The notes under the pieces: model-generated
What the model saw: only the letters and a program-made list of their open reading frames with translations
Database searches by the model: none
Told to the model about the DNA's origin: nothing
In this document: piece after piece, positions 1-64,000 of the stretch
Position numbering within the stretch: the first letter of the stretch is position 1
Layout of the letters: each line of letters opens with the position of its first letter
Made by a program: the position numbers and the translations under genes
IMG/VR virus record: IMGVR_UViG_3300020202_000061
Span: 250,950 to 314,949 of that record
Reading direction: 5' to 3' (one strand)
Length of the DNA stretch: 64,000 nucleotides
From: a virus

Positions 1-212
1 GAGAGCGGAGATTCCGCCATGGTCAACCTGGAGAAGGCCGGACCCGGCGCGGAATTGATGTTCTCCGCTGGCGGTCAGGGACCGGCTGGAGGCGTCGGCA
101 CGTTCCAGGTCGGATATCCCCAACCTCTTCCAGAGAAGGAACCCGTCCGGTCTGAGGAAACCATCAATCTGAACGCTCCGGCGGTGCCCGCACAGATGCC
201 GAACGAAACCCC

Positions 213-241
213 TTGACATTCCCGAGAGTATCATCTAAATA
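213..241 (+). promoter_or_regulatory. sigma70-like promoter of the phage consensus family; drives the tRNA-Asn pair
   Basis: TTGACA 213-218; 17-nt spacer; TAAATA 236-241; tRNA starts 18 nt downstream. Confidence 0.65.
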
Positions 242-258
242 CCCGTCACCAAACATAT

Positions 259-334
259 TCCCCAGTAGCTCAGTTGGTAGAGCGTTTGACTGTTAATCAA
301 AATGTCGGAGGTTCGAGACCTTCCTGGGGAGCCA
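259..334 (+). tRNA. tRNA-Asn (GTT)
   Basis: 76-nt cloverleaf; acceptor tccccag/ctgggga; anticodon loop ctGTTaa; T-arm ggttcgagacc; encoded CCA. Confidence 0.85.
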
Positions 335-344
335 AATGTCCTAT

Positions 345-420
345 TCCAGACAACGCACCGGGTGTGCGGGCTGGCTGTTAACCAGTATCGAGCTAGGTTC
401 GAGTCCTAGGTCTGGAGCCA
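345..420 (+). tRNA. tRNA-Asn (GTT), second divergent copy
   Basis: acceptor tccagac/gtctgga; D-stem cgca/tgcg; anticodon stem gctgg/ccagt with loop ctGTTaa; T-stem ctagg/cctag; CCA. Confidence 0.75.
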
Positions 421-579
421 AAATCCCATTAGTTCCGCGCTAGGGCCTATTGTCCCATCCCCACTGACAATAACAAGGTCGCAAACAAATCCTGATGATG
501 GATCGGGAGAGGTCGGGTTCGCTCCGACTGCTTGACATCCCTTGATTTGTTACCATTTTCTCTCAGGGGAGAATCCATC

Positions 580-894
580 ATGACAGAAGATTTCAAGTTC
601 GGCTTTGGGCGTTTTCTGAGCGAGCCCGAGATGGTCACGGACCTGATCGACAACAGGTTGACGACTCAGGACAGGGCGGAATTCCGTAAGACTCCGGAAC
701 AGGACCTGATCATACTCCACCACGGCCTGGGCATGTGGATCAGGAACTTCTACGGGCTCTGGCGCGAGGATAACCCTTACACCAAGGTCAACGCTGGGCC
801 TAATTCCGAAGGAATCATTGATGATCCGCTGTTTCCGGATCAGGTCAGCCAGCGCATCATCGAGGCAGCGTGGCGTAAACTCCGCATCGACTAA
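580..894 (+). CDS. hypothetical protein
   Basis: ORF 532..894; ATG 580 preceded by aggggagaatcc RBS. Confidence 0.5.
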   Translation: MTEDFKFGFGRFLSEPEMVTDLIDNRLTTQDRAEFRKTPEQDLIILHHGLGMWIRNFYGLWREDNPYTKVNAGPNSEGIIDDPLFPDQVSQRIIEAAWRKLRID

Positions 895-897
895 TCC

Positions 898-926
898 TTG
901 ACATTTCGAAACCTCAGGATTATGCT
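898..926 (+). promoter_or_regulatory. sigma70-like promoter
   Basis: TTGACA 898-903; 17-nt spacer; TATGCT 921-926. Confidence 0.5.
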
Positions 927-932
927 GGGGTT

Positions 933-1112
933 ATGAGTGATCCAGTTTTCCTTGCTGTGGTAGTGGTCACCTGTATGGTGATGATGAGCCTCGTGCTCTG
1001 GGTGCTGCTGCCCAAGACAATCAATCGGCTGATCCCCATCGCGATCTCGAATCTTGTGTTCCTGATCATGATTGCGAATCCGGTGCTCCGCGCCCTTGAA
1101 GGGAGATTCTGA
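933..1112 (+). CDS. small hydrophobic membrane protein (59 aa)
   Basis: ATG 933 to TGA 1110-1112; hydrophobic MSDPVFLAVVVVTCMVMMSLVLWVLL; stop overlaps next start (ATGA). Confidence 0.4.
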   Translation: MSDPVFLAVVVVTCMVMMSLVLWVLLPKTINRLIPIAISNLVFLIMIANPVLRALEGRF

Positions 1113-1291
1113 TGCGTGAACTGGTTCTGTCCGCACTCAAGAAGATGCCGGTCCGCTCGGGCGATCCGGAGTGGGAAACCTCCCTGGAGGCGATGCCCGA
1201 CAATATCCTGGTGGACCTCCTGATCAAGCGGGCGCATACCGATGGGTATCGCCAGTGTATGATCGACTACCCCGACAACCAGTACATCTGA
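1112..1291 (+). CDS. hypothetical protein (59 aa)
   Basis: ATG 1112 overlapping upstream stop; TGA 1289-1291. Confidence 0.4.
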   Translation: MRELVLSALKKMPVRSGDPEWETSLEAMPDNILVDLLIKRAHTDGYRQCMIDYPDNQYI

Positions 1292-1298
1292 GGCGGTT

Positions 1299-1562
1299 AT
1301 GGCCAAGCAGAAAAAGGAACGCGAACTGACAAAGCTGGAACGCTATCGCTTGGCCATGATCGAGCACAAACGTCGAATCGAATCCGGCTCGGTCACGACC
1401 GAGCACATGAACGAGTTGGTCGTGGTGATCGCCAACTCATTTCGGTTTGGGTCTGGCATCGTCTGGAGCCAATCCAACAAAGTTCTGGAAGAGGTATTCG
1501 GTGAAGTGCCTGCGTGGCACAACCGGGTCGAGGACCATGAGCAGATCGAGGGGCTGGCCTGA
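1299..1562 (+). CDS. hypothetical protein
   Basis: ORF 87 aa; stop overlaps next start. Confidence 0.5.
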   Translation: MAKQKKERELTKLERYRLAMIEHKRRIESGSVTTEHMNELVVVIANSFRFGSGIVWSQSNKVLEEVFGEVPAWHNRVEDHEQIEGLA

Positions 1563-1819
1563 TGGAACTTTACACAATCCTGGACGTGTGGGATCAGGTC
1601 ACCGTGGTTACATCGACCACGGACATCGTCAACTACGTCCGTTATACATCGGCCGATGCTCTGCGGACCAAATACTTCATGGATCGTGAGTTCACCGTGC
1701 CGTTGTCGGTGGAGGCCCTGACCGAGACGTTCCAGAGTCCGACTCGCGGCGTGGTGCCGATCTACGTGCAGAACGTCTCGTATCGTCCCAGCTTCAAGGT
1801 GCAGCGTCATGCCGTATGA
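1562..1819 (+). CDS. hypothetical protein
   Basis: ORF 85 aa; ATGA coupling at both ends. Confidence 0.45.
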   Translation: MELYTILDVWDQVTVVTSTTDIVNYVRYTSADALRTKYFMDREFTVPLSVEALTETFQSPTRGVVPIYVQNVSYRPSFKVQRHAV

Positions 1820-2166
1820 CCCATGGGATCGATTCTATGACTAGACCACAGGATGAGGGATTCGACGAGATCACTGGTGGTCTGGCACCGAGACTTGGTG
1901 TGGTTCTCCCGGCCGATGAGATACCCCTGGGTTCCCAGGTGACCAAGCGCACCGGCCGCGCCCAATACACCCTAGGCGACCGCCTACGCGTGTTCAACGC
2001 GGGTGGTGAGAAGCAGGAGATCGTCGCCCAGGAGGGAACCCGCTTCCTCATCGGCGACCGAGGCGATGCCAATGCGATCCCAGCCAGCACCGAACTCATC
2101 TGGTTGATCGAGGAAGAGGAACTCCTCTTCTGGCTCGAAGCCCGTCAGAACGGAACGCCACAGTGA
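1816..2166 (+). CDS. hypothetical protein
   Basis: ORF 116 aa; coupled to the upstream gene. Confidence 0.45.
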   Translation: MTHGIDSMTRPQDEGFDEITGGLAPRLGVVLPADEIPLGSQVTKRTGRAQYTLGDRLRVFNAGGEKQEIVAQEGTRFLIGDRGDANAIPASTELIWLIEEEELLFWLEARQNGTPQ

Positions 2167-2282
2167 AGCGCCGCCGTAAAACCGATGCCTATATCTGCGA
2201 TATCTGTGGTGTGGGCGGCTGCAAGCTCTGGAGAGAGTATCAGACGTTTGATCCACGCCTGTTCTGTCGAGCATGCTTGTGA
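2163..2282 (+). CDS. small CxxC…CxxC zinc-ribbon-like protein (39 aa, GTG start)
   Basis: GTG 2163 overlapping upstream TGA; CDICGVGGC…CRAC motif. Confidence 0.3.
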   Translation: MKRRRKTDAYICDICGVGGCKLWREYQTFDPRLFCRACL

Positions 2283-2523
2283 GGACCAGGGCAAGGATGC
2301 CTCACTGTTCACCGCAGCGGGACTTCGTCCGAGTGACGTGATCAACATTCCCGGCCACATGACCGATCAGATCGGCTGGCTCGTACCGGCGCTTCCCTCC
2401 GAGGGTGGTTATTGGGGCTACACAAGTTCTCCGGTCGAGTCCATTGCTGCCTGGAAAGCCCTACCTACGTATCCTCGGCGTTGAAATCCCCAGGGTTTCC
2501 ACCCACCTTCGTGTGGGGGAAAC

Positions 2524-3003
2524 ATGCTGGCGCACGTCGATTGGGGTGGACCGAATCAGGAATACCGATACACCTTGTGGAGGATTTGGGACGATTCGCT
2601 CCCAATCGTTCAGTGGATCGGCCTGAATCCGAGCACCGCTGACGAACACCGGGATGACCCGACCATCCGTAAGTGCGTGGGATTCGCTCGCCGCTGGGGA
2701 GCGGGTGCGATTTGCATGACCAATCTGTTTGCGTGGCGCGACACCAAGCCCGCTAACATGATGCGAGTGGCCGATCCTGTGGGACCGGAGAATGACCGGA
2801 TTCTCCAGGAAGTGGCAAAGCATGCCACGATCCGAGTGGCCGCCTGGGGTAATCACGGAGTGCATCTGAATCGAGCGGAGATCGTCACCAAGATGATCCC
2901 CGATCTCAGCATGCTCCGTATCAACGAAGCTACCGGCCAGCCTGGACATCCCCTCTACATACCCTATGAAACGAGTCTGAGTCCGTATGAAATCCGTCGC
3001 TAA
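2524..3003 (+). CDS. DUF1643 family protein
   Basis: GLNPSTAD…D.T…C..FA…NLFAWR pattern typical of DUF1643. Confidence 0.65.
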   Translation: MLAHVDWGGPNQEYRYTLWRIWDDSLPIVQWIGLNPSTADEHRDDPTIRKCVGFARRWGAGAICMTNLFAWRDTKPANMMRVADPVGPENDRILQEVAKHATIRVAAWGNHGVHLNRAEIVTKMIPDLSMLRINEATGQPGHPLYIPYETSLSPYEIRR

Positions 3004-4123
3004 TATCATCCATAAATGGCCCAAGCTGAAAACTGATGGCGAACGCCTGGGAATGCTCCGCGCCATCGCCACGGATAGTGATTTTTGGTTCTGTCTCCAT
3101 CTGAATTCGGAGAATCGTCCGACCAATCCCTATCAGATGGTATTCGGTCCGAATCCCACCTACGGAAGCGGTGTGGTTCACGGAGTGTTTCAGAAACTGG
3201 TTTATGCGTTGGAGCGGCAAGGACTCAAGCAGGAGCGCATGATCCAGGCCGTCCAGGCATTTGCCGGAGCCTGCACCCAAGAGGAATGGGAACTCTTCTA
3301 CATGCCCATCCTCAATCAGATTCGTCCCTCGATCTATGTGCCGCCACATCTGTTTAATCGAGTTGCTCCAGAAGAGTTTCGAATCCGCTGGCCCAGGCTG
3401 ATTCCGATGAAACCAGTCGATGAGAATTGGCGCTATGAGACCGAATACTACGTGGAACCGTTACCCACCGAGGATTACCCCCGTCGAGAGATGTGGGTGA
3501 TCGAGCCGGTGCGGGTATACGGTGTGGACGAGTTCGAGCAGACCGTGGATCGTCCGGAGGTCGTAGCGATCTTCGAGAAACTCCTACTCACGGATGAGAT
3601 CGCGTTTCCGATCCTGTTGGAGGTCTACGCTGATCCCCTGGTGGTGCGTGACGTGCATTTCCCTCGGGTCAATCTCCATCTGGAAGAACGCATGGAACTC
3701 CTGGAGGATATCCGTCATCGCTTGGAAGATACCGTGGAATTCTCCGAGGTTCACAAGGTTGAAACCGCAGCGATGAACGATCAACTCGCGATGTTCTGGG
3801 AGCAGGGTTATCGAGGGATGGTTTTGCGTTCGGCTCGCAGCGATATGTTGGTGCAGCCCACAGACCGGGTTTCGGTTCGAATAGACAACTATACGGAACA
3901 GAACAAAATCCTCGAATCCATTGATGTGCTCGTGCGGAATGGATTATCCCCGCATACGCAAATTGTCAAAGCAGGCTTGAAATCTCCCAACGCCCGTCAA
4001 CTTTATGAGGGCGAGAATATCCCAAGACGGCAAACCGTGCGATTACTGACGTGCGGCACGGACCGACATGGGGATTTCATGTTTCCTGTATTTGACCAAG
4101 TGGAAGAGGACAAAAATGACTGA
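2987..4123 (+). CDS. ATP-dependent DNA ligase (minimal phage type)
   Basis: motif I KLKTDGER (KxDGxR) near the N-terminus; EGYRGMVLRS motif IV-like; about 378 aa, T7-ligase size. Confidence 0.75.
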   Translation: MKSVANIIHKWPKLKTDGERLGMLRAIATDSDFWFCLHLNSENRPTNPYQMVFGPNPTYGSGVVHGVFQKLVYALERQGLKQERMIQAVQAFAGACTQEEWELFYMPILNQIRPSIYVPPHLFNRVAPEEFRIRWPRLIPMKPVDENWRYETEYYVEPLPTEDYPRREMWVIEPVRVYGVDEFEQTVDRPEVVAIFEKLLLTDEIAFPILLEVYADPLVVRDVHFPRVNLHLEERMELLEDIRHRLEDTVEFSEVHKVETAAMNDQLAMFWEQGYRGMVLRSARSDMLVQPTDRVSVRIDNYTEQNKILESIDVLVRNGLSPHTQIVKAGLKSPNARQLYEGENIPRRQTVRLLTCGTDRHGDFMFPVFDQVEEDKND

Positions 4124-4385
4124 TGTAGGTGGCATTGCCAGCGAACGTTTGAAGAGCTTCATCGAGCGCATCGAACGTCTGGAAGAAGAGAAGTCTGGAA
4201 TCTCCGGTGATATCAAGGCGGTCTATGACGAAGCGAAGAGCACAGGCTTCGAGACCAAGATCATGAAGGAGATCATCAAGCGCCGTAAGAAGGATCGCAA
4301 GACTCTTCAGGAAGAAGACGCGCTGCTCGAACTCTACCAGCATGCTCTGGGTATGACCTCCGAGGGGGAAGACCCCGAAGAATAA
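4116..4385 (+). CDS. gapR: GapR-like nucleoid-associated protein (DUF2312)
   Basis: LKSFIERIERLEEEKSGISGDIKAVYDEAKSTGFETKIMKEIIKRRKKDRKTLQEEDALLELYQHALGM closely parallels Caulobacter GapR. Confidence 0.8.
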   Translation: MTDVGGIASERLKSFIERIERLEEEKSGISGDIKAVYDEAKSTGFETKIMKEIIKRRKKDRKTLQEEDALLELYQHALGMTSEGEDPEE

Positions 4386-4747
4386 TGGCTGTTGATCTGG
4401 TCATCTTTACGGGCGACCGAGGGGAGTATCGCCTGTGTAATCGAATCTGGCATGGCGGTCCGGATCGTCCGGACTACGAGTTCATGCAGGAACTCACGTT
4501 GATGCAGGCGATCATCCTCTATCAGACGGGAGTCGCGGACGACTACACACCCGGTAAAGAACTGGAACGAGCAGAACCGGTCAAACCGGCCGATAGAAAG
4601 AAAAACAAACCGCGCTTCCGCGTGAAAGCGCTGATAAGAAAGATCGAGGGGGATCATGACTTGGGAGAAGCGTTGGATGGATGTGGCCGATCTGGTCGCA
4701 TCCTGGAGCAAGGATCGCAGTCGCAAAACCGGGGCTGTGATTGTTGA
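4385..4747 (+). CDS. hypothetical protein
   Basis: ORF 120 aa; 3' end overlaps the dCMP deaminase ORF in another frame. Confidence 0.4.
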   Translation: MAVDLVIFTGDRGEYRLCNRIWHGGPDRPDYEFMQELTLMQAIILYQTGVADDYTPGKELERAEPVKPADRKKNKPRFRVKALIRKIEGDHDLGEALDGCGRSGRILEQGSQSQNRGCDC

Positions 4748-5114
4748 TGATCGTCAAGTCGTCATCGCGGTGGGTTGGAACGGGTTCCCGCGTGGAATTG
4801 ACGACAACGTAGAGCAGCGTCACGAGCGTCCGGCCAAGTATCAGTGGACCGAGCACGCCGAGCGCAATGCCATCTTCAATGCCGCCGCCAAGGGCATTTC
4901 CACTCGTGGAACCACCATGTATCTCACGTGGTATCCCTGCGCGGATTGCGCTCGCTCAGTGATCCAGGCGGGCATCTCCTATTTGGTCAGTGTTGAGCCG
5001 GACTGGAACGACCCGAAGTGGGGTCAGGACTTCGTCATGGTCAAGGACATGCTGTCCGAGGCCGGAGTCAACGTGCGTTTCGTCACGGATCGCACCGCAC
5101 CAATCATGAAGTAA
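4656..5114 (+). CDS. dCMP deaminase (cytidine/deoxycytidylate deaminase zinc-binding family)
   Basis: HAERNAI and PCADCA zinc-ligand motifs. Confidence 0.8.
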   Translation: MTWEKRWMDVADLVASWSKDRSRKTGAVIVDDRQVVIAVGWNGFPRGIDDNVEQRHERPAKYQWTEHAERNAIFNAAAKGISTRGTTMYLTWYPCADCARSVIQAGISYLVSVEPDWNDPKWGQDFVMVKDMLSEAGVNVRFVTDRTAPIMK

Positions 5115-5123
5115 GGAGGAATT

Positions 5124-5321
5124 ATGACCACAGTAGCACATATTCAACTCAGTGACGGTACCGTCATGGAGCGTGTGTCCATCACGAGCCCAGCAGACGC
5201 GGATTTCGGCGACAACATTCAGAACGTGTTCAACGCGGGATGGATTCAGGTCCTCTTGGAGGCCAAGCCGGTATGGGTCCAGGTCCCGACCATTGCACTG
5301 ATCGAGCCCGTTGCGGAGTAG
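5124..5321 (+). CDS. hypothetical protein
   Basis: 65 aa; strong RBS aaggagg. Confidence 0.5.
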   Translation: MTTVAHIQLSDGTVMERVSITSPADADFGDNIQNVFNAGWIQVLLEAKPVWVQVPTIALIEPVAE

Positions 5322-5324
5322 TCC

Positions 5325-5858
5325 ATGACGCTTCTCGTAAACTTGTTTGGCGGCCCAGGATGTGGCAAAAGCACGACCCGCGCTGGAATCTTCCACAAAC
5401 TAAAGCTGCGTGGTTACAACGTAGAGGAAGCGCCTGAGTACGCGAAACAACTCACTTGGGAAAAGCGTGGGATGGCTCTGACCTGTCAGCCCTACGTCCT
5501 GGGCAAGCAGTTGTTTACGATCTACCGCTTGATGGGACAGGTCGAAGCAATCATCACGGATTCTCCGATCATTCTGGGTTCGGTCTATGCACCGCCAGAG
5601 GAATTGCCATCGTTTCATCAGTTTGTGATCGACAAGTTCAACTCGTTTGACTCGATCAATTTCTACATCAATCGCGTGAAACCCTATAACCCGGCCGGTC
5701 GTAACCAGGACCTGGAGGGGGCCAAGCAGATCGATGACGTGGTCTTGAAATACATCCAGGCCCACAATATTCCCTACGAGAATATTGATGGCGACGAAGG
5801 TGGTGCGATTGAGGCCGCCGCACTCGTCGGATATATGTTGGAACGCAGAAGAACCTGA
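5325..5858 (+). CDS. P-loop NTPase, putative nucleotide/(d)NMP kinase
   Basis: Walker A GGPGCGKST at the N-terminus; 177 aa. Confidence 0.6.
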   Translation: MTLLVNLFGGPGCGKSTTRAGIFHKLKLRGYNVEEAPEYAKQLTWEKRGMALTCQPYVLGKQLFTIYRLMGQVEAIITDSPIILGSVYAPPEELPSFHQFVIDKFNSFDSINFYINRVKPYNPAGRNQDLEGAKQIDDVVLKYIQAHNIPYENIDGDEGGAIEAAALVGYMLERRRT

Positions 5859-8752
5859 TGTACATCGATGCCGCACAAATCCAAAAGGATGGGAATCGTA
5901 TCTATGTGAGTGAGAGGGGCAAGGATGGTCAAAGGATCATCAAGTCCCAGATGCCTCCATATGTGCTCTACTATACCGACCCGGATGGCAATTTCACCAG
6001 TATCTACGGGGACAAGCTAAAGCGCGTCCACAATACCTCACGCCGTGCCCACGAGAACGATCTCCAATACTACAGGGATCGCGGGTGCAACATTTTCGAA
6101 TCCGACGTGAAGCCGGTCTTCCGTGTGTTGGAGGAGAAATACGGGCATCTTGATGATTTGCCCAGTTTGAATGTGGGCATCATCGATATCGAGGCCGACA
6201 AGGACCCGAAGAAGGGCTTCACCCGCGTGCGTGATCCCTACGCGATCATCAACGCGTTGACCATCTATAAGAAGCACCTGGACACCTACATCACTCTGAT
6301 TGTGCCACCACCGAATCTCACGGTCGCACAGACCGAATCGATTCTGGCCAATACCGGACATCAAGCAGAGGATGGTAGCTACGTCGAGGGGCCGGGCCGA
6401 GATGAGTTCTCCGATCTCACTGAGGAACATGGATACTTCGTCTGTGAGGATGAGGCCGATCTTCTTCTGACGTTTCTGGAACTGATCGAGGATATCGACG
6501 TGCTGACCGGTTGGAACAGCACGTTCTTCGATATTCCCTATCTGATCCAGCGCATGCGTATCGTGTTGGGCGGAGAATCCATCAACAAACTCGCGATGGA
6601 AGACGGCACGGATCAGCATCCGTATGATCCAACGTCGGAGAGTGTCACCCACATTCAGAGAATGAACCTGTTTCCGACCGTTCCCAAACAGCGCCATGTG
6701 GAACGTTTCGGCACGTTCGAGACCGTCTACGATCTGTGTGGTCGCGTCCATCTGGACTATCTGGAACTCTACCAGAAGTTCCCCCATGAGGAGCTTCACT
6801 CCTATACCCTGGACTTCGTTCTGAAGCATGAGGTCAAGCAGTCCAAGGTTGTCTACGAGGGGAGCCTCGACCAGCTATACCGTCTGAACATTCGTAGATT
6901 CGCCGCCTATAACCGTCAGGATGTTGCCGGGTTGAAGGCGTTGGACGCGAAGAAGAAATACATCGATCTGGCCAACGTCATGGCGCACATGGCCAGTGTG
7001 ACTCTGCGCGAAGTTCTGGGTTCGGTGGTGATCATCGAACAGGCCATCTTGAAGCGTCTGCACAAGGACAAGCTGATCTGTTTCGACAAGATGGAGAAGC
7101 AACACGACCTCCCAATTCCAGGTGCGTTCGTGGTCAACCCAGAGAAGGGTGATTATCGCTGCGTAGCCTCATACGACTTCAACTCGCTGTATCCGACGAC
7201 GATTCGTCTTGTCAATATCAGTCCGGAACAGATCATTGGTCAGTTCGATCTGAACCGTACCATCACGAAGTGGCGCAAACACTTTGTGGATTACGGTGGG
7301 GACACCGGCCGCAAGGATGCCGGAACCAAGGCATGGTCGCATTTCACCGGAGTGCTCGAATACCATGACGTGATCGATGAGACCGAGGAACAACTCACCC
7401 TGGTCTTCGAAGGCACTGGTGAAGAGATCACTCTGACCGGGAAGGAATGGAAAGAGGTCCTCAAGGAGAACAACTGGTCGATCAGCGGATTCGGCACGGT
7501 CTTCGATCTATCCCGAGAGGGTATCGTCACCAAGTGCATGACTGAGTGGTATGCGGACCGCGTGAAGCTCCAGGATCAGAAGAAGAAATACGGCAAGGCC
7601 CAGGAGGGTGTAAACGATCCGGATAGACTGAAGGAGTTGAAGGAGCTTGAAGCCTATTACGACATGCTCCAGCAGGCGAAGAAGCTGTTCCTGAACTCCA
7701 CTTACGGAGCCTACCTGAACTCGTATTTCCGCTTCAATGATCCCCGCTTGGGTGCGTCGGTCACGCTGAGTGGTCGTGTCATGACCAAGCACATGGTGAA
7801 GCAGACCTCCTATGTGATGACCGGGGTCTACGATTTTGATCGCCGCGCCATCATCTATGGTGACACTGACTCCTGCTACGCTACCATGCACTGGTATATG
7901 CAGCAGAATGGTATCGAGATCACCGACCGCAACATGGTGAAGCTCGCGGACGAACTGGGTGAGAAGATCAACGCCAGTATGCCTCCGTTCCTGGAAGGCG
8001 CGTTCCTGATCGACCAGAAGCGTGGTGAGATACTCGAAGCCGGTCGAGAGATCGTCGGTCGCCGTGGTCTGTTTAAGGACAAGAAGAAACGCTACGCTCT
8101 GCACATCATCGACAAGGAAGGCAAAACGGTGGACGATCTCAAGATCGTCGGTATGGAAACGCGCCGCTCAGACACTCCCAAGCATATCCAGGAGTTTCTC
8201 ATCCAGTGCCTTACCCAGACCATCAAGGAGAACAAATCTTATGCGGAGATTCGCCAGATCGTGGATGAATTCCGTGCAGGATTCCGCAAACTTGATCCCT
8301 GGCGCATCGGTTCGCCCGGCCGCGTCAAGAAGCTGGCCACCGCCACGAAGAAACACAACGTCTACAACAGTCGCACCGAGGATGGTGTGGTCGGGCTGGC
8401 CAAGCCAAACTCGCATTTCTACGTGAAGGCGGCACTCAACACGAATACCTTGATGACCCACTACAACGAGACCCGTTGGGACGTGATCCGTGACGGCGAT
8501 AAGGTCGAGGTTCTTTACCTTAGTCCGAACGAATTCGATATGGACGTGGTTGGCATCCGCACGGGTGAAACCTATGTCCCGGAGTGGTTCAAAACCCTCC
8601 CGGTGGACCGCGCCCGAATGGAGCAGAAATTGATCGATCAGAAACTCCACAACGTTCTTGGGGATGTTCTGGAGTGGGATTTTACCCCACAAACAAACTA
8701 TGCATCTGAAGTATTTGAGGAAAACACGGATTTCTACTCCATGGCGGGTTGA
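5858..8752 (+). CDS. family B DNA polymerase
   Basis: exo motif IIDIEADKD; motif B KLFLNSTYGAY (Kx3NSxYG); motif C IIYGDTDS; 964 aa. Confidence 0.9.
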   Translation: MYIDAAQIQKDGNRIYVSERGKDGQRIIKSQMPPYVLYYTDPDGNFTSIYGDKLKRVHNTSRRAHENDLQYYRDRGCNIFESDVKPVFRVLEEKYGHLDDLPSLNVGIIDIEADKDPKKGFTRVRDPYAIINALTIYKKHLDTYITLIVPPPNLTVAQTESILANTGHQAEDGSYVEGPGRDEFSDLTEEHGYFVCEDEADLLLTFLELIEDIDVLTGWNSTFFDIPYLIQRMRIVLGGESINKLAMEDGTDQHPYDPTSESVTHIQRMNLFPTVPKQRHVERFGTFETVYDLCGRVHLDYLELYQKFPHEELHSYTLDFVLKHEVKQSKVVYEGSLDQLYRLNIRRFAAYNRQDVAGLKALDAKKKYIDLANVMAHMASVTLREVLGSVVIIEQAILKRLHKDKLICFDKMEKQHDLPIPGAFVVNPEKGDYRCVASYDFNSLYPTTIRLVNISPEQIIGQFDLNRTITKWRKHFVDYGGDTGRKDAGTKAWSHFTGVLEYHDVIDETEEQLTLVFEGTGEEITLTGKEWKEVLKENNWSISGFGTVFDLSREGIVTKCMTEWYADRVKLQDQKKKYGKAQEGVNDPDRLKELKELEAYYDMLQQAKKLFLNSTYGAYLNSYFRFNDPRLGASVTLSGRVMTKHMVKQTSYVMTGVYDFDRRAIIYGDTDSCYATMHWYMQQNGIEITDRNMVKLADELGEKINASMPPFLEGAFLIDQKRGEILEAGREIVGRRGLFKDKKKRYALHIIDKEGKTVDDLKIVGMETRRSDTPKHIQEFLIQCLTQTIKENKSYAEIRQIVDEFRAGFRKLDPWRIGSPGRVKKLATATKKHNVYNSRTEDGVVGLAKPNSHFYVKAALNTNTLMTHYNETRWDVIRDGDKVEVLYLSPNEFDMDVVGIRTGETYVPEWFKTLPVDRARMEQKLIDQKLHNVLGDVLEWDFTPQTNYASEVFEENTDFYSMAG

Positions 8753-8777
8753 CAATCCTGGGGTTTTCCCCTAAGTG
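8749..8777 (+). promoter_or_regulatory. sigma70-like promoter with GGGGTTTTCCCC dyad spacer
   Basis: TTGACA 8749-8754; 17-nt spacer atcctggggttttcccc; TAAGTG. Confidence 0.45.
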
Positions 8778-8793
8778 AAGTCTGGGGGTTTAG

Positions 8794-9579
8794 GTGAACT
8801 ATCTGTTTTCGTCCATCACAGAGTTTCTGGAGAAGATCGCTCCATTCACGAAATCGATCTCTCACGTCCATCTGGCTAAGATGAAGGATGGTCGTGGAGT
8901 CTTGGCCGCTCCCAGTAGGGATCGTTCGGTCGAGGTTCAAGCCATCACCAAACAACCACTGGAAGACCTCCAGGGAGTGGCGTGTCTGGGCAATCTCCTC
9001 TATTTGAGGCAAATCCTGAAATCCTCCTTTATCAGGGATTCCGAGATCACCCTCTCCTACAGGGATGCCAAGGACAATCGACCGGCCTCGGTCAATACCG
9101 TACAGTTCTCGGTTCCCAAGAAGTCCGCGATCCTCTATCAGGCGACGGACCCATTCATGGGGAATCTGGTGATGCCGGTCAAACAGAAGATCACGGAATG
9201 GCCGGTCAGTTTCATCCTGGAGGGGAAGGCGTTCGAAGAGATAACCGAGATGAGCCAGATTCAGGCTGCGAGTTCGGTCACGGGTGAAATTCTCTTCGAG
9301 TTGATCGCGGACAAATCCGGAGTGATGACAGCGATGTTCGGCAAACGTAACCAATCCAGTCTGGTCCTGACCGATCAGGTGGATCGTGACGATCCGAAGT
9401 CAGGATTCTCGGCGAAATTCATTACGGACCATTTCATCCGCCTCGGTGGGATGACCAATTGGAAGGTCCACAAGGACGGGATGGTGTTCCAGTTCTGTGA
9501 TAAGGCGGTGAAATCCATCTTTGAGACACCAAACCTGGAATACGAAATTATCCTGACTGCAAAGAAGGCGGCCGAATAA
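8794..9579 (+). CDS. hypothetical protein (position after polB suggests a clamp, unproven)
   Basis: ORF 261 aa immediately downstream of polB; GTG start; no motif. Confidence 0.5.
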   Translation: MNYLFSSITEFLEKIAPFTKSISHVHLAKMKDGRGVLAAPSRDRSVEVQAITKQPLEDLQGVACLGNLLYLRQILKSSFIRDSEITLSYRDAKDNRPASVNTVQFSVPKKSAILYQATDPFMGNLVMPVKQKITEWPVSFILEGKAFEEITEMSQIQAASSVTGEILFELIADKSGVMTAMFGKRNQSSLVLTDQVDRDDPKSGFSAKFITDHFIRLGGMTNWKVHKDGMVFQFCDKAVKSIFETPNLEYEIILTAKKAAE

Positions 9580-10232
9580 TGTTGAAGTGGTTTGGAAAAA
9601 AAGAGACCCCTCCGGCACCTGCTCCGACTCCCGTGGTGGAACAGAAAAAGATTTGGTTTCGGGTGGAGTTTCACCGCGCCGAGGATGGCTCGGTCTATCA
9701 CGAGGTTCAGACGGATCGTCGTTTTTTCGAGGATTTGGACCGCAAGTTCAAGGATCAGGACATCGCCTATGATCCTCTCATGGACGAGAAAACCAAGGTG
9801 GCCGTGTTTCTGCACGACTACCTGATGAAGACCATGGAGTATGATCGTCTGGTCCGCAACTTCATGTCGATGATCGGTGAACCCTATTTTCGTGTGTTGG
9901 TCGGACGTAAAACAAAGTCCACCGAGGTCACGGTGGATTCCGATTACAACAAACACCTGATCTACGATCTGGATAAAATTTATGCCAAGAATAAGGCTCC
10001 GTATGATCCGAACGCCGAGGAGCACGTGAAGATTGCGGTCTACCTCTATGACATCGTGAACCAGATCGCTCGTCAACACCTCCCCGAGGACGAGGAGGAA
10101 TTCACCCCTGATGATCCCATGATCAACATTCCTGCCCTGGCCGTACGTGGTGGGCAGGAGGTTAGGACCGTGGTGGACCTTGGCAACATCAATCCCGAAC
10201 AGACCGGAACCATAGTCGATGTCCGACAATAA
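9579..10232 (+). CDS. hypothetical protein with an internal duplicated domain
   Basis: two similar segments YDPLMDEKTKVAVFLHDYLMK and YDPNAEEHVKIAVYLYDIVNQ. Confidence 0.55.
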   Translation: MLKWFGKKETPPAPAPTPVVEQKKIWFRVEFHRAEDGSVYHEVQTDRRFFEDLDRKFKDQDIAYDPLMDEKTKVAVFLHDYLMKTMEYDRLVRNFMSMIGEPYFRVLVGRKTKSTEVTVDSDYNKHLIYDLDKIYAKNKAPYDPNAEEHVKIAVYLYDIVNQIARQHLPEDEEEFTPDDPMINIPALAVRGGQEVRTVVDLGNINPEQTGTIVDVRQ

Positions 10233-10800
10233 GATCGTTTTCATCCGCCATGGCGAATCCATGGGTAATGTGTGGGTGGGCGCTTACAAGAACGAAGCGG
10301 CAAATTTTCTGACCATCCGTGGGGTGAAACAGGTCGAGCTTGCTGCCATCGATCTGATCCGCCGTAACATCCGATTCGATCACGTAGTTACGTCCGGCTT
10401 GACCCGCGCTCGCCAGACCGCAACCACCCTGATGCAGACCATGGACGATTGGCAACGTCATTACGTGGTCGAGCCGCGCCTGAATGAGTGGGTCAAAGTT
10501 GGATACGTTCATGATCCCAGCATTCTGGTTCAGGATCGCAAGGATTTCATCCAGCGCGTGACCGACGCCTACAAGGAGGTGATTGCCCCACTGGACGGGA
10601 ATGTCCTAGTGGTCTCTCACTTCTTTGTGATGGAGGTGCTGTTCGAGCTTCTGGGATTCGGTGAGTACGGGAAAATCATTCACCAGCTTCCGAATGATTG
10701 GATTCCGAACGCTGTCCCCTACGTGTATGAACCGGGTAATTCCTGGCGTGTCCCTCGTCTGACCATGATCCACGCTTATGTGCCAGAGCCCCAGTACTAA
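10219..10800 (+). CDS. histidine phosphatase superfamily protein (phosphoglycerate mutase-like)
   Basis: RHGES catalytic motif at the N-terminus; GLTRARQTA; SHFF. Confidence 0.7.
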   Translation: MSDNKIVFIRHGESMGNVWVGAYKNEAANFLTIRGVKQVELAAIDLIRRNIRFDHVVTSGLTRARQTATTLMQTMDDWQRHYVVEPRLNEWVKVGYVHDPSILVQDRKDFIQRVTDAYKEVIAPLDGNVLVVSHFFVMEVLFELLGFGEYGKIIHQLPNDWIPNAVPYVYEPGNSWRVPRLTMIHAYVPEPQY

Positions 10801-10821
10801 ATATTCACAGAGGAACACGAC

Positions 10822-11007
10822 ATGTTGATCGAAAACAACCAACCCAACAAATTTTCCATCGGCGATTTTGTGCGCGTGAAATACACCGGACAGACCGGAA
10901 AAATCACGGGTTACGTCGATGGGAAGTGGATTGTGCAAGTGCAAAACGGTAGACCCCTCCAAGAGGTCGCCGAGAATCTCGTTCCCACGCAGGTGCTGCT
11001 GGGATGA
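10822..11007 (+). CDS. hypothetical small protein
   Basis: ORF 61 aa. Confidence 0.45.
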   Translation: MLIENNQPNKFSIGDFVRVKYTGQTGKITGYVDGKWIVQVQNGRPLQEVAENLVPTQVLLG

Positions 11008-11192
11008 GTGAGACTTGGCCCGGTTGGATCAGAGCGGTGTGGCCCGCCACAAAGCTTGTTCTCATTCGTAATGAAAATATGAACAAGGAAATCCGCGTCA
11101 GCAACGACCAGATCACTGGTCGAATCGTCATGCACGCTCATTGTCAAGTTACGGAAACTCCGGATTCTCCGGTATCAGTTGTGATCAACTGA
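11004..11192 (+). CDS. hypothetical small protein
   Basis: ORF 62 aa, ATGA-coupled. Confidence 0.4.
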   Translation: MSETWPGWIRAVWPATKLVLIRNENMNKEIRVSNDQITGRIVMHAHCQVTETPDSPVSVVIN

Positions 11193-11264
11193 ACATTTTT
11201 CCCACACTCCGAAAGTTATTTTTACATCGTGATCTAAAAGGTTTCTATGTTTAACGGAAACCCC

Positions 11265-11292
11265 TTGATGTGATCATTAAAGACCTTATGTT
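11265..11292 (+). promoter_or_regulatory. putative promoter of the prkA-yeaH-spoVR operon in an AT-rich intergenic region
   Basis: TTGATG 11265-11270; 16-nt spacer; TATGTT; followed by TATATA. Confidence 0.35.
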
Positions 11293-11370
11293 ACGCTATA
11301 TACTAAGAGGCACCGAGGGTTTCAGATGCCTCTATGGGGATTCCAAATCAACAACGGGGTCGAACAACGA

Positions 11371-13305
11371 ATGTCTAATCTCTTCGCGGATTTCAAGACA
11401 ACTTTCGAAAAAACCAGGAAAACCGAACTCTCTCTCCAGGAATACTTGGACCTGTGCAAACAGGATCGAATGGCTTACGCCTGGGCGGTGGAGAGAATGC
11501 TGGCGGCTATCGGCGAGCCCAAGCTAGTTGACACGTCCGAGGACCCGCGCCATTCCAGAATCTTCCTGAACCGCACCATCAAGGTGTATGACGTGTTCAA
11601 GGATTTCTACGGGATGGAGGCGACCATCGAAAAGATCGTCGCCTTCTTCATGAAGGCCGCTCAAGGTCTGGAAGAGAAGAAGCAGGTTCTCTATCTGATG
11701 GGGCCGGTTGGATCGGCTAAGTCCTCTCTGGCAGAGCGTCTCAAGGCTCTGATGGAGAAGATGCCGATCTACGTGCTCAAGGCGGGTGATCAAATCAGCC
11801 CGGTGTTCGAGAATCCCTTGGGTCTGTTCGATCCGAACGTGTGGAGTGATCGCCTCCAAGAGGAATACGGGATTCCTCGTCGTTATCTGACCGGGTTGAT
11901 GTCGCCTTGGGCGGTAAAGCGCCTGAACGAGGACTTCGACGGGGATATCAGCAAGTTCAGTGTGGTGAAGCTCTACCCGAGCAAGCTCAAGCAGATAGCG
12001 ATCTCCAAGGTCGAACCCGGTGACGAGAACAACCAAGACATTTCGTCTCTGGTCGGTAAGGTTGATATCCGCAAGCTGGCGGAGTTCTCCGCTCGTGATA
12101 CCGATGCCTACAGCTACTCCGGTGGTCTCTGCTTGGCCAACCAGGGCGTGCTGGAGTTCGTCGAGATGTTCAAGGCACCGATCAAGATGCTGCATCCGAT
12201 GCTCACCGCGACCCAGGAGGGCAACTACAACGGCACCGAGGCGATCTCTGGTATTCCGTTCCAGGGTGTGATTCTGGCCCACTCCAACGAATCCGAATGG
12301 GAGTCGTTCAAGAGCAACAAGAACAACGAGGCATTCCTCGACCGCATCAGCATCATCAAGGTCCCTTACTGCCTGCGTGTCACGGACGAGACCAAAATTT
12401 ACCAGAAGCTCTTGCGTGATTCGTCCCTGGACAAGGCTCCATGCACACCCAAGACGCTGGAATTGCTCTCCCAAATGAGCGTGCTTTCCCGTCTGATCTA
12501 TCCGGAGAACTCTTCGATCCATTCGAAGATGAAGGTCTACGATGGTGAGAACATCAAGGAAACCGATCCCTACGCCAAATCTGTTCAGGAATATCGTGAA
12601 CTGGCCGGGGTCAACGAGGGTATGACCGGTCTCAGCACCCGCTGGGCTTTCAAGGTGCTGTCATCGGTGTTCAATTATGATCCGAACGAGATCGGCGCGA
12701 ATCCGGTCCATCTGTTCCGTATCTTGGAGGACAAGATCACTGAGGAACAATTCCCGAAGGAAGTCGAAGAGGACCTTCGTGAACACCTCCAGTGGATCAA
12801 GGCCAAGTACATCGATTTCATCGGCAATGAAATCCAGGTTGCCTACCTGGAGTCCTACACCGAATACGGCCAGAACATGTTCGACCGCTACATCGTCTAT
12901 GCGGATCATTGGATCGAGGATCGGGACTATCGTGATTCCGAGACCGGCGAGATGTACAACCGCGAAACCCTGAATAAGGAACTCGAAAAGATCGAGAAGC
13001 CCTCCGGTATCGCGAATCCCAAGGAATTCCGTAACGAGGTGGTCAACTACTCTCTCCGTTACAAGGCCAACCACGGCAAGTATCCGAGGTGGAACTCCTA
13101 CGAGAAGCTCAAGGAAATCATCGAGAAGAAGATGTTCGCGAACATCTCTGATCTCCTGCCGGTGATCTCGTTCGAGAAGAAATCCTCCGAGGAGCACGAG
13201 AAGAAGCACAAGGATTTTGTGCAGCGCATGAAAGAGAAGGGATACAGCGAGCGCCAGACCCGTATCGTCGTGGACTGGTTCATGAAGGTACAGAAGTCCA
13301 ACTGA
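11371..13305 (+). CDS. prkA: PrkA/YeaG-family serine protein kinase
   Basis: N-terminus LQEYLDLCKQDRMAYAWAVERMLAAIGEP and P-loop YLMGPVGSAKSSLAERLK parallel E. coli YeaG; alternative start 11326. Confidence 0.85.
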   Translation: MSNLFADFKTTFEKTRKTELSLQEYLDLCKQDRMAYAWAVERMLAAIGEPKLVDTSEDPRHSRIFLNRTIKVYDVFKDFYGMEATIEKIVAFFMKAAQGLEEKKQVLYLMGPVGSAKSSLAERLKALMEKMPIYVLKAGDQISPVFENPLGLFDPNVWSDRLQEEYGIPRRYLTGLMSPWAVKRLNEDFDGDISKFSVVKLYPSKLKQIAISKVEPGDENNQDISSLVGKVDIRKLAEFSARDTDAYSYSGGLCLANQGVLEFVEMFKAPIKMLHPMLTATQEGNYNGTEAISGIPFQGVILAHSNESEWESFKSNKNNEAFLDRISIIKVPYCLRVTDETKIYQKLLRDSSLDKAPCTPKTLELLSQMSVLSRLIYPENSSIHSKMKVYDGENIKETDPYAKSVQEYRELAGVNEGMTGLSTRWAFKVLSSVFNYDPNEIGANPVHLFRILEDKITEEQFPKEVEEDLREHLQWIKAKYIDFIGNEIQVAYLESYTEYGQNMFDRYIVYADHWIEDRDYRDSETGEMYNRETLNKELEKIEKPSGIANPKEFRNEVVNYSLRYKANHGKYPRWNSYEKLKEIIEKKMFANISDLLPVISFEKKSSEEHEKKHKDFVQRMKEKGYSERQTRIVVDWFMKVQKSN

Positions 13306-13316
13306 GGGCTATCATA

Positions 13317-14606
13317 GTGACCACGGTCATTGACAGACGTAAGACCGACCGCCAGAAGAACCTCTCCAATAGGCAGAGGTTCATCAAAAGAGCCAAGGAA
13401 GCGATCAAGAAGTCGATCCGTGGAGCCATCCTCAATAAGGATCGCTCGATCAAAGACTCATCCGGCGGTAATGTTCGAATCCCCAACAAAGGGACGACAG
13501 AGCCGAATTTCCGCAATGGAGACGGTGGTCGTAAGATCATCGTTCGTCCGGGTAATCCAGGCACTGTGCCGGGTGACAAGATTCCACGTCCCAGAAAGGA
13601 TCAGACTTCGGGCCGTGGTAACAGTGATCCATCCAAAGACCCCGCTGAGTTGATGGATGAGTTCGAGTTCACGCTGACCCGTGAGGAATTTCTGGACTTC
13701 TTCTTTGAGGACCTGGAATTGCCCAACTTGGTCAAGACCGCCCTCAAAGAGGTGGTCGAGTACAAATGGTCCCGTTCGGGATTTGCCTCGGTCGGTATGC
13801 CGTCGAATCTCGACATTACCCGAACCTTCATCAATTCGATGGGTCGCCATTTCGCTCTGGCCGGAGCCTACCAGAAAAAGATCGACGAACTTCGCGCTAA
13901 TGGTGGATCGGAAGAGGATATCGCGCTCTGGGAGAAGAGGAAGCGGACCATCCCGTTCATGGATGACGTGGACCTGCGCTATCGCCTGTTTGTGAAGCAG
14001 CCCAAGCCGATCACCAAAGCGGTAATGTTCTGTCTGATGGACGTATCTGGCAGTATGGGCGAGTACGAGAAGGACTTGGCCAAGCGTTTCTTCATGCTCC
14101 TCTACATGTTTCTGGAGCGCAAATACGAGTCGGTCACCGTGGTGTTCATCCGTCATACCACCGAAGCCAAAGAGGTGGACGAGCAGGAGTTCTTCTACTC
14201 GAAAGAATCAGGTGGAACCGTGGTCAGCACGGCTCTGGAAATGACTGCTGATCTGATTCAGCGGCGCTTCAACAGTTCAGACTACAACATCTACGTGAGC
14301 CAGTGTTCGGACGGCGACAATGCCTACGATGACAACTCCGTGTGCACCCAGATCATCCGTGAGGATATTCTGCCTTATGTCCAGTATTTTGCGTATGTCC
14401 AGGTCGGACATCAGCGCGATGAGATGGCCAACATGTGGGGTGTGTTTGCGGGTCGTCTTGGGAACACCACGAGCACGAATTCCCTCTACGAGGTTTATAA
14501 GGAGATCGAGAAGAATACCTCCCATTTCAAGGTGAAGAACCTGAATGGTCCTGCCGACATCTACCCGGTGTTTCGCGAACTCTTTGAGAAGGACATCAAG
14601 GTATGA
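13317..14606 (+). CDS. yeaH: YeaH/YhbH family protein (DUF444, UPF0229)
   Basis: VIDRRKTDRQKNLSNRQRF…EFLDFFFEDLELPNL…VMFCLMDVSGSM…FFYSKESGGTVVS…DIYPVFRELF colinear with E. coli YeaH. Confidence 0.85.
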   Translation: MTTVIDRRKTDRQKNLSNRQRFIKRAKEAIKKSIRGAILNKDRSIKDSSGGNVRIPNKGTTEPNFRNGDGGRKIIVRPGNPGTVPGDKIPRPRKDQTSGRGNSDPSKDPAELMDEFEFTLTREEFLDFFFEDLELPNLVKTALKEVVEYKWSRSGFASVGMPSNLDITRTFINSMGRHFALAGAYQKKIDELRANGGSEEDIALWEKRKRTIPFMDDVDLRYRLFVKQPKPITKAVMFCLMDVSGSMGEYEKDLAKRFFMLLYMFLERKYESVTVVFIRHTTEAKEVDEQEFFYSKESGGTVVSTALEMTADLIQRRFNSSDYNIYVSQCSDGDNAYDDNSVCTQIIREDILPYVQYFAYVQVGHQRDEMANMWGVFAGRLGNTTSTNSLYEVYKEIEKNTSHFKVKNLNGPADIYPVFRELFEKDIKV

Positions 14607-16093
14607 GCCTGCTCTGGAATGATAATGAATGGACTTTCCCGCTCATCGACAAGGTCTACAAGGAGATCGAGCAGATCGGCGTGGGTGAGATGGGTCTGGA
14701 CATCTTCCCGAATCAGATCGAGGTCATCAGCAGTGATCAGATGCTGGACGCTTATGCAAGCCATGCCATGCCAGTCATGTATAAGCACTGGTCCTTTGGC
14801 AAGTCGTATTCGGTCAACAAGAAACTCTATGAGAACGGTCAGCAGGGTCTGGCCTACGAGGTCGTAATCAACTCGAATCCCTGCATTGCCTATCTCATGG
14901 AGGACAACACCATGACCATGCAGGCTTTGGTCATGGCCCATGCCAGCATCGGTCACAACAACTTCTTCAAGACTAACTACCTGTTCCAGCAGTGGACCGA
15001 TCCGGATGGGATCATCGACTACCTGATCTTCGCCAAGAATTATGTGGCGAAGTGTGAGGAGCGATACGGTGCCGAACGAGTCGAGGAAGTTCTCGATTCC
15101 TGTCACGCTCTCATGGACCAGGGTATGGACCGCTTTAAGCGAGCCCGCAAACGTTCCCGTCAGGAGGAGAAGCTCCGTGCGGCCGAACGTGAAGCCTATC
15201 ACCAAAGTCGTGTGAGTGAGCTTTGGCCGGACACCTGGAAGTCCGAGACCCCGGCCCAGAAGGAAGAACGCAAGAAGCGGATTCTTCCGGAGCCCGAGGA
15301 CAACATCCTCTACTTCATCGAGAAGAACTCGCCGATCCTGGAGCCGTGGGAACGAGAGATCGTTCGTATCGTCCGTAAGGTATCGCAGTATTTCTGGCCT
15401 CAGATGCAGACCCAGGTCGGTAATGAGGGCTGGGCCACCCATACCCATTACTTCATTATGAATCGTCTCTACGAGAAGGGTCTGATCTCGGACGGTTCTC
15501 TGTTGGAGTTCTTCAAGTCCCACACGGGCGTTATCGCGCAGTATCGCATGCAGCGTCTGAACCCGTACTGCCTGGGATTCAACATTTTCCGCGACATCAA
15601 GCGTATGTGCGAGAAACCCACCGATGAGGATCGTGAATGGTTCCCCGATCTGGTCGGGATGAACTGGCTGGAAGCCGCGAAGGACGCGCGTGAGAACTAC
15701 AAGGATGAGAGCCTGATCCTCCAGTACCTCAGCCCCAAGGTGATCCGCGATCTTAAGCTTTTCTCGATCCTGGATGATTACGGCACGGACTCGATGAACT
15801 ATATCGTCCAGAACATCCACGACCGGGAAGGCTACAAGGAAGTTCGTCGATCCCTCTCTCGCAACTACGACATCAACATGAGAATTCCACAGATTCAGGT
15901 GTCGGATGTCAATGTGGATGGGGATCGCAAACTGATCCTTCGCCATACCCGTCACAACTATGTGCCGCTGGATCAGGCCGATCTCAAGGAAACTCTCCTC
16001 CATGTGAGGCGTCTCTGGGGGTTTGCGGTGCGTCTGGACTTCTACAATCCCGGCGCGGTCAGTCCCACGGATTGGGTAGCGGTGGGTGAATAA
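14603..16093 (+). CDS. spoVR: SpoVR/YcgB family protein
   Basis: 496 aa; conserved SpoVR stretches (MYKHWSFGKSY, GHNNFFK, GWATHTHY). Confidence 0.85.
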   Translation: MSLLWNDNEWTFPLIDKVYKEIEQIGVGEMGLDIFPNQIEVISSDQMLDAYASHAMPVMYKHWSFGKSYSVNKKLYENGQQGLAYEVVINSNPCIAYLMEDNTMTMQALVMAHASIGHNNFFKTNYLFQQWTDPDGIIDYLIFAKNYVAKCEERYGAERVEEVLDSCHALMDQGMDRFKRARKRSRQEEKLRAAEREAYHQSRVSELWPDTWKSETPAQKEERKKRILPEPEDNILYFIEKNSPILEPWEREIVRIVRKVSQYFWPQMQTQVGNEGWATHTHYFIMNRLYEKGLISDGSLLEFFKSHTGVIAQYRMQRLNPYCLGFNIFRDIKRMCEKPTDEDREWFPDLVGMNWLEAAKDARENYKDESLILQYLSPKVIRDLKLFSILDDYGTDSMNYIVQNIHDREGYKEVRRSLSRNYDINMRIPQIQVSDVNVDGDRKLILRHTRHNYVPLDQADLKETLLHVRRLWGFAVRLDFYNPGAVSPTDWVAVGE

Positions 16094-16096
16094 GTT

Positions 16097-16126
16097 TTGA
16101 CAAACCCAAGGGTTTTGGGGTAGAAT
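16097..16126 (+). promoter_or_regulatory. sigma70-like promoter
   Basis: TTGACA 16097-16102; 18-nt spacer aacccaagggttttgggg; TAGAAT. Confidence 0.6.
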
Positions 16127-16133
16127 AGAATTC

Positions 16134-16385
16134 ATGATCTTCGATCTGGAACACGCTCGAAAGGCTCGTAAGAAAGGCTCCGGAAGTCTGCTCAAGGAGT
16201 GGATTCCAACCTCGCCCCAAGTGGTGGAGGATTTCCGAGTCGGCGACAAGGTGAAGTTCCGCGACGGCAAGACCGGCACCATTCTGTGCTTCGGAGCGAG
16301 TTCCATGCGGGGACCATTACTGGCCCTGGTCGCTGTGAATGGTGTCAACTACACCTGTCCGATCTCGGAACTCCGCTCGGCCTAA
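16134..16385 (+). CDS. hypothetical protein
   Basis: ORF 83 aa just downstream of the promoter. Confidence 0.5.
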   Translation: MIFDLEHARKARKKGSGSLLKEWIPTSPQVVEDFRVGDKVKFRDGKTGTILCFGASSMRGPLLALVAVNGVNYTCPISELRSA

Positions 16386-16388
16386 CCC

Positions 16389-16417
16389 TTGACAATTCCA
16401 AGATTGCGGAATAAATA
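16389..16417 (+). promoter_or_regulatory. sigma70-like promoter driving tRNA-Ile/tRNA-Leu
   Basis: TTGACA 16389-16394; 17-nt spacer; TAAATA 16412-16417. Confidence 0.65.
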
Positions 16418-16423
16418 AGCGTT

Positions 16424-16495
16424 GGGCTTGTAGCTCAGTGGTAGAGCAGAGTGTTGATAACGCTAAGGTCGAAGGTTCGATCCCTTCCAGGCCCA
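16424..16495 (+). tRNA. tRNA-Ile (GAT)
   Basis: acceptor gggcttg/caggccc; D-arm tagctcagtggtagagc; anticodon stem (g)agtg/cgct(a) with loop ttGATaa; T-arm gaaggttcgatcccttc. Confidence 0.8.
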
Positions 16496-16509
16496 CCCAA
16501 TCAAAGAAT

Positions 16510-16594
16510 GCCCGTATGGCGAAACGGCTATACGCGGGACACTTAAAACGTCCTCCTGAAAGGGGTGTGGGTTCGAATCCCTCTACGGGCACCA
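16510..16594 (+). tRNA. tRNA-Leu (TAA), class II with long variable arm
   Basis: acceptor gcccgta/tacgggc; Leu-like D-arm tggcgaaacggctatacgc; anticodon loop ctTAAaa; long variable arm; T-arm gggttcgaatccc; CCA. Confidence 0.8.
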
Positions 16595-16611
16595 ATTCCG
16601 AGGAAATTCAT

Positions 16612-16764
16612 ATGTCCGTGTTATTTTGGATCATCGCGATTATTCTGGGTATTTGGGCCTTAGGAACAATTTTCTGCTGGGCGACCATCGCTCAGTTCGA
16701 AAATGCTTCGCAATGGGGCAAATTCTGCAAGTCTCTGACTTGGCCGTTCATGCTGTTTGACTGA
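16612..16764 (+). CDS. small membrane protein (50 aa)
   Basis: ATG 16612 with RBS gaggaaattc; hydrophobic FWIIAIILGIWALGTIFCW. Confidence 0.35.
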   Translation: MSVLFWIIAIILGIWALGTIFCWATIAQFENASQWGKFCKSLTWPFMLFD

Positions 16765-17003
16765 TGCCGTTACCACCGATTCAACGCTATCAAGTCGCTG
16801 GAAATTGGGGTGTAGGTCAGCCCGGTATCTGGTGGTCCTCAGACGCCCTGATCCAGGATATGCAAGCGGCTTGGAATCGCCTACCAGCGGACCCGGTCTA
16901 CGACCGACTCATAGCCAAGTTCACCCATCGCGCCCGCCTAGACGCTCAGAAGCGGCAACAGCCTTCTCGTGGGAGGAGCCGATCTTCGCGTAGAGATCGT
17001 TAG
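16764..17003 (+). CDS. hypothetical protein (overlaps the 3' end of the convergent HNH gene)
   Basis: ORF 79 aa; start overlaps upstream stop; convergent overlap of about 80 nt lowers confidence. Confidence 0.25.
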   Translation: MPLPPIQRYQVAGNWGVGQPGIWWSSDALIQDMQAAWNRLPADPVYDRLIAKFTHRARLDAQKRQQPSRGRSRSSRRDR

Positions 17004-17244
17004 GGTGCATCCCAACGATACATTTATGCCCGTCTGAGATATGGAAGAGTTCCGCATCGTAATGGTGTTGAGGGCATAATGTGATTCCGTTCTCCTTCAC
17101 GTAGCCTCCGTTCGGCATGAGGCTGCGATCCGTAATATGGTGAGCGTCGAGATTCTTGGTTTCCGAACAGAATACGCACCTGTGGCCATCGCGGGCAAAC
17201 ACGGCGTCACGGAACTTCTGGCGGATCAGTTTCTTCTGGTTCAT
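16921..17244 (-). CDS. HNH homing endonuclease
   Basis: CVFCSETKNLDAHHI…NGITLCPQHH HNH zinc-finger motif. Confidence 0.75.
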   Translation of the reverse strand: MNQKKLIRQKFRDAVFARDGHRCVFCSETKNLDAHHITDRSLMPNGGYVKENGITLCPQHHYDAELFHISDGHKCIVGMHPNDLYAKIGSSHEKAVAASERLGGRDG

Positions 17245-17468
17245 AACACGATCCTCAAATCGGATTCACAGCATTCTTTCCAGGTCTTGTAATTGGCGTC
17301 GGGTGAACGTGGAGTTCCCCACCAATCCGGATGGTAAATCCCAAGAAACCGACCATCGATTTCCGAATGCCCGTTGGTGGTATATCCCCAGGATCGGGCG
17401 ATTCGCTCGTAGTCGGCCTCGATCAGTTTCTTCTTGGGCCGAGTAATCTGATGGAGTTCGTGGACCAT
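17241..17468 (-). CDS. hypothetical protein coupled to the HNH endonuclease
   Basis: internal ATG of ORF 17241..17801 (the upstream part would overlap tRNA-Trp); stop overlaps the HNH start (ATGA). Confidence 0.4.
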   Translation of the reverse strand: MVHELHQITRPKKKLIEADYERIARSWGYTTNGHSEIDGRFLGIYHPDWWGTPRSPDANYKTWKECCESDLRIVL

Positions 17469-17470
17469 GT

Positions 17471-17722
17471 CTATCTCCCGTTGATCTTTCCGCTGGTGAA
17501 GTCGTGGAACTGGAAGGTCCAGGCTACCGGGCAAACCCCGATCAGTGGGTGTGCCACACAATTGTGGGTGAACCACCAGAAATGATGCACCAGGAGTGAT
17601 TTCTTCAACAGCTTGAACAAACGGATGCGATAGTGGAATCGTTCTTGTGAGGTCTGGTGAGCAAAATCCATCTGGTCCCCCTTGGTTATTCCCAAGATAT
17701 CCGAGAAACCTCTTGACTTCAA
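17471..17722 (-). CDS. hypothetical protein
   Basis: ORF 83 aa; stop adjacent to the downstream start. Confidence 0.35.
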   Translation of the reverse strand: MKSRGFSDILGITKGDQMDFAHQTSQERFHYRIRLFKLLKKSLLVHHFWWFTHNCVAHPLIGVCPVAWTFQFHDFTSGKINGR

Positions 17723-17741
17723 GCAGGGGATTCGCTAAATA
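17713..17741 (+). promoter_or_regulatory. sigma70-like promoter driving the tRNA-Trp-like gene
   Basis: TTGACT 17713-17718; 17-nt spacer tcaagcaggggattcgc; TAAATA. Confidence 0.6.
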
Positions 17742-17764
17742 TCCCTCACAACGGATTGCTTTGC

Positions 17765-17840
17765 AGGCGTGTAGCTCAATTGGAAGAGCAGCGGCCTCCA
17801 AATCCGAAGGTTGGGGGTTCGAGTCCCTCCTCGCCTGCCA
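17765..17840 (+). tRNA. tRNA-Trp (CCA)-like with weak stems
   Basis: 76 nt ending gCCA; D-arm gctcaattggaagagc; T-arm gggggttcgagtccctc; anticodon loop ctCCAaa, but the anticodon stem has only 3 bp and the acceptor has one T·T mismatch. Confidence 0.5.
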
Positions 17841-17931
17841 AGCAATCCCATCTCGGGCCGCCTGCGTGACCGTTCCAGGAGGTAAGAGGCAAGGTCGTTA
17901 ATATGCCCCGCCCGATCTGAAAGGTTTCCTG

Positions 17932-18138
17932 ATGATTCTTGGTCTGAACACGAGCATTTCTGGAATGCTGGTGGGATTTACTCTGATCGGAATCGCATTG
18001 CTCGTGCCGGGTCCGGCCGGGTTTCATGCTCTCTGCATGATATTGGGAGCGGGTCTGGTTGGGGTTTGTGTCCTCCATTGGCTCGCTCTTGTCTTGGATC
18101 GATTGGTCAAACGCCTTCAAGGGAATCGTCCAAGATGA
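17932..18138 (+). CDS. small membrane protein
   Basis: ORF 68 aa, two hydrophobic helices. Confidence 0.45.
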   Translation: MILGLNTSISGMLVGFTLIGIALLVPGPAGFHALCMILGAGLVGVCVLHWLALVLDRLVKRLQGNRPR

Positions 18139-18392
18139 GTGGGGTTCCCTACTGGTTCAACGAACGTGTGAACAAGCCGATTCTGATCGAGGGGCGTGAA
18201 ACGATCTTGCGCGATGCCTACTGCGTGGGATGCCGCTATCACAGCCCGAACTCGGACGAACTCATCCTGGTCACCGACATGGGCGAGTTTAACACGTCCG
18301 ACCACAAGTTCGAGCTTCCACCCCTGACCAGGAAGAAACCCCGCAATAACCGGGCACCGGTTCGCGGTCCTCGGTCGATTTTGGGGCGCTAA
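18135..18392 (+). CDS. hypothetical protein
   Basis: ATG 18135 overlapping the upstream TGA. Confidence 0.45.
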   Translation: MSGVPYWFNERVNKPILIEGRETILRDAYCVGCRYHSPNSDELILVTDMGEFNTSDHKFELPPLTRKKPRNNRAPVRGPRSILGR

Positions 18393-18405
18393 CCCAAGAA
18401 TCTCC

Positions 18406-18434
18406 TTGACATATCCCGGAGTTTCCTGTAGACT
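18406..18434 (+). promoter_or_regulatory. sigma70-like promoter
   Basis: TTGACA 18406-18411; spacer tatcccggagtttcctg; TAGACT. Confidence 0.6.
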
Positions 18435-18441
18435 TCTGGAC

Positions 18442-18795
18442 ATGGCAGACACCTCCATCCGTAAGAGTTCCCATAAGAACGGCAAGATGCGAACCATTTA
18501 CGTGGGCACGCTGGGCCACTACATCGGCTACGGCTACTCGTGGCGTCCCGATAATGACGGGGGTCTGTTCTCGCGCAATTTCCGATACACCGACGTGGAC
18601 GTGTATATCCGCGTGGGTCGCCCCATTGACGACCTGGGTCGTGTGGCCCAGGAGACGGTCTTTGAAAAGACCGTAGGCACCGCGTTGAAATCGGGTCCCG
18701 CCGACAAGCTCGGCCGCGCCGGTATCCGCGAGGTTATCCAACCGCTCCTGCCGGAAATTATGGCCAAACTCACGGCCGAGGTCGCGGCCCTATGA
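18442..18795 (+). CDS. hypothetical protein
   Basis: ATG 18442 just after the promoter. Confidence 0.5.
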   Translation: MADTSIRKSSHKNGKMRTIYVGTLGHYIGYGYSWRPDNDGGLFSRNFRYTDVDVYIRVGRPIDDLGRVAQETVFEKTVGTALKSGPADKLGRAGIREVIQPLLPEIMAKLTAEVAAL

Positions 18796-19040
18796 GGCTG
18801 GAAATGACCAAGATCGACCGTCATCTTGAAGCCCGCCATGCCCGCCGGTTAGCGGCGGAAGATCGGTATTTGGCTCGCCGGGAACGGCTCGAAGCCAAAG
18901 CCGAACCCATGATCGGCGAACTATGTCGGGAAGGCACGACGGTCTACTATGTGTGGCCCCAGGGTGGTCGCTATCGTGAGTCCGCCAGCGAAACCGAACT
19001 CATCGAGTTTCTGATCCGCCGAGGATATGTGCATGACTGA
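18792..19040 (+). CDS. hypothetical protein
   Basis: ORF 82 aa, coupled. Confidence 0.45.
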   Translation: MRLEMTKIDRHLEARHARRLAAEDRYLARRERLEAKAEPMIGELCREGTTVYYVWPQGGRYRESASETELIEFLIRRGYVHD

Positions 19041-19425
19041 AATCCCTAAGATTGAGGTCGTGCGCGAGCACTATCGTATCCAACGCGAGAAGCAGAAGGC
19101 CGCGAGAGATCGCTATCTGTCCGACCGCTATGAAGCCGTACGAAAGGATCAGGCAGAAATTCGCCGCGATATAGGCGACCAGATTACTTACTACCTGAAT
19201 GAGGCTACCGAGCGCGGTGAGCCCATCACCTATATCATCTATCGGCGCTGGAAAGTTCACATGGATGAGGGCACTACTCTCGCCATGATGAAGATTTTTG
19301 GACCCGAATTGGAAGCAGCCGGATACGAAGTGATGCCGGTCGATGGCGGACTCCGAATTGATTGGCTGATCCAGGTCCAACCGGATCAGGCCGCTGATTG
19401 GGAAAAGGACAAGGTGCTACCATGA
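19027..19425 (+). CDS. hypothetical protein
   Basis: ORF 132 aa. Confidence 0.5.
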   Translation: MCMTEIPKIEVVREHYRIQREKQKAARDRYLSDRYEAVRKDQAEIRRDIGDQITYYLNEATERGEPITYIIYRRWKVHMDEGTTLAMMKIFGPELEAAGYEVMPVDGGLRIDWLIQVQPDQAADWEKDKVLP

Positions 19426-19922
19426 GCAAGCTGCTCGAAGGCAGTCTGGTTACTTGGAATGTGGAACCCCCGGTCCAAGGGCGGGTCATCGAGGTCACCA
19501 TCGATCTGGACGGCGATCTATGGGCAAGCCTGTCGTTCCGAGGCAATGACAAGGACGTGAAGGTTCTGGTCGAAGAAGATGTCCTCCTCCTCGACGGAAC
19601 CCCGACCGATGAAATGCTCTGGGATGGCTCCCTGACCACCAACGTGGGCAAGCGGTTCTACGGCTGGGACGGCGCGACCTACCGGTGCATCGCCCACAAT
19701 GATCGTGGCTACCTGATGGAGCCCGAGATCATCACCGGGAGCAATCCCACCCCTCGGTCCATCACCGAACGCGCCATCGGCGGCACTTTCTTCGAGATCG
19801 CCAAGGACGGCCGGGTCAAGGGCCTGCTTGGTGCACCGAACTGCCTGGAGTCGCGCCCGCTGTCCCGTGAGAATTTCCAGGTCGCCTGCAAGGTCCGGAA
19901 GGACAACGGAGTCACCGCATGA
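19422..19922 (+). CDS. hypothetical protein
   Basis: ATG 19422 overlaps upstream stop. Confidence 0.5.
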   Translation: MSKLLEGSLVTWNVEPPVQGRVIEVTIDLDGDLWASLSFRGNDKDVKVLVEEDVLLLDGTPTDEMLWDGSLTTNVGKRFYGWDGATYRCIAHNDRGYLMEPEIITGSNPTPRSITERAIGGTFFEIAKDGRVKGLLGAPNCLESRPLSRENFQVACKVRKDNGVTA

Positions 19923-20089
19923 GCAAGTACACGTTCCAGGTCGAAAAGACCATCTACCCGTTTGGTCCGAAGGACCCGGTCGAGGAGAAATTCGAGATCG
20001 TCATCGAGGCACGGACGTTGGAGGCCGCCGGTATTCGTGCCTCCAATATCGGGAAGGAACTCGGCCTGATGCTGGTCTACCACGGCTGA
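19919..20089 (+). CDS. hypothetical small protein (56 aa)
   Basis: ATGA-coupled ATG 19919; TGA 20087-20089. Confidence 0.3.
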   Translation: MSKYTFQVEKTIYPFGPKDPVEEKFEIVIEARTLEAAGIRASNIGKELGLMLVYHG

Positions 20090-20093
20090 GCCA

Positions 20094-20243
20094 ATGGTAG
20101 AACGAGGCGACAAGATCACCCTGAAAGAGGCGATTGCGGAAGCGCAACGCGGAACTCTGAAACAGCGAGTCGCCCGACATCGCAAACGCCTGAAACGCAA
20201 GTATGGACTCGGACCCAAGCCGAAACGCTCCAAAACCCCTTGA
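20094..20243 (+). CDS. hypothetical small basic protein (49 aa)
   Basis: ATG 20094; Lys/Arg-rich; 3' end runs into the tRNA promoter. Confidence 0.25.
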   Translation: MVERGDKITLKEAIAEAQRGTLKQRVARHRKRLKRKYGLGPKPKRSKTP

Positions 20244-20268
20244 CATCCTCGGGGTTATCCTCTAAATA
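20240..20268 (+). promoter_or_regulatory. sigma70-like promoter driving the class II tRNA (CGT)
   Basis: TTGACA 20240-20245; spacer tcctcggggttatcctc; TAAATA. Confidence 0.65.
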
Positions 20269-20277
20269 CCCCGTTAT

Positions 20278-20363
20278 GCCGGGATGGCTGAGTGGTCGAA
20301 AGCAGGCGTTTCGTAAGCGTCCGAAGCAATTCCTCGCAGGTTCGAATCCTGTTCCCGGCTCCA
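20278..20363 (+). tRNA. class II (Ser-type scaffold, long variable arm) tRNA with anticodon CGT
   Basis: 86 nt; acceptor gccggga/tcccggc; Ser-like D-arm tggctgagtggtcgaaagc; anticodon stem ggcgt/gcgtc with loop ttCGTaa; variable arm about 15 nt; T-arm gcaggttcgaatcctgt; CCA. Confidence 0.7.
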
Positions 20364-20501
20364 ATCCATGATCATCAGGATCAAATCCCCCATATTGTTG
20401 CGGATTTTCGGTTGGAATAATCCAACCCTGCCGAGCCACGTCACGGCCAGTCATCGGCTGTGGTGGTTCTGGCTGCTCCGGCGTGACAAAAGGAAACGCA
20501 A

Positions 20502-21026
20502 ATGAACGTGATCAAACCACCGCGTCCACTGACAGGGATTGATGAGTTTTTACCCATCTTGTTCCTGGCCGGGACCATCGACATGGGCGATTCCGTGGAT
20601 TGGCAGGCTGATACCGCCACCCGTCTCAAGCAGTATCCGGGCACCATCCTGAATCCGCGTCGTGACGCCTGGGACAAGTCCTGGAACCAGGACATTAACA
20701 ATCCTGAGTTTGCGTATCAGGTCAATTGGGAACTCGATGGTCTGGACATGGCCACGCTGATCCTGATCAACTTCGAACCGGATTCGAAGTCCCCGATCTC
20801 ATTGTTGGAGCTAGGGCTCCACGCGAATGACCGTGGTCTGATCGTGCGCTGCCCCAAGGGCTATTGGCGTAAGGGTAACGTGGACATCGTCTGCGCCCGC
20901 CATCGTGTGCCGGTCTATGAGGACCTGGATCAAGCCGTGGCCGAGATCACGGTGCGTCTGCAAGCCCAACAGAAATCAATTACCAGTTTCTACCACCAGA
21001 TGGCCGTGGACACAGGTCAGGCATAG
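20502..21026 (+). CDS. hypothetical protein (possibly nucleoside 2-deoxyribosyltransferase-like)
   Basis: ORF 174 aa; LAGTIDMG-type N-terminal motif; weak assignment. Confidence 0.45.
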   Translation: MNVIKPPRPLTGIDEFLPILFLAGTIDMGDSVDWQADTATRLKQYPGTILNPRRDAWDKSWNQDINNPEFAYQVNWELDGLDMATLILINFEPDSKSPISLLELGLHANDRGLIVRCPKGYWRKGNVDIVCARHRVPVYEDLDQAVAEITVRLQAQQKSITSFYHQMAVDTGQA

Positions 21027-21991
21027 ACCTCGGCATCGTGATTCGGTGCGGTGTCGAAGATCGACAACTCCGTGATCGTCTTGAGCACGGTCAGACCGAG
21101 GTCCTCTCTCAGGTGATAGAGCATGGTCTTGAGGTTGTCATCGTAGGCCGACTTCGTGATTCCCGCGTGCCTATAGGTGAGGATCAGCGGAGCGTTCTGC
21201 TTGGCACGGTTGACCGACATGAACAGGGCGTAGCGTTCCTGATCTTCATCCTTGAAGGAGAGATCGACAGCCTGTCGGATGATATCCTCCGCTCCGGGCG
21301 TGACGATCTCGATATGGGTTTCCAGATACACACCGGGCTCTCCGCCCACGGGCTTCCCCTCGGTCTCTAACTGCTTGATGATGGGATGCCAGGGTAGAGT
21401 CTCGATCTTTTGTCGAACCACATTGAGCATGGTATGGCGAGTGAGATCGTAGACCAGCTTCGTCATCACATCCATGGCTTCCTGCTGGGTTCCGAACACC
21501 ACCTTCGAACACATCACATCGGCCTTGAACGGGTCATACCCACGAAGCACATGATAGGGCTCGATATCCAGGCATTTCATCTCGTTTCGGAAACAGAAGT
21601 CTCGGAACGCAAATAACACCTCTTCGTGATTCAACACTTCCGAACCCACCGTGATGTGAATCTCGAACGGGATGGGAAACTTGACGGTGCCTTCCTGTGC
21701 CTGTAAACCGCTCCACTTATTCATTTTTGTGCGAAGCATGTCGTCGAGGTCTTGATCGTTGAACCCGAGCGAGTATCCGATGCTGAGTGCGGCCAGGATC
21801 ACATCCGCAACTTCATCCAGGACGTGATGACGTGAGGTCAATCGGTGCAGGGTGTCGGGTGCGCCCTCCAGTGGGAGAATGGCCTGATTGAGTTCACCAG
21901 TTTCGGCCGCCAGCTTGTTACCCTTCTGACCGAGTGTCTTACGGTCGCGCTCGGTGAGAACCTTGATGAAATCCAGAGTTTCCTGACGCAT
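21017..21991 (-). CDS. MazG-like nucleotide pyrophosphohydrolase domain protein with a C-terminal extension of unknown function
   Basis: N-terminal all-alpha MazG-like region (KVLTERDRKTLGQKGNKLAAETGELNQAI…LDEVADVILAAL); 324 aa on the minus strand. Confidence 0.55.
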   Translation of the reverse strand: MRQETLDFIKVLTERDRKTLGQKGNKLAAETGELNQAILPLEGAPDTLHRLTSRHHVLDEVADVILAALSIGYSLGFNDQDLDDMLRTKMNKWSGLQAQEGTVKFPIPFEIHITVGSEVLNHEEVLFAFRDFCFRNEMKCLDIEPYHVLRGYDPFKADVMCSKVVFGTQQEAMDVMTKLVYDLTRHTMLNVVRQKIETLPWHPIIKQLETEGKPVGGEPGVYLETHIEIVTPGAEDIIRQAVDLSFKDEDQERYALFMSVNRAKQNAPLILTYRHAGITKSAYDDNLKTMLYHLREDLGLTVLKTITELSIFDTAPNHDAEVYA

Positions 21992-22041
21992 ATTTGTTTC
22001 CCCTTCTGGAGGAAACTGTTCGAAACTCTCGAAGAGTCAAG

Positions 22042-22070
22042 TTGACGCCTAGGGATTTCATCTGATAGGA
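22042..22070 (+). promoter_or_regulatory. putative sigma70-like promoter
   Basis: TTGACG 22042-22047; spacer cctagggatttcatctg; ATAGGA. Confidence 0.4.
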
Positions 22071-22099
22071 TCGGAATTCAACAATTGGGGGAGGTTCAA

Positions 22100-22276
22100 A
22101 TGGAGCTTCAAGGCGGGGTTCGTGTTCGCACCCGAAACGGTGCGTACCTGATCGAGCAGGGCAACACCACCAGGATAGTCAAGTTGAAACCGGGCGAATC
22201 CGTCGAGGTTGTTCCGGGTTTCACCATCTCGGCTCCGGCCGAGATCGACGTGGTGATCCATGAGGCTCATCAATGA
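22100..22276 (+). CDS. hypothetical small protein
   Basis: ATG 22100 with RBS ggggaggt. Confidence 0.4.
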   Translation: MELQGGVRVRTRNGAYLIEQGNTTRIVKLKPGESVEVVPGFTISAPAEIDVVIHEAHQ

Positions 22277-22500
22277 AACGACCCCAGACGTGGGTCATCC
22301 TGGGTCTGATCGGTGCGATTGCGGTCTACCTCTATCAGAGCCAGAACAGTTACATGCTGGACCCCGACAACATCCGCTATACGCGTGATTCCCGCACTGG
22401 ACTCTGCTACGCCTATGTGGGAACCAGCCTCGGCTTTCAGAAATCCGTGGGACTGACCCAGGTTCCGTGCTCAGTTCTGACGGACCAGAGCAGCCGCTGA
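22273..22500 (+). CDS. small membrane-anchored protein
   Basis: ORF 75 aa; N-terminal TM WVILGLIGAIAVYLY. Confidence 0.45.
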   Translation: MKRPQTWVILGLIGAIAVYLYQSQNSYMLDPDNIRYTRDSRTGLCYAYVGTSLGFQKSVGLTQVPCSVLTDQSSR

Positions 22501-23141
22501 TCGAGTATCTGGCACGGACTTATTGATGGTCCCGTTGGGCTGATGTATCTCAAACACAAAACCTACGGCTGATTCTTCCAGATACTGGATTAACTGGATG
22601 AGGACCTTCTTCACCTGGGGTGTAATCTTACCCTGAATGAACTCCAGATCGAGTTCACCACGAGTCGTATAGATGCCACGAACCCAGCCATGCTCCATGG
22701 CAATACGGTTCCAATCGGTGCCATCCTCGTTGTAGTCGTCATCTCCGTATCCGAATGCCTGAAATGCCGCATCCTCGTGGTGACCAGCCGGAGGAACCCA
22801 ACCGTATGTTCCCTGCGCGGTAATCCAAAACATACCATGGTCCATGACACGATGGATATCCTCGAACCCAGATTGCGCAATCTGACGGTCGTGCCAATCA
22901 ACTCCTCCCAATGCGGCGATGCGCCTTTCGAGTTGAATGATCTTTCGAGTTGAATGATCATTGATTTGTAGTAGTCGATCTTGTTCTGATCGCGTGTTGG
23001 TATGATCTTCTCGATCATCTCACTACGATACGCTCGCAGCGCGTTTTTGATCACGGCTTCATCCTCCCGCCTCAGAATTTCCTGAAAGGTTGGACGATTA
23101 GGCAAAAACTGTTCGGTTAGGTCACGAAGTTCCATGCTCAT
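22471..23141 (-). pseudogene. hypothetical protein gene frameshifted by a 17-bp tandem duplication
   Basis: ORFs 22611..23141 and 22471..22911 lie in frames differing by 2; the offset is exactly accounted for by the 17-nt duplicated unit; deleting one copy gives a continuous product of about 213 aa. Confidence 0.6.
22926..22959. repeat. perfect 17-bp tandem duplication (tttcgagttgaatgatc x2)
   Basis: read directly from the sequence at 22926-22942 and 22943-22959. Confidence 0.9.
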
Positions 23142-23149
23142 ATTTATGC

Positions 23150-23178
23150 TTGAAACCCCAGGGTAAATCCGCTAAGTA
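23150..23178 (+). promoter_or_regulatory. sigma70-like promoter
   Basis: TTGAAA 23150-23155; spacer ccccagggtaaatccgc; TAAGTA. Confidence 0.5.
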
Positions 23179-23185
23179 TTCCCCG

Positions 23186-23506
23186 ATGCGGTATAGCCTT
23201 TTCCTGGACGACGAACGACATCCTCCTGCCGGACGGTGGGAGATCGCCCGTACTGTGGCCCAGGCCATCGAAATCGTCAAACAAAAGGGATTTCCGCAGT
23301 TCGTGAGCTTTGACCACGATCTGGGGTATGATGCCAACCTGGGTCTGCAAAGGACCGGTATGGACTTCGCCCGCTGGCTGGTGGAGCTTGATCTCGAAAC
23401 CAACCGAATGCCGGACGGTTTCCAGTACTACGTTCACTCTCAGAATCCCGTGGGTGTAGAAAACATCCGTGGTCTACTGGATTGCTATCTGAGAGTGCGC
23501 GGATGA
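23186..23506 (+). CDS. hypothetical protein
   Basis: ATG 23186 after the promoter; 106 aa. Confidence 0.5.
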   Translation: MRYSLFLDDERHPPAGRWEIARTVAQAIEIVKQKGFPQFVSFDHDLGYDANLGLQRTGMDFARWLVELDLETNRMPDGFQYYVHSQNPVGVENIRGLLDCYLRVRG

Positions 23507-23519
23507 AAGCGAGGTTATC

Positions 23520-24134
23520 ATGGGTACGCGTCATTCAATTCTGGTTCAGGTGAACGACGATTACAAGGTGGCCAATTACGGTCAATGGGATGGTTATCCG
23601 AGCGGTCAAGGAACGGGTATCCTCCATTTCCTCGCGGAGGAAATGGACCTGGAGAAGTTCACCGAAGCGGTTCGACACTGCACCGAGATCACCCATGAAC
23701 GTCTTGAGGAAATCTGGCTCTCGATGGGTGCTCGCAAAGACGGTGATAGTTACATGATGGGATCGAATGCGAGCGACAAGTTTCAGCTCGAATATCCACA
23801 TCTGCACCGTGACTGTGGTTCCGACATCCTCAAGATGATCCAGGATGCGGGCGGACTCGAACTCAAAATCGACAAGACATTCCCGGCCGATTCCCTGTTC
23901 TGCGAGTGGGCCTACGTGATCGATTTGGACAAGGGCACGTTCGAGGTCTACGAGGGCTTCAACGAAACACCCCTTGACCCGCAGGAGCGATTTGCCACCC
24001 TGGTGGGTCCGCAAGATCGTCGCAGTGAATACCACCCGTGTCGATTCAAGTACGCATGGCCACTCTCGGCCTTGCCCACTCAGGAGGAGTTCCTCGCCAT
24101 TCTGGAACCACCCGAGGAAGAGACAACGGAATAA
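23520..24134 (+). CDS. hypothetical protein
   Basis: ORF 204 aa. Confidence 0.55.
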   Translation: MGTRHSILVQVNDDYKVANYGQWDGYPSGQGTGILHFLAEEMDLEKFTEAVRHCTEITHERLEEIWLSMGARKDGDSYMMGSNASDKFQLEYPHLHRDCGSDILKMIQDAGGLELKIDKTFPADSLFCEWAYVIDLDKGTFEVYEGFNETPLDPQERFATLVGPQDRRSEYHPCRFKYAWPLSALPTQEEFLAILEPPEEETTE

Positions 24135-24137
24135 TCT

Positions 24138-24857
24138 ATGCCTGATCAGGACGTTCCGTATCCGGGCTGGCCCGAGTTCGAGTATGTCTGTGATAGCGCC
24201 AACTCGGGCAGTCACGGACCTGCTTTCTGCGGGCTTGGTCCGGGGCCGGATTGTCCCTGGTGCCAGCGCAAGGTCGTGATGACGCCGGAATGGGAAGCAT
24301 TCATCGCGGACACCCCAAATCGCCATCAGCGTATCGCTGAGGCCGTGCTGGGAAATCCCGAGGTCAAAGCCTCACTCCGTCGTCATTCCCGTTTCAACCG
24401 TGGTGAATCCCAGGAGCGCATGATGAATGCCGCAATCGACAGCACCGATATTCAACCAATCGCCATCGGCACACCATCAACCAACATCACCAAGGCCGAT
24501 CTTCAACGTGAGGAAGCGAAGTTCCAGCAGTTCAAGAAGGATCGCGGCATCAATAACGAGGTCGAGGCGTTGATCGCAAGCATCCAAGAGAGTCATACTG
24601 CGGCGGTGACGTTCGACGACTCCATGAAACCCTCAACCGAGGAACGCATGAATCGCATCCGCAAGAGTCGTGCGGAAATGGCCAGCTATGATCTGGACAT
24701 CGAGGCATTAACCCGACAGATCACCGATGACATCGCCGCTCGTCAGGACAAGGCCGCCGCCATCACCCGAACGGCTCAGAAAGAACTTCGTCGGATGCAA
24801 CGCCGAGTGTTCTGGACCCTTGTTAAGGACACGATCATCCGCTGGTTCCGTCGATGA
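24138..24857 (+). CDS. hypothetical protein
   Basis: ORF 239 aa; Cys cluster CGLGPGPDCPWC. Confidence 0.55.
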   Translation: MPDQDVPYPGWPEFEYVCDSANSGSHGPAFCGLGPGPDCPWCQRKVVMTPEWEAFIADTPNRHQRIAEAVLGNPEVKASLRRHSRFNRGESQERMMNAAIDSTDIQPIAIGTPSTNITKADLQREEAKFQQFKKDRGINNEVEALIASIQESHTAAVTFDDSMKPSTEERMNRIRKSRAEMASYDLDIEALTRQITDDIAARQDKAAAITRTAQKELRRMQRRVFWTLVKDTIIRWFRR

Positions 24858-24961
24858 TCACCGCTAACGATAACCACCGATCTCTGGCGGAAATCCTCAA
24901 TGATATCCACACCAGAAGGCGACGTGAATCTCTGACCCAACGCGTTCTGGGAAGATTCCTC

Positions 24962-24990
24962 TTGATTTTGAGCCGGATCACGCGTAAATA
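24962..24990 (+). promoter_or_regulatory. sigma70-like promoter driving the class II tRNA (TGT)
   Basis: TTGATT 24962-24967; 17-nt spacer; TAAATA 24985-24990. Confidence 0.55.
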
Positions 24991-24998
24991 AGAACTGC

Positions 24999-25084
24999 GC
25001 CAGGATGGCTGAGTGGCCGAAAGCAGAGCCTTTGTAACGCTCCGGGGAAACCCCACGCAGGTTCGAATCCTGTTCCTGGCTCCA
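24999..25084 (+). tRNA. class II (Ser-type scaffold) tRNA with anticodon TGT; paralog of the 20278 gene
   Basis: 86 nt; acceptor gccagga/tcctggc; D-arm tggctgagtggccgaaagc; anticodon stem gagc(c)/(c)gctc with loop ttTGTaa; long variable arm; T-arm gcaggttcgaatcctgt; CCA. Confidence 0.7.
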
Positions 25085-25092
25085 ATATTCCC

Positions 25093-25121
25093 TTGACATA
25101 TCCTAGGGTTTCTGGTAGACT
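25093..25121 (+). promoter_or_regulatory. sigma70-like promoter
   Basis: TTGACA 25093-25098; spacer tatcctagggtttctgg; TAGACT. Confidence 0.6.
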
Positions 25122-25146
25122 CCTCTTGCAATTCAGGAGGATACCG

Positions 25147-25431
25147 ATGGTCACCGAAGCCCAACTCAACGACTTCATCGCGGGTTGCAGCCGGATTTCC
25201 GGCTCGGACTATTCCTTCTCTTTCGACAACTCCAAGGGTTCCAAGTTCGTTCGGATCGTTCGCGAGGGCGGATGCCAGCGTTCGGTCCACTGCTTCATCG
25301 ACCGCCAAACCGGCGACGTGCTCAAGGCGGCGGGCTGGAAGGCCCCGGCCAAGCATGCCCGTGGCAACCTGTTCGACGCCAAGCAGGGCCTGGGCCTGAT
25401 GGGTCCGTATGGCCCGGCCTATCTGAGGTAG
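25147..25431 (+). CDS. hypothetical protein
   Basis: ATG 25147 with RBS aggagg. Confidence 0.5.
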   Translation: MVTEAQLNDFIAGCSRISGSDYSFSFDNSKGSKFVRIVREGGCQRSVHCFIDRQTGDVLKAAGWKAPAKHARGNLFDAKQGLGLMGPYGPAYLR

Positions 25432-25433
25432 CC

Positions 25434-25664
25434 ATGGCCCGAACCCCCACCGATGATCAATTCAACACGGCCATTGCGTGGCTCCAGGCGAACGAAGCCG
25501 ACACCAACGATGGTTACGATGAGAAGGCCGCCTGCGAGGCAGTCGCGGCGTGGCTCGACGAGTACCGGTTCAACCAGATGCTCCGGGAGAAGGCCCGCGA
25601 ATTGGGCGTTCCCGTGTCGGCGGTCCGGAAGCGGATCAAGGAAATGGAAAAGGCGAAAGGATAA
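25434..25664 (+). CDS. hypothetical protein
   Basis: ATG 25434; 76 aa. Confidence 0.45.
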   Translation: MARTPTDDQFNTAIAWLQANEADTNDGYDEKAACEAVAAWLDEYRFNQMLREKARELGVPVSAVRKRIKEMEKAKG

Positions 25665-25668
25665 AGCC

Positions 25669-25839
25669 ATGTACCGGCATGAACCCGAACGCCACTACCT
25701 GAGCCAGTCCCTGGGTCTGTGGTGGGTCCGCAAAGGCGACATCAATCCGGCTCTGGAAGGGCCGTTCATGGACGCGGCGGATGCCCGCGAGCAGACGGAC
25801 GAGCCCGGTCGGGTTCTGATCAACCAGGGACCGCGCTGA
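25669..25839 (+). CDS. hypothetical small protein
   Basis: ATG 25669; 56 aa. Confidence 0.4.
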   Translation: MYRHEPERHYLSQSLGLWWVRKGDINPALEGPFMDAADAREQTDEPGRVLINQGPR

Positions 25840-26240
25840 TGCTGACCTGGGTCAAGAACGGCGACACCATGGAGGGCACTTTCGAGGGCCGACTCCGGTT
25901 CACTGTCCAGAAAGAGGGCAAAATCTGGACAATGTGGCGCTGGCGTTACCTGCCGGGCGGGTCAGATCGTCCAGATGGCGCTGTGTTCCAGGCCAAGGAA
26001 AAGGTCAACTCCCAGCAGGACGGCATCGAGTACGCGAATGTCTTGCACAAGAACGCCTATGGGCCGGAACGCGACAAGCAAGAGAAGGCCAAGGTGGAAT
26101 TCTACGACCAGTGGGATCGGCTGCACACGGCGATCCAGAGCATGCTCTGTGCGAACGTCGAGAACATGACGGCGCGGGCTGAGAAGCTCGAACAGGAGCG
26201 GCAGGCCATGGTCAAGGTGATCAATACGAGGAAGTCATGA
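25839..26240 (+). CDS. hypothetical protein
   Basis: ATG 25839 overlapping upstream TGA; 133 aa. Confidence 0.5.
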   Translation: MLTWVKNGDTMEGTFEGRLRFTVQKEGKIWTMWRWRYLPGGSDRPDGAVFQAKEKVNSQQDGIEYANVLHKNAYGPERDKQEKAKVEFYDQWDRLHTAIQSMLCANVENMTARAEKLEQERQAMVKVINTRKS

Positions 26241-26512
26241 AGGCTGGTATGCTCAGGAATACTGCAACCGGACGGTTCCATCCGATCCTGTTCCACCCCG
26301 CGCCGTTCCCTGGCCAGACCGGTGATCTGCCCATCGGCAGCGTCATGCGTTATCGATCCATCGGTCATCACACCGAGGGGTTTTCGACCTTGGATGAGGC
26401 ACTGGCCCACGTCAAGACGACCTACCCCGGCTATACCCTGCTGGAGGGTATCGACGAGTGGGACGGCCAGGATGTTCCGGCCTCAACCATATTCCTTCCG
26501 GTGCTCACATGA
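26237..26512 (+). CDS. hypothetical protein
   Basis: ORF 91 aa. Confidence 0.45.
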   Translation: MKAGMLRNTATGRFHPILFHPAPFPGQTGDLPIGSVMRYRSIGHHTEGFSTLDEALAHVKTTYPGYTLLEGIDEWDGQDVPASTIFLPVLT

Positions 26513-26835
26513 CTGGCATTCTGGTGATGGACCCCAAGTTCCCCCTGGGACAGCTTGTCTGGACCAGAGCGGTGAACGAGCGAATCGCGAACATCGCAGA
26601 GTTCGCCGCGTTCGTCCTGGTGGCGTTGCAACGTCACGCCCACGCGGATTGGGGCGACATGGACGCCGAGGACAAGCAGAGCAACGACGAAGCTCTGGCG
26701 GCTGGAGATTTGCGCATTTTCAGCAGCTACAAGCTGCCGGAATCGCTGGCCGCCGAAAGCCCGGACAAACAGGTCTGGGTGATCACCGAGGCCGACCACA
26801 GCGTGACCACCGTGCTGTTTCCCTCGGATTACTGA
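26509..26835 (+). CDS. hypothetical protein
   Basis: ATG 26509 (ATGA overlap). Confidence 0.5.
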   Translation: MTGILVMDPKFPLGQLVWTRAVNERIANIAEFAAFVLVALQRHAHADWGDMDAEDKQSNDEALAAGDLRIFSSYKLPESLAAESPDKQVWVITEADHSVTTVLFPSDY

Positions 26836-26836
26836 C

Positions 26837-27097
26837 GTGAACCATCTGACCGAACGCGATCTGGAAGTGCTTGGCGAACTGGAGGCGGCTTGTCGCAACT
26901 ACCAGCAGGTGACCGGTGAGGATTGGGTTCAGCCGATAGACTGCGGAGGTACGAACAGTTCCCACCACTCCTACACCCTGTCCAAGCTGGTCCGGAAGGG
27001 GCTGGCCGAGCGCCGCCGCCGGGGTGGCTACTCCAGAGGGTCCTGGTCCTACCGGATCAACGATGCAGGTCGTCAACGATTGCAGGAGGTAAAGTGA
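26837..27097 (+). CDS. hypothetical protein
   Basis: ORF 86 aa. Confidence 0.45.
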   Translation: MNHLTERDLEVLGELEAACRNYQQVTGEDWVQPIDCGGTNSSHHSYTLSKLVRKGLAERRRRGGYSRGSWSYRINDAGRQRLQEVK

Positions 27098-27540
27098 CCA
27101 AGTTTCCGTTTCAGTTCGATGACGGCGGCCGAGCCGCCGCCGGATATAAGGGGCAGACCGGTGACTGCGTGACCCGGTCCATCGCCATCGTCACGGGCCT
27201 GCCCTATCAGGAGGTCTACGATCTGGTGAACGAGCACGCCCAGGGCGAGCGCCGTGGCCGTCGCAAGAAGGGCGTCTCCCGCGCCCGCACGGGTGTCTAC
27301 AAGCGCACCATCCACAAGGTGATGGAACGCTTGGGCTTCATCTGGAAACCCACCATGGCCATCGGGACTGGCTGCACCATGCACCTGCGCCGGGATGAGC
27401 TTCCCGCGCATTCGCGCATGATCGTCTCCGTGAGCCGTCATCTGACCGCTGTGATCGACGGCGTCATCCACGACACCCATGATCCGAGCCGTGACGGCAC
27501 TCGTTGCGTCTACGGGTACTGGTTCAAAACGGAGGCATGA
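27094..27540 (+). CDS. hypothetical protein
   Basis: GTG 27094 after RBS aggaggt; 148 aa. Confidence 0.5.
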   Translation: MTKFPFQFDDGGRAAAGYKGQTGDCVTRSIAIVTGLPYQEVYDLVNEHAQGERRGRRKKGVSRARTGVYKRTIHKVMERLGFIWKPTMAIGTGCTMHLRRDELPAHSRMIVSVSRHLTAVIDGVIHDTHDPSRDGTRCVYGYWFKTEA

Positions 27541-27719
27541 TGGATTGGGTTCACATGGTGGTGGTCGAGGACCAATGGGGTCTGGTTCAGGCCACCCGCC
27601 GAGTCTGGCGGAGTGAGTTCCTGGCCCAGGCTTATGCCGACACCTGTGCACCCTCCCGCAAACCCCGTGTGGTTCAGGCATTTGCGGATTCGGTAAAACC
27701 CGAGTTCATCCAGGATTAG
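27540..27719 (+). CDS. hypothetical small protein
   Basis: ATG 27540 overlaps upstream stop. Confidence 0.4.
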   Translation: MDWVHMVVVEDQWGLVQATRRVWRSEFLAQAYADTCAPSRKPRVVQAFADSVKPEFIQD

Positions 27720-27771
27720 CTTGAAATCCCCGTAGCCCTGCCTAGATTCCCTCTGAACCTAAGGGGGAAAT

Positions 27772-27939
27772 ATGGATATCAACGATATTGGTCGTCGCGT
27801 TCGTTCAACCGCGATAAATGACCGCTACGGGGAAGTCGTTTCGATCTCACATCGTGGCCACGTCTATAAGGTCCAATACGAGGATCAACCCACCAATTCT
27901 CCCATCGCTCAAGAAGAGCACGAATTCGAATTCGTCTAA
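27772..27939 (+). CDS. hypothetical small protein (55 aa)
   Basis: ATG 27772 with strong RBS aagggggaaat. Confidence 0.45.
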   Translation: MDINDIGRRVRSTAINDRYGEVVSISHRGHVYKVQYEDQPTNSPIAQEEHEFEFV

Positions 27940-27955
27940 ACCCAGGGAGAATCCA

Positions 27956-28903
27956 TTGTATATCGATAATCGCGTTCGCGATCCCGAGATCAGCTTTGCC
28001 TTGAACATCAACGGGGAACCCCAGACCGTCCTTACCCTGGGTGTGGACCAGGGTAAGTTCCACGTGGAAATCCCCGAAGGGGTCGAGGCCACTGAGGCGG
28101 CCAAGAATTTCCTAACCGTGCTGACGGAGATTTATCCGGCGTGGCAGACAGAGCGTCAGCCCAAGGTCAAGACCACGGACTTTCACGATCCTTGGTATGT
28201 GGGGAACGACAGTGGAATGCCTGCGAGTGCATTCTTCCTGGACGCTGAGGACACAGTGAAGGTGATTCACCAACCGGTGAAGATTAGTGACCTTCCCAGT
28301 TTGCCCAAGGGTAATGAACTGTTCTACGTGCATTATAATCCAAATACGGATACCCTCTCCAAGGTTCCCACAAAGAGCCGTGAAGTTGATTTTGCTCCAG
28401 AAGAAATCAGCGATCCGGAGCAATCCCCGATTTGGTTTAATTCAACCCTGTTTGACACCACTAATTTTCAGGCGTCGGATCGAGGGGCTCAACAAACCAA
28501 AATGCTGGAGGACGCCGTCAAGGTCTATGCTCTTCATCGTCCGGCCACACTCGAACAACAAGCCGATATCGAATATTTCACGAATATCGATATCAAGCTG
28601 GAATATGGCAACGCCATCTTCGGCAAGGAATCGGTTCGTTTACCCAGCATGGACGAAGACGGAGGCGAACTCTTCTCGGATGGTGCAAAAATTGGCACCT
28701 GGGAAAAGATAACACCGGATTTCGAGTTGGAAATTCAACCGATCACTCCGGTCGTGCGCTCGGTGGAGAAACCCGTGATGACCTCTGGCCATTACATGCG
28801 ACCGGAGAGCGCCAAGCGCCTAGATAGTATCATGAGCCGTTATGAGGCGGCCAACCCCAAGCCCGAGGTCACCATGACCTCCGGCACATACGAGAAGGAA
28901 TAA
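27956..28903 (+). CDS. hypothetical protein
   Basis: in-frame TTG 27956 after gggagaatcc within ORF 27818..28903; start uncertain. Confidence 0.5.
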   Translation: MYIDNRVRDPEISFALNINGEPQTVLTLGVDQGKFHVEIPEGVEATEAAKNFLTVLTEIYPAWQTERQPKVKTTDFHDPWYVGNDSGMPASAFFLDAEDTVKVIHQPVKISDLPSLPKGNELFYVHYNPNTDTLSKVPTKSREVDFAPEEISDPEQSPIWFNSTLFDTTNFQASDRGAQQTKMLEDAVKVYALHRPATLEQQADIEYFTNIDIKLEYGNAIFGKESVRLPSMDEDGGELFSDGAKIGTWEKITPDFELEIQPITPVVRSVEKPVMTSGHYMRPESAKRLDSIMSRYEAANPKPEVTMTSGTYEKE

Positions 28904-28909
28904 ATCCCA

Positions 28910-29599
28910 ATGTGGGCAATTGAAATCATGAAGGCCGATCAGGGCCTGGATCGTTGGATCGCTATGGTCGAGGATTCTGGTGTGGCAAACCGCGCCAACC
29001 TGTATATCTTGAAGAATCCGTTCGCGTTCGAAACCCGACTCGAAGCCATGCTGGCGAGCGCCGTGATATACGGATCGGACAATGCTATTCTGGGCGAGGA
29101 CATGCACCTGGAACTGGTCTCGCTGATTGACGAAGCCGAGTTGCCGCCGGAATTCGATGAGGACGAACTCGGCCTCAGTGACGCGGTTCTGCATGACCTC
29201 GACGAGGATACCATCAGTTATACCGAGTGGTGCCAGGAACACGGCATCACCATGGCCCAGGGCCGCACGCCGGTCACGACCAACCTGACCCCGATTGTGG
29301 AACTCGCGAAGTCCACCGCTGAGGTCCTGGAAGGAATCGCGAATACCCTGGAATCAATGCGCCTGACCGTGGCCGAGATGAAAGCGAACGAACTCAAGAA
29401 ATTGTTCGTCACAGATACCGGTTCAATGACTCCGGAGCGTGCACGTGATGTTGTGAGTGTGTTCGCGGCCGAAGGACTGACTGTCACGGATACCAAGAAG
29501 GCTCAGGAGTTCCTGAATCAGGCTCGATCCAACGGAGGTTTTCTGGACCCGGTCGAGTCGCCCTCCGACACTCCATTCATGTCGAGCGGAACCTATTAG
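28910..29599 (+). CDS. hypothetical acidic protein
   Basis: ORF 229 aa. Confidence 0.55.
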   Translation: MWAIEIMKADQGLDRWIAMVEDSGVANRANLYILKNPFAFETRLEAMLASAVIYGSDNAILGEDMHLELVSLIDEAELPPEFDEDELGLSDAVLHDLDEDTISYTEWCQEHGITMAQGRTPVTTNLTPIVELAKSTAEVLEGIANTLESMRLTVAEMKANELKKLFVTDTGSMTPERARDVVSVFAAEGLTVTDTKKAQEFLNQARSNGGFLDPVESPSDTPFMSSGTY

Positions 29600-29610
29600 T
29601 CGGAAACTTC

Positions 29611-29639
29611 TTGACACCCGAGGGGTATTCACCTAAATA
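29611..29639 (+). promoter_or_regulatory. sigma70-like promoter driving the tRNA-Ser cluster
   Basis: TTGACA 29611-29616; spacer cccgaggggtattcacc; TAAATA. Confidence 0.65.
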
Positions 29640-29649
29640 CCCCTCACTC

Positions 29650-29737
29650 GGAGAGTAAACCCCTGAGGTTGGGGTGCCGCCTGGAAAGCGGTCAGGACCT
29701 GAAAGGGTCTACGGTTCGAGTCCGTTGCTCTCCTCCA
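29650..29737 (+). tRNA. tRNA-Ser (GGA), class II
   Basis: acceptor ggagagt/gctctcc; anticodon stem gccgc/gcggt with loop ctGGAaa; long variable arm; T-arm acggttcgagtccgt; CCA. Confidence 0.8.
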
Positions 29738-29745
29738 AGCCTTTT

Positions 29746-29836
29746 GGAAGATTGGCAGAGTCTGGTAATGCGCCCGCCTCGAAAGCGGTGGCCTACCTCA
29801 TGGGTAGCGGGGGTTCAACTCCCTCATCTTCCGCCA
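29746..29836 (+). tRNA. tRNA-Ser (CGA), class II
   Basis: acceptor ggaagat/atcttcc; D-arm tggcagagtctggtaatgc; anticodon loop ctCGAaa; long variable arm (ctacc/gggtag stem); T-arm gggggttcaactccc; CCA. Confidence 0.8.
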
Positions 29837-29930
29837 GCATGGCCGTTCCTGGAACCCTTGAAGTTCCGATTGGTGGCCGTCAAACCGCTCGGGAGCGGGC
29901 TGAATCTGAAAAGGACCAGCGAACACCCAT

Positions 29931-30022
29931 GGAGGGTTGACAGAAAGGCTATTGTGCCGGTCTTGAAAACCGTGGCTGACCTCAGAAGGGTCATGGGAGT
30001 TCGAATCTCTCACCCTCCGCCA
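29931..30022 (+). tRNA. tRNA-Ser (TGA), class II
   Basis: acceptor ggagggt/accctcc; anticodon loop ctTGAaa; long variable arm; T-arm gggagttcgaatctctc; CCA. Confidence 0.8.
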
Positions 30023-30023
30023 A

Positions 30024-30428
30024 ATGGATCAATTCTCTATCGGCTGGCTCGCTGGAATTATTGACGGTGAAGGCACTGTCACAATTGACAAAGAATCCAA
30101 TCGTTATCGCCGACCAGTCATAAGCGTATCATCTACAGACATCGAGATTTTGAACCGTATTCAGGGAATGATCGGTGGCAGTATAACTGTGAAAAATCGT
30201 GAACGAGCGCCACATCACAAACTAGCATATATGTGGAAGATGCATGGTTCTCAAAAAGTGATTGAGGTTTTGAAAATCATTGCTCCGCATATGAGTTGTC
30301 CGAAGAAAAAGAATCGAGCAAATTTCATCCTTGAGAATTACCGAACGCTAACACCTCGTAATGGAAAATATACCGAACAAATGAGAATAGATCGTCTCCA
30401 ATTTGAAGAACAGTTTTTTCATGTCTGA
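30024..30428 (+). CDS. LAGLIDADG homing endonuclease (single-motif)
   Basis: LAGIIDGEG motif at residues 9-17; ATG only 1 nt after the CCA of tRNA-Ser(TGA); AT-rich codon usage unlike its flanks. Confidence 0.8.
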   Translation: MDQFSIGWLAGIIDGEGTVTIDKESNRYRRPVISVSSTDIEILNRIQGMIGGSITVKNRERAPHHKLAYMWKMHGSQKVIEVLKIIAPHMSCPKKKNRANFILENYRTLTPRNGKYTEQMRIDRLQFEEQFFHV

Positions 30429-30789
30429 GTTAGGAGATCAGATAATTGCTGGCATCATTAGTGGTGTGATTACCGTTATTATATTAGGTCTTTCGAATTA
30501 TCTATTTGCCACGAAGATTCATATCTACGATTGGTTATATCCATTCCCACTCGAATTCCAATTACTACAATCAATGACGTGGGATAAAATGACTCTTCCG
30601 GCCGGGCAAATCATTCGCCTTCGTCTTACTGCATGGGAATTACGCTCGATACCTCCTGATGAATGGATTGACTTTTTACTATGGGACCCATATCTAAACC
30701 AATACAACCATCATCCTGATCTACGACATCCGGCAACATATTTCAAAACGGGATCGTTGATGAAAAGGATTGATTGGAGATTTTGTTAA
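30403..30789 (+). CDS. hypothetical membrane-anchored protein
   Basis: ORF 128 aa; TM IIAGIISGVITVIILGLSNYLF; AT-rich. Confidence 0.45.
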   Translation: MKNSFFMSELGDQIIAGIISGVITVIILGLSNYLFATKIHIYDWLYPFPLEFQLLQSMTWDKMTLPAGQIIRLRLTAWELRSIPPDEWIDFLLWDPYLNQYNHHPDLRHPATYFKTGSLMKRIDWRFC

Positions 30790-30890
30790 TGCCAATCATC
30801 GTTGAAACTATAATCATCGGAATCATCGTGTTTGTGATCGGTTCGCTCATTCTGAGTGGAATCCAAGCCCTGTTCAAGAAAAAGCAATGA
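30789..30890 (+). CDS. small membrane peptide (33 aa)
   Basis: TAATG-coupled ATG 30789; MPIIVETIIIGIIVFVIGSLILSG. Confidence 0.3.
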   Translation: MPIIVETIIIGIIVFVIGSLILSGIQALFKKKQ

Positions 30891-31060
30891 CCTCGGTGAT
30901 CCTCTTCCTGGGTCTGATCGGGATCATTTACTCGGCCGCGACTCTCATCGACCAACCCTATCGCACGTGGTGGGGGAATCTCGTTCTGTTTGGTGTGCTC
31001 ATGGGATCGCTCTGTGCGATTATCTACGGGATTTCTGGTTCGCAAAATATTCCGCATTGA
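30887..31060 (+). CDS. small membrane protein (57 aa)
   Basis: ATGA-coupled ATG 30887; two hydrophobic segments. Confidence 0.3.
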   Translation: MTSVILFLGLIGIIYSAATLIDQPYRTWWGNLVLFGVLMGSLCAIIYGISGSQNIPH

Positions 31061-31063
31061 TCA

Positions 31064-31092
31064 TTGACACCGGGTAACCCTGGGATTACATT
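31064..31092 (+). promoter_or_regulatory. sigma70-like promoter with GGGTAACCC dyad spacer
   Basis: TTGACA 31064-31069; spacer ccgggtaaccctgggat; TACATT. Confidence 0.5.
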
Positions 31093-31124
31093 TGAGACCG
31101 TAGTGTAATCCGTGGGGGAATCTA

Positions 31125-32900
31125 ATGGGTGGTTTGCTATTTCTGGCATTTGGGCTCGTTGCCCTTCTTTTGATCGGAGCATTCGCTCCGAATTTCATTC
31201 ACAAAATCCTTACCAGCAAAGAATCGGAGCCGAGCAAGCTCCTGGTTCAGGCTCCGCGTGTCATCGCGTGGGGTGTGATGGTGGTGTGGGTTCTCAGTCT
31301 CTCGTTCGTGCACGTACCGATTGGTCAAGTCGGTATGTTGAACCTGATCTGGGGTGCCGAGCGTGAGCAGGGCGCGATCCTCGCTCGTAGTGGAAGTCAG
31401 CGTGGTCCGCAGACCGATCTTCTCGGACCCGGAACCAAATTCATCCCGTTCGTGCACGTGCTGTATGACGTGGAGACGGCCGATCAGTTCGTGGTGCCGG
31501 ATGGCTTCTACGGCCTATTGACGGCCAAGGATGGCGCTCCGATGCCAGCGGGTCAGTATGTGGCTCCGGCCTGGAAGGAAGGCACAGAGAGCGAAATGCT
31601 CGACGCCGCCACGTTCCTCACCAAGGGCGGGATCAAGGGTCCGCAACTCTACGTGCTGACGCCGGGTATCTACCCGCTGAACACCTACCTGTGGGACGCT
31701 CGCACCGAGGCTGCTTCCGATACCAATTCCGGAACAAGGGCCACAATCATCCCGGCTGGTTCCGTGGGTGTGGTGAAGTCGAACGTGACCGATCCCGGTA
31801 TCGTCTGCAAGCAGGTCGAGGAAAAGGTGGACACAACCGTGGCCCACGATTCGAACGCGCTCTCCGCGCTACTCGTTCCGAAGGGTTGCACCGGTATCTG
31901 GAATGAAGTGCTGACGCCGGGTGCGTATTACCTGAACCGTCTCGCCTATCAGGTGACCATCGTCGATACGCGTGTTCAAACTCTCCAGTACGCTGGTGGT
32001 TACGACTCGCGCAAGATCGAACTGAATGTCGGCCTGGACGGCAAGATCGAGCAAGCCGAGTCCGCGTCCAAGATCAGCACGCCCGAAGGTGCAGCGGATT
32101 CCGCGATCAACGTGAAGGTTGGTTCCTGGGTGGTTCATCAGGACCTCAGGATGGTGATCCAGGTCAGTCCGGAAAACGCCCCCATCGTGGTGGGTGCGGT
32201 CGGTGGACTCAAGCAGATCGAGGATTCCATCGTGACCCCGGCGGTGCAGTCGGTCGTGCGTGACGTGATGGGCGGCCTGCTGTTGTTCCCGAGCGAAACC
32301 GTCGCACGTCAGGTTGAGATCAACGATCTGATCGTGAACCGCGAATTCATCCAGAGCGTGATCGAGGATCGTATCCGCGCCGAGGGGGCCAAGGCGGGTT
32401 TGTCCGTGCGTGAGGTTCGTCTGGCCAATCCGGACATTCCGCCCGAAATGCTTCTCGGCAACAAGCGTGAGCAGCTTGCCCAGCAGATGAAGCAGGCGTT
32501 CGAGCAGGAAGAAGTTACGCAGACCCAGCGTATCAAGGTGGAGCAGGCCAAGGCCACTGCCGATCAGCAGGAATCCCTGGTGACCGCGCAGATCGGCGTG
32601 GAAGTCTCCAAGCTGACCATCAACAAGCGCACCAACGAGGGTCAGGCCGAACAGGCTTACCTGGAAGCGCTCGCTGCGGGTCAGAAGGCCCAGGCTTTGG
32701 TCCTGGGCGAAGAGAACGTGCTGATCCTGAATATGGTCGATAAGGTCCTGGCTAGTCTCGGAAAGAACCCGGAAATCCTGGGCTCGATCAAGCTGCCCTC
32801 GACCATGGTCATGGGAGGCGGTTCGTTTGAGGGGGTGGCGGCAATCGTGAAGGACGCGCTCGGGGGAGCGCCTCGTTCCGAAGCGAAGCTGCCACAGTAA
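31125..32900 (+). CDS. SPFH (band 7) / flotillin-like membrane protein
   Basis: N-terminal TM; SPFH-like core; C-terminal coiled coil with flotillin-like EA-rich repeats (QAKATADQQESLVTAQIGVEVSKL…QAEQAYLEALAAGQKAQALVLG). Confidence 0.6.
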   Translation: MGGLLFLAFGLVALLLIGAFAPNFIHKILTSKESEPSKLLVQAPRVIAWGVMVVWVLSLSFVHVPIGQVGMLNLIWGAEREQGAILARSGSQRGPQTDLLGPGTKFIPFVHVLYDVETADQFVVPDGFYGLLTAKDGAPMPAGQYVAPAWKEGTESEMLDAATFLTKGGIKGPQLYVLTPGIYPLNTYLWDARTEAASDTNSGTRATIIPAGSVGVVKSNVTDPGIVCKQVEEKVDTTVAHDSNALSALLVPKGCTGIWNEVLTPGAYYLNRLAYQVTIVDTRVQTLQYAGGYDSRKIELNVGLDGKIEQAESASKISTPEGAADSAINVKVGSWVVHQDLRMVIQVSPENAPIVVGAVGGLKQIEDSIVTPAVQSVVRDVMGGLLLFPSETVARQVEINDLIVNREFIQSVIEDRIRAEGAKAGLSVREVRLANPDIPPEMLLGNKREQLAQQMKQAFEQEEVTQTQRIKVEQAKATADQQESLVTAQIGVEVSKLTINKRTNEGQAEQAYLEALAAGQKAQALVLGEENVLILNMVDKVLASLGKNPEILGSIKLPSTMVMGGGSFEGVAAIVKDALGGAPRSEAKLPQ

Positions 32901-32955
32901 GGGGGAGAGCCAGGGCGGACTGGGGGAGTCCGCTCTGGTTCCTTTAGAGGGAAAC

Positions 32956-33210
32956 ATGTTGAAATCCAGCCGTATTCGAATCTCATACGAGACCACCAAG
33001 GGCTATTCCGGTCGTTGGTCGCTGGATTCCAAGAATATTCGTGCAGACATTTCCGAGCCCGGTGTTGAGGCCGCACTCCAGGCTCTGGTCGAAATCACCA
33101 GGATTTTGTCCGTCGCAGGTCGAGGCACAGAGGCCGTGTCCAAGGTTAATCAAACCCATATCGAAACCAGCAACATCATTGCTTCCTATCGAAAGGCAAC
33201 ATCATCATGA
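32956..33210 (+). CDS. hypothetical protein
   Basis: ORF 84 aa. Confidence 0.4.
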   Translation: MLKSSRIRISYETTKGYSGRWSLDSKNIRADISEPGVEAALQALVEITRILSVAGRGTEAVSKVNQTHIETSNIIASYRKATSS

Positions 33211-33440
33211 TCATGACCATTCTGGTTTGCGCTGCTGGCCTTGTGGCGGCCGATTGCCAATCGAACACTGCCAAGCGGATGTTTCCCGGCGTCGAAGTGA
33301 AAAATGAGTTAGAGTGCATGTTCGCCGGAATCCAGTATGCGGCGAGCCTCCCGGCCGTGCAGGAACTCGTCAAGGATCGAGAATACTACGTGAAGGTTCA
33401 GTGCACAGAAACAACCATAGGCATCGAAAATCATGGATGA
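33207..33440 (+). CDS. putative lipoprotein
   Basis: signal peptide with lipobox-like LVAADC. Confidence 0.45.
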   Translation: MIMTILVCAAGLVAADCQSNTAKRMFPGVEVKNELECMFAGIQYAASLPAVQELVKDREYYVKVQCTETTIGIENHG

Positions 33441-33621
33441 CGCATTCGGTCCACTGTTCCTACTCGGGATGATATTCACCCTAGGCGGGGCCACCCTCGG
33501 GAAGGTCGTGCTCGGATTTTCGTGGTGGGGTGGATTTGGTATTCTGGTGGCACTCTTGGTGTTCATCGGAATGATCATCGTATTCTTGTACACCACCGCG
33601 AATAAGTCCGAAACCGATTGA
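33433..33621 (+). CDS. small membrane protein
   Basis: ORF 62 aa, two TM helices. Confidence 0.45.
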   Translation: MDDAFGPLFLLGMIFTLGGATLGKVVLGFSWWGGFGILVALLVFIGMIIVFLYTTANKSETD

Positions 33622-34403
33622 TGTTCTACGTGATCCAGAGGAATCTTCTGAATGAGGCGGACTTTGCCCGTCTGGTCGAGGCGGTAACCCGCTATGATCT
33701 GGATCATTGTTTTGTCGATATCATCCCGTTCACGAGCAGCCTCCAGGAGGAGATCGAACCGAAGCAGCCCTGCATGATCTTCGGTTCGACTACGTTGGCC
33801 AGGATCGCATCCGAGCGCGATTGGACTCCGGGATCATTCCTGAATGAGAATCATGACGCACGTGTTTGGATTCCCGCTTATGGACCACATGCGTTGAACG
33901 CGGATGCGATCTTCTGCACATTCGGTGATGTCCCGGAACAATGGGACCCCTTCTTCATCCGTCCCTGCTTGGACTCGAAGAGCTTTACCGGAGAAGTATT
34001 GGACCGTAAGGAATTCGCGGAATGGCAGGACAAGGTTTTGCGTAGTGGAGCGACCATCGACGGGAATACCCCGGTAATGATCGCTGAGCCCACTCAGATC
34101 AATGCGGAGTACCGTTTCTTCATCGTAGATGGTCAGGTCATTACCGGGTCCATCTACAAGCTCGACGGCCGAGCCATGACGCTACCCTGGAACCGCAACA
34201 CCACTGTTCCGCTCGACACGGATGTCACAGAGTTTGCGAGGGAGCGAGCCGCCCAATGGAGTCCAGCCCGTGGATATGTGCTGGACATCGCACGTACGCC
34301 CATGGGGTTGAAGGTGATCGAGATCAACAACCTGAACAGTGCGGGATTCTACAAGTCAGATATCAGTCTGATCCTGCAAGCCATCGAGGTCATGGAATGG
34401 TGA
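33618..34403 (+). CDS. ATP-grasp fold protein
   Basis: EYRFFIVDGQVI…YVLDIARTPMGLKVIEINNLNSAGFY pattern typical of the ATP-grasp C-terminal domain. Confidence 0.6.
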   Translation: MMFYVIQRNLLNEADFARLVEAVTRYDLDHCFVDIIPFTSSLQEEIEPKQPCMIFGSTTLARIASERDWTPGSFLNENHDARVWIPAYGPHALNADAIFCTFGDVPEQWDPFFIRPCLDSKSFTGEVLDRKEFAEWQDKVLRSGATIDGNTPVMIAEPTQINAEYRFFIVDGQVITGSIYKLDGRAMTLPWNRNTTVPLDTDVTEFARERAAQWSPARGYVLDIARTPMGLKVIEINNLNSAGFYKSDISLILQAIEVMEW

Positions 34404-34993
34404 AGAAGATTGATCGATCCTGGACGTTCAACGGACGTTATCACGATGAGACCTACCATATCACCGTGAAGAAACTTCCGGAAGAACTCGATCAGAAGCA
34501 CCTGAAAGGGTTGCTCACGCTCTATGTGCATCGTCTGCGTGAGTTCTATGGAGACGGTACCTATCCGGTGAGTTCGAAAATTGGCTATGGTTTGCGAGAC
34601 CTCGGTCTGGTCGAGCAGGCCGGGAATGCATGGAATTCGTATCTGGTCTGGTCCCCACAGGTTAAGAGGTTCATGGAGGCACGTCAGCGGAAGTGCACGC
34701 ATGAATGGAGGCGTTGTCACATTCCGAGTGTCTACCTCAGGGAAATATACTGCAAACACTGCGGGAAGAACTTGCCCGAGAACAAGCGGACCATCAACCC
34801 GTATGAGGTTCGCGACCTCCTGGGCGAGCACTACAATCACACCTTCAAGAGAGCAGTGGATGTGCTCTGGAACGATCCACTGCCGTTGCGTGAGCGCAAG
34901 GCCAAGCTTCAAGAGTGGGCCACTCAGGTAAAGCAGAAGAACGAATCCTACAAGCACAGCAAGCACGAATCTCGTGCCGAATACGGAGCCTGA
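34397..34993 (+). CDS. hypothetical protein with Cys/His-rich zinc-ribbon-like segment
   Basis: ATG 34397 overlapping upstream stop; CTHEWRRCH…CKHCGKN. Confidence 0.5.
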   Translation: MVKKIDRSWTFNGRYHDETYHITVKKLPEELDQKHLKGLLTLYVHRLREFYGDGTYPVSSKIGYGLRDLGLVEQAGNAWNSYLVWSPQVKRFMEARQRKCTHEWRRCHIPSVYLREIYCKHCGKNLPENKRTINPYEVRDLLGEHYNHTFKRAVDVLWNDPLPLRERKAKLQEWATQVKQKNESYKHSKHESRAEYGA

Positions 34994-34995
34994 TC

Positions 34996-35319
34996 ATGGA
35001 CAACAGAATGACCTGGGAAGAGATAGGCGAAATCTTCGGGGGTAAGCTCATCCCGATGGATGTGGCCAAACTCATCTACGAGGATAAGCACGATCTCACA
35101 TCAGAGCAACTCCGCGATAAGCTCAAGGGGATCGCTGCGACTCGTGAACACTTCCAGAGCTACACGGACTGGGACTATCTGACCTCATTGGCCGAGAGCA
35201 TCGGCAAGAACCGGGCGGGGGAGTTCAACAAGTACGACACGGGTCGTCTCCTGGAGATCGCGCGTCGAATCAATCCTCAGCACTTTGTCGTGCCCAAGAA
35301 AGAAGGGATGCGCTGCTAG
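34996..35319 (+). CDS. hypothetical protein
   Basis: ATG 34996; 107 aa. Confidence 0.5.
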   Translation: MDNRMTWEEIGEIFGGKLIPMDVAKLIYEDKHDLTSEQLRDKLKGIAATREHFQSYTDWDYLTSLAESIGKNRAGEFNKYDTGRLLEIARRINPQHFVVPKKEGMRC

Positions 35320-35714
35320 ACCACCCAGGTCTGGCTGGGGGTGTGGAAGTCGCGCTTGCGGATGACCGTCTTGGCGATGATCTTCAAACGGCGGTCACGG
35401 CGATCCACATCCAGGACGAATGGCACATTCAGGTCGTTCCGGGTGTCCTTGAACACGCCCTGAGCGCCCGGCTCCAATAGAGCGATCTGACGCCCGTGCT
35501 GGGCGATCTCCTGCTGGAATAGATGGATGATCTCCTGAACGCCTATAGGAGCCTTGTTGCGGGCGTCCCCAAGGCGTTCCTTCCAATGCCGGGACATAAC
35601 CAGCCCCAAGCCCACAGCCTGCCACAGGCGATCCAGATAGCGCTCCAACTGAGTCAGCCCGGACGCACCGAGGTTGCTCATTGGATTATCTTCGAGGAGA
35701 GCCAGCAATCGCAT
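35316..35714 (-). CDS. hypothetical protein
   Basis: ORF 132 aa, convergent with the upstream + strand genes. Confidence 0.5.
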   Translation of the reverse strand: MRLLALLEDNPMSNLGASGLTQLERYLDRLWQAVGLGLVMSRHWKERLGDARNKAPIGVQEIIHLFQQEIAQHGRQIALLEPGAQGVFKDTRNDLNVPFVLDVDRRDRRLKIIAKTVIRKRDFHTPSQTWVV

Positions 35715-35948
35715 GGAAATATTTAGGCCCCCTGAAGAGGAGGGCTTCAGGGGGCCTTATGGCCGTCAGCGGAAAGCTTCAGGCAGGTTCTGGGTTCTTC
35801 CTGACCGACCACCATCAACCCAGAAGGTTGGCCCGGACATCGCACACGGCCAGGAGGGCAAACTCACAGCGCGGCGATAGGATACTTATAGCAAATTCCG
35901 AGATGGTCGTCAAGACAATAATATCCTTAAATATCGGGGAGGTGAATT

Positions 35949-36695
35949 ATGGAGAAAACCCGCTACCGTACCGTGTTTGTTCGGGATACACACCTCGGAA
36001 CCCGTGGGTGCAAAGCGGTGGAATTGGGAAATTTTCTCAGTCGGGTTCAGTGCGACACCCTCTATCTGATCGGCGACATAATCGATTTCTGGAAGTTTCG
36101 TTCCGGGTGGTATTGGCCGAAGGCTCATTCCGAGGTGATTCGTTGTCTCCTGCGTATGCGGATGGACGGAACCCGCCTGATTTACATACCGGGTAATCAT
36201 GACGATCTCCTCCGTCATCTCGACGGAGTTGAGTTCGGCGGATTACGAATTGATGAATCCGTCATTCATGAGTGTCTGGACGGTCGTCGTCTCTGGATCA
36301 CCCACGGAGATCAGTTCGATCCGGTGGTCCGGAACTATCCCTGGCTTGGCATCCTCGGTACGCAACTTCTCGATTTGCTGATCCAGTTCAGTCAATGGCT
36401 GCGCAAGAACAAGCTGATTCCAAAGCTAGGCAAGTTCTCCCTGGCCAATTACGTCGCCGACAAGGGCAAGACCAATACCCGAGTGATCGACAATTTCGAA
36501 CGGGCCATTACCGCCGCGACCAAACGCAAACGCCTGGATGGTGTGGTGTGTGGTCATACCCATCAACCGAAAATTCTTGAAATTAACGAGGTTGTTTACT
36601 ACAATGATGGTGATTGGGTGGAGTCGAATACTGCGCTGGTCGAGCACGTCGATGGGCGTTTCGAATTAACATGCCCGAATGGAAGGAACGCCTGA
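35949..36695 (+). CDS. LpxH-like calcineurin-type metallophosphoesterase
   Basis: SDTHLG…LYLIGDIIDFW…IYIPGNHDD…GHTH metallophosphoesterase motifs in the LpxH arrangement. Confidence 0.7.
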   Translation: MEKTRYRTVFVRDTHLGTRGCKAVELGNFLSRVQCDTLYLIGDIIDFWKFRSGWYWPKAHSEVIRCLLRMRMDGTRLIYIPGNHDDLLRHLDGVEFGGLRIDESVIHECLDGRRLWITHGDQFDPVVRNYPWLGILGTQLLDLLIQFSQWLRKNKLIPKLGKFSLANYVADKGKTNTRVIDNFERAITAATKRKRLDGVVCGHTHQPKILEINEVVYYNDGDWVESNTALVEHVDGRFELTCPNGRNA

Positions 36696-36696
36696 C

Positions 36697-36810
36697 ATGG
36701 TATCGCTAATTTGTGTGATATTGTTTGCGTGGTGGCTGTGTGATCTCGGCCTTCGAATTCTGGAGCATCGTCGCCAGAACAAATTCTGGGAAACTCGTAG
36801 ATCATGGTGA
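36697..36810 (+). CDS. small membrane peptide (37 aa)
   Basis: ATG 36697; hydrophobic; ATGGTGA overlap with the GT4 gene. Confidence 0.3.
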   Translation: MVSLICVILFAWWLCDLGLRILEHRRQNKFWETRRSW

Positions 36811-37796
36811 AGATCGCCATCGTCACCGACGCGTGGGCTCCGCAGATCAACGGGGTTGTCCGCACGCTCCAGGCCACGGTTGAGCACCTGCGAGCGCGAG
36901 ATCATCAAGTCATGGTGATTGAGCCCTCCACATTCCACCAGATCGGTATGCCCACCTACAACGAGATCGCGATCTCATTGTTTCCGGCCGAACAAGTGCA
37001 TCGTCGCCTGGACCAGTTCGAACCTGATCGGATTCACATCGCCACCGAAGGCACGCTGGGTTGGGCTGCACGCGAATATTGTGGACTTGCGGGAATCTCC
37101 TTCACGACGAGTTTCCACACGAACTTTCCCGACTACGCGTGGCATCGTATCCGATTCCCCCGAGCAATTTCCTGGGCGATCCTCCGTGCGTTCCATTCGA
37201 TGGCCCGCAAGGTCCTGGTGAACACTCCGGCTATGGTGGAGGAACTCCATCGTAACGGGATCACCAACACCGCGATGTGGTCACGTGGATCGGATTTCAT
37301 CGGTTACCGCAATCTTCCAGCGGACTTCGAGGTTCTCGCCCTGCCAGCACCCAGGTTTGTTTATGTGGGACGCGTGAGCGTGGAAAAGAACATCGAAGCA
37401 TTCCTCGACGCGAAACTCCCCGGCACCAAGGTGGTGGTCGGGGATGGACCGGCCCGAGAGAAGCTCCAACAGAAATACCCCACGGTGCATTTCCTTGGCT
37501 ACCGCACTGGTCTTGATCTGGCTGGGGCCATCAAGGCGTGCGAGGTCATGGTGTTTCCGAGCCGCACCGACACGTTCGGTTTGGTCATGATCGAGGCCAT
37601 GAGCCTGGGGGTGCCCGTGGCGGCTTATCCCGTGATCGGACCCAAGGATGTGGTCGATCATGGAGTGACCGGGTTCCTCAATGAGGACCTCCGTCTGGCC
37701 GCCCTAAACTGTCTCTGGATGAAGCGTCCGATCCAGTATCCAGAACGTTTCACCTGGGAAACCGCTACGGATCAGTTCGAGGCGGCTTTGGCGTAA
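36804..37796 (+). CDS. glycosyltransferase family 4 (GT-B, group 1)
   Basis: C-terminal FPSRTDTFGLVMIEAMSLGVPVAA (EX7E motif); N-terminal VTDAWAPQINGV. Confidence 0.8.
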   Translation: MVKIAIVTDAWAPQINGVVRTLQATVEHLRARDHQVMVIEPSTFHQIGMPTYNEIAISLFPAEQVHRRLDQFEPDRIHIATEGTLGWAAREYCGLAGISFTTSFHTNFPDYAWHRIRFPRAISWAILRAFHSMARKVLVNTPAMVEELHRNGITNTAMWSRGSDFIGYRNLPADFEVLALPAPRFVYVGRVSVEKNIEAFLDAKLPGTKVVVGDGPAREKLQQKYPTVHFLGYRTGLDLAGAIKACEVMVFPSRTDTFGLVMIEAMSLGVPVAAYPVIGPKDVVDHGVTGFLNEDLRLAALNCLWMKRPIQYPERFTWETATDQFEAALA

Positions 37797-37830
37797 ATAT
37801 TGGAAACCACTCGGTATTCCTGTAAAATGC

Positions 37831-37859
37831 TTGACATTTTCGACATTTTCGAGTATAAT
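37831..37859 (+). promoter_or_regulatory. consensus sigma70 promoter (TTGACA-17-TATAAT) for peptide deformylase
   Basis: TTGACA 37831-37836; TATAAT 37854-37859. Confidence 0.7.
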
Positions 37860-37865
37860 CCTCCG

Positions 37866-38297
37866 ATGCCGTTGAAGCTGATCCCGGACACCGATCCCGT
37901 ATTGCATGAGAAGGCCGAACCCGTTCAGAACGTGAACGAGGAAGTCGAGCCCGTGCTGATGGAAATGATCGCGATCATGGTCCGCGCCGGGGGCGTCGGT
38001 TTGGCCGCGCCCCAGGTCGGAATCAAGAAGCGTTTCTTCATCATCGCCTACGGCGGTCTGACCAACGTCTACATCAATCCGGAGATCGTCAAGTCGGAGC
38101 CCAAAACCGTCAATATGGTGGAGGGTTGCCTGAGTTATCCCGGTCAGAATCGTGAAATTGTTCGTCACGAGCGCATCCGCGTGGCCTACACCACGATCAC
38201 TGGAGAGCACAAGTCTCACTACGTGAATGGGATGATGGCCCGCATCTTCCAGCACGAACTCGATCACCTTGATGGAATTGTTTTCTTGGAACGATAA
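37866..38297 (+). CDS. def: peptide deformylase
   Basis: motif 1 GVGLAAPQVG, motif 2 EGCLS, motif 3 HELDHLDG. Confidence 0.85.
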   Translation: MPLKLIPDTDPVLHEKAEPVQNVNEEVEPVLMEMIAIMVRAGGVGLAAPQVGIKKRFFIIAYGGLTNVYINPEIVKSEPKTVNMVEGCLSYPGQNREIVRHERIRVAYTTITGEHKSHYVNGMMARIFQHELDHLDGIVFLER

Positions 38298-38302
38298 AAC
38301 TC

Positions 38303-38331
38303 TTGACAACCTAGGGGTCTGAGAGTATCTC
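38303..38331 (+). promoter_or_regulatory. sigma70-like promoter
   Basis: TTGACA 38303-38308; spacer acctaggggtctgagag; TATCTC. Confidence 0.5.
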
Positions 38332-38337
38332 GGGGTT

Positions 38338-39219
38338 ATGAGAAGAGCACAAGGCGGTCAATTCGTCTACGAGGGTGGGCAAGTCATCGGCTTGGAGTTC
38401 GGCGCGGATTACGTGGCCGAACACGAATGCGGGATCGAGGACCTACAGCACGAATTCGGTATCCCACTGAGACCGACCTGGACCGAATTCGGAATCGAGG
38501 CTCGTCGTATCACCAATGTCCCGGAACGTCTGTCCTTGCTGGACTGGGACGCGAGGGGGACGATGCATCGAGGCATCATCTTCGACGACTACCGCTCCTA
38601 CAAGCATCGCCTGGACAAGGCTCAGATCGATTCCCTGCAACTGTCCGACCCCAAGGACAACTGGTGGAGGAACTCGCCTCCGCCGGAATCCCGATTGATC
38701 ACGGCTTGGAAACGAAATTCGTTTGGATTTCTCGTTCATACCGAAACGCTAGGTCGGGACATCCTCGCAATCAGTGATCTCTACGACGCGTTCCTGACCA
38801 TGGACCTTGCCATGTGGGCCAGTGGTAACCAACTCAGCGGCTCCATGCTCCGTGGGGGTCTGGTCCTGGCCATCGTGAGTCGAGTGCCCGAGAAGTTTCG
38901 CGAACACCTAAAGGATCAGGATCAGAACCAACTCGCCCTGGATGAGGCCGCGCACCTGACCGGTCTGGTCCAACGTGTGAATGAGGCCCGAGGGCAGCGT
39001 CAATGGCCGGATTGGTCACCATTCGCCCATTTCTCACTACGCCCTGCATGGGTTGCGCAGAAGCAATCCGCACTGAACGGAGCCGAAACCACCTACCCGG
39101 TGTGTTTCTGGTTGAATCCGCTCGATCAGAAAAACCAGAAGGCCGGATACTACACAGTGGAGCAACTCGATGAGTGGCTTGCCGGTCGTGGTCCGGTCTA
39201 CAGAGAGGTCACCCAGTGA
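38338..39219 (+). CDS. hypothetical protein
   Basis: ORF 293 aa. Confidence 0.55.
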   Translation: MRRAQGGQFVYEGGQVIGLEFGADYVAEHECGIEDLQHEFGIPLRPTWTEFGIEARRITNVPERLSLLDWDARGTMHRGIIFDDYRSYKHRLDKAQIDSLQLSDPKDNWWRNSPPPESRLITAWKRNSFGFLVHTETLGRDILAISDLYDAFLTMDLAMWASGNQLSGSMLRGGLVLAIVSRVPEKFREHLKDQDQNQLALDEAAHLTGLVQRVNEARGQRQWPDWSPFAHFSLRPAWVAQKQSALNGAETTYPVCFWLNPLDQKNQKAGYYTVEQLDEWLAGRGPVYREVTQ

Positions 39220-39683
39220 AGGTTGAAGTCATCCACGAGGACAAGTTTTGGATCGAGCTACCCACCCGTGACGGTAATGTCCGAGTGGATGCCATGGCTC
39301 TGTTCGAGGACCTACCGAATGTTCCGGCCGGTCAGAAGCGTCAGGAGTGGACCACGAAGAACTTCCTCGATGACGAGCAACTGTACGCGTTGGATCAGAA
39401 TGGTATTATCGAGTGGTCTGAATATTCCTGCACGTGTCGTCGTGGCCTCTGGTTCGACATGTTCCTGCGGGACCTCGGCAATGCCCTGCGCGAGAAGCGC
39501 AACCTCCACACTCATGATGGGGGGCCGAACGATTTCACCAACGCCGTGCACTGTCTGATCGTGAGCATGATCGAGCGCGGTGTGGATGAGAAGGAACCCT
39601 GGTTCGGACAGGACTTCCTGCACGTGCAGAAGCTGCTCGAATCCATGGGTCGCCCCTGTAAGGTTGAGGAGCGCACCGAGTGA
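39216..39683 (+). CDS. hypothetical protein
   Basis: GTG 39216 overlapping upstream TGA. Confidence 0.5.
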   Translation: MKVEVIHEDKFWIELPTRDGNVRVDAMALFEDLPNVPAGQKRQEWTTKNFLDDEQLYALDQNGIIEWSEYSCTCRRGLWFDMFLRDLGNALREKRNLHTHDGGPNDFTNAVHCLIVSMIERGVDEKEPWFGQDFLHVQKLLESMGRPCKVEERTE

Positions 39684-39937
39684 AGTTCTACGATCCCATC
39701 CGAGAGAAGCCCAAGGTGTCTGAGTGGCATCGCGTGTTTGCGTGGTTGCCCATCCGCATCCAGGATTATTGGGTCTGGATGGAAACCTACGAGCAACGTC
39801 TGTGTTCGTTCAGGAAACCCGATCATTACTCCACCACGTATTGGTGGGAATTCCGCACCGTCGTGAAACCCTACGCGACCAGCCAGCCGAGGGTAATCGT
39901 CACGTCTGGTCCTTCCCAGGAATGCAGTGATTTCTGA
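39680..39937 (+). CDS. hypothetical protein
   Basis: ORF 85 aa, GTG start. Confidence 0.4.
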   Translation: MKFYDPIREKPKVSEWHRVFAWLPIRIQDYWVWMETYEQRLCSFRKPDHYSTTYWWEFRTVVKPYATSQPRVIVTSGPSQECSDF

Positions 39938-40275
39938 TGCTGGTAAACCTGATCGATGCGCGGTCGAATCGCTACGATGTCCATTGTGATGCGGAGCTTC
40001 GACCATCCTGGTTGGACAACGGATTGCCCGGCGCAACGCAATTCCCGGTGATCCGACCGAACACGGACATGGCCAAGCCCATGTTGTCTCTGCACATGCC
40101 CAACACCTGCTTGATCGAGATCATCAACCTCTGCCAGACCCTGGGATTTCCGGTCACCGCATATCTCTATGATCGGGGAACTCAGACCCGAATCCAGACC
40201 GAATACAAGCAGGTCGAAACCCTTCTGGAGCAGACAACCACAGAGAAAATCAACGCTCCAGAAAAAACCTCTTGA
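39937..40275 (+). CDS. hypothetical protein
   Basis: ORF 112 aa. Confidence 0.45.
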   Translation: MLVNLIDARSNRYDVHCDAELRPSWLDNGLPGATQFPVIRPNTDMAKPMLSLHMPNTCLIEIINLCQTLGFPVTAYLYDRGTQTRIQTEYKQVETLLEQTTTEKINAPEKTS

Positions 40276-40300
40276 CTTCCCGAACGGTTTCCCCTAAATA
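40272..40300 (+). promoter_or_regulatory. sigma70-like promoter of the main tRNA operon
   Basis: TTGACT 40272-40277; spacer tcccgaacggtttcccc; TAAATA 40295-40300. Confidence 0.65.
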
Positions 40301-40304
40301 CCCA

Positions 40305-40542
40305 TCACAAGCGGTGCCCAGCGGAGATGGTTGGGAGTAATTAAATGGTGAGTAATCATCAGCCGCTTCAACTTTTGAGGAACGAGTTACCACAATGACC
40401 CTGATTCGACGCAAACGAAAGATTAGCGCCTAATCACTCCGTCAGTCCACGGAGTGGTTCTAGGCTCCGTGGGTAATGGTACTCTCCCTAACTCCCACCT
40501 AAATCTGAGATAGGACGCCCCCACAAGGGGTTGTTGCTGTTT
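40305..40542 (+). ncRNA. structured leader of about 240 nt upstream of the tRNA cluster (function unknown)
   Basis: lies between promoter and first tRNA; mutually exclusive hairpins actccgt/acggagt versus ccacggag/ctccgtgg; long-range aagcgg/ccgctt pairing; cccc-acaa-gggg hairpin. Confidence 0.35.
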
Positions 40543-40619
40543 GTTCCCGTAGCTCAACTGGATAGAGCACCAGACTACGAATCTGGCGGTTGGGGGTTCG
40601 ACTCCCTCCGGGAACGCCA
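40543..40619 (+). tRNA. tRNA-Arg (ACG)
   Basis: acceptor gttcccg/cgggaac; D-arm tagctcaactggatagagc; anticodon stem ccaga/tctgg with loop ctACGaa; T-arm gggggttcgactccctc; CCA. Confidence 0.85.
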
Positions 40620-40638
40620 CAGCACCTATCGACCACAT

Positions 40639-40715
40639 GATCCTGTAGCTCATCGGACAAGAGCGCCGTCGTGCGAAGGCGGAGGTAGTGGGTTCGATTC
40701 CCACCTGGATCGCCA
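40639..40715 (+). tRNA. tRNA-Arg (GCG)
   Basis: acceptor gatcctg/ctggatc (one T·T mismatch); anticodon stem ccgtc/ggcgg with loop gtGCGaa; T-arm gtgggttcgattcccac; CCA. Confidence 0.7.
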
Positions 40716-40725
40716 AGTAAACCGA

Positions 40726-40798
40726 GACCCAGTAGCTCAATGGAGAGAGCACCGTCGTTCGAAGGCGGGAGATAGAGGTTCAAGTCCTCTTTGGGTCG
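40726..40798 (+). tRNA. tRNA-Arg (TCG)
   Basis: acceptor gacccag/ttgggtc; anticodon stem ccgtc/ggcgg with loop gtTCGaa; T-arm agaggttcaagtcctct; no encoded CCA. Confidence 0.75.
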
Positions 40799-40834
40799 CT
40801 AACGAGGAATAGTCCCGTGTACAACATCAAGGAG

Positions 40835-41032
40835 ATGGTCAAAGACAAACGCGTGAAGTTCGATTTCTACAGGGCCGGAGAACTCTGGTACATCACGGAG
40901 TGTGGCTTCCGCTTTCCGGTTCCGATCAGCGACACCGGAGATGCGGTGTTCAAGTCGGAGGATAAGGCGATCTTGTTCATGCGTTGGATCAGAAAGCACG
41001 TCGCGTCGTGTGAGGAAGGCGCGAAAGGGTAA
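40835..41032 (+). CDS. hypothetical protein embedded in the tRNA cluster
   Basis: ATG 40835 preceded by RBS aaggag within ORF 40817..41032; 65 aa. Confidence 0.45.
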   Translation: MVKDKRVKFDFYRAGELWYITECGFRFPVPISDTGDAVFKSEDKAILFMRWIRKHVASCEEGAKG

Positions 41033-41039
41033 TTGGAGT

Positions 41040-41114
41040 GGGCCGGTAGCTCAGAGGCAGAGCAGCATCCTCTTAAGTTGACGGTCGTGGGTTCGATTCC
41101 CACCCGGCCCTCCA
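41040..41114 (+). tRNA. tRNA-Lys (CTT)-like
   Basis: perfect acceptor gggccgg/ccggccc; D-arm tagctcagaggcagagc; T-arm gtgggttcgattcccac; CCA; anticodon loop ctCTTaa but anticodon stem only 3 of 5 bp (gcatc/gttga). Confidence 0.6.
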
Positions 41115-41119
41115 AATTC

Positions 41120-41195
41120 GCCAGATTACAGTTTAGTGGTAGAACACGCGGCCGATAACCGTGGAGCGGGGGTTCGATTCCCTCATCTGGCACCA
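41120..41195 (+). tRNA. tRNA with anticodon GAT (Ile-type) and atypical features
   Basis: 76 nt; acceptor gccagat/atctggc; CCA; anticodon stem cgcgg/ccgtg with loop ccGATaa (C33); 2-nt insertion before D-stem gttt/gaac. Confidence 0.6.
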
Positions 41196-41196
41196 A

Positions 41197-41279
41197 GGGC
41201 ACGGAGCTTTAGAGCCGACAGGAAAGGCAAGAGACTCTTACTCTCCCAGCATGGGGTTCGACTCCTCCCGTGCCCGCCA
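41197..41279 (+). tRNA. non-canonical 83-nt tRNA-like gene (8-bp acceptor, 4-bp T-stem, expanded D region) with Lys-type anticodon loop ctCTTac
   Basis: acceptor gggcacgg/ccgtgccc (8 bp); disc g + CCA; T-arm ggggttcgactcctc; D region 24 nt with hairpin gcc-gacaggaaa-ggc; anticodon stem gaga/tctc. Confidence 0.5.
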
Positions 41280-41280
41280 A

Positions 41281-41355
41281 GGTGGATTCTGTCTAATGGT
41301 AGGACGCGCGCCTGATGAGCGTGAAGTAGAGGTTCGATTCCTCTATCCACCACCA
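41281..41355 (+). tRNA. tRNA with anticodon GAT (G37)
   Basis: acceptor ggtggat/atccacc; CCA; anticodon stem cgcgc/gcgtg with loop ctGATga; T-arm agaggttcgattcctct. Confidence 0.65.
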
Positions 41356-41356
41356 A

Positions 41357-41432
41357 GGACCTGTAGCTGAGAGGTTTAGCGGCTGGCTTTTACCCAGCGT
41401 CAACGGGAGTTCGATTCTCTCCAGGTCCACCC
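41357..41432 (+). tRNA. tRNA-Lys (TTT)
   Basis: acceptor ggacctg/caggtcc; anticodon stem gctgg/ccagc with loop ctTTTac; T-arm gggagttcgattctctc. Confidence 0.75.
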
Positions 41433-41446
41433 AGTTTCCCAGTAAT

Positions 41447-41530
41447 GGGCCGCGAGAGTATAGCAGTACAGGAATCTGCACCGGGCTTTTAATCCGGCCT
41501 CAAGGGGTTCGACTCCTCCGTGGCTCGCCA
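41447..41530 (+). tRNA. non-canonical 84-nt tRNA-like gene (8/4 architecture, expanded D region) with anticodon loop ctTTTaa; paralog of the 41197 gene
   Basis: acceptor gggccgcg/cgtggctc (8 bp, two G·U); g + CCA; identical T-arm ggggttcgactcctc; D hairpin gcag-tacaggaat-ctgc; anticodon stem ccggg/tccgg. Confidence 0.5.
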
Positions 41531-41534
41531 ATTG

Positions 41535-41578
41535 AAAAACCCCCGAAGTTTCCCATCTTGGAAACACGGGGGTTTTCT
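41535..41578 (+). terminator. rho-independent terminator closing the tRNA operon
   Basis: aaaaaCCCCCG…(nested hairpin gtttcc/ggaaac)…CGGGGGTTTTct. Confidence 0.6.
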
Positions 41579-41579
41579 C

Positions 41580-41903
41580 ATGACCTGGAAAACATTTTGG
41601 ATTTGCATGACCGTTTGTGTCTGCGGCGTGCTCGGAGTGACTGCGTGGACTATAAGGGCAGAGCGTTCTGACCCGGTGGAGCAGAACGTGAAATGCCTCA
41701 ACGTAATGGATCAACTCGACTCACTCGCCCAACAGGGTCAGCGAAAGATCGTCATGTTCCAGATCGGCAAACCCATGACCGACGTGGAGATGATCGTGGG
41801 CGATCCCGAGGAGGGCGACTGGACCCGCGTAATCGTGCACCAGGATGCGTCCGCGTGTATTGTCGAGTCGGGGAGGGGTTTGCTTTTGCCAACCCCAGAA
41901 TAA
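41580..41903 (+). CDS. hypothetical membrane-anchored protein
   Basis: ATG 41580 immediately after the terminator T-tract; TM TFWICMTVCVCGVLGVTAW; start uncertain. Confidence 0.4.
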   Translation: MTWKTFWICMTVCVCGVLGVTAWTIRAERSDPVEQNVKCLNVMDQLDSLAQQGQRKIVMFQIGKPMTDVEMIVGDPEEGDWTRVIVHQDASACIVESGRGLLLPTPE

Positions 41904-41907
41904 AGCC

Positions 41908-41936
41908 TTGACAGAACTCCGGGGAATCCCCATAAT
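41908..41936 (+). promoter_or_regulatory. sigma70-like promoter driving tRNA-Arg (CCG)
   Basis: TTGACA 41908-41913; spacer gaactccggggaatccc; CATAAT. Confidence 0.6.
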
Positions 41937-41942
41937 TCAGGC

Positions 41943-42020
41943 GTCCTCGTAGCTCAATTGGATCAGAGCGTTACTTTCCGAAGGTAGAGGTTGTGGGTTC
42001 GAGCCCCGCCGAGGACGCCA
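41943..42020 (+). tRNA. tRNA-Arg (CCG)
   Basis: acceptor gtcctcg/cgaggac; D-arm tagctcaattggatcagagc; anticodon stem ttact/ggtag with loop ttCCGaa; T-arm gtgggttcgagccccgc; CCA. Confidence 0.8.
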
Positions 42021-42021
42021 A

Positions 42022-42345
42022 ATGATCAAGTTGATTCTCACCTGCGGCGCATGCCCCGAACAGTATGACGCATTCCTGGGCGAAGAGCGCGTAGGTTACC
42101 TCCGTCTGCGCCATGGCCGTTTCTACGTGGAATGCCCGGACTCGGGCGGTCTGCGCGTGTATGAGGCCACACCCAAGGGCGATGGCCTCTTCGACTCGGA
42201 CGAGCGCGACTATTATCTGGCCCACGCCGTGGCCGCCATCGAGGGCTGGATTGCCAGCGGCAAACCGACCCAGATCGGACAGCCCCCGCGCCCGAACGTG
42301 CAGTATGAGATCGTGGGTGTTGCTGAGGAATGGGGCATCTATTGA
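42022..42345 (+). CDS. hypothetical protein
   Basis: ATG 2 nt after the tRNA CCA; 107 aa. Confidence 0.5.
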   Translation: MIKLILTCGACPEQYDAFLGEERVGYLRLRHGRFYVECPDSGGLRVYEATPKGDGLFDSDERDYYLAHAVAAIEGWIASGKPTQIGQPPRPNVQYEIVGVAEEWGIY

Positions 42346-42572
42346 TGACCTGGGCAAATCGACTTGGTATTCCAACCGCAGTGATTCTGTTCCTGTTAGC
42401 GCAGTGGGCCAACTACGATTACCTGCACGATGTACCGGTCTCGCATTGGGGCGCGATCAACGGGTGGTTCGTCCTGATTTACACGACCATCGCATTTCCT
42501 GGATTTGGGTATCTAATGCTCGGTCTGCTTGGACACTGCATTGACCTTTACCTACAAAGGAAATCCAAATGA
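42345..42572 (+). CDS. small membrane protein
   Basis: ATGA-coupled; two TM helices. Confidence 0.45.
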   Translation: MTWANRLGIPTAVILFLLAQWANYDYLHDVPVSHWGAINGWFVLIYTTIAFPGFGYLMLGLLGHCIDLYLQRKSK

Positions 42573-42805
42573 TGTGGTTCCGTGATAGCCTCTCAGCCAT
42601 CGGGTTTGGTGCTGGTCTGGGTCTGAGCATCATCATGGTTTCTCTGATCTACCCGCAGATTCCACAGGGATCACCGGATGAGATTCGTCCCCAACTGGTT
42701 CTGACCATGGTCGCTCTCGCCGTGGGTCCGGCTATCGTCCTGAGCATCACCGGATGGTTTTTGGGCTGGATCGGGGACAAGCTCCTGGGTCTATTCACGC
42801 GATGA
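42569..42805 (+). CDS. small membrane protein
   Basis: ORF 78 aa, two TM helices. Confidence 0.45.
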   Translation: MMWFRDSLSAIGFGAGLGLSIIMVSLIYPQIPQGSPDEIRPQLVLTMVALAVGPAIVLSITGWFLGWIGDKLLGLFTR

Positions 42806-43365
42806 GAATCTACACGATCAAAGAGGTTCCAGTCACCCAGGAGCACGGAAACTGGCATCGAGTTTTCCATATCAGTTTCAACGAGGTCTCGATCCCCAAT
42901 TATGGTGAATTCGACGACTGGCTTCGTCGTGTTGTCGCGGCCAAGCGTGATGGCGGCATCATAGGTCCGATGGATTACTACTATGTGCTGCTGGCCCACT
43001 ATCAGGGTTGGGTTTCCTGCAATGGATATTCGGGATCATTAGGTGATAGCGGACCTCGCTTGACCCATTACGAACTTCGCTGTCACCAACCACTGGCTGA
43101 GTTGTTCCTCCAGGTCTACTCACTTCCACAGGAAGAGTATGATCGGAATATCAAATACCTCAGGGATCGAGAGAATCGTGGTCGTGGATATTTTGACACC
43201 AACGAGGAGGTATTCTCATACGGTGATGTGGAGAAACTCGTGGCCGCCCATCGTGGGGAAATCCGAACCCTGGAGGAACAGCGTGCGGATTACGAAGCGG
43301 CCGAGAAGATTCGCCGCAAAAACGCTCGAAAACCCCGCAAAAAATCCCGTAGACAATCCCGATAA
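42802..43365 (+). CDS. hypothetical protein with basic C-terminal tail
   Basis: ATG 42802; 187 aa; KIRRKNARKPRKKSRRQSR tail. Confidence 0.5.
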   Translation: MRIYTIKEVPVTQEHGNWHRVFHISFNEVSIPNYGEFDDWLRRVVAAKRDGGIIGPMDYYYVLLAHYQGWVSCNGYSGSLGDSGPRLTHYELRCHQPLAELFLQVYSLPQEEYDRNIKYLRDRENRGRGYFDTNEEVFSYGDVEKLVAAHRGEIRTLEEQRADYEAAEKIRRKNARKPRKKSRRQSR

Positions 43366-43384
43366 TCTGTGTTAGGATCGGGAA

Positions 43385-43687
43385 ATGATCCAGGCAGAGG
43401 ACCTCATCCAGGAAGGATATTGGCGGAAGCACTACCATACGTTGGTGGATGACTTCTACGGCCGAGTTGCCCATTCCAACGACACTTTGGGCCGCATCAA
43501 GAAGCAGGCCCGCGAGGACGGCATCGATCCACGTCCGTTGCTGGCTCCGCTGCTCACGGAGAACACTCAGTTCGATATCGAGTGCAAGGCCCGCGCTCTG
43601 CGGGTTGTCCAGATCGGCGCAGATGCGCTGACCCAGCTTGGTTTCACCCTGGAACAGGTGCGAGAGGCATACAAGTCATGGGCATGA
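43385..43687 (+). CDS. hypothetical protein
   Basis: ORF 100 aa. Confidence 0.45.
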   Translation: MIQAEDLIQEGYWRKHYHTLVDDFYGRVAHSNDTLGRIKKQAREDGIDPRPLLAPLLTENTQFDIECKARALRVVQIGADALTQLGFTLEQVREAYKSWA

Positions 43688-43872
43688 GTTCAGCCGAAAT
43701 GGATTGGCAACCCATCGAGACTGCACCCGAAGGGGTGCTGCTCTGGACCAAGATCGGTGACGCGATAGGTGTGCGTAACGAGCAGCACCTGATCCGCCAG
43801 GGCAATCTCTGGTTCATCCCGGACAGGTCGATGTACGTCTACTATACCCCAACGCACTGGAAAATCAGATGA
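43678..43872 (+). CDS. hypothetical small protein (DUF551-like WxPIETAP segment)
   Basis: ATG 43678; DWQPIETAPEGVLLWTK. Confidence 0.4.
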   Translation: MGMSSAEMDWQPIETAPEGVLLWTKIGDAIGVRNEQHLIRQGNLWFIPDRSMYVYYTPTHWKIR

Positions 43873-44270
43873 GCGTGGAACTCGACTTCCTGATCCATCG
43901 TATGCCGGGCGTGCCTCCGAAGGGTCTCTGGCTGTGCCACGAGAACATGTACGTGGGCACCACCTACAACGCATTCGTCAAGTCATGCGACACCGACGCT
44001 CTGCCCAAACAGGTGATCCCGGAGCCGATCTGTTGCCACTTCGACCGGATCAAGGACGGACCAAACGAGTCCGAATACTGCTACGGCAAGCAGGGCGAGT
44101 CCAACTACGGCGGTCCGCTTTACTGGACTTGTGCCAAGGACATCCTGAACCTCGCCCGAATGCATGTCGAGGACATCAAGGACAACACCCGAATTCAGGC
44201 TGCGCTGGCCTATCTCAAGGTTCTCGCCGACAAGGACCCGGATTGGCGTGTCGTTCTGTGGTGGCACTGA
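43869..44270 (+). CDS. hypothetical protein
   Basis: ORF 133 aa. Confidence 0.5.
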   Translation: MSVELDFLIHRMPGVPPKGLWLCHENMYVGTTYNAFVKSCDTDALPKQVIPEPICCHFDRIKDGPNESEYCYGKQGESNYGGPLYWTCAKDILNLARMHVEDIKDNTRIQAALAYLKVLADKDPDWRVVLWWH

Positions 44271-44280
44271 GAGGACCCCA

Positions 44281-44745
44281 ATGACACTCGAAGATGGCTA
44301 TGTGCCGGTAGCGAAGTTCGGTAAGGATCACTGGTCCACCCTGGCCTATGCCGAAACCGTCATGGTGGACTGCGGCGGCTTCCAGGTCGGTCTCGATCCG
44401 CACATGCGCCAGGGACGCCGCCATTACCGGGTGATGCGGGAGCAGTGCATCCGTCCGAAACGAATGGGTCGGGTCAGCCCGGACATGGCCATGATCATGG
44501 ACATGAAATATTCGACCCGTCTCAACGACGGCACCATGGTCGAGAGTCATGACGATTGGCACTGTGTGCAGGACATGGCTGAGGCCGGATACTTCCGAGT
44601 CGGTGCCGAACCCGCCACAGCAGATCGTGTGGAACCCGGCGTGATCCTGCACCTTTCTCCCCTGGGTCGCACTGTGGCCGATGCTCTTCGTCAGCACAAG
44701 GCGAACGGCGGCACCTTCTCCACCTTCGTTCCCCCAACCGTCTGA
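44281..44745 (+). CDS. hypothetical protein
   Basis: ATG 44281; 154 aa. Confidence 0.5.
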   Translation: MTLEDGYVPVAKFGKDHWSTLAYAETVMVDCGGFQVGLDPHMRQGRRHYRVMREQCIRPKRMGRVSPDMAMIMDMKYSTRLNDGTMVESHDDWHCVQDMAEAGYFRVGAEPATADRVEPGVILHLSPLGRTVADALRQHKANGGTFSTFVPPTV

Positions 44746-44751
44746 GGTTCT

Positions 44752-45753
44752 ATGGGTCAGTATCACATGCCGGTCAGTTTGACCGCGAAAGAATTCCTCT
44801 ACAGCCACGAACTGGATTGCGGGCTGAAAGCCTGGGAGATCATCGCCAACGGCGAATCGATCTGTGCCGCCGTAGCCGGATTGATCGCGGTGAATCCCGG
44901 CAATGCCCCGGCCGATCTCTCCAACAACCTCTATGTCGGGCGTTGGGCCGGTCATCGGCTGCTCTGCGTCGGAGACTACGCGGAGAATTCGGACGCCGCC
45001 AACATCCCCAACTATGATGGGCCGCCCCTGGGCGATCTCTACGGGATGTGCGACACGGACAATCTTTTGCCCAAGCCCACCCGGAAGGGCGACGGGCGTG
45101 ACCCGAATATGTTCTACAACATCACGCCCCAATTGCGCGGGCTGATCGAGCAAGCGTGTTCGGTTCGCTTCGTTCCGCACGATTGGTCCCTCAAGAACAC
45201 TGAGACCGGCGAGATCACCACCAACACCAGTTTCACCCGTGTGCAGGTGAAATCACGGGCACGCCGTGGTGAGGATGAATTCGGTCACTATGATCTGCTC
45301 GGCATCGAGGACAAGAACACTCTGGACTACTATAAGCGGGTGATGCCGAACTTCGCCGACTCACCCTGGGATCGAGCGCCCGGTGATGGCTCCAGCCATG
45401 GCATCGGTGATGACGAGATCGACCAGGGTCAGACCCGCGTGTTCGCGAACCTCGACACCCACGAGTTCATTGATCCCATCGCGTTCGGTGAGGTCGCCAC
45501 ATTGGCCGGGATTATGCGCGGCGATTGGGGCTCCGCCAGTGCGTTGCTCGGCATGTTGTTCGAACCAGACCGGCGCGGGGGTGGCGATCTCTACTCGGAG
45601 TCCCGCCTGATCGGTCACTGGCGGAACGGTCGGCTGATCGCGTCGAGCGAATACGAGTCCAAGGATTTTCCCTCGACCGATTTCATCCGGAAGAACTGGA
45701 CAAATCTCTCCAAGGACGCGGTCAAATTCATCGCCAAAGAGAAGAAATCCTGA
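44752..45753 (+). CDS. hypothetical protein
   Basis: ORF 333 aa. Confidence 0.55.
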   Translation: MGQYHMPVSLTAKEFLYSHELDCGLKAWEIIANGESICAAVAGLIAVNPGNAPADLSNNLYVGRWAGHRLLCVGDYAENSDAANIPNYDGPPLGDLYGMCDTDNLLPKPTRKGDGRDPNMFYNITPQLRGLIEQACSVRFVPHDWSLKNTETGEITTNTSFTRVQVKSRARRGEDEFGHYDLLGIEDKNTLDYYKRVMPNFADSPWDRAPGDGSSHGIGDDEIDQGQTRVFANLDTHEFIDPIAFGEVATLAGIMRGDWGSASALLGMLFEPDRRGGGDLYSESRLIGHWRNGRLIASSEYESKDFPSTDFIRKNWTNLSKDAVKFIAKEKKS

Positions 45754-45777
45754 GGACCACACTCGACTTCTTTTGAA

Positions 45778-45978
45778 ATGAGTCGGAAAGATAAACAACG
45801 AGAGACATTCAAAGCCGCATACGGCTATCTGTTCCTGCCGTCCAACGCAGCCAACCAACGAGCCTGGATCGCGGTGAAAGAGGTTCCGGAACCAGAACGG
45901 TCTAATCTGATCTCCGCGATGATGGCAGCGTGTTACGCCAAACTCGACATCAAGAAATCAAAACTCAAAGAGACCTAA
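45778..45978 (+). CDS. hypothetical small protein
   Basis: ORF 66 aa. Confidence 0.4.
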   Translation: MSRKDKQRETFKAAYGYLFLPSNAANQRAWIAVKEVPEPERSNLISAMMAACYAKLDIKKSKLKET

Positions 45979-46007
45979 TCTGACCGGAATCCCCGCCTAT
46001 ATACCGG

Positions 46008-46508
46008 GTGGGGGTGGCGTGGATGAGGGACGATCAGCGCAGTAAAATTTACACCTGGGAATGGGCCGTCGTTCCGCATTGGGATACGACAAAGGTTTTC
46101 TATAAGAACGCGCAGGAAATAGTAAATTTAATCTGGCTGGAAGAGGGATTCAAATATCCTCCGACGATCACGACGCTTCGTCCGAACGCCACGGCGACCG
46201 CAGCGAAAGCAGTTCGAGAGGGCAACACGTTAACGATTCAGATCAAGAGGAAGCGGCGTACCCGCGCGTTCATCCTGATTCACGAAATCGCCCACCACAT
46301 GCTGGAGAAGTCCAAGTGGGTGGATACCGAACCCGACCACGGACCGAAATTCGTGGGAATCTACATGAAATTGCTGCGGAAATACCTCAATATCCCCCTG
46401 ATTCATCTGATGGTTCGGGCTCATCAACACGGGGTTCGTTACAATCTCCGCGCCAAACCCACCGTGGGGCGGTTAGAACGCGCCAGAGACCGCAAGAAGG
46501 CGGCCTAG
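46008..46508 (+). CDS. HExxH motif protein (putative zinc metallopeptidase-like)
   Basis: ILIHEIAHHMLE HExxH signature. Confidence 0.5.
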   Translation: MGVAWMRDDQRSKIYTWEWAVVPHWDTTKVFYKNAQEIVNLIWLEEGFKYPPTITTLRPNATATAAKAVREGNTLTIQIKRKRRTRAFILIHEIAHHMLEKSKWVDTEPDHGPKFVGIYMKLLRKYLNIPLIHLMVRAHQHGVRYNLRAKPTVGRLERARDRKKAA

Positions 46509-46927
46509 AGCTTCCACCCATTCAGGGTGGCCAAATAGGTCAGGAGGCGCTGGCGGTCAGAATTCCCCGCTATGGGGATATCCTGGTGGAATCGGTCGGG
46601 CCGTGCGTATCCGAGCATGACCATGAGGTCCTTGAACCCGGTCTGAACCTGGATGTTGCCGTGGACACCCATTTGGTGGGCCATGCGGACCAACCCCATG
46701 AAGGTGCGGGTGCGCTCGTATTCGGTCTCCCTGGGAAGGCGACGGTGTTCCAGGTCCCAGTAAGCCTGTCGGGCGTCGGGTTTAGCCATGATGAGGCGGA
46801 ATTTCGGACGGATTTGGCGGAAGGTCAACGCGACCGGACCCGGCACAGGAATCTTGCGGGCGATGGTTTGTCGAACACGACCGGGAACTTCCGCATCAGG
46901 GCGGCTATAAATCTCAAACAGATTCAT
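46505..46927 (-). CDS. hypothetical protein downstream of the amidoligase
   Basis: ORF 140 aa; TGATG-coupled to the amidoligase gene. Confidence 0.5.
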   Translation of the reverse strand: MNLFEIYSRPDAEVPGRVRQTIARKIPVPGPVALTFRQIRPKFRLIMAKPDARQAYWDLEHRRLPRETEYERTRTFMGLVRMAHQMGVHGNIQVQTGFKDLMVMLGYARPDRFHQDIPIAGNSDRQRLLTYLATLNGWKL

Positions 46928-48372
46928 TCTGCTGCTTTCGGATAGAATTGCTTGGCACGGTAGAGTTGCTCGAAATGCTTGCGGCCGGTCTCGACCGCGA
47001 CCTTATAGAGCTTGGTCAGAAACTCCTTGCGATAGACCTCGGGAGTGGTGGCCACGTACATCATCACGATCAGTTGTAGACAAGTGTCCTCGATCTCGGA
47101 CCAACGATCCTCGTAGTCGGAGTTGCCTGCGGCACGAAACTCGATGTAGCCCTGATCTAGTTTGGTCAGGTTGACCCGGAAGTATTTCTGTTTGGGTACG
47201 GCACGACGAAACAATTCGATCACCTTTTGGATGTCCTGCTGGTTCAGTCTGATCCGACCACCAAGATTCGAGAGCACGCGCATAAGCTCGGCTTTGTTCC
47301 GGGCGAAGTTCTGCACCATTTGGTAATAGGTCTGTGCGGCCATTACCCCGCTGTTCACGGCGTGACCCTCACCCTTATTGAATTGGAGACGGTCGTAATT
47401 CTGTGCGATGTAGGCGTCTCCCATCAGGAACAACAGCTTCACGTAATCCACATCAGCACCAGCCTTGCCAATGTTGATGTGCAAACCCGTAGCCTGATTC
47501 GTCTCGGCTTGAGTTCCAGGAATGTGCCGACCGATGTTCTGGATGAACAGGAGCACCTTGTGCAAGGCTTTCAAACCTTCTGCCGCAGGCTTAATCGGTG
47601 AGACCACCTCGACACCGACCATGCCTTGTTCCCATAGCTCGTTGATGTCCAGTGAGTTGTCCATGGTAACGGCCCAGGTCGAGTAGTTGTGGGTCTTCGT
47701 CTTGGTATCGCCCCGCATCAACCGCACCACCACGGGTTCACCCAGATACTCCTCAAGCGCCTCGGCGATTACCTGATAGAGAACCTCGATCTGAACATGA
47801 CTGTCATTGGGATCGAAATTCTGATCCTCCTCACCGATCATGAACTGCCTGTAGCTCTCATCATCGAGGTTCTTATAGGCGACCATCCCCACACGATCAC
47901 CTTTCGCGATAAGACGTTTGATCTTGCGCAGGGCAGTTTCATCCTCGATGTCGAAACCCTCATCCGGCCACACACGAAGAGCCGTGATCAAGCCGTAGGG
48001 TTTGAACTTCTTGACCAACGCCCCAAACATATCCCGGAACTTGGTCTGTCCGGCCTCGGGGAAATTGGCCTGAAATAGACGGTCCATGCGCTCGCGGACG
48101 ATCTCTTGATTGTCCTGTCCCAGACCTTCCGCACCGAGCGGGGTGAAACTCTTCAACAGATCGTACCACCGGAGGTCTCCCAGCTTCTTCACGTACCAGA
48201 AACGATCCTTGCTGCGACTGGAATTCTTCTTGTAGAGACCGGCCATTCTCTTGGCCGCGTTCAACACGTAGAACTCCGTCTCGAATCCCATCGTCATGTT
48301 GGGATCGGCCAGAGCCTGATTGATTAGGGCTTGCCGGACCTTGGCCCCCTCGAAGAGAATCGGGTTTGTCAT
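46924..48372 (-). CDS. putative amidoligase (glutamine synthetase/GCS2-like carboxylate-amine ligase family)
   Basis: N-terminal MTMGFETEFYVL (G-x-E-x-E start typical of the family); 482 aa; assignment by pattern only. Confidence 0.55.
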   Translation of the reverse strand: MTNPILFEGAKVRQALINQALADPNMTMGFETEFYVLNAAKRMAGLYKKNSSRSKDRFWYVKKLGDLRWYDLLKSFTPLGAEGLGQDNQEIVRERMDRLFQANFPEAGQTKFRDMFGALVKKFKPYGLITALRVWPDEGFDIEDETALRKIKRLIAKGDRVGMVAYKNLDDESYRQFMIGEEDQNFDPNDSHVQIEVLYQVIAEALEEYLGEPVVVRLMRGDTKTKTHNYSTWAVTMDNSLDINELWEQGMVGVEVVSPIKPAAEGLKALHKVLLFIQNIGRHIPGTQAETNQATGLHINIGKAGADVDYVKLLFLMGDAYIAQNYDRLQFNKGEGHAVNSGVMAAQTYYQMVQNFARNKAELMRVLSNLGGRIRLNQQDIQKVIELFRRAVPKQKYFRVNLTKLDQGYIEFRAAGNSDYEDRWSEIEDTCLQLIVMMYVATTPEVYRKEFLTKLYKVAVETGRKHFEQLYRAKQFYPKAAE

Positions 48373-48399
48373 TGAACATATTTAGGATTTCCCTACATA
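48372..48399 (+). promoter_or_regulatory. weak putative promoter upstream of the ArfB-like gene
   Basis: TTGAAC 48372-48377; 16-17 nt spacer; TACATA. Confidence 0.3.
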
Positions 48400-48405
48400 G
48401 GAACC

Positions 48406-48837
48406 ATGACTAGAGAACCCGTATTCTCGTTGACCCGAAAGGATTTTCGCCTGGAATGGTTTAGTGGCACCGGACCGGGCGGTCAAAACCGCAACAAGGT
48501 TCAGGCGTGTTGCCGAATCACCCATATCGCCACGGGTATCCAGGCGACCTGCCAGGAACACCGTGAACGCTCCAAAAACCAAAAAGCCGCGTTCAAGGTC
48601 CTGGTTGAGCGTCTGATGCCGTGGATCGAGGAACAGGTCAACGGGAAACGTCCCGATTATAACCCCCAGACCGATACGATTCGCACCTATCACGTCGCGG
48701 ATAATCGTGTGAAGGATCACGATTCGGGTTATCGTCAGACCTGGGATGAGGTCGAACGCGATCTATCCAAGATGATTGAGGCTCGCCTTCAACAAAAAGT
48801 CCGCACCGAACTTGAAAAACAACAGGACGAATCCTAA
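48406..48837 (+). CDS. arfB: ArfB-like peptidyl-tRNA hydrolase (class I release-factor GGQ domain protein)
   Basis: GGQ motif in SGTGPGGQNRNKVQ; about 140 aa with basic C-terminal tail, as in ArfB/YaeJ. Confidence 0.8.
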   Translation: MTREPVFSLTRKDFRLEWFSGTGPGGQNRNKVQACCRITHIATGIQATCQEHRERSKNQKAAFKVLVERLMPWIEEQVNGKRPDYNPQTDTIRTYHVADNRVKDHDSGYRQTWDEVERDLSKMIEARLQQKVRTELEKQQDES

Positions 48838-48867
48838 TATTCATGGGGATACGTGAGGTGGGGAAAC

Positions 48868-49200
48868 ATGAAGCTGACTCGTCGAGGCACCCGAGCGGGG
48901 ACCAAGCCGGAAACTGAAAGGCCGGAAGAGCCTACGGTTTCGGTTCACAAGCATGCGTCGATGACACTGTCGATTCCGGGCGAGCAGATCGTCAACCTCC
49001 TCAAGGAGGTCCTTCTCGAACACCTTCCCGAAGGTGTGATGCCACCTGTCGCTCTTAGCGATGTGAACCTGGAATTCCATATCGAGGATTCCGAGGGGAA
49101 TCAGACCTGCGGCACCCTGGATACGTTGGAGTTCTCCTACCACATCTACGAGAACACCAAGGGTGAGGTCGTGTTCAAGTTTCCGTTGGTGAAGAAATGA
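48868..49200 (+). CDS. hypothetical protein
   Basis: ATG 48868 with RBS gaggtgggg. Confidence 0.45.
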   Translation: MKLTRRGTRAGTKPETERPEEPTVSVHKHASMTLSIPGEQIVNLLKEVLLEHLPEGVMPPVALSDVNLEFHIEDSEGNQTCGTLDTLEFSYHIYENTKGEVVFKFPLVKK

Positions 49201-49415
49201 CCTTCACCGTCACACTGATTGATTTATGGTGGGTTCTGCCCACGTTGGTGACCCTGATCTCTTGGGGTGTAGCCATTTGGTTCTATAACGACGAAATGAA
49301 GGGAGCCCGTTTTACTCTCCCCTGGTTCGTCAATCCAATCTTTTGGTTCGGTGCTCTTATTGCCTCGGTCCTGAGCCTGGGTTCGTGGATCATTTATCTC
49401 CTGGTGCATTCATGA
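49197..49415 (+). CDS. small membrane protein, paralog 1 of 3
   Basis: WVLPTLVTLISWGVAIWF; 72 aa. Confidence 0.45.
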   Translation: MTFTVTLIDLWWVLPTLVTLISWGVAIWFYNDEMKGARFTLPWFVNPIFWFGALIASVLSLGSWIIYLLVHS

Positions 49416-49618
49416 CGAATACTCCCGCGATCCTCGATTATGTTTGGGTGATTCCCACCCTGATCACCATCAGCATGTGGGCCTGGGTTATTTTGACTCC
49501 GGCCGAAGAAACGAAGAGCGATGTGATGTGGCTTCCCGATCCTATGCCGTTGGTTCGTGGTGCAGTCGCAGCAATCGTCAGTCTCGCGGTATGGCTGATC
49601 TACTTCATCATTTTCTGA
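49412..49618 (+). CDS. small membrane protein, paralog 2 of 3
   Basis: VWVIPTLITISMWAWVIL; ATGA-coupled. Confidence 0.45.
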   Translation: MTNTPAILDYVWVIPTLITISMWAWVILTPAEETKSDVMWLPDPMPLVRGAVAAIVSLAVWLIYFIIF

Positions 49619-49794
49619 TGTCATCCATTGTATTCCCGATTGTTCTGACCGTGCTCCTCTGGCTTTGGGCCTGGACACAACCCCGATTGGACATGCAGTC
49701 ACTCGTCTCCATGGTGATAGCAATCAACGGGACCATTGGTATCTGGGTGATCTATTTCGTCACCCTCGGCATTTACCATCTGAGCATTACATGA
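49618..49794 (+). CDS. small membrane protein, paralog 3 of 3
   Basis: ATG 49618; FPIVLTVLLWLWAW. Confidence 0.35.
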   Translation: MSSIVFPIVLTVLLWLWAWTQPRLDMQSLVSMVIAINGTIGIWVIYFVTLGIYHLSIT

Positions 49795-50030
49795 ACCACA
49801 TCTTCAACATGAATGATGTATTTCGGGTCGCTCGGGCCTGGGCCGATATGGATGGAAAACTCCAAGAATTCGATACTGAACGCGACCGGTTCCATGCGGA
49901 ATTCGTGGATTTTCTAACCGATGATCTTCAAATGCCGGTCTATGATGAGTACACCGATAAGGCTCAGGAATTGCTGGAAAAAGCCTACGGTCCCGAATCC
50001 ATTCGGTTGATCGAAGTGATCATGCACTAA
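49791..50030 (+). CDS. hypothetical protein
   Basis: ATG 49791; 79 aa. Confidence 0.4.
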   Translation: MNHIFNMNDVFRVARAWADMDGKLQEFDTERDRFHAEFVDFLTDDLQMPVYDEYTDKAQELLEKAYGPESIRLIEVIMH

Positions 50031-50033
50031 TCC

Positions 50034-50062
50034 TTGACATTTCCTGGAGTTTCCAGTATAAA
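50034..50062 (+). promoter_or_regulatory. sigma70-like promoter
   Basis: TTGACA 50034-50039; spacer tttcctggagtttccag; TATAAA. Confidence 0.6.
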
Positions 50063-50084
50063 TGGGGTTCAGATAGGAGCCCCG

Positions 50085-50273
50085 ATGAAGACCACGGACA
50101 TTGAAAGCCTGACCAACTCTGTGCTCCAGGCTATCGAGAAGGAGTTCCGAAAGAACGACATGGGTGGTGCTTTCCACCGCCAGTCGGCGATACTCCGGAC
50201 GATGATCCGTGCCAATGTCTCCATCGTCGTGGCCGACCACAAGGCCCATACCCGGAAACAGGTGAAGAAATGA
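50085..50273 (+). CDS. hypothetical small protein
   Basis: ATG 50085 with RBS aggag. Confidence 0.45.
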   Translation: MKTTDIESLTNSVLQAIEKEFRKNDMGGAFHRQSAILRTMIRANVSIVVADHKAHTRKQVKK

Positions 50274-50509
50274 GCGGCGAGAACCGCGTAGCCCTGCTCC
50301 GGGCGGTCGGCGGCGATCCCAGCGCCGTTGTGGTGCGGACACCCGAGGCGGCGCTCCAGGTCCTACTCCGGGCCAAGGTCACCGTGACGTTCGGGAGCGA
50401 GTCCATCACGACCACGGCCGGTGACGAAGTGTTTTACGACCAGTTCGGTTGGGATGTCACGTCGGCGCTGGAAGCGCTGGCCCAACAGGTGGCCAATCGG
50501 AGGACCTAG
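50270..50509 (+). CDS. hypothetical protein
   Basis: ORF 79 aa. Confidence 0.4.
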   Translation: MSGENRVALLRAVGGDPSAVVVRTPEAALQVLLRAKVTVTFGSESITTTAGDEVFYDQFGWDVTSALEALAQQVANRRT

Positions 50510-50510
50510 G

Positions 50511-50681
50511 ATGACACCGGTTCGTGAACTGCAACAGCAGTGTCGGCTGTTCCACGCCGATATGGAGCAGCGCAAGGCTGAGGTTTGCCGCGAGCGCCGC
50601 ACCATGACGGTCGGCGTGTTCATCATCACGGCGCTCCTGCTCGGGGCGTTCGGGGCCAAACTACTGACGGGGTTATTCTGA
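50511..50681 (+). CDS. small membrane-anchored protein
   Basis: ATG 50511; C-terminal TM VGVFIITALLLGAFGAKLL. Confidence 0.35.
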   Translation: MTPVRELQQQCRLFHADMEQRKAEVCRERRTMTVGVFIITALLLGAFGAKLLTGLF

Positions 50682-51199
50682 TGCTTGGTCTGTTCTATCC
50701 CACTGCGTTGGCGAATCTCTTCCGGGGTTCCACCTTGGACCCGGACCTGCCCGCGCCGAAACCCGTCCCGAGTCCGCAGCCACTGACCTATGAACGGGCG
50801 GAACCCGCCGTGACCTACGCTCGCCACAGCTTCAAGCCGAAGAGCCTGGAGCAGCATCGCGAGGAATTTCGCACAGCGTTTCAAACCGTTCTGACCCGCG
50901 TGGAGTCGGAACTGCGCTCACACCCCCACGAGCAGCCCAACCAGATCATGGTGATTCCCGGTGTCCCGGCGCGGCTCAAGGGATCGAGTCGCAAGACCAG
51001 CACGCCGGTCGGGGTTCTTCGGGATTTCCGCCACGGTCCGACCGACATGGTCCAATTCACCCGCACCATCAATGGGGTGGAGAAGATCGTCTCGGTTCCA
51101 CTGGAACGCCTGGATCAGGCCCAGGCGAAGCTGGTCGCACACATTGCGCGGCTTGCACCAACACCGGTCGCCGAACCCCTTCCCATCGCAGCGGAGTAG
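50681..51199 (+). CDS. hypothetical protein
   Basis: ATG 50681; 172 aa. Confidence 0.5.
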   Translation: MLGLFYPTALANLFRGSTLDPDLPAPKPVPSPQPLTYERAEPAVTYARHSFKPKSLEQHREEFRTAFQTVLTRVESELRSHPHEQPNQIMVIPGVPARLKGSSRKTSTPVGVLRDFRHGPTDMVQFTRTINGVEKIVSVPLERLDQAQAKLVAHIARLAPTPVAEPLPIAAE

Positions 51200-51202
51200 A
51201 CC

Positions 51203-51583
51203 ATGAGCGGGATCACCATCAGCGTCGAGTTGACCCCGTACAAGGTCAATCAGACCAAGAAGTTCATCAAGAAGCGGTTCGGTCTGATCGCCACGGATGA
51301 ACTCCTCACGGCGTTCCTCCAACAGCATCCGGATTTGGCCGTGGTCATTCATGAGTCGATTGATCCCACGCGTATGGACACGTACGACCGTGACAATTTC
51401 GTGGATGGGCTGACCCAGCATATCCTCGGTAAGGGTCGGTATTGGCCGTCCAACTCCGACATCTTCAAAGGCGTCGATCCGAAGGATTTCATCCAGGAAA
51501 TCTTCGTCATGGGCGAGGCCAAAGGCTGGAAGGTCGCCAAGTTGAAGGTGAAGAAGAAGGTCAAGAAAAAGGCGAAGAAGTGA
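51203..51583 (+). CDS. hypothetical protein with lysine-rich C-terminus
   Basis: ORF 126 aa; KLKVKKKVKKKAKK tail. Confidence 0.5.
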   Translation: MSGITISVELTPYKVNQTKKFIKKRFGLIATDELLTAFLQQHPDLAVVIHESIDPTRMDTYDRDNFVDGLTQHILGKGRYWPSNSDIFKGVDPKDFIQEIFVMGEAKGWKVAKLKVKKKVKKKAKK

Positions 51584-51873
51584 GCGAGGACAAGCACGAA
51601 CACGGCAACGTTCACTTTGCCTGGGCTCTAGGTGGGACGGGCGAGCGCGTGCACTACCGACTGGAGAGTGAAGGACGCAAGGGGCCTATCCGTGAACTCA
51701 CTCTCCAGCAGGCCGAATCCTTTATGTTGAATCCGGACCGGGATTACACCCCGAAGGATGGTGTGCTGAACCTAGAGAAATGGGTCGCCGCGAAGAAACT
51801 CCTGACCGAGACCATGTTCAAGCTGGAAAAGACCAAGCCCGGCACCATTGTCAGACCCGCCGCAAATCCCTAG
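51580..51873 (+). CDS. hypothetical protein
   Basis: GTG 51580 overlapping upstream TGA. Confidence 0.45.
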   Translation: MSEDKHEHGNVHFAWALGGTGERVHYRLESEGRKGPIRELTLQQAESFMLNPDRDYTPKDGVLNLEKWVAAKKLLTETMFKLEKTKPGTIVRPAANP

Positions 51874-51882
51874 ATTATCCCT

Positions 51883-52830
51883 ATGAATTTGGATAGGGCC
51901 GTTATCGCACTCCAGAAGGCCACGGGGTGGCCGGACATTTTCAGGACCAGATATGACGAGGTCTGCTTGCGTTTCAATATGCATCAGGCCATGTCGATCA
52001 CGGGCCTGGAAATCCGCAATTTTCCCGAGCGTATGAATTACTACTTGAATTTCCCCGGTTTGGAGGAGATTCCGTTGAGTTTCCTCGTCATGGAAGTGCC
52101 GACCAATAACAGCACGGTTCTGCATCGCACCCTGGCCGGACAATTCCACTCCTACCAGGGATTGCCATCGAAGGTTGTGATGAGCCCAATGGTGGACCCC
52201 ACTGGCGTGTCCAAATATCTCACCATGCAGGAATGGCACTGGAACGGGGTGCTCCACAACACCGAGGGGCCAGCCAGAATCACCTATCAGGGTTATCATT
52301 GTGACGAAACCCACCCGACCACACTAGACCCGATCAAGCCCTCGCAGGTGGTTCAGTTTTGGGATTCTGCGATTCTTGGTTGGTTCATCAACGGCACGAG
52401 AAAGGTGTGGCCGTTCCCGGCCACGGTTCAGCTAGAGGCGGGATGGTCCCTGCGCGAACGCGAGTCACCCTACTCGATGATCCGCCAAGAAGGGGTGAGA
52501 TCGTACTGGTGCCAGTCCGGCATGTTTCTGTTCCAGCGCGATCCCGACGACAAGGACACCAACACGGAATTCCTGGTCTCCAAGTTGCTCATCCATCAGC
52601 ACCAGGAGGAGATCGAGCAGGGCCGAATGATTCGCACTGGTCCCTGCATGTTCGAGTGGAACTTCAACGGGACCAACTACAGCGGAATCGAGAAGGAAGA
52701 AGCCTGCGTGAGGATGATGCGCTGGTTCGAGCAGGACATGCTCTCGCGTATCGATCCGTGGGGTCCGTTCTTCCAATCCCAACAGGACAAAATGATCCTG
52801 CTATCGAAGATCAAGGAGTTCGGATTTTGA
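51883..52830 (+). CDS. hypothetical protein, member 1 of a five-gene tandem paralog array
   Basis: 315 aa; WHWNGVLHNTEGPARITY repeat. Confidence 0.55.
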   Translation: MNLDRAVIALQKATGWPDIFRTRYDEVCLRFNMHQAMSITGLEIRNFPERMNYYLNFPGLEEIPLSFLVMEVPTNNSTVLHRTLAGQFHSYQGLPSKVVMSPMVDPTGVSKYLTMQEWHWNGVLHNTEGPARITYQGYHCDETHPTTLDPIKPSQVVQFWDSAILGWFINGTRKVWPFPATVQLEAGWSLRERESPYSMIRQEGVRSYWCQSGMFLFQRDPDDKDTNTEFLVSKLLIHQHQEEIEQGRMIRTGPCMFEWNFNGTNYSGIEKEEACVRMMRWFEQDMLSRIDPWGPFFQSQQDKMILLSKIKEFGF

Positions 52831-53621
52831 TCAAGAACTGGACGGACTTCGCGTCCTGCTATCCTCTAATGAAGGCTCTGGTCGATCTCATGCCGGGTGG
52901 GGAGAAGATCGCGGAAATGAGCTACGAGCCCATCCAGAACGATACCTCGTTCCGAGTAGATCGGCACTCCTATCTGGATGCGGAAAAGCTTCCAGAGGAA
53001 CTCCGCAAATACGCACCCAAGCAGGTGTTCTGGTGGAGGGACGGCCTTCGTCATCGAGCCCATGCACGACACGAGACGTTCCACGGCTCTGTGCTGCTCG
53101 CCTACGGCAACATCGCGATTGAACCGGCTCCACATCGGTCCTGGAGCACAGGCTCTTCCTGGGCCGCCAATTCGCCCATATTCAGCTACCCTCGTAGTCA
53201 GCCTTCATGGAAGGATGTTCCGGACGATTACCTGCATCGCGAAGATGGGTTTCCGGCACTAATCGGACTATTTGGGTATCATGGCAAGTTCAACCCCCTG
53301 ACCCAACTCCCCTATGGGGATGTGCGCAAGCGCACGATCACCTGCACCCATCTGACCGGTTCCTGGTGCCGCCACGGTCGTCCCTATCGCGCATTTGGAC
53401 CCTGTGGTATGATCATCCACTCCTACCGGGAATTCTGGGAGGACGGTAAGCGATCCAATTGCAGGCATTCCAGCGTGGACACGTATTGGCGTCCGACTCC
53501 GGAGAAGGACCTGGACGAGTTCAAAGCGTTCCGGGCTCGAATCCGAAAGACCGATCCCTACCAGAACATTTATTTCCTGGATTCGGTGAATCGCACGGAG
53601 TACGTGACCAGATTTGCTTGA
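52827..53621 (+). CDS. hypothetical protein, member 2 of the array
   Basis: TTG 52827 overlapping upstream TGA; FWWRDGLRHRAH repeat variant; start uncertain. Confidence 0.45.
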   Translation: MIKNWTDFASCYPLMKALVDLMPGGEKIAEMSYEPIQNDTSFRVDRHSYLDAEKLPEELRKYAPKQVFWWRDGLRHRAHARHETFHGSVLLAYGNIAIEPAPHRSWSTGSSWAANSPIFSYPRSQPSWKDVPDDYLHREDGFPALIGLFGYHGKFNPLTQLPYGDVRKRTITCTHLTGSWCRHGRPYRAFGPCGMIIHSYREFWEDGKRSNCRHSSVDTYWRPTPEKDLDEFKAFRARIRKTDPYQNIYFLDSVNRTEYVTRFA

Positions 53622-53646
53622 CAAAACTCAGTGAAATCCTTAAGAT
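53618..53646 (+). promoter_or_regulatory. sigma70-like promoter
   Basis: TTGACA 53618-53623; 17-nt spacer; TAAGAT. Confidence 0.55.
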
Positions 53647-53652
53647 ATTAGG

Positions 53653-54552
53653 ATGTTCACGAGCATTCTCGACTATATCCGTTCGGACCTCTACCACACG
53701 CTGGCGTACCGGCACCCGCGCAGTCAGGTCCGGCATGATCCGCTCGCTCTGTTCCAGAGTATCGATGGTGTGAGCCTCGGCAAGCACTTCTGGGGTGATC
53801 GCGAGATCGAGACGAACCTTGCCAAGACCAAGCCGGGTTCGTTCACCACGTTCGATCATTTCTGGTTCATTCCGGATCGCGCCAACTACCAGAACTACAT
53901 CCTCGGCCTCGCCCAGAACGAGATCGAAATCGCCGCTGATGATATCCCCGATCTGATCGGGTTCGAAAGCGAATTTGGTTGTCGTCAGCATCAGATCGAC
54001 GGGCTCATCAATACCCAACTGGATGGTTCTCCCTCGGTGGAAATGCACAACCTCTACCTCTACTGGGGCTATTGGGATGGGGAGATCGATCACAAAGAGA
54101 AGCGTCGGAAGAAATTCGTCTGCCACCGTGAGAATGGCCCGGCTCGGGTCTATATGAGCAAGCTCAAGAAGTGGCACAAGGATGGCAAACGGTATCGGGT
54201 CGGGAGTCAATCCACGATCACCTGCGACCGGTTCCATGCCTTGTGGATGCACAAGGGTGAACTGATCGAGGGGCAACACCAGGAACGGCCCCAATCCGTG
54301 TGTGTGACCGACTTTCGAGAATGGGAAAGCGTGAAGTCGAAGAAGAGAGGGCTTGAGGTTCAACAGACCGCCAAGATCGATTACATCTGGCGGATGAACC
54401 AACGGACCTATCACACGAAGGTTCTCGAACCGATCTACAAAGAACTATCCCGCCGGGGATTGGATTTCAACCTGCTCGCCACGGGTTCGGTCTACGGATC
54501 ATCTGTCGCTCGCATGGCGTTCTATTCGGAGTTGTCCAAGCATGTCGGGTAG
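53653..54552 (+). CDS. hypothetical protein, member 3 of the array
   Basis: 299 aa; YWGYWDGEIDH…HRENGPARVY repeat. Confidence 0.55.
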   Translation: MFTSILDYIRSDLYHTLAYRHPRSQVRHDPLALFQSIDGVSLGKHFWGDREIETNLAKTKPGSFTTFDHFWFIPDRANYQNYILGLAQNEIEIAADDIPDLIGFESEFGCRQHQIDGLINTQLDGSPSVEMHNLYLYWGYWDGEIDHKEKRRKKFVCHRENGPARVYMSKLKKWHKDGKRYRVGSQSTITCDRFHALWMHKGELIEGQHQERPQSVCVTDFREWESVKSKKRGLEVQQTAKIDYIWRMNQRTYHTKVLEPIYKELSRRGLDFNLLATGSVYGSSVARMAFYSELSKHVG

Positions 54553-55411
54553 TATCGTAGAGTATCTGGCCCAGGCCGACATCTACTACTTGTTGTTCCA
54601 CGAGGCGGCCTCGCGTGGTCAATCCGTGCCTTTGGGCAAGACCTTTCCGATCTACTCGGTGAAGGTCAGTAAGGGTAAGGTGGCGGATTTCGACTACACC
54701 GATTTCATGGGAATCGAACGGGCAGACTTCAATCCAACTCTGGCCTCGTTGGTTCCGGAGCATGATCTACCCGACCTCATCCTGGTGCAGAGCCGTCCGG
54801 AGTACCACTTCAACAAGGACGGACTCCTGCACGGTCCTCATGGTGGTGGACAGAGCAATCCCTCGCTCAAGATTCGCAGCATGATCCTGTTGTGGGGCTC
54901 GATTTCCTCCGCAATCACCGGAACAATGGAACGGATCAACAAGGCCAAACCCAGAGGAACCGAAACCACACCAAACCGCTACATTCAGGTACGCCGAGTT
55001 AATGCTCCGGCTATCGTTCGTATGGATCACGTCCGATTCTGGCACAATTGTGCTGAGGTCCAGTGGATCAACTGCGGCAAACTCATGTGCCATTGGGTCC
55101 ACAAGGAACGACTCCTCCGAGACAACGGTGGTCCCCACACGACTCTACTGGAGGAGATCAGGATTCTCCCTCAGAACGAAGGGGAGGGATTGGTCCTCAA
55201 CGATCACACCGTTACCATTGACGTTGTCGATCATACCTGGAACACCATGGGTGGCAAAAACATCGCTCAAAAAACAGTGCAGCGGGTTCTCGACGCCAAA
55301 AACATCCGCTATGAAGAGTTCTCAAAGGACCAATTCTTCAAAAGCCAACAGGAGTTCATGATCTTCCTCCAAGGCATGCAGGACGAACTCGCTCGGGATC
55401 GAATCGTATAA
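54542..55411 (+). CDS. hypothetical protein, member 4 of the array
   Basis: 289 aa; FNKDGLLHGPHGG repeat variant. Confidence 0.55.
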   Translation: MSGSIVEYLAQADIYYLLFHEAASRGQSVPLGKTFPIYSVKVSKGKVADFDYTDFMGIERADFNPTLASLVPEHDLPDLILVQSRPEYHFNKDGLLHGPHGGGQSNPSLKIRSMILLWGSISSAITGTMERINKAKPRGTETTPNRYIQVRRVNAPAIVRMDHVRFWHNCAEVQWINCGKLMCHWVHKERLLRDNGGPHTTLLEEIRILPQNEGEGLVLNDHTVTIDVVDHTWNTMGGKNIAQKTVQRVLDAKNIRYEEFSKDQFFKSQQEFMIFLQGMQDELARDRIV

Positions 55412-56001
55412 TGACGAATTCACATCCCGCTCATGACCTGGATTGGTACGTCTGCAATCTCAAAGGTCTCCAGACCGAGGTCTATGCCGGAATCAAATGC
55501 ACGTCCAACGCGAACCTCGATATAAAAACGAACAACCCCGAAAGGGGGAGTGTGGCAGAGATTACCTACCGCGATCTGATCCTACACTTCTACCGTGAGA
55601 ACGAACACATCAAGGCGATCCTCCGTGGTGGCCGACATCGCTTCGAGCATGGCCAACTCCATGATGGGGTCCGACCGGCTGTAGAAATCGAATACATCGA
55701 ACTGGTCTGGCAGAACGAGTTGGGCGAAAAGTTCCGCAAATTCGGTCCGGTCAGTGTAAGCATTTGGGATTATCGCGCCAATTGGTCCAACGGCACTTTT
55801 CTGATGGACCAATCCTCCATGGTGAAGGAACAGTTCCTCAACTATGATAATCGTGAAATTTTTCACGAAGCAGTAGATGCCTGGAAGAAACAGAGTAAGA
55901 TCAAGGCGGATCATTTCTCGTTCGACTACATCACGGACGGTATCCACAAACTGTCTATAAGCGCGGAACTCTTCAGGTCGCAAGATACCATTAGCAAATA
56001 A
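55411..56001 (+). CDS. hypothetical protein, member 5 of the array
   Basis: 196 aa; RGGRHRFEHGQLHDGVRPAVEIEY repeat variant. Confidence 0.5.
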   Translation: MTNSHPAHDLDWYVCNLKGLQTEVYAGIKCTSNANLDIKTNNPERGSVAEITYRDLILHFYRENEHIKAILRGGRHRFEHGQLHDGVRPAVEIEYIELVWQNELGEKFRKFGPVSVSIWDYRANWSNGTFLMDQSSMVKEQFLNYDNREIFHEAVDAWKKQSKIKADHFSFDYITDGIHKLSISAELFRSQDTISK

Positions 56002-56026
56002 ATACGGGGGAACAGGAGAATCCCCC

Positions 56027-56653
56027 ATGGTATTGAGCGCAACATCCGCAGCCACCCTTACTCAAAACGTCATCAACGTCCAGGAGAACCGTCTCCTCGT
56101 GGACGAGATCGGTGGTGCCGAGTCTGCCATCCGCAACGCTGCGCGGCGTCAGCATTATAAGGTTGCTTACAACGCGACGAAAATCGGCAATCCGCCACTG
56201 GATGATCTCGATCAGGGTCTGACGGTGGTTCAGGAGGAGTTCTACGACGCCTTCAAGAATGCCGGATACATTGTGCGGCGCGACGAAGATTCTGGATATT
56301 GGCTCCTACGGTGGGCCGTGTCCGGGGCTGAGGAACTGGTGCGGCTCTATTCGGTGCGTACGATTGTGTCGCCCGGCACCAACGAGTCTCAGACGCTCAC
56401 CGCAATCGACGCGTTCTTCACCACCCAGATTGCCCCGAAAGCGACCGTACGCTCACTCTTGGTCAATCCGATGGGATCGGGTGGAAACATCGACGAGACC
56501 CAGTTCGGGGCGACCGCGAGCACCTTCTACGAGTACGTGGCTATTGTCCAGCAAGGTACCGATCTGGACCATGCTGCGGCCCTGAAGTCTTACTTGGTGA
56601 ATTCGGCGATTGGGTTTGCCACGAACAATGTGGCCGTCTACAAGATCGCTTAA
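56027..56653 (+). CDS. hypothetical protein
   Basis: ORF 208 aa. Confidence 0.55.
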   Translation: MVLSATSAATLTQNVINVQENRLLVDEIGGAESAIRNAARRQHYKVAYNATKIGNPPLDDLDQGLTVVQEEFYDAFKNAGYIVRRDEDSGYWLLRWAVSGAEELVRLYSVRTIVSPGTNESQTLTAIDAFFTTQIAPKATVRSLLVNPMGSGGNIDETQFGATASTFYEYVAIVQQGTDLDHAAALKSYLVNSAIGFATNNVAVYKIA

Positions 56654-57066
56654 CGCTTCAGATTGAATTTTTCGCGAACGTCGTTAGCGAGCCTTGCCAG
56701 TTTTTCCTTGATCGTCTTGGGGTCGCCTTCGGACTCAACGATGATCTTGGCCTTGGCCAAGTATTCTACCGTGGCCTGAGCACCTAACTGGCATATCTTG
56801 GCGATGTCGTAGAAGTTCACCGCGATCAATGAGGCTTCCCGACCCAAGTGCACGGGGGTTTCCGGATAAGCGCTGAGGAAATCTCGATTCACACAGTTCT
56901 TGGAGAAATCCTCCGGGACCTCAACCATTTGATACTTGTACTCGGTGACTAAGACCTTCTTGGTCCCGGCGCAACCCGTGGCCAGAAATAGAACAGTGAT
57001 GATCAACAACATCCAAAGCAAAATCTTGAATGCTCTCTTCGAGTTGTAAGGAGAAACTTTGATCAT
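56650..57066 (-). CDS. putative outer-membrane spanin (lipoprotein)
   Basis: signal peptide plus lipobox LATGC; follows the i-spanin-like gene with ATGA overlap. Confidence 0.5.
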   Translation of the reverse strand: MIKVSPYNSKRAFKILLWMLLIITVLFLATGCAGTKKVLVTEYKYQMVEVPEDFSKNCVNRDFLSAYPETPVHLGREASLIAVNFYDIAKICQLGAQATVEYLAKAKIIVESEGDPKTIKEKLARLANDVREKFNLKR

Positions 57067-57533
57067 GGCTGAACCTCCGGCTTCAATTCGGGCTGTAGGG
57101 TCGGTACCGGGGCTGGCGTCACCGGAATGTTGAGTTCGAGTTTGCGGATGTCCTCCAGAGTCTTCTGCAAGACTTCGGGAATCTCACCATCCTTCAGTTG
57201 ACCCTCTTTGATCTGCTCAGTCAGATTACGGACGTTGCGGAGGAGCTTCTCCTGCTTCTGCATGAAATCCTGGATCGCCTGCTCACGCGCCTGCATGACC
57301 TCTTCCATCGTCTCCAGATGCTCCTGCTGCTGTTTCAGATGGTTTTCGACCTGCTCCTGAAATACCTTGTTCACAGCTTCGGTTTCGATAGACTTCTTCC
57401 ACCACATATATCCGAGGAACAAACCTAGGGCGACGACGCCAACCAGAAGGAGCTTTCCACCAATTCCCTTCAGGAATCCGAAGAACGGAAACATCGCAAG
57501 TAATTTGGCACCCAAAAAGGCAAACGGGAGCAT
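57063..57533 (-). CDS. putative inner-membrane spanin
   Basis: N-terminal TM LLLVGVVALGLFLGYMWW, long coiled coil, Pro-rich C-terminus; coupled to the downstream lipoprotein. Confidence 0.55.
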   Translation of the reverse strand: MLPFAFLGAKLLAMFPFFGFLKGIGGKLLLVGVVALGLFLGYMWWKKSIETEAVNKVFQEQVENHLKQQQEHLETMEEVMQAREQAIQDFMQKQEKLLRNVRNLTEQIKEGQLKDGEIPEVLQKTLEDIRKLELNIPVTPAPVPTLQPELKPEVQP

Positions 57534-57598
57534 GGTTGAAAATCCTCAATCGTATACTCATTTATTTAGGGGAACCCGAGGATTTCATAAATATTAAC

Positions 57599-58405
57599 AT
57601 GAGAGTCATCGTCTGCGGTGGTAGGGATTTTGAGGACGTAGAATTCGTCATCCACTACCTAAACCACGTCCACAACTGGAATCCGATCACCTGTGTGATT
57701 GCCGGAGCCGCTCGGGGTGTGGACACGTTTGCGGAGCTTTGGGCGGACGAGATGGGTATTCCCAAGGAGGTATATCCGGCTGACTGGGACAAACACGGGA
57801 AGTCTGCGGGACCCATCCGTAATCAGGAAATGCTCGACAAGTCCAATCCGGATATGATCATGGCCTTCCCTGGTGGTCGTGGAACCGCCCACATGTTCAA
57901 GATTGCCGAGGCCCATGGAGGTGTCGATCTATGGCAGTCCAAGCAGATTCTCTTCCGTAAGCGCGATCCCAAATACGGGTTCATGTCGAATTTTGCCGAG
58001 GGGTTTGAATTCGTCGATCAGGATGGTCTGATTTGGTCCACCAGCGAGCACCACTATCAGGCTCAAAAAGCCACAAACGAGGAGGATCGCAGCCGGGTCC
58101 AGATGGCCCGTACCGCATTCGATTCGAAGCAGATTGGTGGTTCTATTACCCTGCGTCCGGACTGGGACGAGGTCAAGATAGACTGCATGCGTCAAACCCT
58201 GGCTCTGAAGTTCGCTGAAGGTTCGAAGGCGGCCGATCGCCTCATGGACACCCAGGCGGCCTATCTCGTAGAGGATACGCCCTGGGGCGATCAATTCTGG
58301 GGGAAAACCTATGGTGTCGGAGAGAGTCATCTGGGAAAACTCTTGATGGAACGTCGTGAATCCCTTATTCTGGGGACTCCTGTGAGGATTTGGTATCCCG
58401 AGTGA
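57599..58405 (+). CDS. SLOG (DUF2493) – NADAR (YbiA-like, DUF1768) fusion protein
   Basis: N-terminal VIVCGGRDFEDV…AGAARGVDTFAELWADE…GPIRNQEM (DUF2493/SLOG); C-terminal FMSNFAEGFEF…WSTSEHHYQAQKA…DWDEVKIDCMRQTLALKF (NADAR). Confidence 0.75.
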   Translation: MRVIVCGGRDFEDVEFVIHYLNHVHNWNPITCVIAGAARGVDTFAELWADEMGIPKEVYPADWDKHGKSAGPIRNQEMLDKSNPDMIMAFPGGRGTAHMFKIAEAHGGVDLWQSKQILFRKRDPKYGFMSNFAEGFEFVDQDGLIWSTSEHHYQAQKATNEEDRSRVQMARTAFDSKQIGGSITLRPDWDEVKIDCMRQTLALKFAEGSKAADRLMDTQAAYLVEDTPWGDQFWGKTYGVGESHLGKLLMERRESLILGTPVRIWYPE

Positions 58406-58638
58406 CTTATCCACAACTTACACCACTAAACGGCACGAAAACGCATCCGCTGAGCAAGCATGCGCTTGAAGTGATTGAACGTTTGCGCCTAGGCCCATTG
58501 CCACGCACAGAAATCAATCCGGGCGTATGGAACCGTTTACTTCGCGAGCCGGATTTGGTAGAGGAAGTGTGGTTGCCGAGCCCGTACAAAACGGTTCGTG
58601 GCAACGTCCTTTTCCTCAAGCTTAAAGAGGCATCCTGA
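58390..58638 (+). CDS. hypothetical protein
   Basis: ORF 82 aa; start uncertain. Confidence 0.35.
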   Translation: MVSRVTYPQLTPLNGTKTHPLSKHALEVIERLRLGPLPRTEINPGVWNRLLREPDLVEEVWLPSPYKTVRGNVLFLKLKEAS

Positions 58639-58823
58639 TGAAACAGGTCTCCATCCGAATCGGTGGACTGTTGAGGTGTTGCACCACCACAATACGGGAG
58701 GACGCGGAGACCCGCGTGAGTAAACCGCAGGAGGGAGAACGTCTCACCTGCAAATATTGCAACAATGAAGATATCATCTTTCATAAAGGAGCCTGGGAGT
58801 GGGTTCGTGAAAAAGCTCACTGA
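58638..58823 (+). CDS. small zinc-ribbon-like protein
   Basis: 61 aa with CC…C and CKYC pairs. Confidence 0.4.
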   Translation: MKQVSIRIGGLLRCCTTTIREDAETRVSKPQEGERLTCKYCNNEDIIFHKGAWEWVREKAH

Positions 58824-59073
58824 CAAACAGGCTATTCGAGTGGCTTTGAGTTTGGCCATCGACTACGAAGAATCCCTGATCGATTCCTACAGTAGTGTGT
58901 CCGATTCGGCCGAGAAAGAAGATGTTGTGGGTCGTGCACAGAAACGAATCGACGCGTTCAAGCGTGTCCTACAACGCTACTACGGGGTGAAGTATCAACA
59001 CCCCATGTTGAAGGACGTGGGCAAACCAATACCAGTGTTGACATTTTTGAAGGGAAAACAAGACAATGAGTAA
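58765..59073 (+). CDS. hypothetical protein
   Basis: ORF 102 aa; true start probably internal. Confidence 0.35.
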   Translation: MKISSFIKEPGSGFVKKLTDKQAIRVALSLAIDYEESLIDSYSSVSDSAEKEDVVGRAQKRIDAFKRVLQRYYGVKYQHPMLKDVGKPIPVLTFLKGKQDNE

Positions 59074-59266
59074 GGTTGTGAGTCCGATCTGCATGTCTCG
59101 CGACAAATACGGCAACTACTGTCTCACCGGCACTGCTCTTGATGATGAGTTCCACAAAGACATCACCAAGGAAGAGGCAAGGAAGATTCTGAGCGACCGC
59201 AAGTGCCCACCTGATCTACTTGAAGAGATCATGTCCCAGACAGGCGCTGGCGTGGTGATGTGTTAG
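59066..59266 (+). CDS. hypothetical small protein
   Basis: ORF 66 aa. Confidence 0.4.
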   Translation: MSKVVSPICMSRDKYGNYCLTGTALDDEFHKDITKEEARKILSDRKCPPDLLEEIMSQTGAGVVMC

Positions 59267-59679
59267 CGGCGAAGTGATTTCCGCGTCAGATAATTGATCA
59301 CCGAATCGGTCAGCGCTTCCATGCGATCCTGGAGGCGCTGGATCGACCGCTTCACCTCGATGATCTGGCTCTCGACGTTCTTGATCTGCACCCGCACGGT
59401 GCCATCCAGGGTCTCCTGAAGCACTGCAAGCTTCTGTTCGAGGTCGGCGAGTTCCCTCTGGACCTCCTCAATCTCTTGCTCAGTCTTGGGATCAGCATGC
59501 TGAACGGGGTCCTTTTCCTTCTCCCCATCCACACGATTCTCGATCCACATACGAGCGACCTGAACCACACCAAGAACCACGGTGGTGACCGCACCCAAAA
59601 CGGATGCGACTAGGCCAAAAGCTCCGGCCCAGGATAAAGGTTTGAAAACCTCTACAATATCAACCAACAAGTCCATCAT
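59263..59679 (-). CDS. membrane-anchored coiled-coil protein
   Basis: 138 aa; N-terminal TM then coiled coil. Confidence 0.45.
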   Translation of the reverse strand: MMDLLVDIVEVFKPLSWAGAFGLVASVLGAVTTVVLGVVQVARMWIENRVDGEKEKDPVQHADPKTEQEIEEVQRELADLEQKLAVLQETLDGTVRVQIKNVESQIIEVKRSIQRLQDRMEALTDSVINYLTRKSLRR

Positions 59680-60214
59680 GACGGAATTCTGCCTTTAGGC
59701 GATACAGGTCTTTAAGAACCGTGTACTCGGCTGTTACATCTCGAATGATCCCCACGGTGCCCAGGTACTCCCCGTTTCTGATCGGGTAATAATTGATATG
59801 CAGGGTATGACCCCGATCCAGGGTCACCTCAAATTCTCCTTCTTCTCCTTTCGTGGCCAGGGTCCAGTGATCCTTCACGAACTCTCGCCACCGACGCCCA
59901 AAGATGAGTTCACCCTGCTCGGGCAACTTCATCTGAGTTGATTCCTTCGGGGTAAATCCTAGAAGCGTGCAGGCAGAGGGGTTGACAAACTCGATACGGC
60001 CATTGGGGTCCGTCTTGAACAGACCGATATTGATCCGCTCGGCTATGATTCGCAGAGATTCTTGTGCCTCGAACAAAGGCTTTTCATATGCTTCCATCGC
60101 CAAAGGTCCAAAATCGTTATGACCAGCATATTTATGCCATGCACGATCCGTGAGGCGTTCCACCGGGAACAACACGACGTTTTTGACGAGCGCAACATTT
60201 TCCCTGGTGTACAT
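59660..60214 (-). CDS. PAS domain protein
   Basis: GLFKTDPNGRIEFVNPSACTLLGFTPKE… single PAS fold; 184 aa. Confidence 0.6.
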   Translation of the reverse strand: MYTRENVALVKNVVLFPVERLTDRAWHKYAGHNDFGPLAMEAYEKPLFEAQESLRIIAERINIGLFKTDPNGRIEFVNPSACTLLGFTPKESTQMKLPEQGELIFGRRWREFVKDHWTLATKGEEGEFEVTLDRGHTLHINYYPIRNGEYLGTVGIIRDVTAEYTVLKDLYRLKAEFRHDGLVG

Positions 60215-60321
60215 GAGAGTTTTCCTCCGGGGTTATTTACGACCTCGAAGGATTAGACAACCCGTGTGGGTTGTAAATTTTGGATTAAATTACAACGTGT
60301 TATAACAAAAGTGTTAGGCTA

Positions 60322-60726
60322 TTATTCTGAAAAGTAAAAAGCTTCCGGACCGTAAAGGACCCAGTTGCAAACCATCAACACGTTGACCACGACCATCGCC
60401 CATAGCAGCCAACGGCCCCAGTTGTTTTTGAACAATTTGAATCGTTCATGGACCGCGACCAAAGCCAGAACCACACCTGCGCCCCCGGCTGAGAAAATTC
60501 TCCACCTGGAATGACCGTCCTCGGCGAGTTGCACGGGATCGGAGAAGTAGAGCAGGGCAATCCACCCAAGCAGTCCCACGACGAACATCGTGAGAAGGCT
60601 CCATCCCTTGGCCCCGCTCAGATCGAGTGAGACCTCTTTGGACTCGGTGATCGAATTCAGCGTGCCGGGGAACGACACAAGGAGTCCGCAGAAGAACGCC
60701 AGGAGAAGAATCAGTTGAGTGCTCAT
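60322..60726 (-). CDS. integral membrane protein (4 TM)
   Basis: ORF 134 aa, four hydrophobic helices. Confidence 0.5.
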   Translation of the reverse strand: MSTQLILLLAFFCGLLVSFPGTLNSITESKEVSLDLSGAKGWSLLTMFVVGLLGWIALLYFSDPVQLAEDGHSRWRIFSAGGAGVVLALVAVHERFKLFKNNWGRWLLWAMVVVNVLMVCNWVLYGPEAFYFSE

Positions 60727-61139
60727 GAAAATTTGATCCTCATGCGCAGGGCGATGATGACGATAGCAGAGTAGGGACTGCGACTGGCCAACACCTTGTA
60801 GTACCGGTACGGGTCATCCTGGCGCAGAGCCGCGCCCCACCACGGACGATCCTTCGGAACAACCGATTGCCAGAGTTCAGCCAGATGCCACCCCTCGGGG
60901 ATCACCTTCTGGGCATCCTCGAAATCGCTGAGGTAACGAGGTGCCTTGTAGACGAACTCCTGCTGGGTCAGTTTCCAGTAGATGGCCTGCTCAATATCAC
61001 GGAGTTCTTGATCGTCCAGAAGGATCGGAGGATTCTTCTTGGGGTCCTCCGGGATCAACGCGTGGCGCTCCAGCTTCTGGAGGATATCCTCCAGTGGGCC
61101 GTCCATGAGGGGTTCGAGTTGGTCCTCGTTGTAGGCCAT
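60723..61139 (-). CDS. hypothetical protein
   Basis: ATG at 61137-61139 (complement) inside ORF 60723..61235; start overlaps the upstream stop. Confidence 0.45.
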   Translation of the reverse strand: MAYNEDQLEPLMDGPLEDILQKLERHALIPEDPKKNPPILLDDQELRDIEQAIYWKLTQQEFVYKAPRYLSDFEDAQKVIPEGWHLAELWQSVVPKDRPWWGAALRQDDPYRYYKVLASRSPYSAIVIIALRMRIKFS

Positions 61140-61825
61140 CACTTGACTTCTTTGGTGTTGTCGAACACACCCAGATGGATGTTGAAATCCGCTCCCGTAT
61201 TGAACAGGATCAGCGTGTGATGGGGATTGCGCCAAACCGTCTGGGGCAGATGACGACTACAATGGAGTTCGCACTGGTAGGTGGGTTCGTCCTCCATTTC
61301 CTCTCGGGTGTCGGCGAAGCTGACCTCATAGGAGGTGACCGACCAGAAGTAGTTGCGGCAATCCACCAACGGGAACGTGCGGTAGCCCTCCTCGTAGCCG
61401 AACAGCTTGTGGATGTCCTGTTCCATCTTGAAGTAGTCACTAAGATGGGCGTTGGCTCGATCATGAGCACGCTGTTCATCCTGAGCCTTCAAGATAGCTT
61501 GATGATCCGGATTGATCGCCCATAGCGGAGGATCATCATTCGGAACCGCCTGGATGACCTCGGCCTTCTCCACCATGGAATGCCACGACAGGAGGTCCGT
61601 GACCTGTCCAGATCGACCCTTCAACGAGTGGTTCTCACAGATGAAATCCACCGGGTGACCCAGCACGGTCATCCACTGAAACTCCACATAGGAGTTACCC
61701 TGGTTGTTCGCGTTGAACGCGGCCAACACGATCAGATTCTCCATGCGCCGAACCCCTGTGTTCAGGGTACGATGCAGACGAAGAACATCACCCTTTCGGG
61801 GATCAAGACGTGGGTCACGCGTCAC
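61139..61825 (-). CDS. hypothetical protein
   Basis: ORF 228 aa, GTG start. Confidence 0.5.
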   Translation of the reverse strand: MTRDPRLDPRKGDVLRLHRTLNTGVRRMENLIVLAAFNANNQGNSYVEFQWMTVLGHPVDFICENHSLKGRSGQVTDLLSWHSMVEKAEVIQAVPNDDPPLWAINPDHQAILKAQDEQRAHDRANAHLSDYFKMEQDIHKLFGYEEGYRTFPLVDCRNYFWSVTSYEVSFADTREEMEDEPTYQCELHCSRHLPQTVWRNPHHTLILFNTGADFNIHLGVFDNTKEVK

Positions 61826-62424
61826 TGAATTACCTTTTTCAGGTCGATGGTGATGGAACGCTCACCCATGTTCCACTTCCCGGCCGTAGCCAGGGTAGCG
61901 GTATCGGCGAGAACACGACGAAGGACGAAGGACTGCTCCTGCGCGGCCTGTTCCAGAGTCTGGTAGCGTTTCAGAGCCATGCGGGTATCGCGGTTCTTCT
62001 TCACACCAACACGAACATCGAAGTTCTTCGCCAGAGCCTCGCGAATGTGGTTCAGCTTGGTCTCGTAGTCGTGCGGACCGATGTTGAGGCCGAAGTAGAA
62101 CTCTTTGAATCCACGATCACGTTCGTGGTTCTTCTTTGCCTGCTCTTTCTTGCGCTTCTCCTCCTCATACTTGAACTTGCCGTAGTCGAGGAGCTTGATC
62201 ACGGGCGGCTTTGCGTCCTTGTCCAGCATGATCAGATCGAGACCCGAGTTGACGCGAAGCCAGTGCGCTTCGGACTGGGTCAGGATTCGACTTTTTTGAT
62301 CATCCGGAATTCCCTCTCGCGAATCGATCAATCGGACCTGTTCGGGAAGAATTCGGGTGTCCTGGATAAGACGTTCATCCTTCTGACGCTGCGGACGGGC
62401 AGAGTTCAAATCTTGTGGTCGCAA
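61822..62424 (-). CDS. infC: translation initiation factor IF-3 homolog
   Basis: colinear with bacterial IF3: ARPQRQKDERLIQD…VRLIDSREG (N-domain) and PPVIKLLDYGKFKYEEEKRKKEQAKK…FGLNIGPHDYETKLNHIREALAKNFDVRV (C-domain). Confidence 0.8.
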   Translation of the reverse strand: MRPQDLNSARPQRQKDERLIQDTRILPEQVRLIDSREGIPDDQKSRILTQSEAHWLRVNSGLDLIMLDKDAKPPVIKLLDYGKFKYEEEKRKKEQAKKNHERDRGFKEFYFGLNIGPHDYETKLNHIREALAKNFDVRVGVKKNRDTRMALKRYQTLEQAAQEQSFVLRRVLADTATLATAGKWNMGERSITIDLKKVIQ

Positions 62425-62427
62425 AAC

Positions 62428-62763
62428 TTATTCACCTTCCAGTTGGGGTTGATAGAAATCCGGGAATAACACGAAGTTGGAACCGGATTGAATCACACAA
62501 TATGTGGATTCCGTATCGTAGACCACGAGGGTCCACTTCCTGGTATCCGCATTTGCATAGAAAAATTTGCGAATCCCTTGTATATCATCGTCATAACGAT
62601 GGACCAAGGTTTCACCCTCCTGGAGGAGACTCCATTCGATTTGCTCAATATCGGGCGAACACGTGCGATAGTCGCTGGCCCACACAGGAGCCATCACAAC
62701 GCCGACCAAGCCCAGAGCCAAAAGAAGATTCTTCAATAGCAGCGGTAGATGGAAATCTCTCAT
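62428..62763 (-). CDS. secreted hypothetical protein
   Basis: signal peptide LLLALGLVGVVMAPVWA. Confidence 0.45.
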   Translation of the reverse strand: MRDFHLPLLLKNLLLALGLVGVVMAPVWASDYRTCSPDIEQIEWSLLQEGETLVHRYDDDIQGIRKFFYANADTRKWTLVVYDTESTYCVIQSGSNFVLFPDFYQPQLEGE

Positions 62764-62794
62764 GGATTAAAGGTAAAACTCCAGAGATTCCATG

Positions 62795-63043
62795 TCAAGT
62801 GGAGATTTTCGGGAATTTGCCCTCACGGACCGCCGCCTGAAGCTTGTCGAAACCCCCAACATGTTCACCATTCCAGAATACCTGCGGAACATAGCGCTCC
62901 GTAGGCATCTTCTGAAAGAACTCGGCTCGTGCTGCTTTGTCCTTCATGATGTCCTTGTATTCGTAGGGCCACTGATTCTGCTCGATCAGAGCCTTAGCCT
63001 GGACGCAGTATGGGCAATTATCCTTACCGTAGATTAGAAACAT
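62795..63043 (-). CDS. glutaredoxin (NrdH/Grx-like)
   Basis: CPYC active site at residues 10-13; 82 aa. Confidence 0.7.
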   Translation of the reverse strand: MFLIYGKDNCPYCVQAKALIEQNQWPYEYKDIMKDKAARAEFFQKMPTERYVPQVFWNGEHVGGFDKLQAAVREGKFPKIST

Positions 63044-63824
63044 CGGGCTTTCCTAGACGATCAAGAGCCTCACCAGGGCTTCCGAGATTACCGGACTGGT
63101 CAGGCTGGGGTTGCGCAGGTTTGGCTTCCGGAGAGGCTTGATCCCGCGTCAGGGCCTCATCTTGAGGCTCCTCTAGGGTCTGCGCCTGGAAGTTCTGAAT
63201 GGTCTTCTCCGTTTCCTGGTTGGCGAGTTCCTCGGCCTTGCGCTGGGCCATCTGGTTGCGCTCGCGGTTCCTGGAACGGAAATACATCTGAAGAGTCTTC
63301 TCGGTGTACGGAAACTTATCGTCGGTGTGAGGGAAGGTCAGAGTGAAATCGTCCACCTGGAAATTCCCCAACATGCTCGCGCCTGTGAGAATCTCATGGA
63401 TATCCTTGAGGTTGATCTTCTCGCGATCCATCTCGACATAGACGATGGAAGTGTTCGGGATCGTGTCGGAATCACCGTAATCCACGTTGAGCACACCATT
63501 GCAGTGCTCGCAGTAGTTCTTGTAGGGGATCACCGCTTCGGGCACGCCCTTGATGAAGAACGCCAGCACGATATTATCGGTGTTGGGATCACCCGGCACA
63601 TACTCGTCCACGCTCATCCTGGGCAGTAGAATCCCTTCGAGATCGTTCTTGGTCAGACCCTCAGTGAGAACACGATCCACCCAGGCATTGCCGGAGCGAA
63701 ACGCGATCATGTGGGATTCCTTCAGAAATGCTGGAAGACGGTCGAACTCTCTCCTCGCATCTTCACGCGATTCATACGGACTGCTCGTGTAGGAATCACC
63801 ATCCTGAGCGATAATCTTCCACAT
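63024..63824 (-). CDS. hypothetical protein
   Basis: ORF 266 aa. Confidence 0.5.
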   Translation of the reverse strand: MWKIIAQDGDSYTSSPYESREDARREFDRLPAFLKESHMIAFRSGNAWVDRVLTEGLTKNDLEGILLPRMSVDEYVPGDPNTDNIVLAFFIKGVPEAVIPYKNYCEHCNGVLNVDYGDSDTIPNTSIVYVEMDREKINLKDIHEILTGASMLGNFQVDDFTLTFPHTDDKFPYTEKTLQMYFRSRNRERNQMAQRKAEELANQETEKTIQNFQAQTLEEPQDEALTRDQASPEAKPAQPQPDQSGNLGSPGEALDRLGKPDVSNLR

Positions 63825-64000
63825 TACTGGGTTTCCATCTCTTCGTCGGAGAGTTGATCCGAACGTTCCTTATTGCGCTGTTCGATCTGGTCCAGATAAC
63901 GCTTGAGAATCTTGAAGCGGATAATGATGCCTTCCCTGGTCTTCTTCTTGGAAACCTTGTTCTGGGCCTCCTTGTCGTTGACCACACGGAGAGCACCACG
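63824..64000 (-). CDS. hypothetical protein, 5'-truncated by the window edge
   Basis: open frame ending …DQLSDEEMETQ with TAA at 63824-63826 overlapping the next start (TAATG). Confidence 0.35.
   Translation of the reverse strand, partial: RGALRVVNDKEAQNKVSKKKTREGIIIRFKILKRYLDQIEQRNKERSDQLSDEEMETQ

What the first reader, a model, noticed from the sequence alone, without database searches (positions are those of the whole stretch)
24999..25084. Second Ser-scaffold tRNA with Thr anticodon (TGT), paralog of the 20278 gene
Same 86-nt architecture and T-arm as the 20278 gene, with anticodon loop ttTGTaa and compensatory anticodon-stem substitutions. Together the pair would cover ACG and ACA. It is preceded by promoter TTGATT-17-TAAATA at 24962-24990.
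Basis: seen in the sequence. Interest (0 to 1): 0.75.

Follow-up and report, generated by a model that had tools for sequence, protein, structure and literature searches.

The report
Long-armed threonine tRNA in jumbo phage
This is a real, conserved phage tRNA gene that almost certainly carries threonine to ACA/ACG codons, but it has the extra "long variable arm" that textbooks reserve for serine, leucine and tyrosine tRNAs, and I found no paper describing the phage and bacterial family it belongs to.

Summary
Window 24999-25084 (+) is an 86-nt tRNA with anticodon UGU (ARAGORN; Rfam 49.5 bits). It is a paralog of the CGU gene at 20278. The upstream TTGATT-17-TAAATA is one of seven copies of a motif that sits before tRNA genes.

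The "Ser scaffold" reading is only partly right. The D-arm sequence is the one seen in phage tRNA-Ser(GCU). The acceptor end is Thr-type: G1-C72, C2-G71 (a published SerRS antideterminant), G5-C68 and U73. The 14-nt variable arm has tRNA-Tyr geometry, not Ser.

It belongs to a family of at least 120 distinct long-arm tRNA-Thr genes, found in phage contigs and in Kiritimatiellia chromosomes. All stems covary, including the extra arm. Searches that left the acceptor free still returned only Thr-type ends.

Between the window and a relative, ACA/ACG codons exchange with other Thr codons (64 times), rarely with Ser (5). In one close relative the same promoter-flanked slot holds an ordinary 75-nt tRNA-Thr(UGU).

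Best reading: a working tRNA-Thr of unusual shape. The purpose of the extra arm is unknown. I found no prior description.

The parts
24962..24990 (+). Promoter-like element TTGATT (24962-24967), 17-nt spacer, TAAATA (24985-24990). It ends 8 nt before the tRNA.
   Evidence: Sequence. It is one of 7 copies of TTGA-N18-20-TAAATA in the window against 0.05 expected, and six copies lie just upstream of tRNA genes. The hexamers are identical in L240, L241, L242, L243 and L244, while the sequence upstream of the -35 hexamer diverges. The generic sigma-70 scan does not call it. Transcription was not tested.
24999..25084 (+). tRNA-Thr(UGU), 86 nt, with a long variable arm and an encoded CCA (25082-25084). 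The discriminator is U73 (25081).
   Evidence: ARAGORN. Rfam RF00005 scores 49.5 bits. The minimum-free-energy fold gives the acceptor, anticodon, variable-arm and T hairpins, but pairs 9-12 with 17-20 instead of the cloverleaf D-stem. Orthologs in L241, L243 and L244 carry compensatory changes.
24999..25005 (+). Acceptor stem 5' strand GCCAGGA. It pairs with 25074-25080 (UCCUGGC), giving G1-C72, C2-G71, C3-G70, A4-U69 and G5-C68.
   Evidence: Sequence. Rfam alignment. Compared with the Thr and Ser identity sets of PMC9976931.
25008..25024 (+). D-arm GCU-GAGUGGCCGAA-AGC. It has a 3-bp stem, A14, G15 and G18G19, and its sequence is the type seen in phage tRNA-Ser(GCU).
   Evidence: The motif search returned 52 loci, nearly all tRNA-Ser(GCU/ACU). 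Domain comparison.
25026..25042 (+). Anticodon arm GAGCC-UUUGUAA-CGCUC. The anticodon UGU is at 25033-25035, with U33 and A37. The stem has 4 bp plus a C31.C39 mismatch.
   Evidence: The mismatch is retained in L241 while pairs 28:42 and 30:40 change compensatorily. It lacks both the P2-OLD CNG motif and the AriB UAAUC|A site.
25043..25056 (+). Variable arm, 14 nt: C-GGG-GAAA-CCC-CAC. This is 1 unpaired base, a 3-bp stem (a 4th G-C pair is possible), a GNRA-type loop and 3 unpaired bases ending in C48.
   Evidence: All 3 stem pairs show changes on both sides in the family alignment. Geometry statistics. The third stem pair is G:C in the window and A:U in L241. G15:C48 covaries with A15:U48 across the family.
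25057..25073 (+). T-arm GCAGG-UUCGAAU-CCUGU, identical to that of the paralog.
20278..20363 (+). Paralog: tRNA-Thr(CGU), 86 nt, with the same architecture. Its variable arm is C-GAA-GCAA-UUC-CUC.
   Evidence: ARAGORN. Rfam scores 51.8 bits. The ortholog in L099 has two compensatory double changes in the acceptor stem. Copies are also present in L240 and L241, and L236 carries a sequence identical to the L099 gene.
20240..20268 (+). Promoter-like element TTGACA-17-TAAATA of the paralog.
   Evidence: The hexamers are conserved and the spacer has diverged in L099.

Best explanation
The gene encodes a functional threonine tRNA of unusual shape, a tRNA-Thr(UGU) with a class II (long variable arm) body, in a jumbo phage of about 401 kb.

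Inferred steps, none shown experimentally:
- It is transcribed from its own TTGATT-17-TAAATA promoter, a motif this phage places in front of its tRNA genes.
- It needs little 5' trimming and no CCA addition.
- The host ThrRS charges it with threonine, using the acceptor pairs G1-C72, C2-G71 and G5-C68 and anticodon bases G35 and U36.
- It probably receives t6A37, like other tRNAs that read ANN codons.
- It reads ACA, and ACG by wobble, as threonine. Its CGU paralog reads ACG.

These are the phage's minor Thr codons: ACA is 0.23% and ACG 1.32% of codons, against 3.11% for ACC.

The extra arm is a 3-bp stem with a GAAA loop and tRNA-Tyr-like geometry. It is conserved within this tRNA family, and its purpose is unknown. 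SerRS probably does not use it, because the arm is short, C2-G71 is an antideterminant and G73 is absent.

The most plausible biological role is the usual one for phage tRNAs: keeping ACA/ACG decoding going during infection. That includes the case where host tRNA-Thr(UGU/CGU) is depleted by tRNA-targeting defences, which are documented for these two isoacceptors in E. coli.
For: (1) It is a tRNA by two methods.

(2) Family. A pattern search found 24 viral contigs. A genome scan found 24 genomic contigs, including solitary copies in Kiritimatiellia between the FGAM synthase, CstA and KdsA-type genes. A metagenome scan that fixed only the D-arm and NGUAA found 22 more.

(3) Covariation on 21 distinct members. 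97.3% of cells pair, against 71% in shuffles. The covariation score is 0.689 against 0.178. The variable-arm helix has 3 of 3 pairs with changes on both sides. The Levitt pair is G15:C48 in 100 genes and A15:U48 in 13, of 122 (0 of 2000 shuffles reach this). U8, GG, U33, A37, G53 and C61 are present in 118-122 of 122, and A14 in 114.

(4) Identity. In the searches that left the acceptor free, all members start with G and nearly all with GC. The discriminator is U or A, except one C among the readable 3' ends. None has the Ser-type GGA...G73. Ordinary Thr tRNAs in the same arrays share GCC...U73-CCA. The published sets are: Thr(Bac) G1-C72, C2-G71, G4-C69, G5-C68, G35, U36; Ser(Bac) G73, G2-C71 and others; C2-G71 is an antideterminant for SerRS.

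(5) Codons. Over 5,598 orthologous codons between the window and L099, ACA/ACG change to Thr codons 64 times and to Ser 5 times. ACC/ACT change to Thr 112 times and to Ser 29 times. In PrkA, ACG sits at Thr columns conserved in 60/60 and 59/60 homologs.

(6) Natural swap. In the 409-kb relative L240, the same slot between the same conserved promoters holds a 75-nt class I tRNA-Thr(UGU).

(7) Orthologs in L241, L243 and L244 keep the gene with compensatory changes.

(8) A family member in a cultured phage, Vibrio phage 2.275.O, is annotated tRNA-Thr.

(9) Host tRNA-Thr(UGU) and (CGU) are targets of P2-OLD and PARIS AriB, and phage tRNA-Thr(UGU) rescues infection (PMC12445682, PMC12409363). Both window genes lack both cleavage motifs.
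Against: - No expression, processing, modification or charging data exist. The amino acid attached is inferred from identity rules established in E. coli and T. thermophilus, and the host is unknown.
- The TGT copy has A4-U69 rather than the G4-C69 listed for bacterial Thr identity.
- ThrRS is a class II synthetase that approaches from the variable-arm side. Whether it tolerates a 14-nt arm was not tested. The Kiritimatiellia chromosomal copies and the L240 swap are indirect arguments only.
- The core features SerRS is said to read are partly present: a class II tertiary structure, C11-G24, C72 and R4-Y69. Some serylation cannot be excluded.
- The codon tests exclude reassignment but not low-level mistranslation.
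- The -10 hexamer is atypical for sigma-70.
- No terminator follows the gene, so how the 3' end forms is unresolved.
- Only 10 large ORFs of the window were screened for synthetases, and the rest of the 401-kb genome was not seen.
Confidence: 0.8

Rival explanations
1. The long arm is an adaptation and not a neutral shape. It changes how proteins dock on the anticodon-stem and core side of the tRNA. That would let the phage tRNA-Thr(UGU/CGU) escape host tRNA-targeting defence nucleases or toxins, or be told apart from host tRNA by a phage factor, while still being charged with Thr. This refines the best explanation and does not exclude it.
For: - tRNA-Thr(UGU) is the preferred target of P2-OLD and a prime target of PARIS AriB, and Thr(CGU) is a minor AriB target. 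Phage tRNA-Thr(UGU) variants rescue infection.
- A shortened anticodon stem contributes to OLD resistance. The window TGT gene has a 4-bp stem that L241 retains.
- Both window genes lack the CNG and UAAUC|A motifs.
- The arm is maintained by compensatory change.
- Long arms recur in other phage tRNAs, including Asn(GUU) and Lys(UUU), which are also AriB targets.
Against: - As a family, the long-arm Thr(UGU) genes do not avoid the known motifs. 68 of 118 carry the paired CNG, against 8 of 25 class I phage Thr(UGU).
- The same architecture occurs as a solitary chromosomal gene in Kiritimatiellia, where evading the cell's own defences is not an obvious need.
- A close relative does without it, using a class I gene in the same slot.
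- 4-bp anticodon stems are common in bacteria generally: 5.6% of tRNAs, and 18.5% of Thr-CGU.
- No nuclease is known that senses the variable region of tRNA-Thr.
Confidence: 0.2
2. This is the reading the first reader raised. The tRNA is charged by SerRS through its long arm and Ser-like D-arm, so ACA/ACG codons are read, fully or partly, as serine. That would be deliberate mistranslation or recoding.
For: - SerRS ignores the anticodon and relies mainly on the variable arm and tertiary structure.
- The D-arm sequence equals that of phage tRNA-Ser(GCU).
- C11-G24, C72 and R4-Y69 are present.
- Precedents exist: tRNA-Ser(CAG) in Candida, human anticodon variants, and nematode class II tRNAs with anticodons for neither Leu nor Ser (PMC3333845 abstract).
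Against: - G73 is replaced by U73.
- G2-C71 is replaced by C2-G71, a published SerRS antideterminant.
- G30-C40 is absent in the TGT copy.
- The arm has a 3-bp stem and 3 unpaired 3' bases, as in Tyr. Ser has 5-7 bp and 1.
- Acceptor-free searches found no member with a Ser-type acceptor.
- ACA/ACG exchange with Thr codons 64 times and with Ser 5 times, a lower Ser rate than ACC/ACT shows.
- ACG sits at invariant Thr positions of PrkA.
- A class I tRNA-Thr(UGU) replaces the gene in L240.
- ThrRS editing hydrolyses Ser-tRNA-Thr (general knowledge).
Confidence: 0.06
3. The tRNA has a non-translational job. It might donate an aminoacyl group to a phage enzyme, as Gly-tRNA does for Mom DNA modification and as the tRNAs used by Fem-type transferases do. 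Or it might act as a decoy or inhibitor of a host nuclease. The long arm would mark it for that partner.
For: - tRNA-dependent DNA hypermodification by a phage enzyme exists (PMC13219725).
- The window encodes an amidoligase-like ORF and a glycosyltransferase.
- The PARIS paper raises the idea that over-expressed phage tRNAs may act as competitive inhibitors.
Against: - All elements needed for decoding are intact: U33, A37, a 7-nt loop (a mismatch-closed loop in the TGT copy), the T-loop and an encoded CCA.
- The anticodon is strictly conserved as UGU in 118 of 122 distinct members, with CGU in the other 4. That points to selection on decoding.
- The gene sits in tRNA arrays at the place of the Thr(UGU) isoacceptor.
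- It is interchangeable with a normal tRNA-Thr(UGU).
- No partner enzyme was identified.
Confidence: 0.04
4. It is a decaying or non-functional gene copy.
For: The C31.C39 mismatch. The thermodynamic signal of the single sequence is modest (z = -1.67). A relative replaced it.
Against: - It is conserved with compensatory substitutions in L241.
- The promoter is conserved.
- The Rfam score is well above threshold.
- All universal tRNA positions are present.
- The mismatch is itself conserved, and 4-bp stems are common in functional tRNAs.
Confidence: 0.03

Closest known systems
Ordinary (class I) bacterial and phage tRNA-Thr(UGU), such as the 75-nt gene in relative L240, the 76-77-nt Thr(CGU/GGU) genes in arrays L033, L061 and L071, and the phage tRNA-Thr(UGU) that rescue P2-OLD and PARIS toxicity
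   Same: The UGU anticodon in a UU-UGU-AA loop with A37. G1-C72, C2-G71, and a U (or A) discriminator with encoded CCA. The same place in phage tRNA arrays. In L240, the very same promoter-flanked slot.
   Different: A 14-nt stem-loop variable arm instead of 4-5 nt, and a 3-bp D-stem with an enlarged D-loop as in class II tRNAs. Published classifications list Thr among the short-arm tRNAs.
Bacterial-type tRNA-Tyr (class II)
   Same: The variable-arm geometry is 1 unpaired base, a 3-bp stem, a 3-4-nt loop and 3 unpaired bases, with median length 14. In several contigs, such as L033, the D-arm of the long-arm Thr is nearly identical to that of the Tyr tRNA next to it.
   Different: The Tyr determinants A73 and G34/U35 are absent: the discriminator is U73 and the anticodon is UGU. 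The acceptor stem is GCC..., not GG...
Phage tRNA-Ser(GCU)
   Same: The D-arm sequence GGCUGAGUGGYCGAAAGCA. Both read ANN codons and have a U36-A37-A38 loop context. Both are class II.
   Different: The acceptor is GGAG.. with G73 in Ser, against GCC.. with U73 here. The Ser arm has 5-7 bp and 1 unpaired 3' base, with median length 18. The anticodon differs.
Class II tRNAs with 'wrong' anticodons that recode or mistranslate: nematode nev-tRNAs (PMC3333845), Candida tRNA-Ser(CAG) (PMC11415595) and allo-tRNAs (PMC5389517)
   Same: A long variable arm combined with an anticodon that does not belong to Ser, Leu or Tyr.
   Different: In those cases the body keeps the identity of the donor (Leu or Ser), so the codon is re-read. 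Here the acceptor end matches the anticodon's amino acid, and the codon evidence says ACA/ACG remain Thr. Allo-tRNAs have 8/4 or 9/3 acceptor/T stems, whereas this one is 7/5.

Membership tests
tRNA (Rfam RF00005) | Cloverleaf fold scoring above the family's gathering score | tested here: met
   49.5 bits against 29. ARAGORN also calls it.
tRNA (Rfam RF00005) | Conserved tertiary nucleotides: U8, A14, G18G19, U33, G53-C61, T-loop UUCRANY, and the R15:Y48 pair | tested here: met
   All are present in the window gene. Across 122 family members: U8 121, A14 114, GG 122, U33 121, G53 118, C61 121. G15:C48 or A15:U48 occurs in 113 of 122, and 0 of 2000 shuffles reach that.
Class II (type II, long-variable-arm) tRNA | Variable region of 10 or more nt forming a stem-loop | tested here: met
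   14 nt, C-GGG-GAAA-CCC-CAC. The stem covaries across the family, with 3 of 3 pairs changed on both sides. Definition from PMC7609411 and PMC12360207.
Bacterial tRNA-Thr (ThrRS substrate) | G1-C72 and C2-G71 | tested here: met
   GCCAGGA pairs with UCCUGGC. Determinants from PMC9976931 Table 1.
Bacterial tRNA-Thr (ThrRS substrate) | G4-C69 | tested here: not met
   The TGT gene has A4-U69. The CGT paralog has G4-C69. In the family this pair is G:C in 16, A:U in 4 and G:U in 1 of 21.
Bacterial tRNA-Thr (ThrRS substrate) | G5-C68 | tested here: met
   (invariant in alignment A2, although the search pattern required it there).
Bacterial tRNA-Thr (ThrRS substrate) | Anticodon G35 and U36 | tested here: met
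   UGU at 25033-25035.
Bacterial tRNA-Thr (ThrRS substrate) | Actually aminoacylated with threonine | not testable with these tools
   Indirect evidence only: codon exchange, the slot swap with a class I Thr(UGU), and chromosomal copies in Kiritimatiellia.
Bacterial tRNA-Ser (SerRS substrate) | Discriminator G73 | tested here: not met
   U73 at 25081. Among members retrieved without constraining the acceptor end, no readable 3' end shows G73.
Bacterial tRNA-Ser (SerRS substrate) | G2-C71, described as absolutely conserved in most bacterial tRNA-Ser | tested here: not met
   It has C2-G71, which is listed as an antideterminant against E. coli SerRS.
Bacterial tRNA-Ser (SerRS substrate) | Large variable region of Ser type | tested here: not met
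   The arm is 14 nt with a 3-bp stem (4 at most) and 3 unpaired 3' bases. In 104 Ser tRNAs of the same data set the stem is 5-7 bp in 89, and 1 base is unpaired 3' in 81. Whether a given SerRS would still accept it is not testable here.
Bacterial tRNA-Ser (SerRS substrate) | C72, R4-Y69 and C11-G24 | tested here: met
   C72, A4-U69 and C11-G24 are present. These are shared with many tRNAs.
Bacterial tRNA-Ser (SerRS substrate) | G30-C40 | tested here: not met
   The TGT gene has C30-G40. The CGT paralog has G30-C40.
Bacterial tRNA-Tyr | A73 with G34 and U35 | tested here: not met
   It has U73 and anticodon UGU. Only the arm geometry is Tyr-like.
allo-tRNA (Mukai et al., PMC5389517) | 8/4 or 9/3 acceptor/T-stem configuration | tested here: not met
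   Standard 7/5 configuration.

The most novel reading that the evidence does not exclude
Long-arm tRNA-Thr(UGU) would be a distinct and so far undescribed structural class of threonine tRNA, whose extra arm is functional. Two versions are open. In one, the arm is a shield or identity tag that lets phage (and Kiritimatiellia) tRNA-Thr escape, or be singled out by, proteins that act on the anticodon-stem and core face, such as defence nucleases of the OLD, AriB or Septu kind, toxins, or modification enzymes. In the other, ThrRS in these systems has co-evolved to read the arm. Together with the long-arm Ile(UAU), Asn, Cys and Lys genes and the short-arm Leu tRNAs seen in the same arrays, this would mean that the class I / class II division of tRNAs is fluid in phages and is used in the arms race over tRNA.
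Probability: 0.2. Interest if true: 0.8.

Novelty: new variant of a known kind. Interest (0 to 1): 0.55.

Why it matters
The reviews I read limit long variable arms in bacteria to tRNA-Leu, Ser, Tyr and Sec. For SerRS, TyrRS and LeuRS the arm is part of how the right tRNA is chosen.

A long-arm threonine tRNA that covaries in every stem bears on those rules. It is present in more than a hundred phage contigs, in a cultured 349-kb Vibrio phage, and as a chromosomal gene in Kiritimatiellia. If it works as inferred, ThrRS, EF-Tu and the ribosome accept a class II body carrying Thr identity, and SerRS must be kept off it by the acceptor end and the arm geometry alone.

That gives a natural test case for identity rules. 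It may also offer a scaffold for engineering orthogonal tRNAs.

tRNA-Thr(UGU) is a favoured target of anti-phage nucleases. The family therefore offers a concrete way to ask whether tRNA shape, and not only anticodon-stem sequence, is part of phage counter-defence.

For annotation there is a practical lesson. A long arm together with a Thr anticodon should not be read as a mistranslating Ser tRNA.

Tried and rejected
- Near-identity and distant DNA searches of the region and of the tRNA against GenBank phages found nothing. Relatives were found only through pattern scans and neighbouring proteins.
- I considered a shifted reading of the loop as a Tyr anticodon (GUA). It requires a stem with several mismatches, so I rejected it (sequence).
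- Gly identity (U73, G1-C72, C2-G71) was rejected, because position 3 is C-G rather than G-C and the anticodon lacks C35 and C36.
- Avoidance of the P2-OLD CNG motif or the AriB UAAUC|A site does not explain the long arm. The family as a whole does not avoid them: 68 of 118 have the paired CNG.
- The Mom-type tRNA-dependent DNA modification paper concerns Gly-tRNA-Gly and offers no link to Thr.
- The cyanobacterial tRNA survey reports only 4-6-nt variable loops for tRNA-Thr.
- Seven literature searches found no description of a long-arm tRNA-Thr. This is absence in a limited library, not proof of novelty.
- The PrkA-only codon test had too few ACA/ACG codons (5) to stand alone. I replaced it with the window-versus-L099 comparison.
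- Single-sequence folding is only weakly better than shuffles (z = -1.67 and -0.97). For the CGT copy the minimum-free-energy fold does not give the cloverleaf. The structure therefore rests on covariation, not thermodynamics.
- The metagenome scan did not recover the TGT ortholog of the 409-kb relative. I reached it through the neighbouring protein instead.
Full report
**1. What is at the coordinates**

Window 24999-25084 (+) reads GCCAGGA-UG-GCU-GAGUGGCCGAA-AGC-A-GAGCC-UUUGUAA-CGCUC-CGGGGAAACCCCAC-GCAGG-UUCGAAU-CCUGU-UCCUGGC-U-CCA. ARAGORN calls it an 86-nt tRNA-Thr(tgt). Rfam's tRNA model scores it 49.5 bits against a gathering score of 29.

The gene at 20278-20363, tRNA-Thr(cgt) at 51.8 bits, is 84% identical. 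The two genes compare as follows:
- The T-arm is identical.
- The D-arm differs at one base.
- The acceptor stem differs by one compensatory pair (4:69, A:U versus G:C).
- In the anticodon stem, pairs 28:42 to 30:40 are changed and stay paired.
- The variable-arm stem is re-paired at two of its three pairs.

Such stems are common in bacterial tRNAs: 5.6% overall, and 18.5% of Thr-CGU (PMC13092985).

**2. The promoter**

TTGATT-17-TAAATA is present at 24962-24990. A generic sigma-70 scan does not list it, because TAAATA matches only 3 of 6 positions and lacks the final T.

The motif TTGA-N18-20-TAAATA nevertheless occurs seven times in the window, all on the + strand, against 0.05 expected by chance. 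Six copies end 5-23 nt before a tRNA gene or cluster: Asn 259, Ile 16423, Trp 17765, Thr-CGU 20278, Thr-UGU 24999 and Ser 29650.

Upstream of both Thr genes the two hexamers are conserved in related contigs. The spacer of the CGU gene's element has diverged in L099, and the sequence upstream of the TGT gene's -35 hexamer diverges among relatives. I take this as a genuine tRNA-gene promoter type of this phage. Transcription was not tested.

A strong consensus promoter, TTGACA-17-TAGACT at 25093-25121, starts 8 nt after the CCA with no terminator in between. How the 3' end forms is therefore open.

**3. What the window is**

The window carries 17 tRNA genes. It also encodes a family-B DNA polymerase, a PrkA/DUF444/SpoVR trio, a glycosyltransferase and an amidoligase-like ORF. 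No aminoacyl-tRNA synthetase domain appeared among the ten large ORFs scanned.

One ORF finds its best matches in jumbo phages: XacN1, and a 635-kb uncultured phage. The protein next to the tRNA is 100% identical to one on a 401,308-bp contig (ENA ERZ27257313). That contig is identical to the window across the tRNA region, so it is the source genome or the same strain. A 409,210-bp JGI contig is a syntenic relative, with PrkA 92% identical.

**4. A family, not a one-off**

- A structure-aware pattern found 24 viral contigs with 83-89-nt tRNA-Thr genes, all with anticodon UGU. Many contigs are 240-370 kb. That pattern fixed the GCCRGG acceptor, U73-CCA, NGUAA, and spacing that only a long arm allows.
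- In large arrays the long-arm gene sits beside ordinary 76-77-nt Thr(CGU) and Thr(GGU) genes (L033, L061, L071).
- The same kind of pattern found only 24 hits in 185,579 species genomes.
  - About 17 are in gut or rumen MAGs: 12 labelled Kiritimatiellia or Kiritimatiellae, and the rest 'uncultured bacterium' or Lentisphaerae carrying the same sequence. There the gene is solitary.
  - In L083 it lies on the same contig as the FGAM synthase, CstA and a KdsA/DAHP-family gene, which is a chromosomal context.
  - Four other hits are Betaproteobacteria-binned contigs with dense tRNA arrays.
- Those patterns fixed the acceptor, so I repeated the search with the acceptor free.
85 of the 87 pattern-bearing tRNAs are long-arm Thr(UGU), and 77 are distinct.
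  - A metagenome scan that fixed only the Ser-type D-arm and NGUAA gave 22 long-arm Thr genes: 18 UGU and 4 CGU.
  - In both sets every gene starts with G and nearly all start GC. Among 3' ends that can be read, the discriminator is U or A, with one C. None has the Ser-type GGA...G73 end.
- A cultured phage, Vibrio phage 2.275.O (349 kb), has a member annotated simply 'tRNA-Thr'.
- In loci fetched for an unrelated reason (L001-L052), 1 of 18 distinct phage Thr(UGU) genes is long-armed. This is a minority form.

**5. Structure is under selection**

On 21 distinct members, 97.3% of cells pair, against 71% in shuffles. The covariation score is 0.689 against 0.178, and slid controls fall to 37-50% paired. 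The variable-arm helix has 3 of 3 pairs with changes on both sides.

The arm's consensus is one unpaired base, a 3-bp stem, a loop that is most often 4 nt (GNRA-type in 49 of 116 genes), then 3-4 unpaired bases. In the window genes it reads C-GGG-GAAA-CCC-CAC and C-GAA-GCAA-UUC-CUC.

The last base of the arm behaves as N48. G15:C48 occurs in 100 genes and A15:U48 in 13, of 122, and 0 of 2000 shuffles reach that. The universal positions are kept.

Single-sequence thermodynamics is weak (z = -1.67 and -0.97), so the case for the structure rests on covariation.

**6. Which scaffold?**

- The D-arm motif GGCTGAGTGGNCGAAAGCAG is carried in phage contigs almost only by tRNA-Ser(GCU/ACU).
- The arm geometry of the Thr family is 1 / 3 bp / 3-4, with median length 14. 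That matches tRNA-Tyr (1 / 3 bp / 3, median 14).
- It does not match tRNA-Ser (1 / 5-7 bp / 1, median 18) or tRNA-Leu (0 / 3-5 bp / 1-2).
- In other members, such as L033, the D-arm matches the neighbouring Tyr gene.

The body is a generic class II core and is not specifically a Ser body.

**7. Which amino acid?**

The published determinants (PMC9976931) are:
- Bacterial Thr: G1-C72, C2-G71, G4-C69, G5-C68, G35, U36.
- Bacterial Ser: G73, C72, G2-C71, R4-Y69, C11-G24, a large variable region, G30-C40.
- C2-G71 is an antideterminant for E. coli SerRS, and G1-C72/G2-C71 are 'absolutely conserved' in most bacterial tRNA-Ser.

The TGT gene meets all the Thr determinants except G4-C69, where it has A4-U69. 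For Ser it fails G73, G2-C71, G30-C40 and the Ser-type arm. Ordinary Thr tRNAs in the same arrays share GCC...U73-CCA.

Three independent lines agree that the codons mean Thr:
- (a) In PrkA, aligned to 60 homologs, two ACG codons sit at Thr columns conserved in 60/60 and 59/60, and none at conserved Ser. There are only 5 ACA/ACG codons, so this is weak alone.
- (b) Over 5,598 orthologous codons between the window and L099 (83% amino-acid identity), ACA/ACG change to other Thr codons 64 times and to Ser 5 times. ACC/ACT change to Thr 112 times and to Ser 29 times (Fisher p = 0.016, in the direction of fewer Ser exchanges for ACA/ACG).
- (c) In the 409-kb relative, between the same conserved upstream promoter and the same downstream promoter, the gene is an ordinary 75-nt tRNA-Thr(UGU) with GCU...U73-CCA (Rfam 41.8 bits). 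The long-arm CGU paralog is kept there.

Other relatives keep the long-arm TGT gene. L241 has compensatory changes at 28:42, 30:40 and the third arm pair, and it retains C31.C39. The L099 CGU ortholog has two compensatory double changes in the acceptor stem.

These data exclude reassignment of ACA/ACG to Ser and argue strongly for Thr charging. They cannot exclude low-level serylation.

**8. Likely role**

ACA (0.23%) and ACG (1.32%) are the minor Thr codons here, against 3.11% for ACC. The pair therefore covers the rare codons.

Host tRNA-Thr(UGU) is the preferred target of P2-OLD, which cleaves at a paired CNG motif at positions 28-30 and 40-42. It is also a prime target of PARIS AriB, which cleaves at U36-A-A-U-C|A41. 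Thr(CGU) is a minor AriB target. Phage tRNA-Thr(UGU) genes rescue infection, and a shorter anticodon stem contributes to OLD resistance (PMC12445682, PMC12409363).

Both window genes lack both motifs. The family as a whole does not: 68 of 118 carry the paired CNG. Avoiding these motifs therefore does not explain the long arm. Whether the arm itself affects nuclease docking is untested.

**9. Known or new?**

Reviews and surveys I could read list only Leu, Ser, Tyr (bacteria) and Sec as long-arm tRNAs, and they report 4-6-nt variable loops for Thr. Seven full-text searches found no description of a long-arm tRNA-Thr.

Database records already contain such genes, annotated as plain tRNA-Thr. I rate it a new variant of a known kind, with the caveat that the library searched is incomplete.

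**10. Verdict**

It is not a Ser-identity tRNA.
- Best explanation: a functional tRNA-Thr(UGU) with a class II body (confidence 0.8).
- Interest is 0.55. The function is ordinary, but the architecture and its distribution should surprise tRNA specialists, and the questions it raises are directly testable.

Noticed in passing
window 40272-40542: A seventh copy of the tRNA promoter motif (TTGACT-17-TAAATA, 40272-40300) is followed by about 240 nt with no tRNA and no Rfam match before the Arg tRNA cluster at 40543. It could be an unknown leader or small RNA.
   Followed up: partly
window 41121-41190: Rfam calls a tRNA here (41.4 bits) that ARAGORN does not report. It lies between tRNA-Lys(ctt) and tRNA-Ile(gat).
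   Followed up: no
window 29650-29737: The tRNA-Ser(GGA) called by ARAGORN does not reach the general tRNA model's threshold. It is best matched by the tRNA-Sec model, at 40.5 bits (below its 47-bit threshold). It has a long D-stem and a U discriminator, which makes it an odd Ser tRNA.
   Followed up: no
window 30024-30428: The ORF directly after the Ser tRNA cluster reads like a LAGLIDADG homing endonuclease ('LAGIIDGEGT'). This is judged by eye only.
   Followed up: no
loci L008, L009, L012, L016, L021, L060, L069, L075, L091, L095, L096 and others: Many phage and array tRNA-Ile(UAU) genes are 89-94 nt with 21-24-nt variable regions (17 of 27 distinct, with A73 in those listed). Long-arm versions of Cys(GCA) (6/29), Asn(GUU) (10/56) and a few Lys, Trp, Met and Pro also occur. 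In clear examples the discriminator suits the anticodon's amino acid: U73 in Cys of L069, L091 and L152, and G73 in Asn of L013, L033 and L139.
   Followed up: partly
loci L006, L010, L014, L075, L091, L095 and others: Conversely, many phage tRNA-Leu genes are only 75-78 nt, with no long arm. For example, Leu(UAG) is long in only 14 of 36 distinct genes. The class I / class II boundary looks fluid in phage tRNA arrays.
   Followed up: partly
L075, L091, L095, L096 (Betaproteobacteria-binned MAG contigs): Dense arrays of 11-28 tRNA genes within a few kb, in a conserved order (...Met, Ile-UAU long, Thr-UGU long, Cys, Gln, His, Arg...). They may be phage or mobile tRNA-array units binned into bacterial MAGs.
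   Followed up: no
window 11326-16093: A complete PrkA / DUF444 (YeaH-like) / SpoVR (YcgB-like) trio lies in a jumbo phage. PrkA is 65-67% identical to the bacterial proteins, and the trio is conserved in the 409-kb relative.
   Followed up: partly
window 25093-25121: A near-consensus extended -10 promoter (TTGACA-17-TAGACT) starts 8 nt after the tRNA's CCA and drives the DUF7717-family ORF at 25148-25431. It is conserved in the five relatives whose sequence reaches this element.
   Followed up: partly
L028 and L041 (contigs of 176 and 96 kb): These contigs carry tRNA(CUA) and tRNA(UCA) suppressor-type genes (called Pyl and SeC by ARAGORN) next to a long-arm Asn(GUU) with a Ser(GCU)-type D-arm. 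They may be stop-codon-recoded phages.
   Followed up: no

Follow-up and report, generated by a model that had tools for sequence, protein, structure and literature searches.

The segB gene of phage T4 is located within a tRNA gene cluster and is missing from close relatives, and its product was shown to recognise a site with a conserved T-psi-C stem-loop motif and to drive the inheritance of itself and of the surrounding tRNA genes (PMC2330249). Homologues of segB are statistically associated with tRNA genes (PMC13096335). Nuclease genes have also been found at boundaries of genetic exchange between phages, in so-called HEG islands (Barth et al., 2023; PMC10448857), and LAGLIDADG genes have been reported in tmRNA introns (PMC11915505). 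Group I introns in the rRNA genes of organelles encode the LAGLIDADG enzymes I-CreI, I-MsoI, and I-CvuI. By contrast, the putative endonuclease gene described here was found free-standing in a phage tRNA operon.

The stretch of DNA that was analysed (the window; 64,000 nucleotides) is part of a ~401-kb phage contig. A megablast search with positions 27800–33000 gave no GenBank phage match, and there is no cultured close relative. The endonuclease occupies the same genomic niche as SegB and is predicted to behave in the same way, but SegB is a GIY-YIG enzyme of unrelated fold and cleavage chemistry, whereas the protein found here is LAGLIDADG by Pfam, PHROG, and fold. It is not a member of the SegB/GIY-YIG group, but by analogy it may work in a SegB-like manner. 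As in HEG islands, an endonuclease gene and passenger DNA were found at a break in synteny and identity with mosaic flanks; compared to these, the present case is of minimal size, its only passenger being an orphan gene, and the mosaic units are individual tRNA genes. The tmRNA-associated LAGLIDADG genes, which lie in group I introns or in the intervening segment of permuted tmRNA, belong to the same family and represent its commonest contexts on viral contigs, whereas here the neighbour is a tRNA-Ser gene, in a window without tmRNA or intron.

The Endonuclease Gene and its Product

The 134-aa protein matched PF00961 (25.8 bits; cut-off 23.1), PF14528 (24.1 bits; cut-off 22.5), and phrog_5046 (E = 7e-24), and contained a sole LAGLIDADG motif, L9-A-G-I-I-D-G-E-G17, in agreement with a preliminary description of the locus in which a single-motif LAGLIDADG gene had been recognised. 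The AF2 model (pLDDT 94.9) showed an alpha-beta-beta-alpha-beta-beta-alpha core with helices at residues 3–16, 40–50, and 76–89 and strands at 17–23, 29–37, 53–58, and 68–74. The top Foldseek matches of this model were I-CreI, I-MsoI, and I-CvuI (TM ~0.75, probability 1.0), and the top 50 PDB matches were all LAGLIDADG enzymes, the best being single-domain enzymes. Besides, a profile of the endonuclease family matched the I-MsoI and I-CreI sequences (E = 1e-3 to 4e-9).

All residues found to be invariant in a 69-member alignment of the family were kept (G11, D14, G15, E16, G17, K95, N113, G114, and Y116). Among these, E16 is the motif glutamate at the C-terminus of the motif helix, invariant in the 69 members, and we take it to correspond to D20 of I-CreI, the acidic residue at motif position 8. 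I-CreI, I-MsoI, and I-CvuI share with the protein studied here the single motif with its acidic position 8, a conserved lysine (K95 here), the arrangement of the core, and a length of ~135–165 aa, but sequence identity is just ~15–19%, and the present family carries an invariant C-terminal motif of its own, TPRNGKY. By family assignment and predicted fold, the protein is an I-CreI-like LAGLIDADG protein. It consists of one domain with one motif per chain and is presumably homodimeric; I-CreI-type enzymes act as homodimers on a pseudo-palindromic site of ~22 bp.

With a start and a stop codon of its own, the ORF is located between a complete tRNA gene and orf122/orf33 (Table 1). No group I intron was detected by Rfam at E ≤ 1 in positions 29500–31200, and no tmRNA was detected in the window. 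Thus, the putative endonuclease gene is free-standing and not intron-borne. Between the CCA of tRNA-Ser(tga) and the ATG there is just 1 nt, as had been described before: ccgCCA (CCA at 30020–30022) is followed by a single a (30023) and the ATG (30024–30026). This start codon has no Shine-Dalgarno sequence and abuts a structured tRNA, and expression of the endonuclease may for these reasons be very low.

Table 1. Features at the tRNA-Ser/endonuclease locus (window positions).
Feature	Position	Strand	Evidence
Promoter-like TTGACA-17-TAAATA, upstream of tRNA-Ser cluster	29611..29639	+	Read from sequence; kept in L004/L005
tRNA-Ser(gga), atypical allele	29650..29737	+	ARAGORN
tRNA-Ser(cga)	29746..29836	+	ARAGORN; Rfam tRNA 51.2 bits
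tRNA-Ser(tga); CCA is left border of insertion; candidate region of homing target	29931..30022	+	ARAGORN; Rfam tRNA 46.9 bits
Inserted cassette	30024..30788	+	blastn against L004/L005, junction alignment, empty-site sequences, GC
Putative free-standing single-motif LAGLIDADG homing endonuclease gene, 134 aa	30024..30428	+	Pfam, PHROG, AF2, Foldseek
orf122, orphan passenger ORF, 122 aa, N-terminal transmembrane helix	30421..30789	+	ORF list
orf33, resident 33-aa membrane peptide gene, outside insert	30789..30890	+	Homologues in L004, L005
orf57, resident 57-aa two-helix membrane protein gene, outside insert	30887..31060	+	Conserved in relatives
Promoter-like TTGACA-17-TACATT, ahead of SPFH/Band-7 gene	31064..31092	+	Scan, 10/12 matches; kept in L004/L005

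Borders and Composition of the Insertion

Two syntenic relatives without the endonuclease gene, L004 (409 kb) and L005 (46 kb), were found to be collinear with the window over >20 kb at ~75–85% nucleotide identity, and they gave a base-exact junction to within 4 nt. In both, the CCA of tRNA-Ser(tga) is followed by one A and then by the ATG of the orf33 homologue, which thus starts 1 nt after the tRNA, and the empty site contains GGGAGTTCGAATCTCTCTCCTTCCGCCAAATGCCTATTATCGTCGAAACC. In the window, the same junction is filled by a cassette of 765 bp comprising the endonuclease gene and orf122, and the genomes are thus polymorphic for its presence at a single, precisely defined site. Its borders can be placed to within 4 nt, AATG being present both at 30023–30026 and at 30788–30791 in the junction alignment. 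Judged from these alignments, the insertion did not enter an empty spacer but took the start-codon position of a resident gene that begins 1 nt after the tRNA. When the empty site was checked by eye for a palindrome, nothing convincing was seen beyond the inverted repeat of the T-arm.

The cassette had a GC content of 40.0% compared to a window mean of 54.6% (sd 3.2% in 765-nt windows), corresponding to z = −4.5, or −4.95 when non-overlapping windows were used. It is the lowest-GC 765-nt stretch of the 64 kb, the next-lowest having 47.2%, and its GC3 was 0.36 compared to 0.56–0.73 in neighbouring genes. The AT-richness is real and far beyond chance, and the composition of the cassette is foreign. 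In the preliminary description, an AT-rich island of about 1 kb with three small membrane proteins was assumed to follow the endonuclease start. The AT-richness of that kilobase stood (42.4% GC in the 1-kb bin 30001–31000, all other 1-kb bins having 50–61%), but the island ends at ~30788 and not at 31060, and of the three genes only orf122 lies inside, orf33 and orf57 being resident in the relatives that lack the endonuclease. The insert is accordingly smaller than assumed, with the endonuclease gene and one further ORF. The wider proposal, that a free-standing endonuclease had invaded the tRNA operon, was supported by the empty sites, the low GC3, and the missing intron; a comparison with related genomes had been set beforehand as its refutation test, and with the block lacking from L004 and L005 it was not refuted.

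The allele was found with 100% identity in four assemblies (the window, L002, L003, and L088) and is the single endonuclease-carrying allele known. Presence/absence within a population was not found, exact-protein look-ups giving only the same-genome copies in the latter three contigs. Searches of viral and metagenome contigs with the SPFH protein gave no relatives, and an exact search of such contigs with the conserved 3′ segment of the tRNA gave no match.

orf122 begins inside the end of the endonuclease gene, overlapping its stop, and ends in a TAA that shares bases with the orf33 ATG (TAATG). No Pfam or PHROG family was found for orf122, and a word-indexed search of 5.8 billion proteins returned only itself. 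HMMER matches among 1.84 billion representatives to eukaryote-like proteins with 13–31 CUB domains were short and repeat-inflated, and this homology was not trusted. The probability of 122 stop-free codons at the composition of orf122 was ~3e-4, and a single-sequence AF2 model was confident for the helix at residues 3–39 only.

Resident Genes and tRNA Alleles

The orf33 homologues (L004, 9460–9567; L005, 9458–9565) showed 76–81% nucleotide identity, with changes that were mostly synonymous or conservative, and orf57 (52% GC, GC3 0.66) was conserved at 78–85% (L004, 9761–9934; L005, 9765–9938). Downstream of this block a canonical promoter had been described to resume, and this was confirmed by a promoter-like site kept in both relatives ahead of the SPFH/Band-7 gene (31125–32900; SPFH domain by Pfam). 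The promoter-like site upstream of the tRNA-Ser genes lies in a spacer with 86% identity to the relatives; it was missed by the promoter scan, whose strict rule wants T at position 6 of the second hexamer. A 66-aa gene was present in L004 and L005 and missing from the window, and this region clearly gains and loses genes easily. The CCA-A-ATG arrangement was also observed at tRNA-Arg(ccg), before a 107-aa gene.

The tRNA-Ser(tga) upstream of the endonuclease gene, named in the preliminary description, was recovered by both ARAGORN and Rfam, while tRNA-Ser(gga) was matched in Rfam by the tRNA-Sec model only (40.5 bits, below threshold). tRNA-Ser(gga) and tRNA-Ser(tga) were 65 and 78% identical, respectively, to the L004/L005 alleles, compared to 100% between L004 and L005 for both genes. 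tRNA-Ser(cga) showed 90% identity to L005 and 65% to L004. Most other orthologous tRNAs were 84–100% identical, and the Ser(tga) of the window and the Ser(cga) of L004 are counted in favour of homing as mosaic alleles that adjoin nuclease insertions. In tRNA-Ser(tga), the T-arm is the same with and without the endonuclease, and the acceptor stem differs by paired changes. Divergence peaked in the 5′ half of the gene, away from the insert, whereas the simplest co-conversion gradient would have its maximum beside the insert. In the window, Ser(gga) and Lys(ctt) are likewise divergent although no nuclease gene adjoins them; thus, mosaic tRNAs are not confined to endonuclease sites. The 94-nt spacer at 29837–29930 was considered as a structured RNA and rejected (fold z = −0.36).

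Homologues in Other Phages

Altogether, 276 viral loci matched the endonuclease family, and Rfam was applied to 31 of these. In 20 of 29 viral loci, a tmRNA or a permuted tmRNA lay within ~170 nt of the homologue or spanned it, and in 2 more of the 29 a group I intron alone adjoined the homologue. An adjoining group I intron was found in L033, L034, and L036, and in L022 a permuted tmRNA has its acceptor piece, ending in CCA, ahead of the gene. The homologues in tmRNA context showed 26–46% identity, with the invariant residues in common.

Besides the window, a tRNA-Ser context was found at two loci. In a 169-kb uncultured phage (L001/L008), tRNA-Ser(gct) ends 12 nt before the homologue and tRNA-Ser(tga) begins 2 nt after it; in Gordonia phage WilliamBoone, the homologue takes up the spacer that separates tRNA-Ser(cga) from tRNA-Ser(gct). 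WilliamBoone was the only matching record carrying the homologue, no other covering at least 80% of the query region, and its relatives Culver and Bachita, which were read directly, had short unrelated spacers at that place. A search for relatives of L001 without the endonuclease returned the contig of L001 alone. In the tree, the window and L008 grouped with 68% bootstrap, which fell to 43% once WilliamBoone was added; with bootstrap values this weak, a clade of tRNA-Ser-associated enzymes is not claimed. The comparison shows that unrelated phages repeatedly carry homologues just past tRNA-like 3′ ends, and it is this constant placement that suggests a SegB-like target recognition.

Origin and Possible Mobility of the Cassette

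From the sequence comparisons, the locus is best explained by a free-standing homing endonuclease cassette that was probably inserted at the tRNA-Ser(tga)/orf33 junction, and we infer homing as the mechanism. During co-infection, the enzyme would cut genomes of relatives that lack it, within the 3′ part of the tRNA-Ser gene or next to it, the candidate regions being the T-arm together with the acceptor region, or the tRNA/orf33 junction. Repair of the break off the carrier genome would copy the cassette and flanking tRNA sequence into the cut genome, and such co-copying is proposed as the reason for the divergent tRNA-Ser(tga) allele beside the insert. The carrier would be immune, owing either to the interruption of the site by the insertion or to the carrier's different acceptor stem; since the T-arm is the same in both genome types, immunity would, if the T-arm is the target, have to come from the split junction or from the two acceptor-stem changes. 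The endonuclease ATG takes the exact position of the resident orf33 ATG, and with this and the TAATG overlap at its other end the cassette would rely on the expression signals already in place, and translation of orf33 should be unaffected.

The cassette might instead be a fixed, immobile remnant, with an endonuclease that is inactive, barely expressed, or kept for a SegB-like amplification or exchange of tRNA genes. The lack of a ribosome-binding site at an ATG 1 nt from the tRNA and the one known allele in four identical assemblies are consistent with this, and SegB shows that secondary roles are possible for tRNA-cluster endonucleases (PMC13096335). However, the ORF is full length, keeps all invariant residues of the 69-member alignment, and was modelled with a pLDDT of 95, and the composition of the cassette (GC3 0.36) has stayed distinct from that of the genome, suggesting that it arrived recently; we regard a remnant as rather unlikely. 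An ordinary accessory-gene ("moron") gain by illegitimate recombination at a 4-nt microhomology, in which the endonuclease was uninvolved, would fit the AATG at both junctions and the orphan nature of orf122, but it would leave unexplained why homologues are found immediately 3′ of tRNA-Ser and tmRNA ends in unrelated phages, and appears improbable.

For a block that is ancestral and was deleted, once or independently, in the L004 and L005 lineages, it can be argued that only two relatives and no outgroup were found for the locus, and that the region gains and loses genes, such as the 66-aa gene. Such a deletion, though, would need to have recreated precisely the CCA-A-ATG order seen also at tRNA-Arg(ccg), and the strongly foreign GC and GC3, as well as the presence and absence of the same family at Gordonia tRNA-Ser spacers, with WilliamBoone as sole matching carrier, make this explanation very improbable. 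Some distant family members adjoin a group I intron (L033, L034, and L036), and LAGLIDADG genes were found in 23 of 844 tmRNA introns (PMC11915505), but location inside a tRNA or tmRNA group I intron is effectively refuted at the present locus: tRNA-Ser(tga) is complete upstream of the ORF, neither an intron (E ≤ 1, 29500–31200) nor a tmRNA in the window was detected, and the flanks in L004/L005 join a tRNA to a protein gene and not exon to exon. With the empty site present in two related phages, we regard the cassette as a well-documented but fairly ordinary mobile element, i.e., selfish DNA.

It is possible, but in our view doubtful, that the homing cassette also belongs to a LAGLIDADG clade specialised on the 3′ ends of tRNA-like genes (T-arm, acceptor, and CCA). 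Such a clade would be located mostly at standard, permuted, or intron-containing tmRNA, and a switch to tRNA-Ser genes would have occurred in the window, L001/L008, and WilliamBoone. The enzymes would then be a LAGLIDADG counterpart of SegB that shuffles tRNA alleles between phages. The enzyme would be expressed from the start codon 1 nt after the tRNA, which in this phage lineage is also the layout of resident genes (orf33 and the 107-aa gene behind tRNA-Arg(ccg)), and this would imply that a bacterial virus uses tRNA-punctuated translation without a Shine-Dalgarno sequence, possibly leaderless.

Implications

The base-exact borders together with two natural empty-site alleles provide a defined substrate for testing target and cleavage, and the CCA-A-ATG arrangement raises the testable question of how translation works for genes that directly abut a tRNA. 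Enzymes of the I-CreI type that occur naturally and have new target sites are also possible scaffolds for engineered nucleases. The compact (~135 aa) LAGLIDADG family appears to home beside tRNA-like 3′ ends, and, if this is confirmed, the idea derived from SegB that endonucleases move tRNA genes between phages would extend to another superfamily of enzymes. The tRNA alleles of phages matter in the escape from tRNA-cleaving defences (PMC13096335), and in this way the endonuclease family would bear on phage–host conflict.

Insertion Borders of the LAGLIDADG Cassette

A contig of 401,308 bp includes the window (100% identity), and two short contigs from other samples were also 100% identical to it. 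Two syntenic relatives, the 409-kb contig L004 and the 46-kb contig L005, were found via the downstream SPFH/Band-7 protein (84 and 81% identity, respectively) and aligned with the window over about 20 kb at 70–85% DNA identity (blastn). Both alignments broke off at position 30026; that of L004 restarted where the orf33 gene begins (30788) and that of L005 at 30886. In both relatives the tRNA-Ser(tga) gene ended in ...TTCCGCCA, followed by A, after which the orf33 homologue began with ATGCC(T/C).... The left junction of the window read CCGCCAAATG followed by GATC... and the right junction ...TTGTTAATG followed by CCAATCATCGTTGAAAC, with AATG present at both ends of the insert. Comparison of these junctions with the empty sites showed an insert of 765 bp containing exactly the endonuclease gene and orf122, located at the join of tRNA-Ser(tga) and orf33 and absent from both relatives.

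The mean GC content of the window was 54.6%; the bin 30001–31000 showed 42.4%, compared to 50–61% for all other 1-kb bins. The insert itself (40.0% GC, z = -4.5 to -5) was the lowest 765-nt window, the next-lowest having 47.2%. GC3 was 0.36 in both the endonuclease gene and orf122, compared to 0.56 in orf33, 0.66 in orf57 and 0.62–0.73 in the large flanking genes, and the composition of the cassette is thus foreign. Taken together, the empty sites, base-level borders and foreign GC support the reading in the preliminary description of a free-standing homing endonuclease that has invaded a tRNA operon. The AT-rich island described there is real, but it ends at about 30788 and not at 31060, and it does not hold all three small ORFs: judged from their conservation in the relatives, with mostly synonymous or conservative substitutions in orf33, orf33 and orf57 are resident genes outside the insert. 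The core of that description therefore stands, its extent does not.

Features of the tRNA-Ser cluster, the cassette and other regions of the window and related loci
Feature	Location	Remarks
Promoter-like sites	29611–29639; 31064–31092	Conserved in window, L004 and L005
tRNA-Ser(gga)	29650–29737	ARAGORN; 65% identity to L004/L005 allele (those two 100% identical); no adjoining nuclease gene
tRNA-Ser(cga)	29746–29836	ARAGORN, Rfam
Spacer Ser(cga)/Ser(tga)	29837–29930	94 nt
tRNA-Ser(tga)	29931–30022	ARAGORN, Rfam; 78% identity to orthologues (L004 and L005 100% identical); adjoins LAGLIDADG insert
Insert	30024–30788	765 bp
LAGLIDADG endonuclease ORF	30024–30428	134 aa; begins MDQFSIGWLAGIIDGEG
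orf122	30421–30789
orf33	30789–30890
orf57	30887–31060
tRNA-Ser(cga) allele of L004		65% identity to orthologues; followed by 232-aa insertion
232-aa ORF	L004 8598–9296 (region 8540–9366)	Between tRNA-Ser(cga) and tRNA-Ser(tga)
CCA-A-ATG start of orf33 homologue	L004 9458–9462; L005 9456–9460
66-aa gene	L004 9564–9764; L005 9568–9768	Absent from window (30886–30890)
tRNA-Arg(ccg)/107-aa phrog_21607 gene	41943–42345; L004 19921–20293; L005 20469–20871
Further mosaic tRNA alleles	24999–25084; 41040–41114	Compared with L004, L005
tRNA	41121–41190	Rfam 41.4 bits; missed by ARAGORN
Second tRNA-Asn	345–420	ARAGORN; no Rfam report at gathering threshold
PrkA/YeaG-like kinase, SpoVR-like and phrog_35217 genes	11326–16093	Three consecutive large genes
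ROOL, GOLLD and Pistol ncRNAs	L017 5461–6056; L036 1788–2202; L013 4357–4424; L019 5121–5189; L020 5118–5186	Within a few kb of endonuclease homologues

In the relatives, orf33 and orf57 are separated by the 66-aa gene, in a module whose edges are ATGA start/stop overlaps. Elsewhere in the window, the three large genes resemble the bacterial yeaG-yeaH-ycgB stress module; the kinase (phrog_22605) showed 64% identity to 'YeaG' of Enterobacter phage LAU1, and the module was also present in huge uncultured phages (LR756502 and others) and Ralstonia phage RsoM2USA.

The Endonuclease and orf122

As the preliminary description had it, the ATG of the LAGLIDADG gene lies 1 nt past the CCA of tRNA-Ser(tga) (...CCGCCA ending at 30022, A, then ATG); the family assignment was confirmed by Pfam (LAGLIDADG_1, 25.8 bits, curated cut-off 23.1; LAGLIDADG_3, 24.1 bits, cut-off 22.5) and phrog_5046 (E = 7e-24). 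Since no in-frame start was found upstream of this ATG in the ORF and the N-termini of homologues are of the same length, the sequence comparison identifies it as the true start. Modelled by AlphaFold2 from 69 homologues (pLDDT 94.9), the protein showed the canonical alpha-beta-beta-alpha-beta-beta-alpha core, with I-CreI, I-MsoI and I-CvuI as top PDB matches (probability 1.0, TM about 0.75); the sequence-level family profile also matched I-MsoI and I-CreI. The gene looks intact, as all family-invariant residues are retained (A10, G11, D14, G15, E16, G17, G52, K95, R112, N113, G114 and Y116).

The first 8 nt of orf122 are shared with the end of the endonuclease ORF, and the orf122 TAA overlaps the orf33 ATG. 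This ORF is probably a real gene, because the chance of a 122-codon open frame at the cassette composition is about 3e-4. A protein search for homologues returned the self-hit alone; matches to CUB-repeat proteins were short and repeat-inflated and were rejected. The predicted structure was confident solely for an N-terminal hydrophobic helix, and a membrane-anchored cargo protein is our guess.

Homologues Beside tRNA-Like 3′ Ends

A family alignment search matched 276 viral loci, of which 80 were retrieved. The closest homologue (44% identity, on a 169-kb contig) lies 12 nt past a tRNA-Ser(gct) and 2 nt ahead of a tRNA-Ser(tga). In Gordonia phage WilliamBoone, the homologue (37.5% identity) occupies the tRNA-Ser(cga)/tRNA-Ser(gct) spacer, and the upstream tRNA-Ser has an altered T-arm. 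Among records matching this region by megablast, only that of WilliamBoone itself reached at least 80% query coverage; in the listed Smoothievirus-type relatives matches were confined to the tRNA parts, and the spacers of Culver and Bachita, the two relatives whose sequences were inspected, were unrelated and 80 and 115 nt long.

In 20 of the 29 loci scanned with Rfam (L008–L036), the homologue was spanned by a tmRNA gene, standard or permuted, or lay no more than about 170 nt from one. A group I intron was the sole adjoining RNA feature in two further loci and a tRNA-Thr adjoined the homologue in one; no RNA neighbor was detected by Rfam in five. As no phage carries more than one tmRNA gene, and such a gene spans about 400 nt, this association is beyond chance. 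In same-strand cases the gene starts 1 to about 110 nt past the tRNA-like CCA end. In L022 it starts directly past the ...CCACCA end of a permuted tmRNA acceptor piece, and Sphingobium phage Lacusarx showed an arrangement of the same kind. The family is placed next to tRNA-like 3′ ends. Across L006 and L009–L036 (viral contigs and Lacusarx), most homologues were beside or inside phage-encoded tmRNA genes, the contexts being a standard tmRNA, the intervening segment of a permuted tmRNA or an adjoining group I intron. LAGLIDADG genes are known from tmRNA introns (PMC11915505); no description of tmRNA association of free-standing copies was found in the literature searched. Grouping of the tRNA-Ser-associated homologues in a neighbor-joining tree was suggestive only (window and closest homologue, 68% bootstrap; with WilliamBoone, 43%). 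Large or catalytic ncRNAs, namely ROOL (350 bits), GOLLD (328 bits) and Pistol, a ribozyme, were also detected, on viral contigs that carry nearby tRNA or tmRNA genes.

Mosaic tRNA Alleles

The three tRNA-Ser genes share one orientation, and their cluster is a hot spot of mosaicism. Orthologous tRNAs of the window, L004 and L005 were mostly 84–100% identical, and divergent alleles were found both beside and away from nuclease genes (see table). Several PHROG endonuclease families matched the 232-aa ORF of L004 weakly (E = 1e-4 to 2e-3); the ORF has a PD...E-x-K-like motif and 47% GC compared to 56% for the locus, and appears to be a second nuclease gene that entered this cluster independently. 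The pattern is consistent with each nuclease gene having carried its neighboring tRNA along by co-conversion or co-transfer, a behavior described for T4 SegB (PMC2330249) and for nuclease genes at boundaries of exchange (PMC10448857). The pattern is not confined to nuclease sites, and whole-allele tRNA replacement seems, from these sequences, common in this phage lineage. The tRNA-Thr(tgt) of L004 showed 55% identity to the window and L005, and the tRNA-Lys(ctt) of the window 78% to L004/L005.

The window tRNA-Ser(gga) is atypical, with a long CCCC/GGGG D-stem; it stays below the Rfam tRNA threshold and scores 40.5 bits on the tRNA-Sec model (cut-off 47). The spacer upstream of tRNA-Ser(tga) was 96% identical in L005, above neighboring genes; it was not predicted to fold better than shuffled sequence (z = -0.36) and contains a 33-codon ORF with its ATG 2 nt past the tRNA.

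Proposed Mobility and Gene Expression

The window endonuclease is of the I-CreI type in fold and motif and belongs to the same sequence family as the tmRNA-associated LAGLIDADG genes. In niche and likely behavior it resembles T4 SegB, whose GIY-YIG fold is unrelated. In relatives that lack the endonuclease, the enzyme would cut within or close to the 3′ portion of tRNA-Ser or at the tRNA/orf33 junction, and repair would copy the cassette with some flank into the cut genome. The cassette seems adapted to burden the host phage little: its ATG stands where the resident ATG stood, and through the TAATG overlap translation of orf33 should be coupled to that of orf122.

With its ATG 1 nt from the tRNA, the endonuclease gene has no Shine-Dalgarno sequence. 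CCA-A-ATG starts also occur in resident genes, namely orf33 in the relatives and the 107-aa gene past tRNA-Arg(ccg) in all three genomes; an ATG at offset 1 was found for 3 of 17 window tRNAs, compared to about 0.27 expected (17 x 1/64, our estimate). As a Shine-Dalgarno sequence has no room, these starts suggest tRNA-punctuated or leaderless expression. In E. coli, the first cut of tRNA 3′ maturation falls a few nt downstream of CCA (PMC4681348), so by analogy processing could either leave an almost leaderless mRNA or remove the start codon. Two aspects are less expected: the apparent preference of the whole family for tRNA-like 3′ ends, and the putative gene starts of the CCA-A-ATG form.
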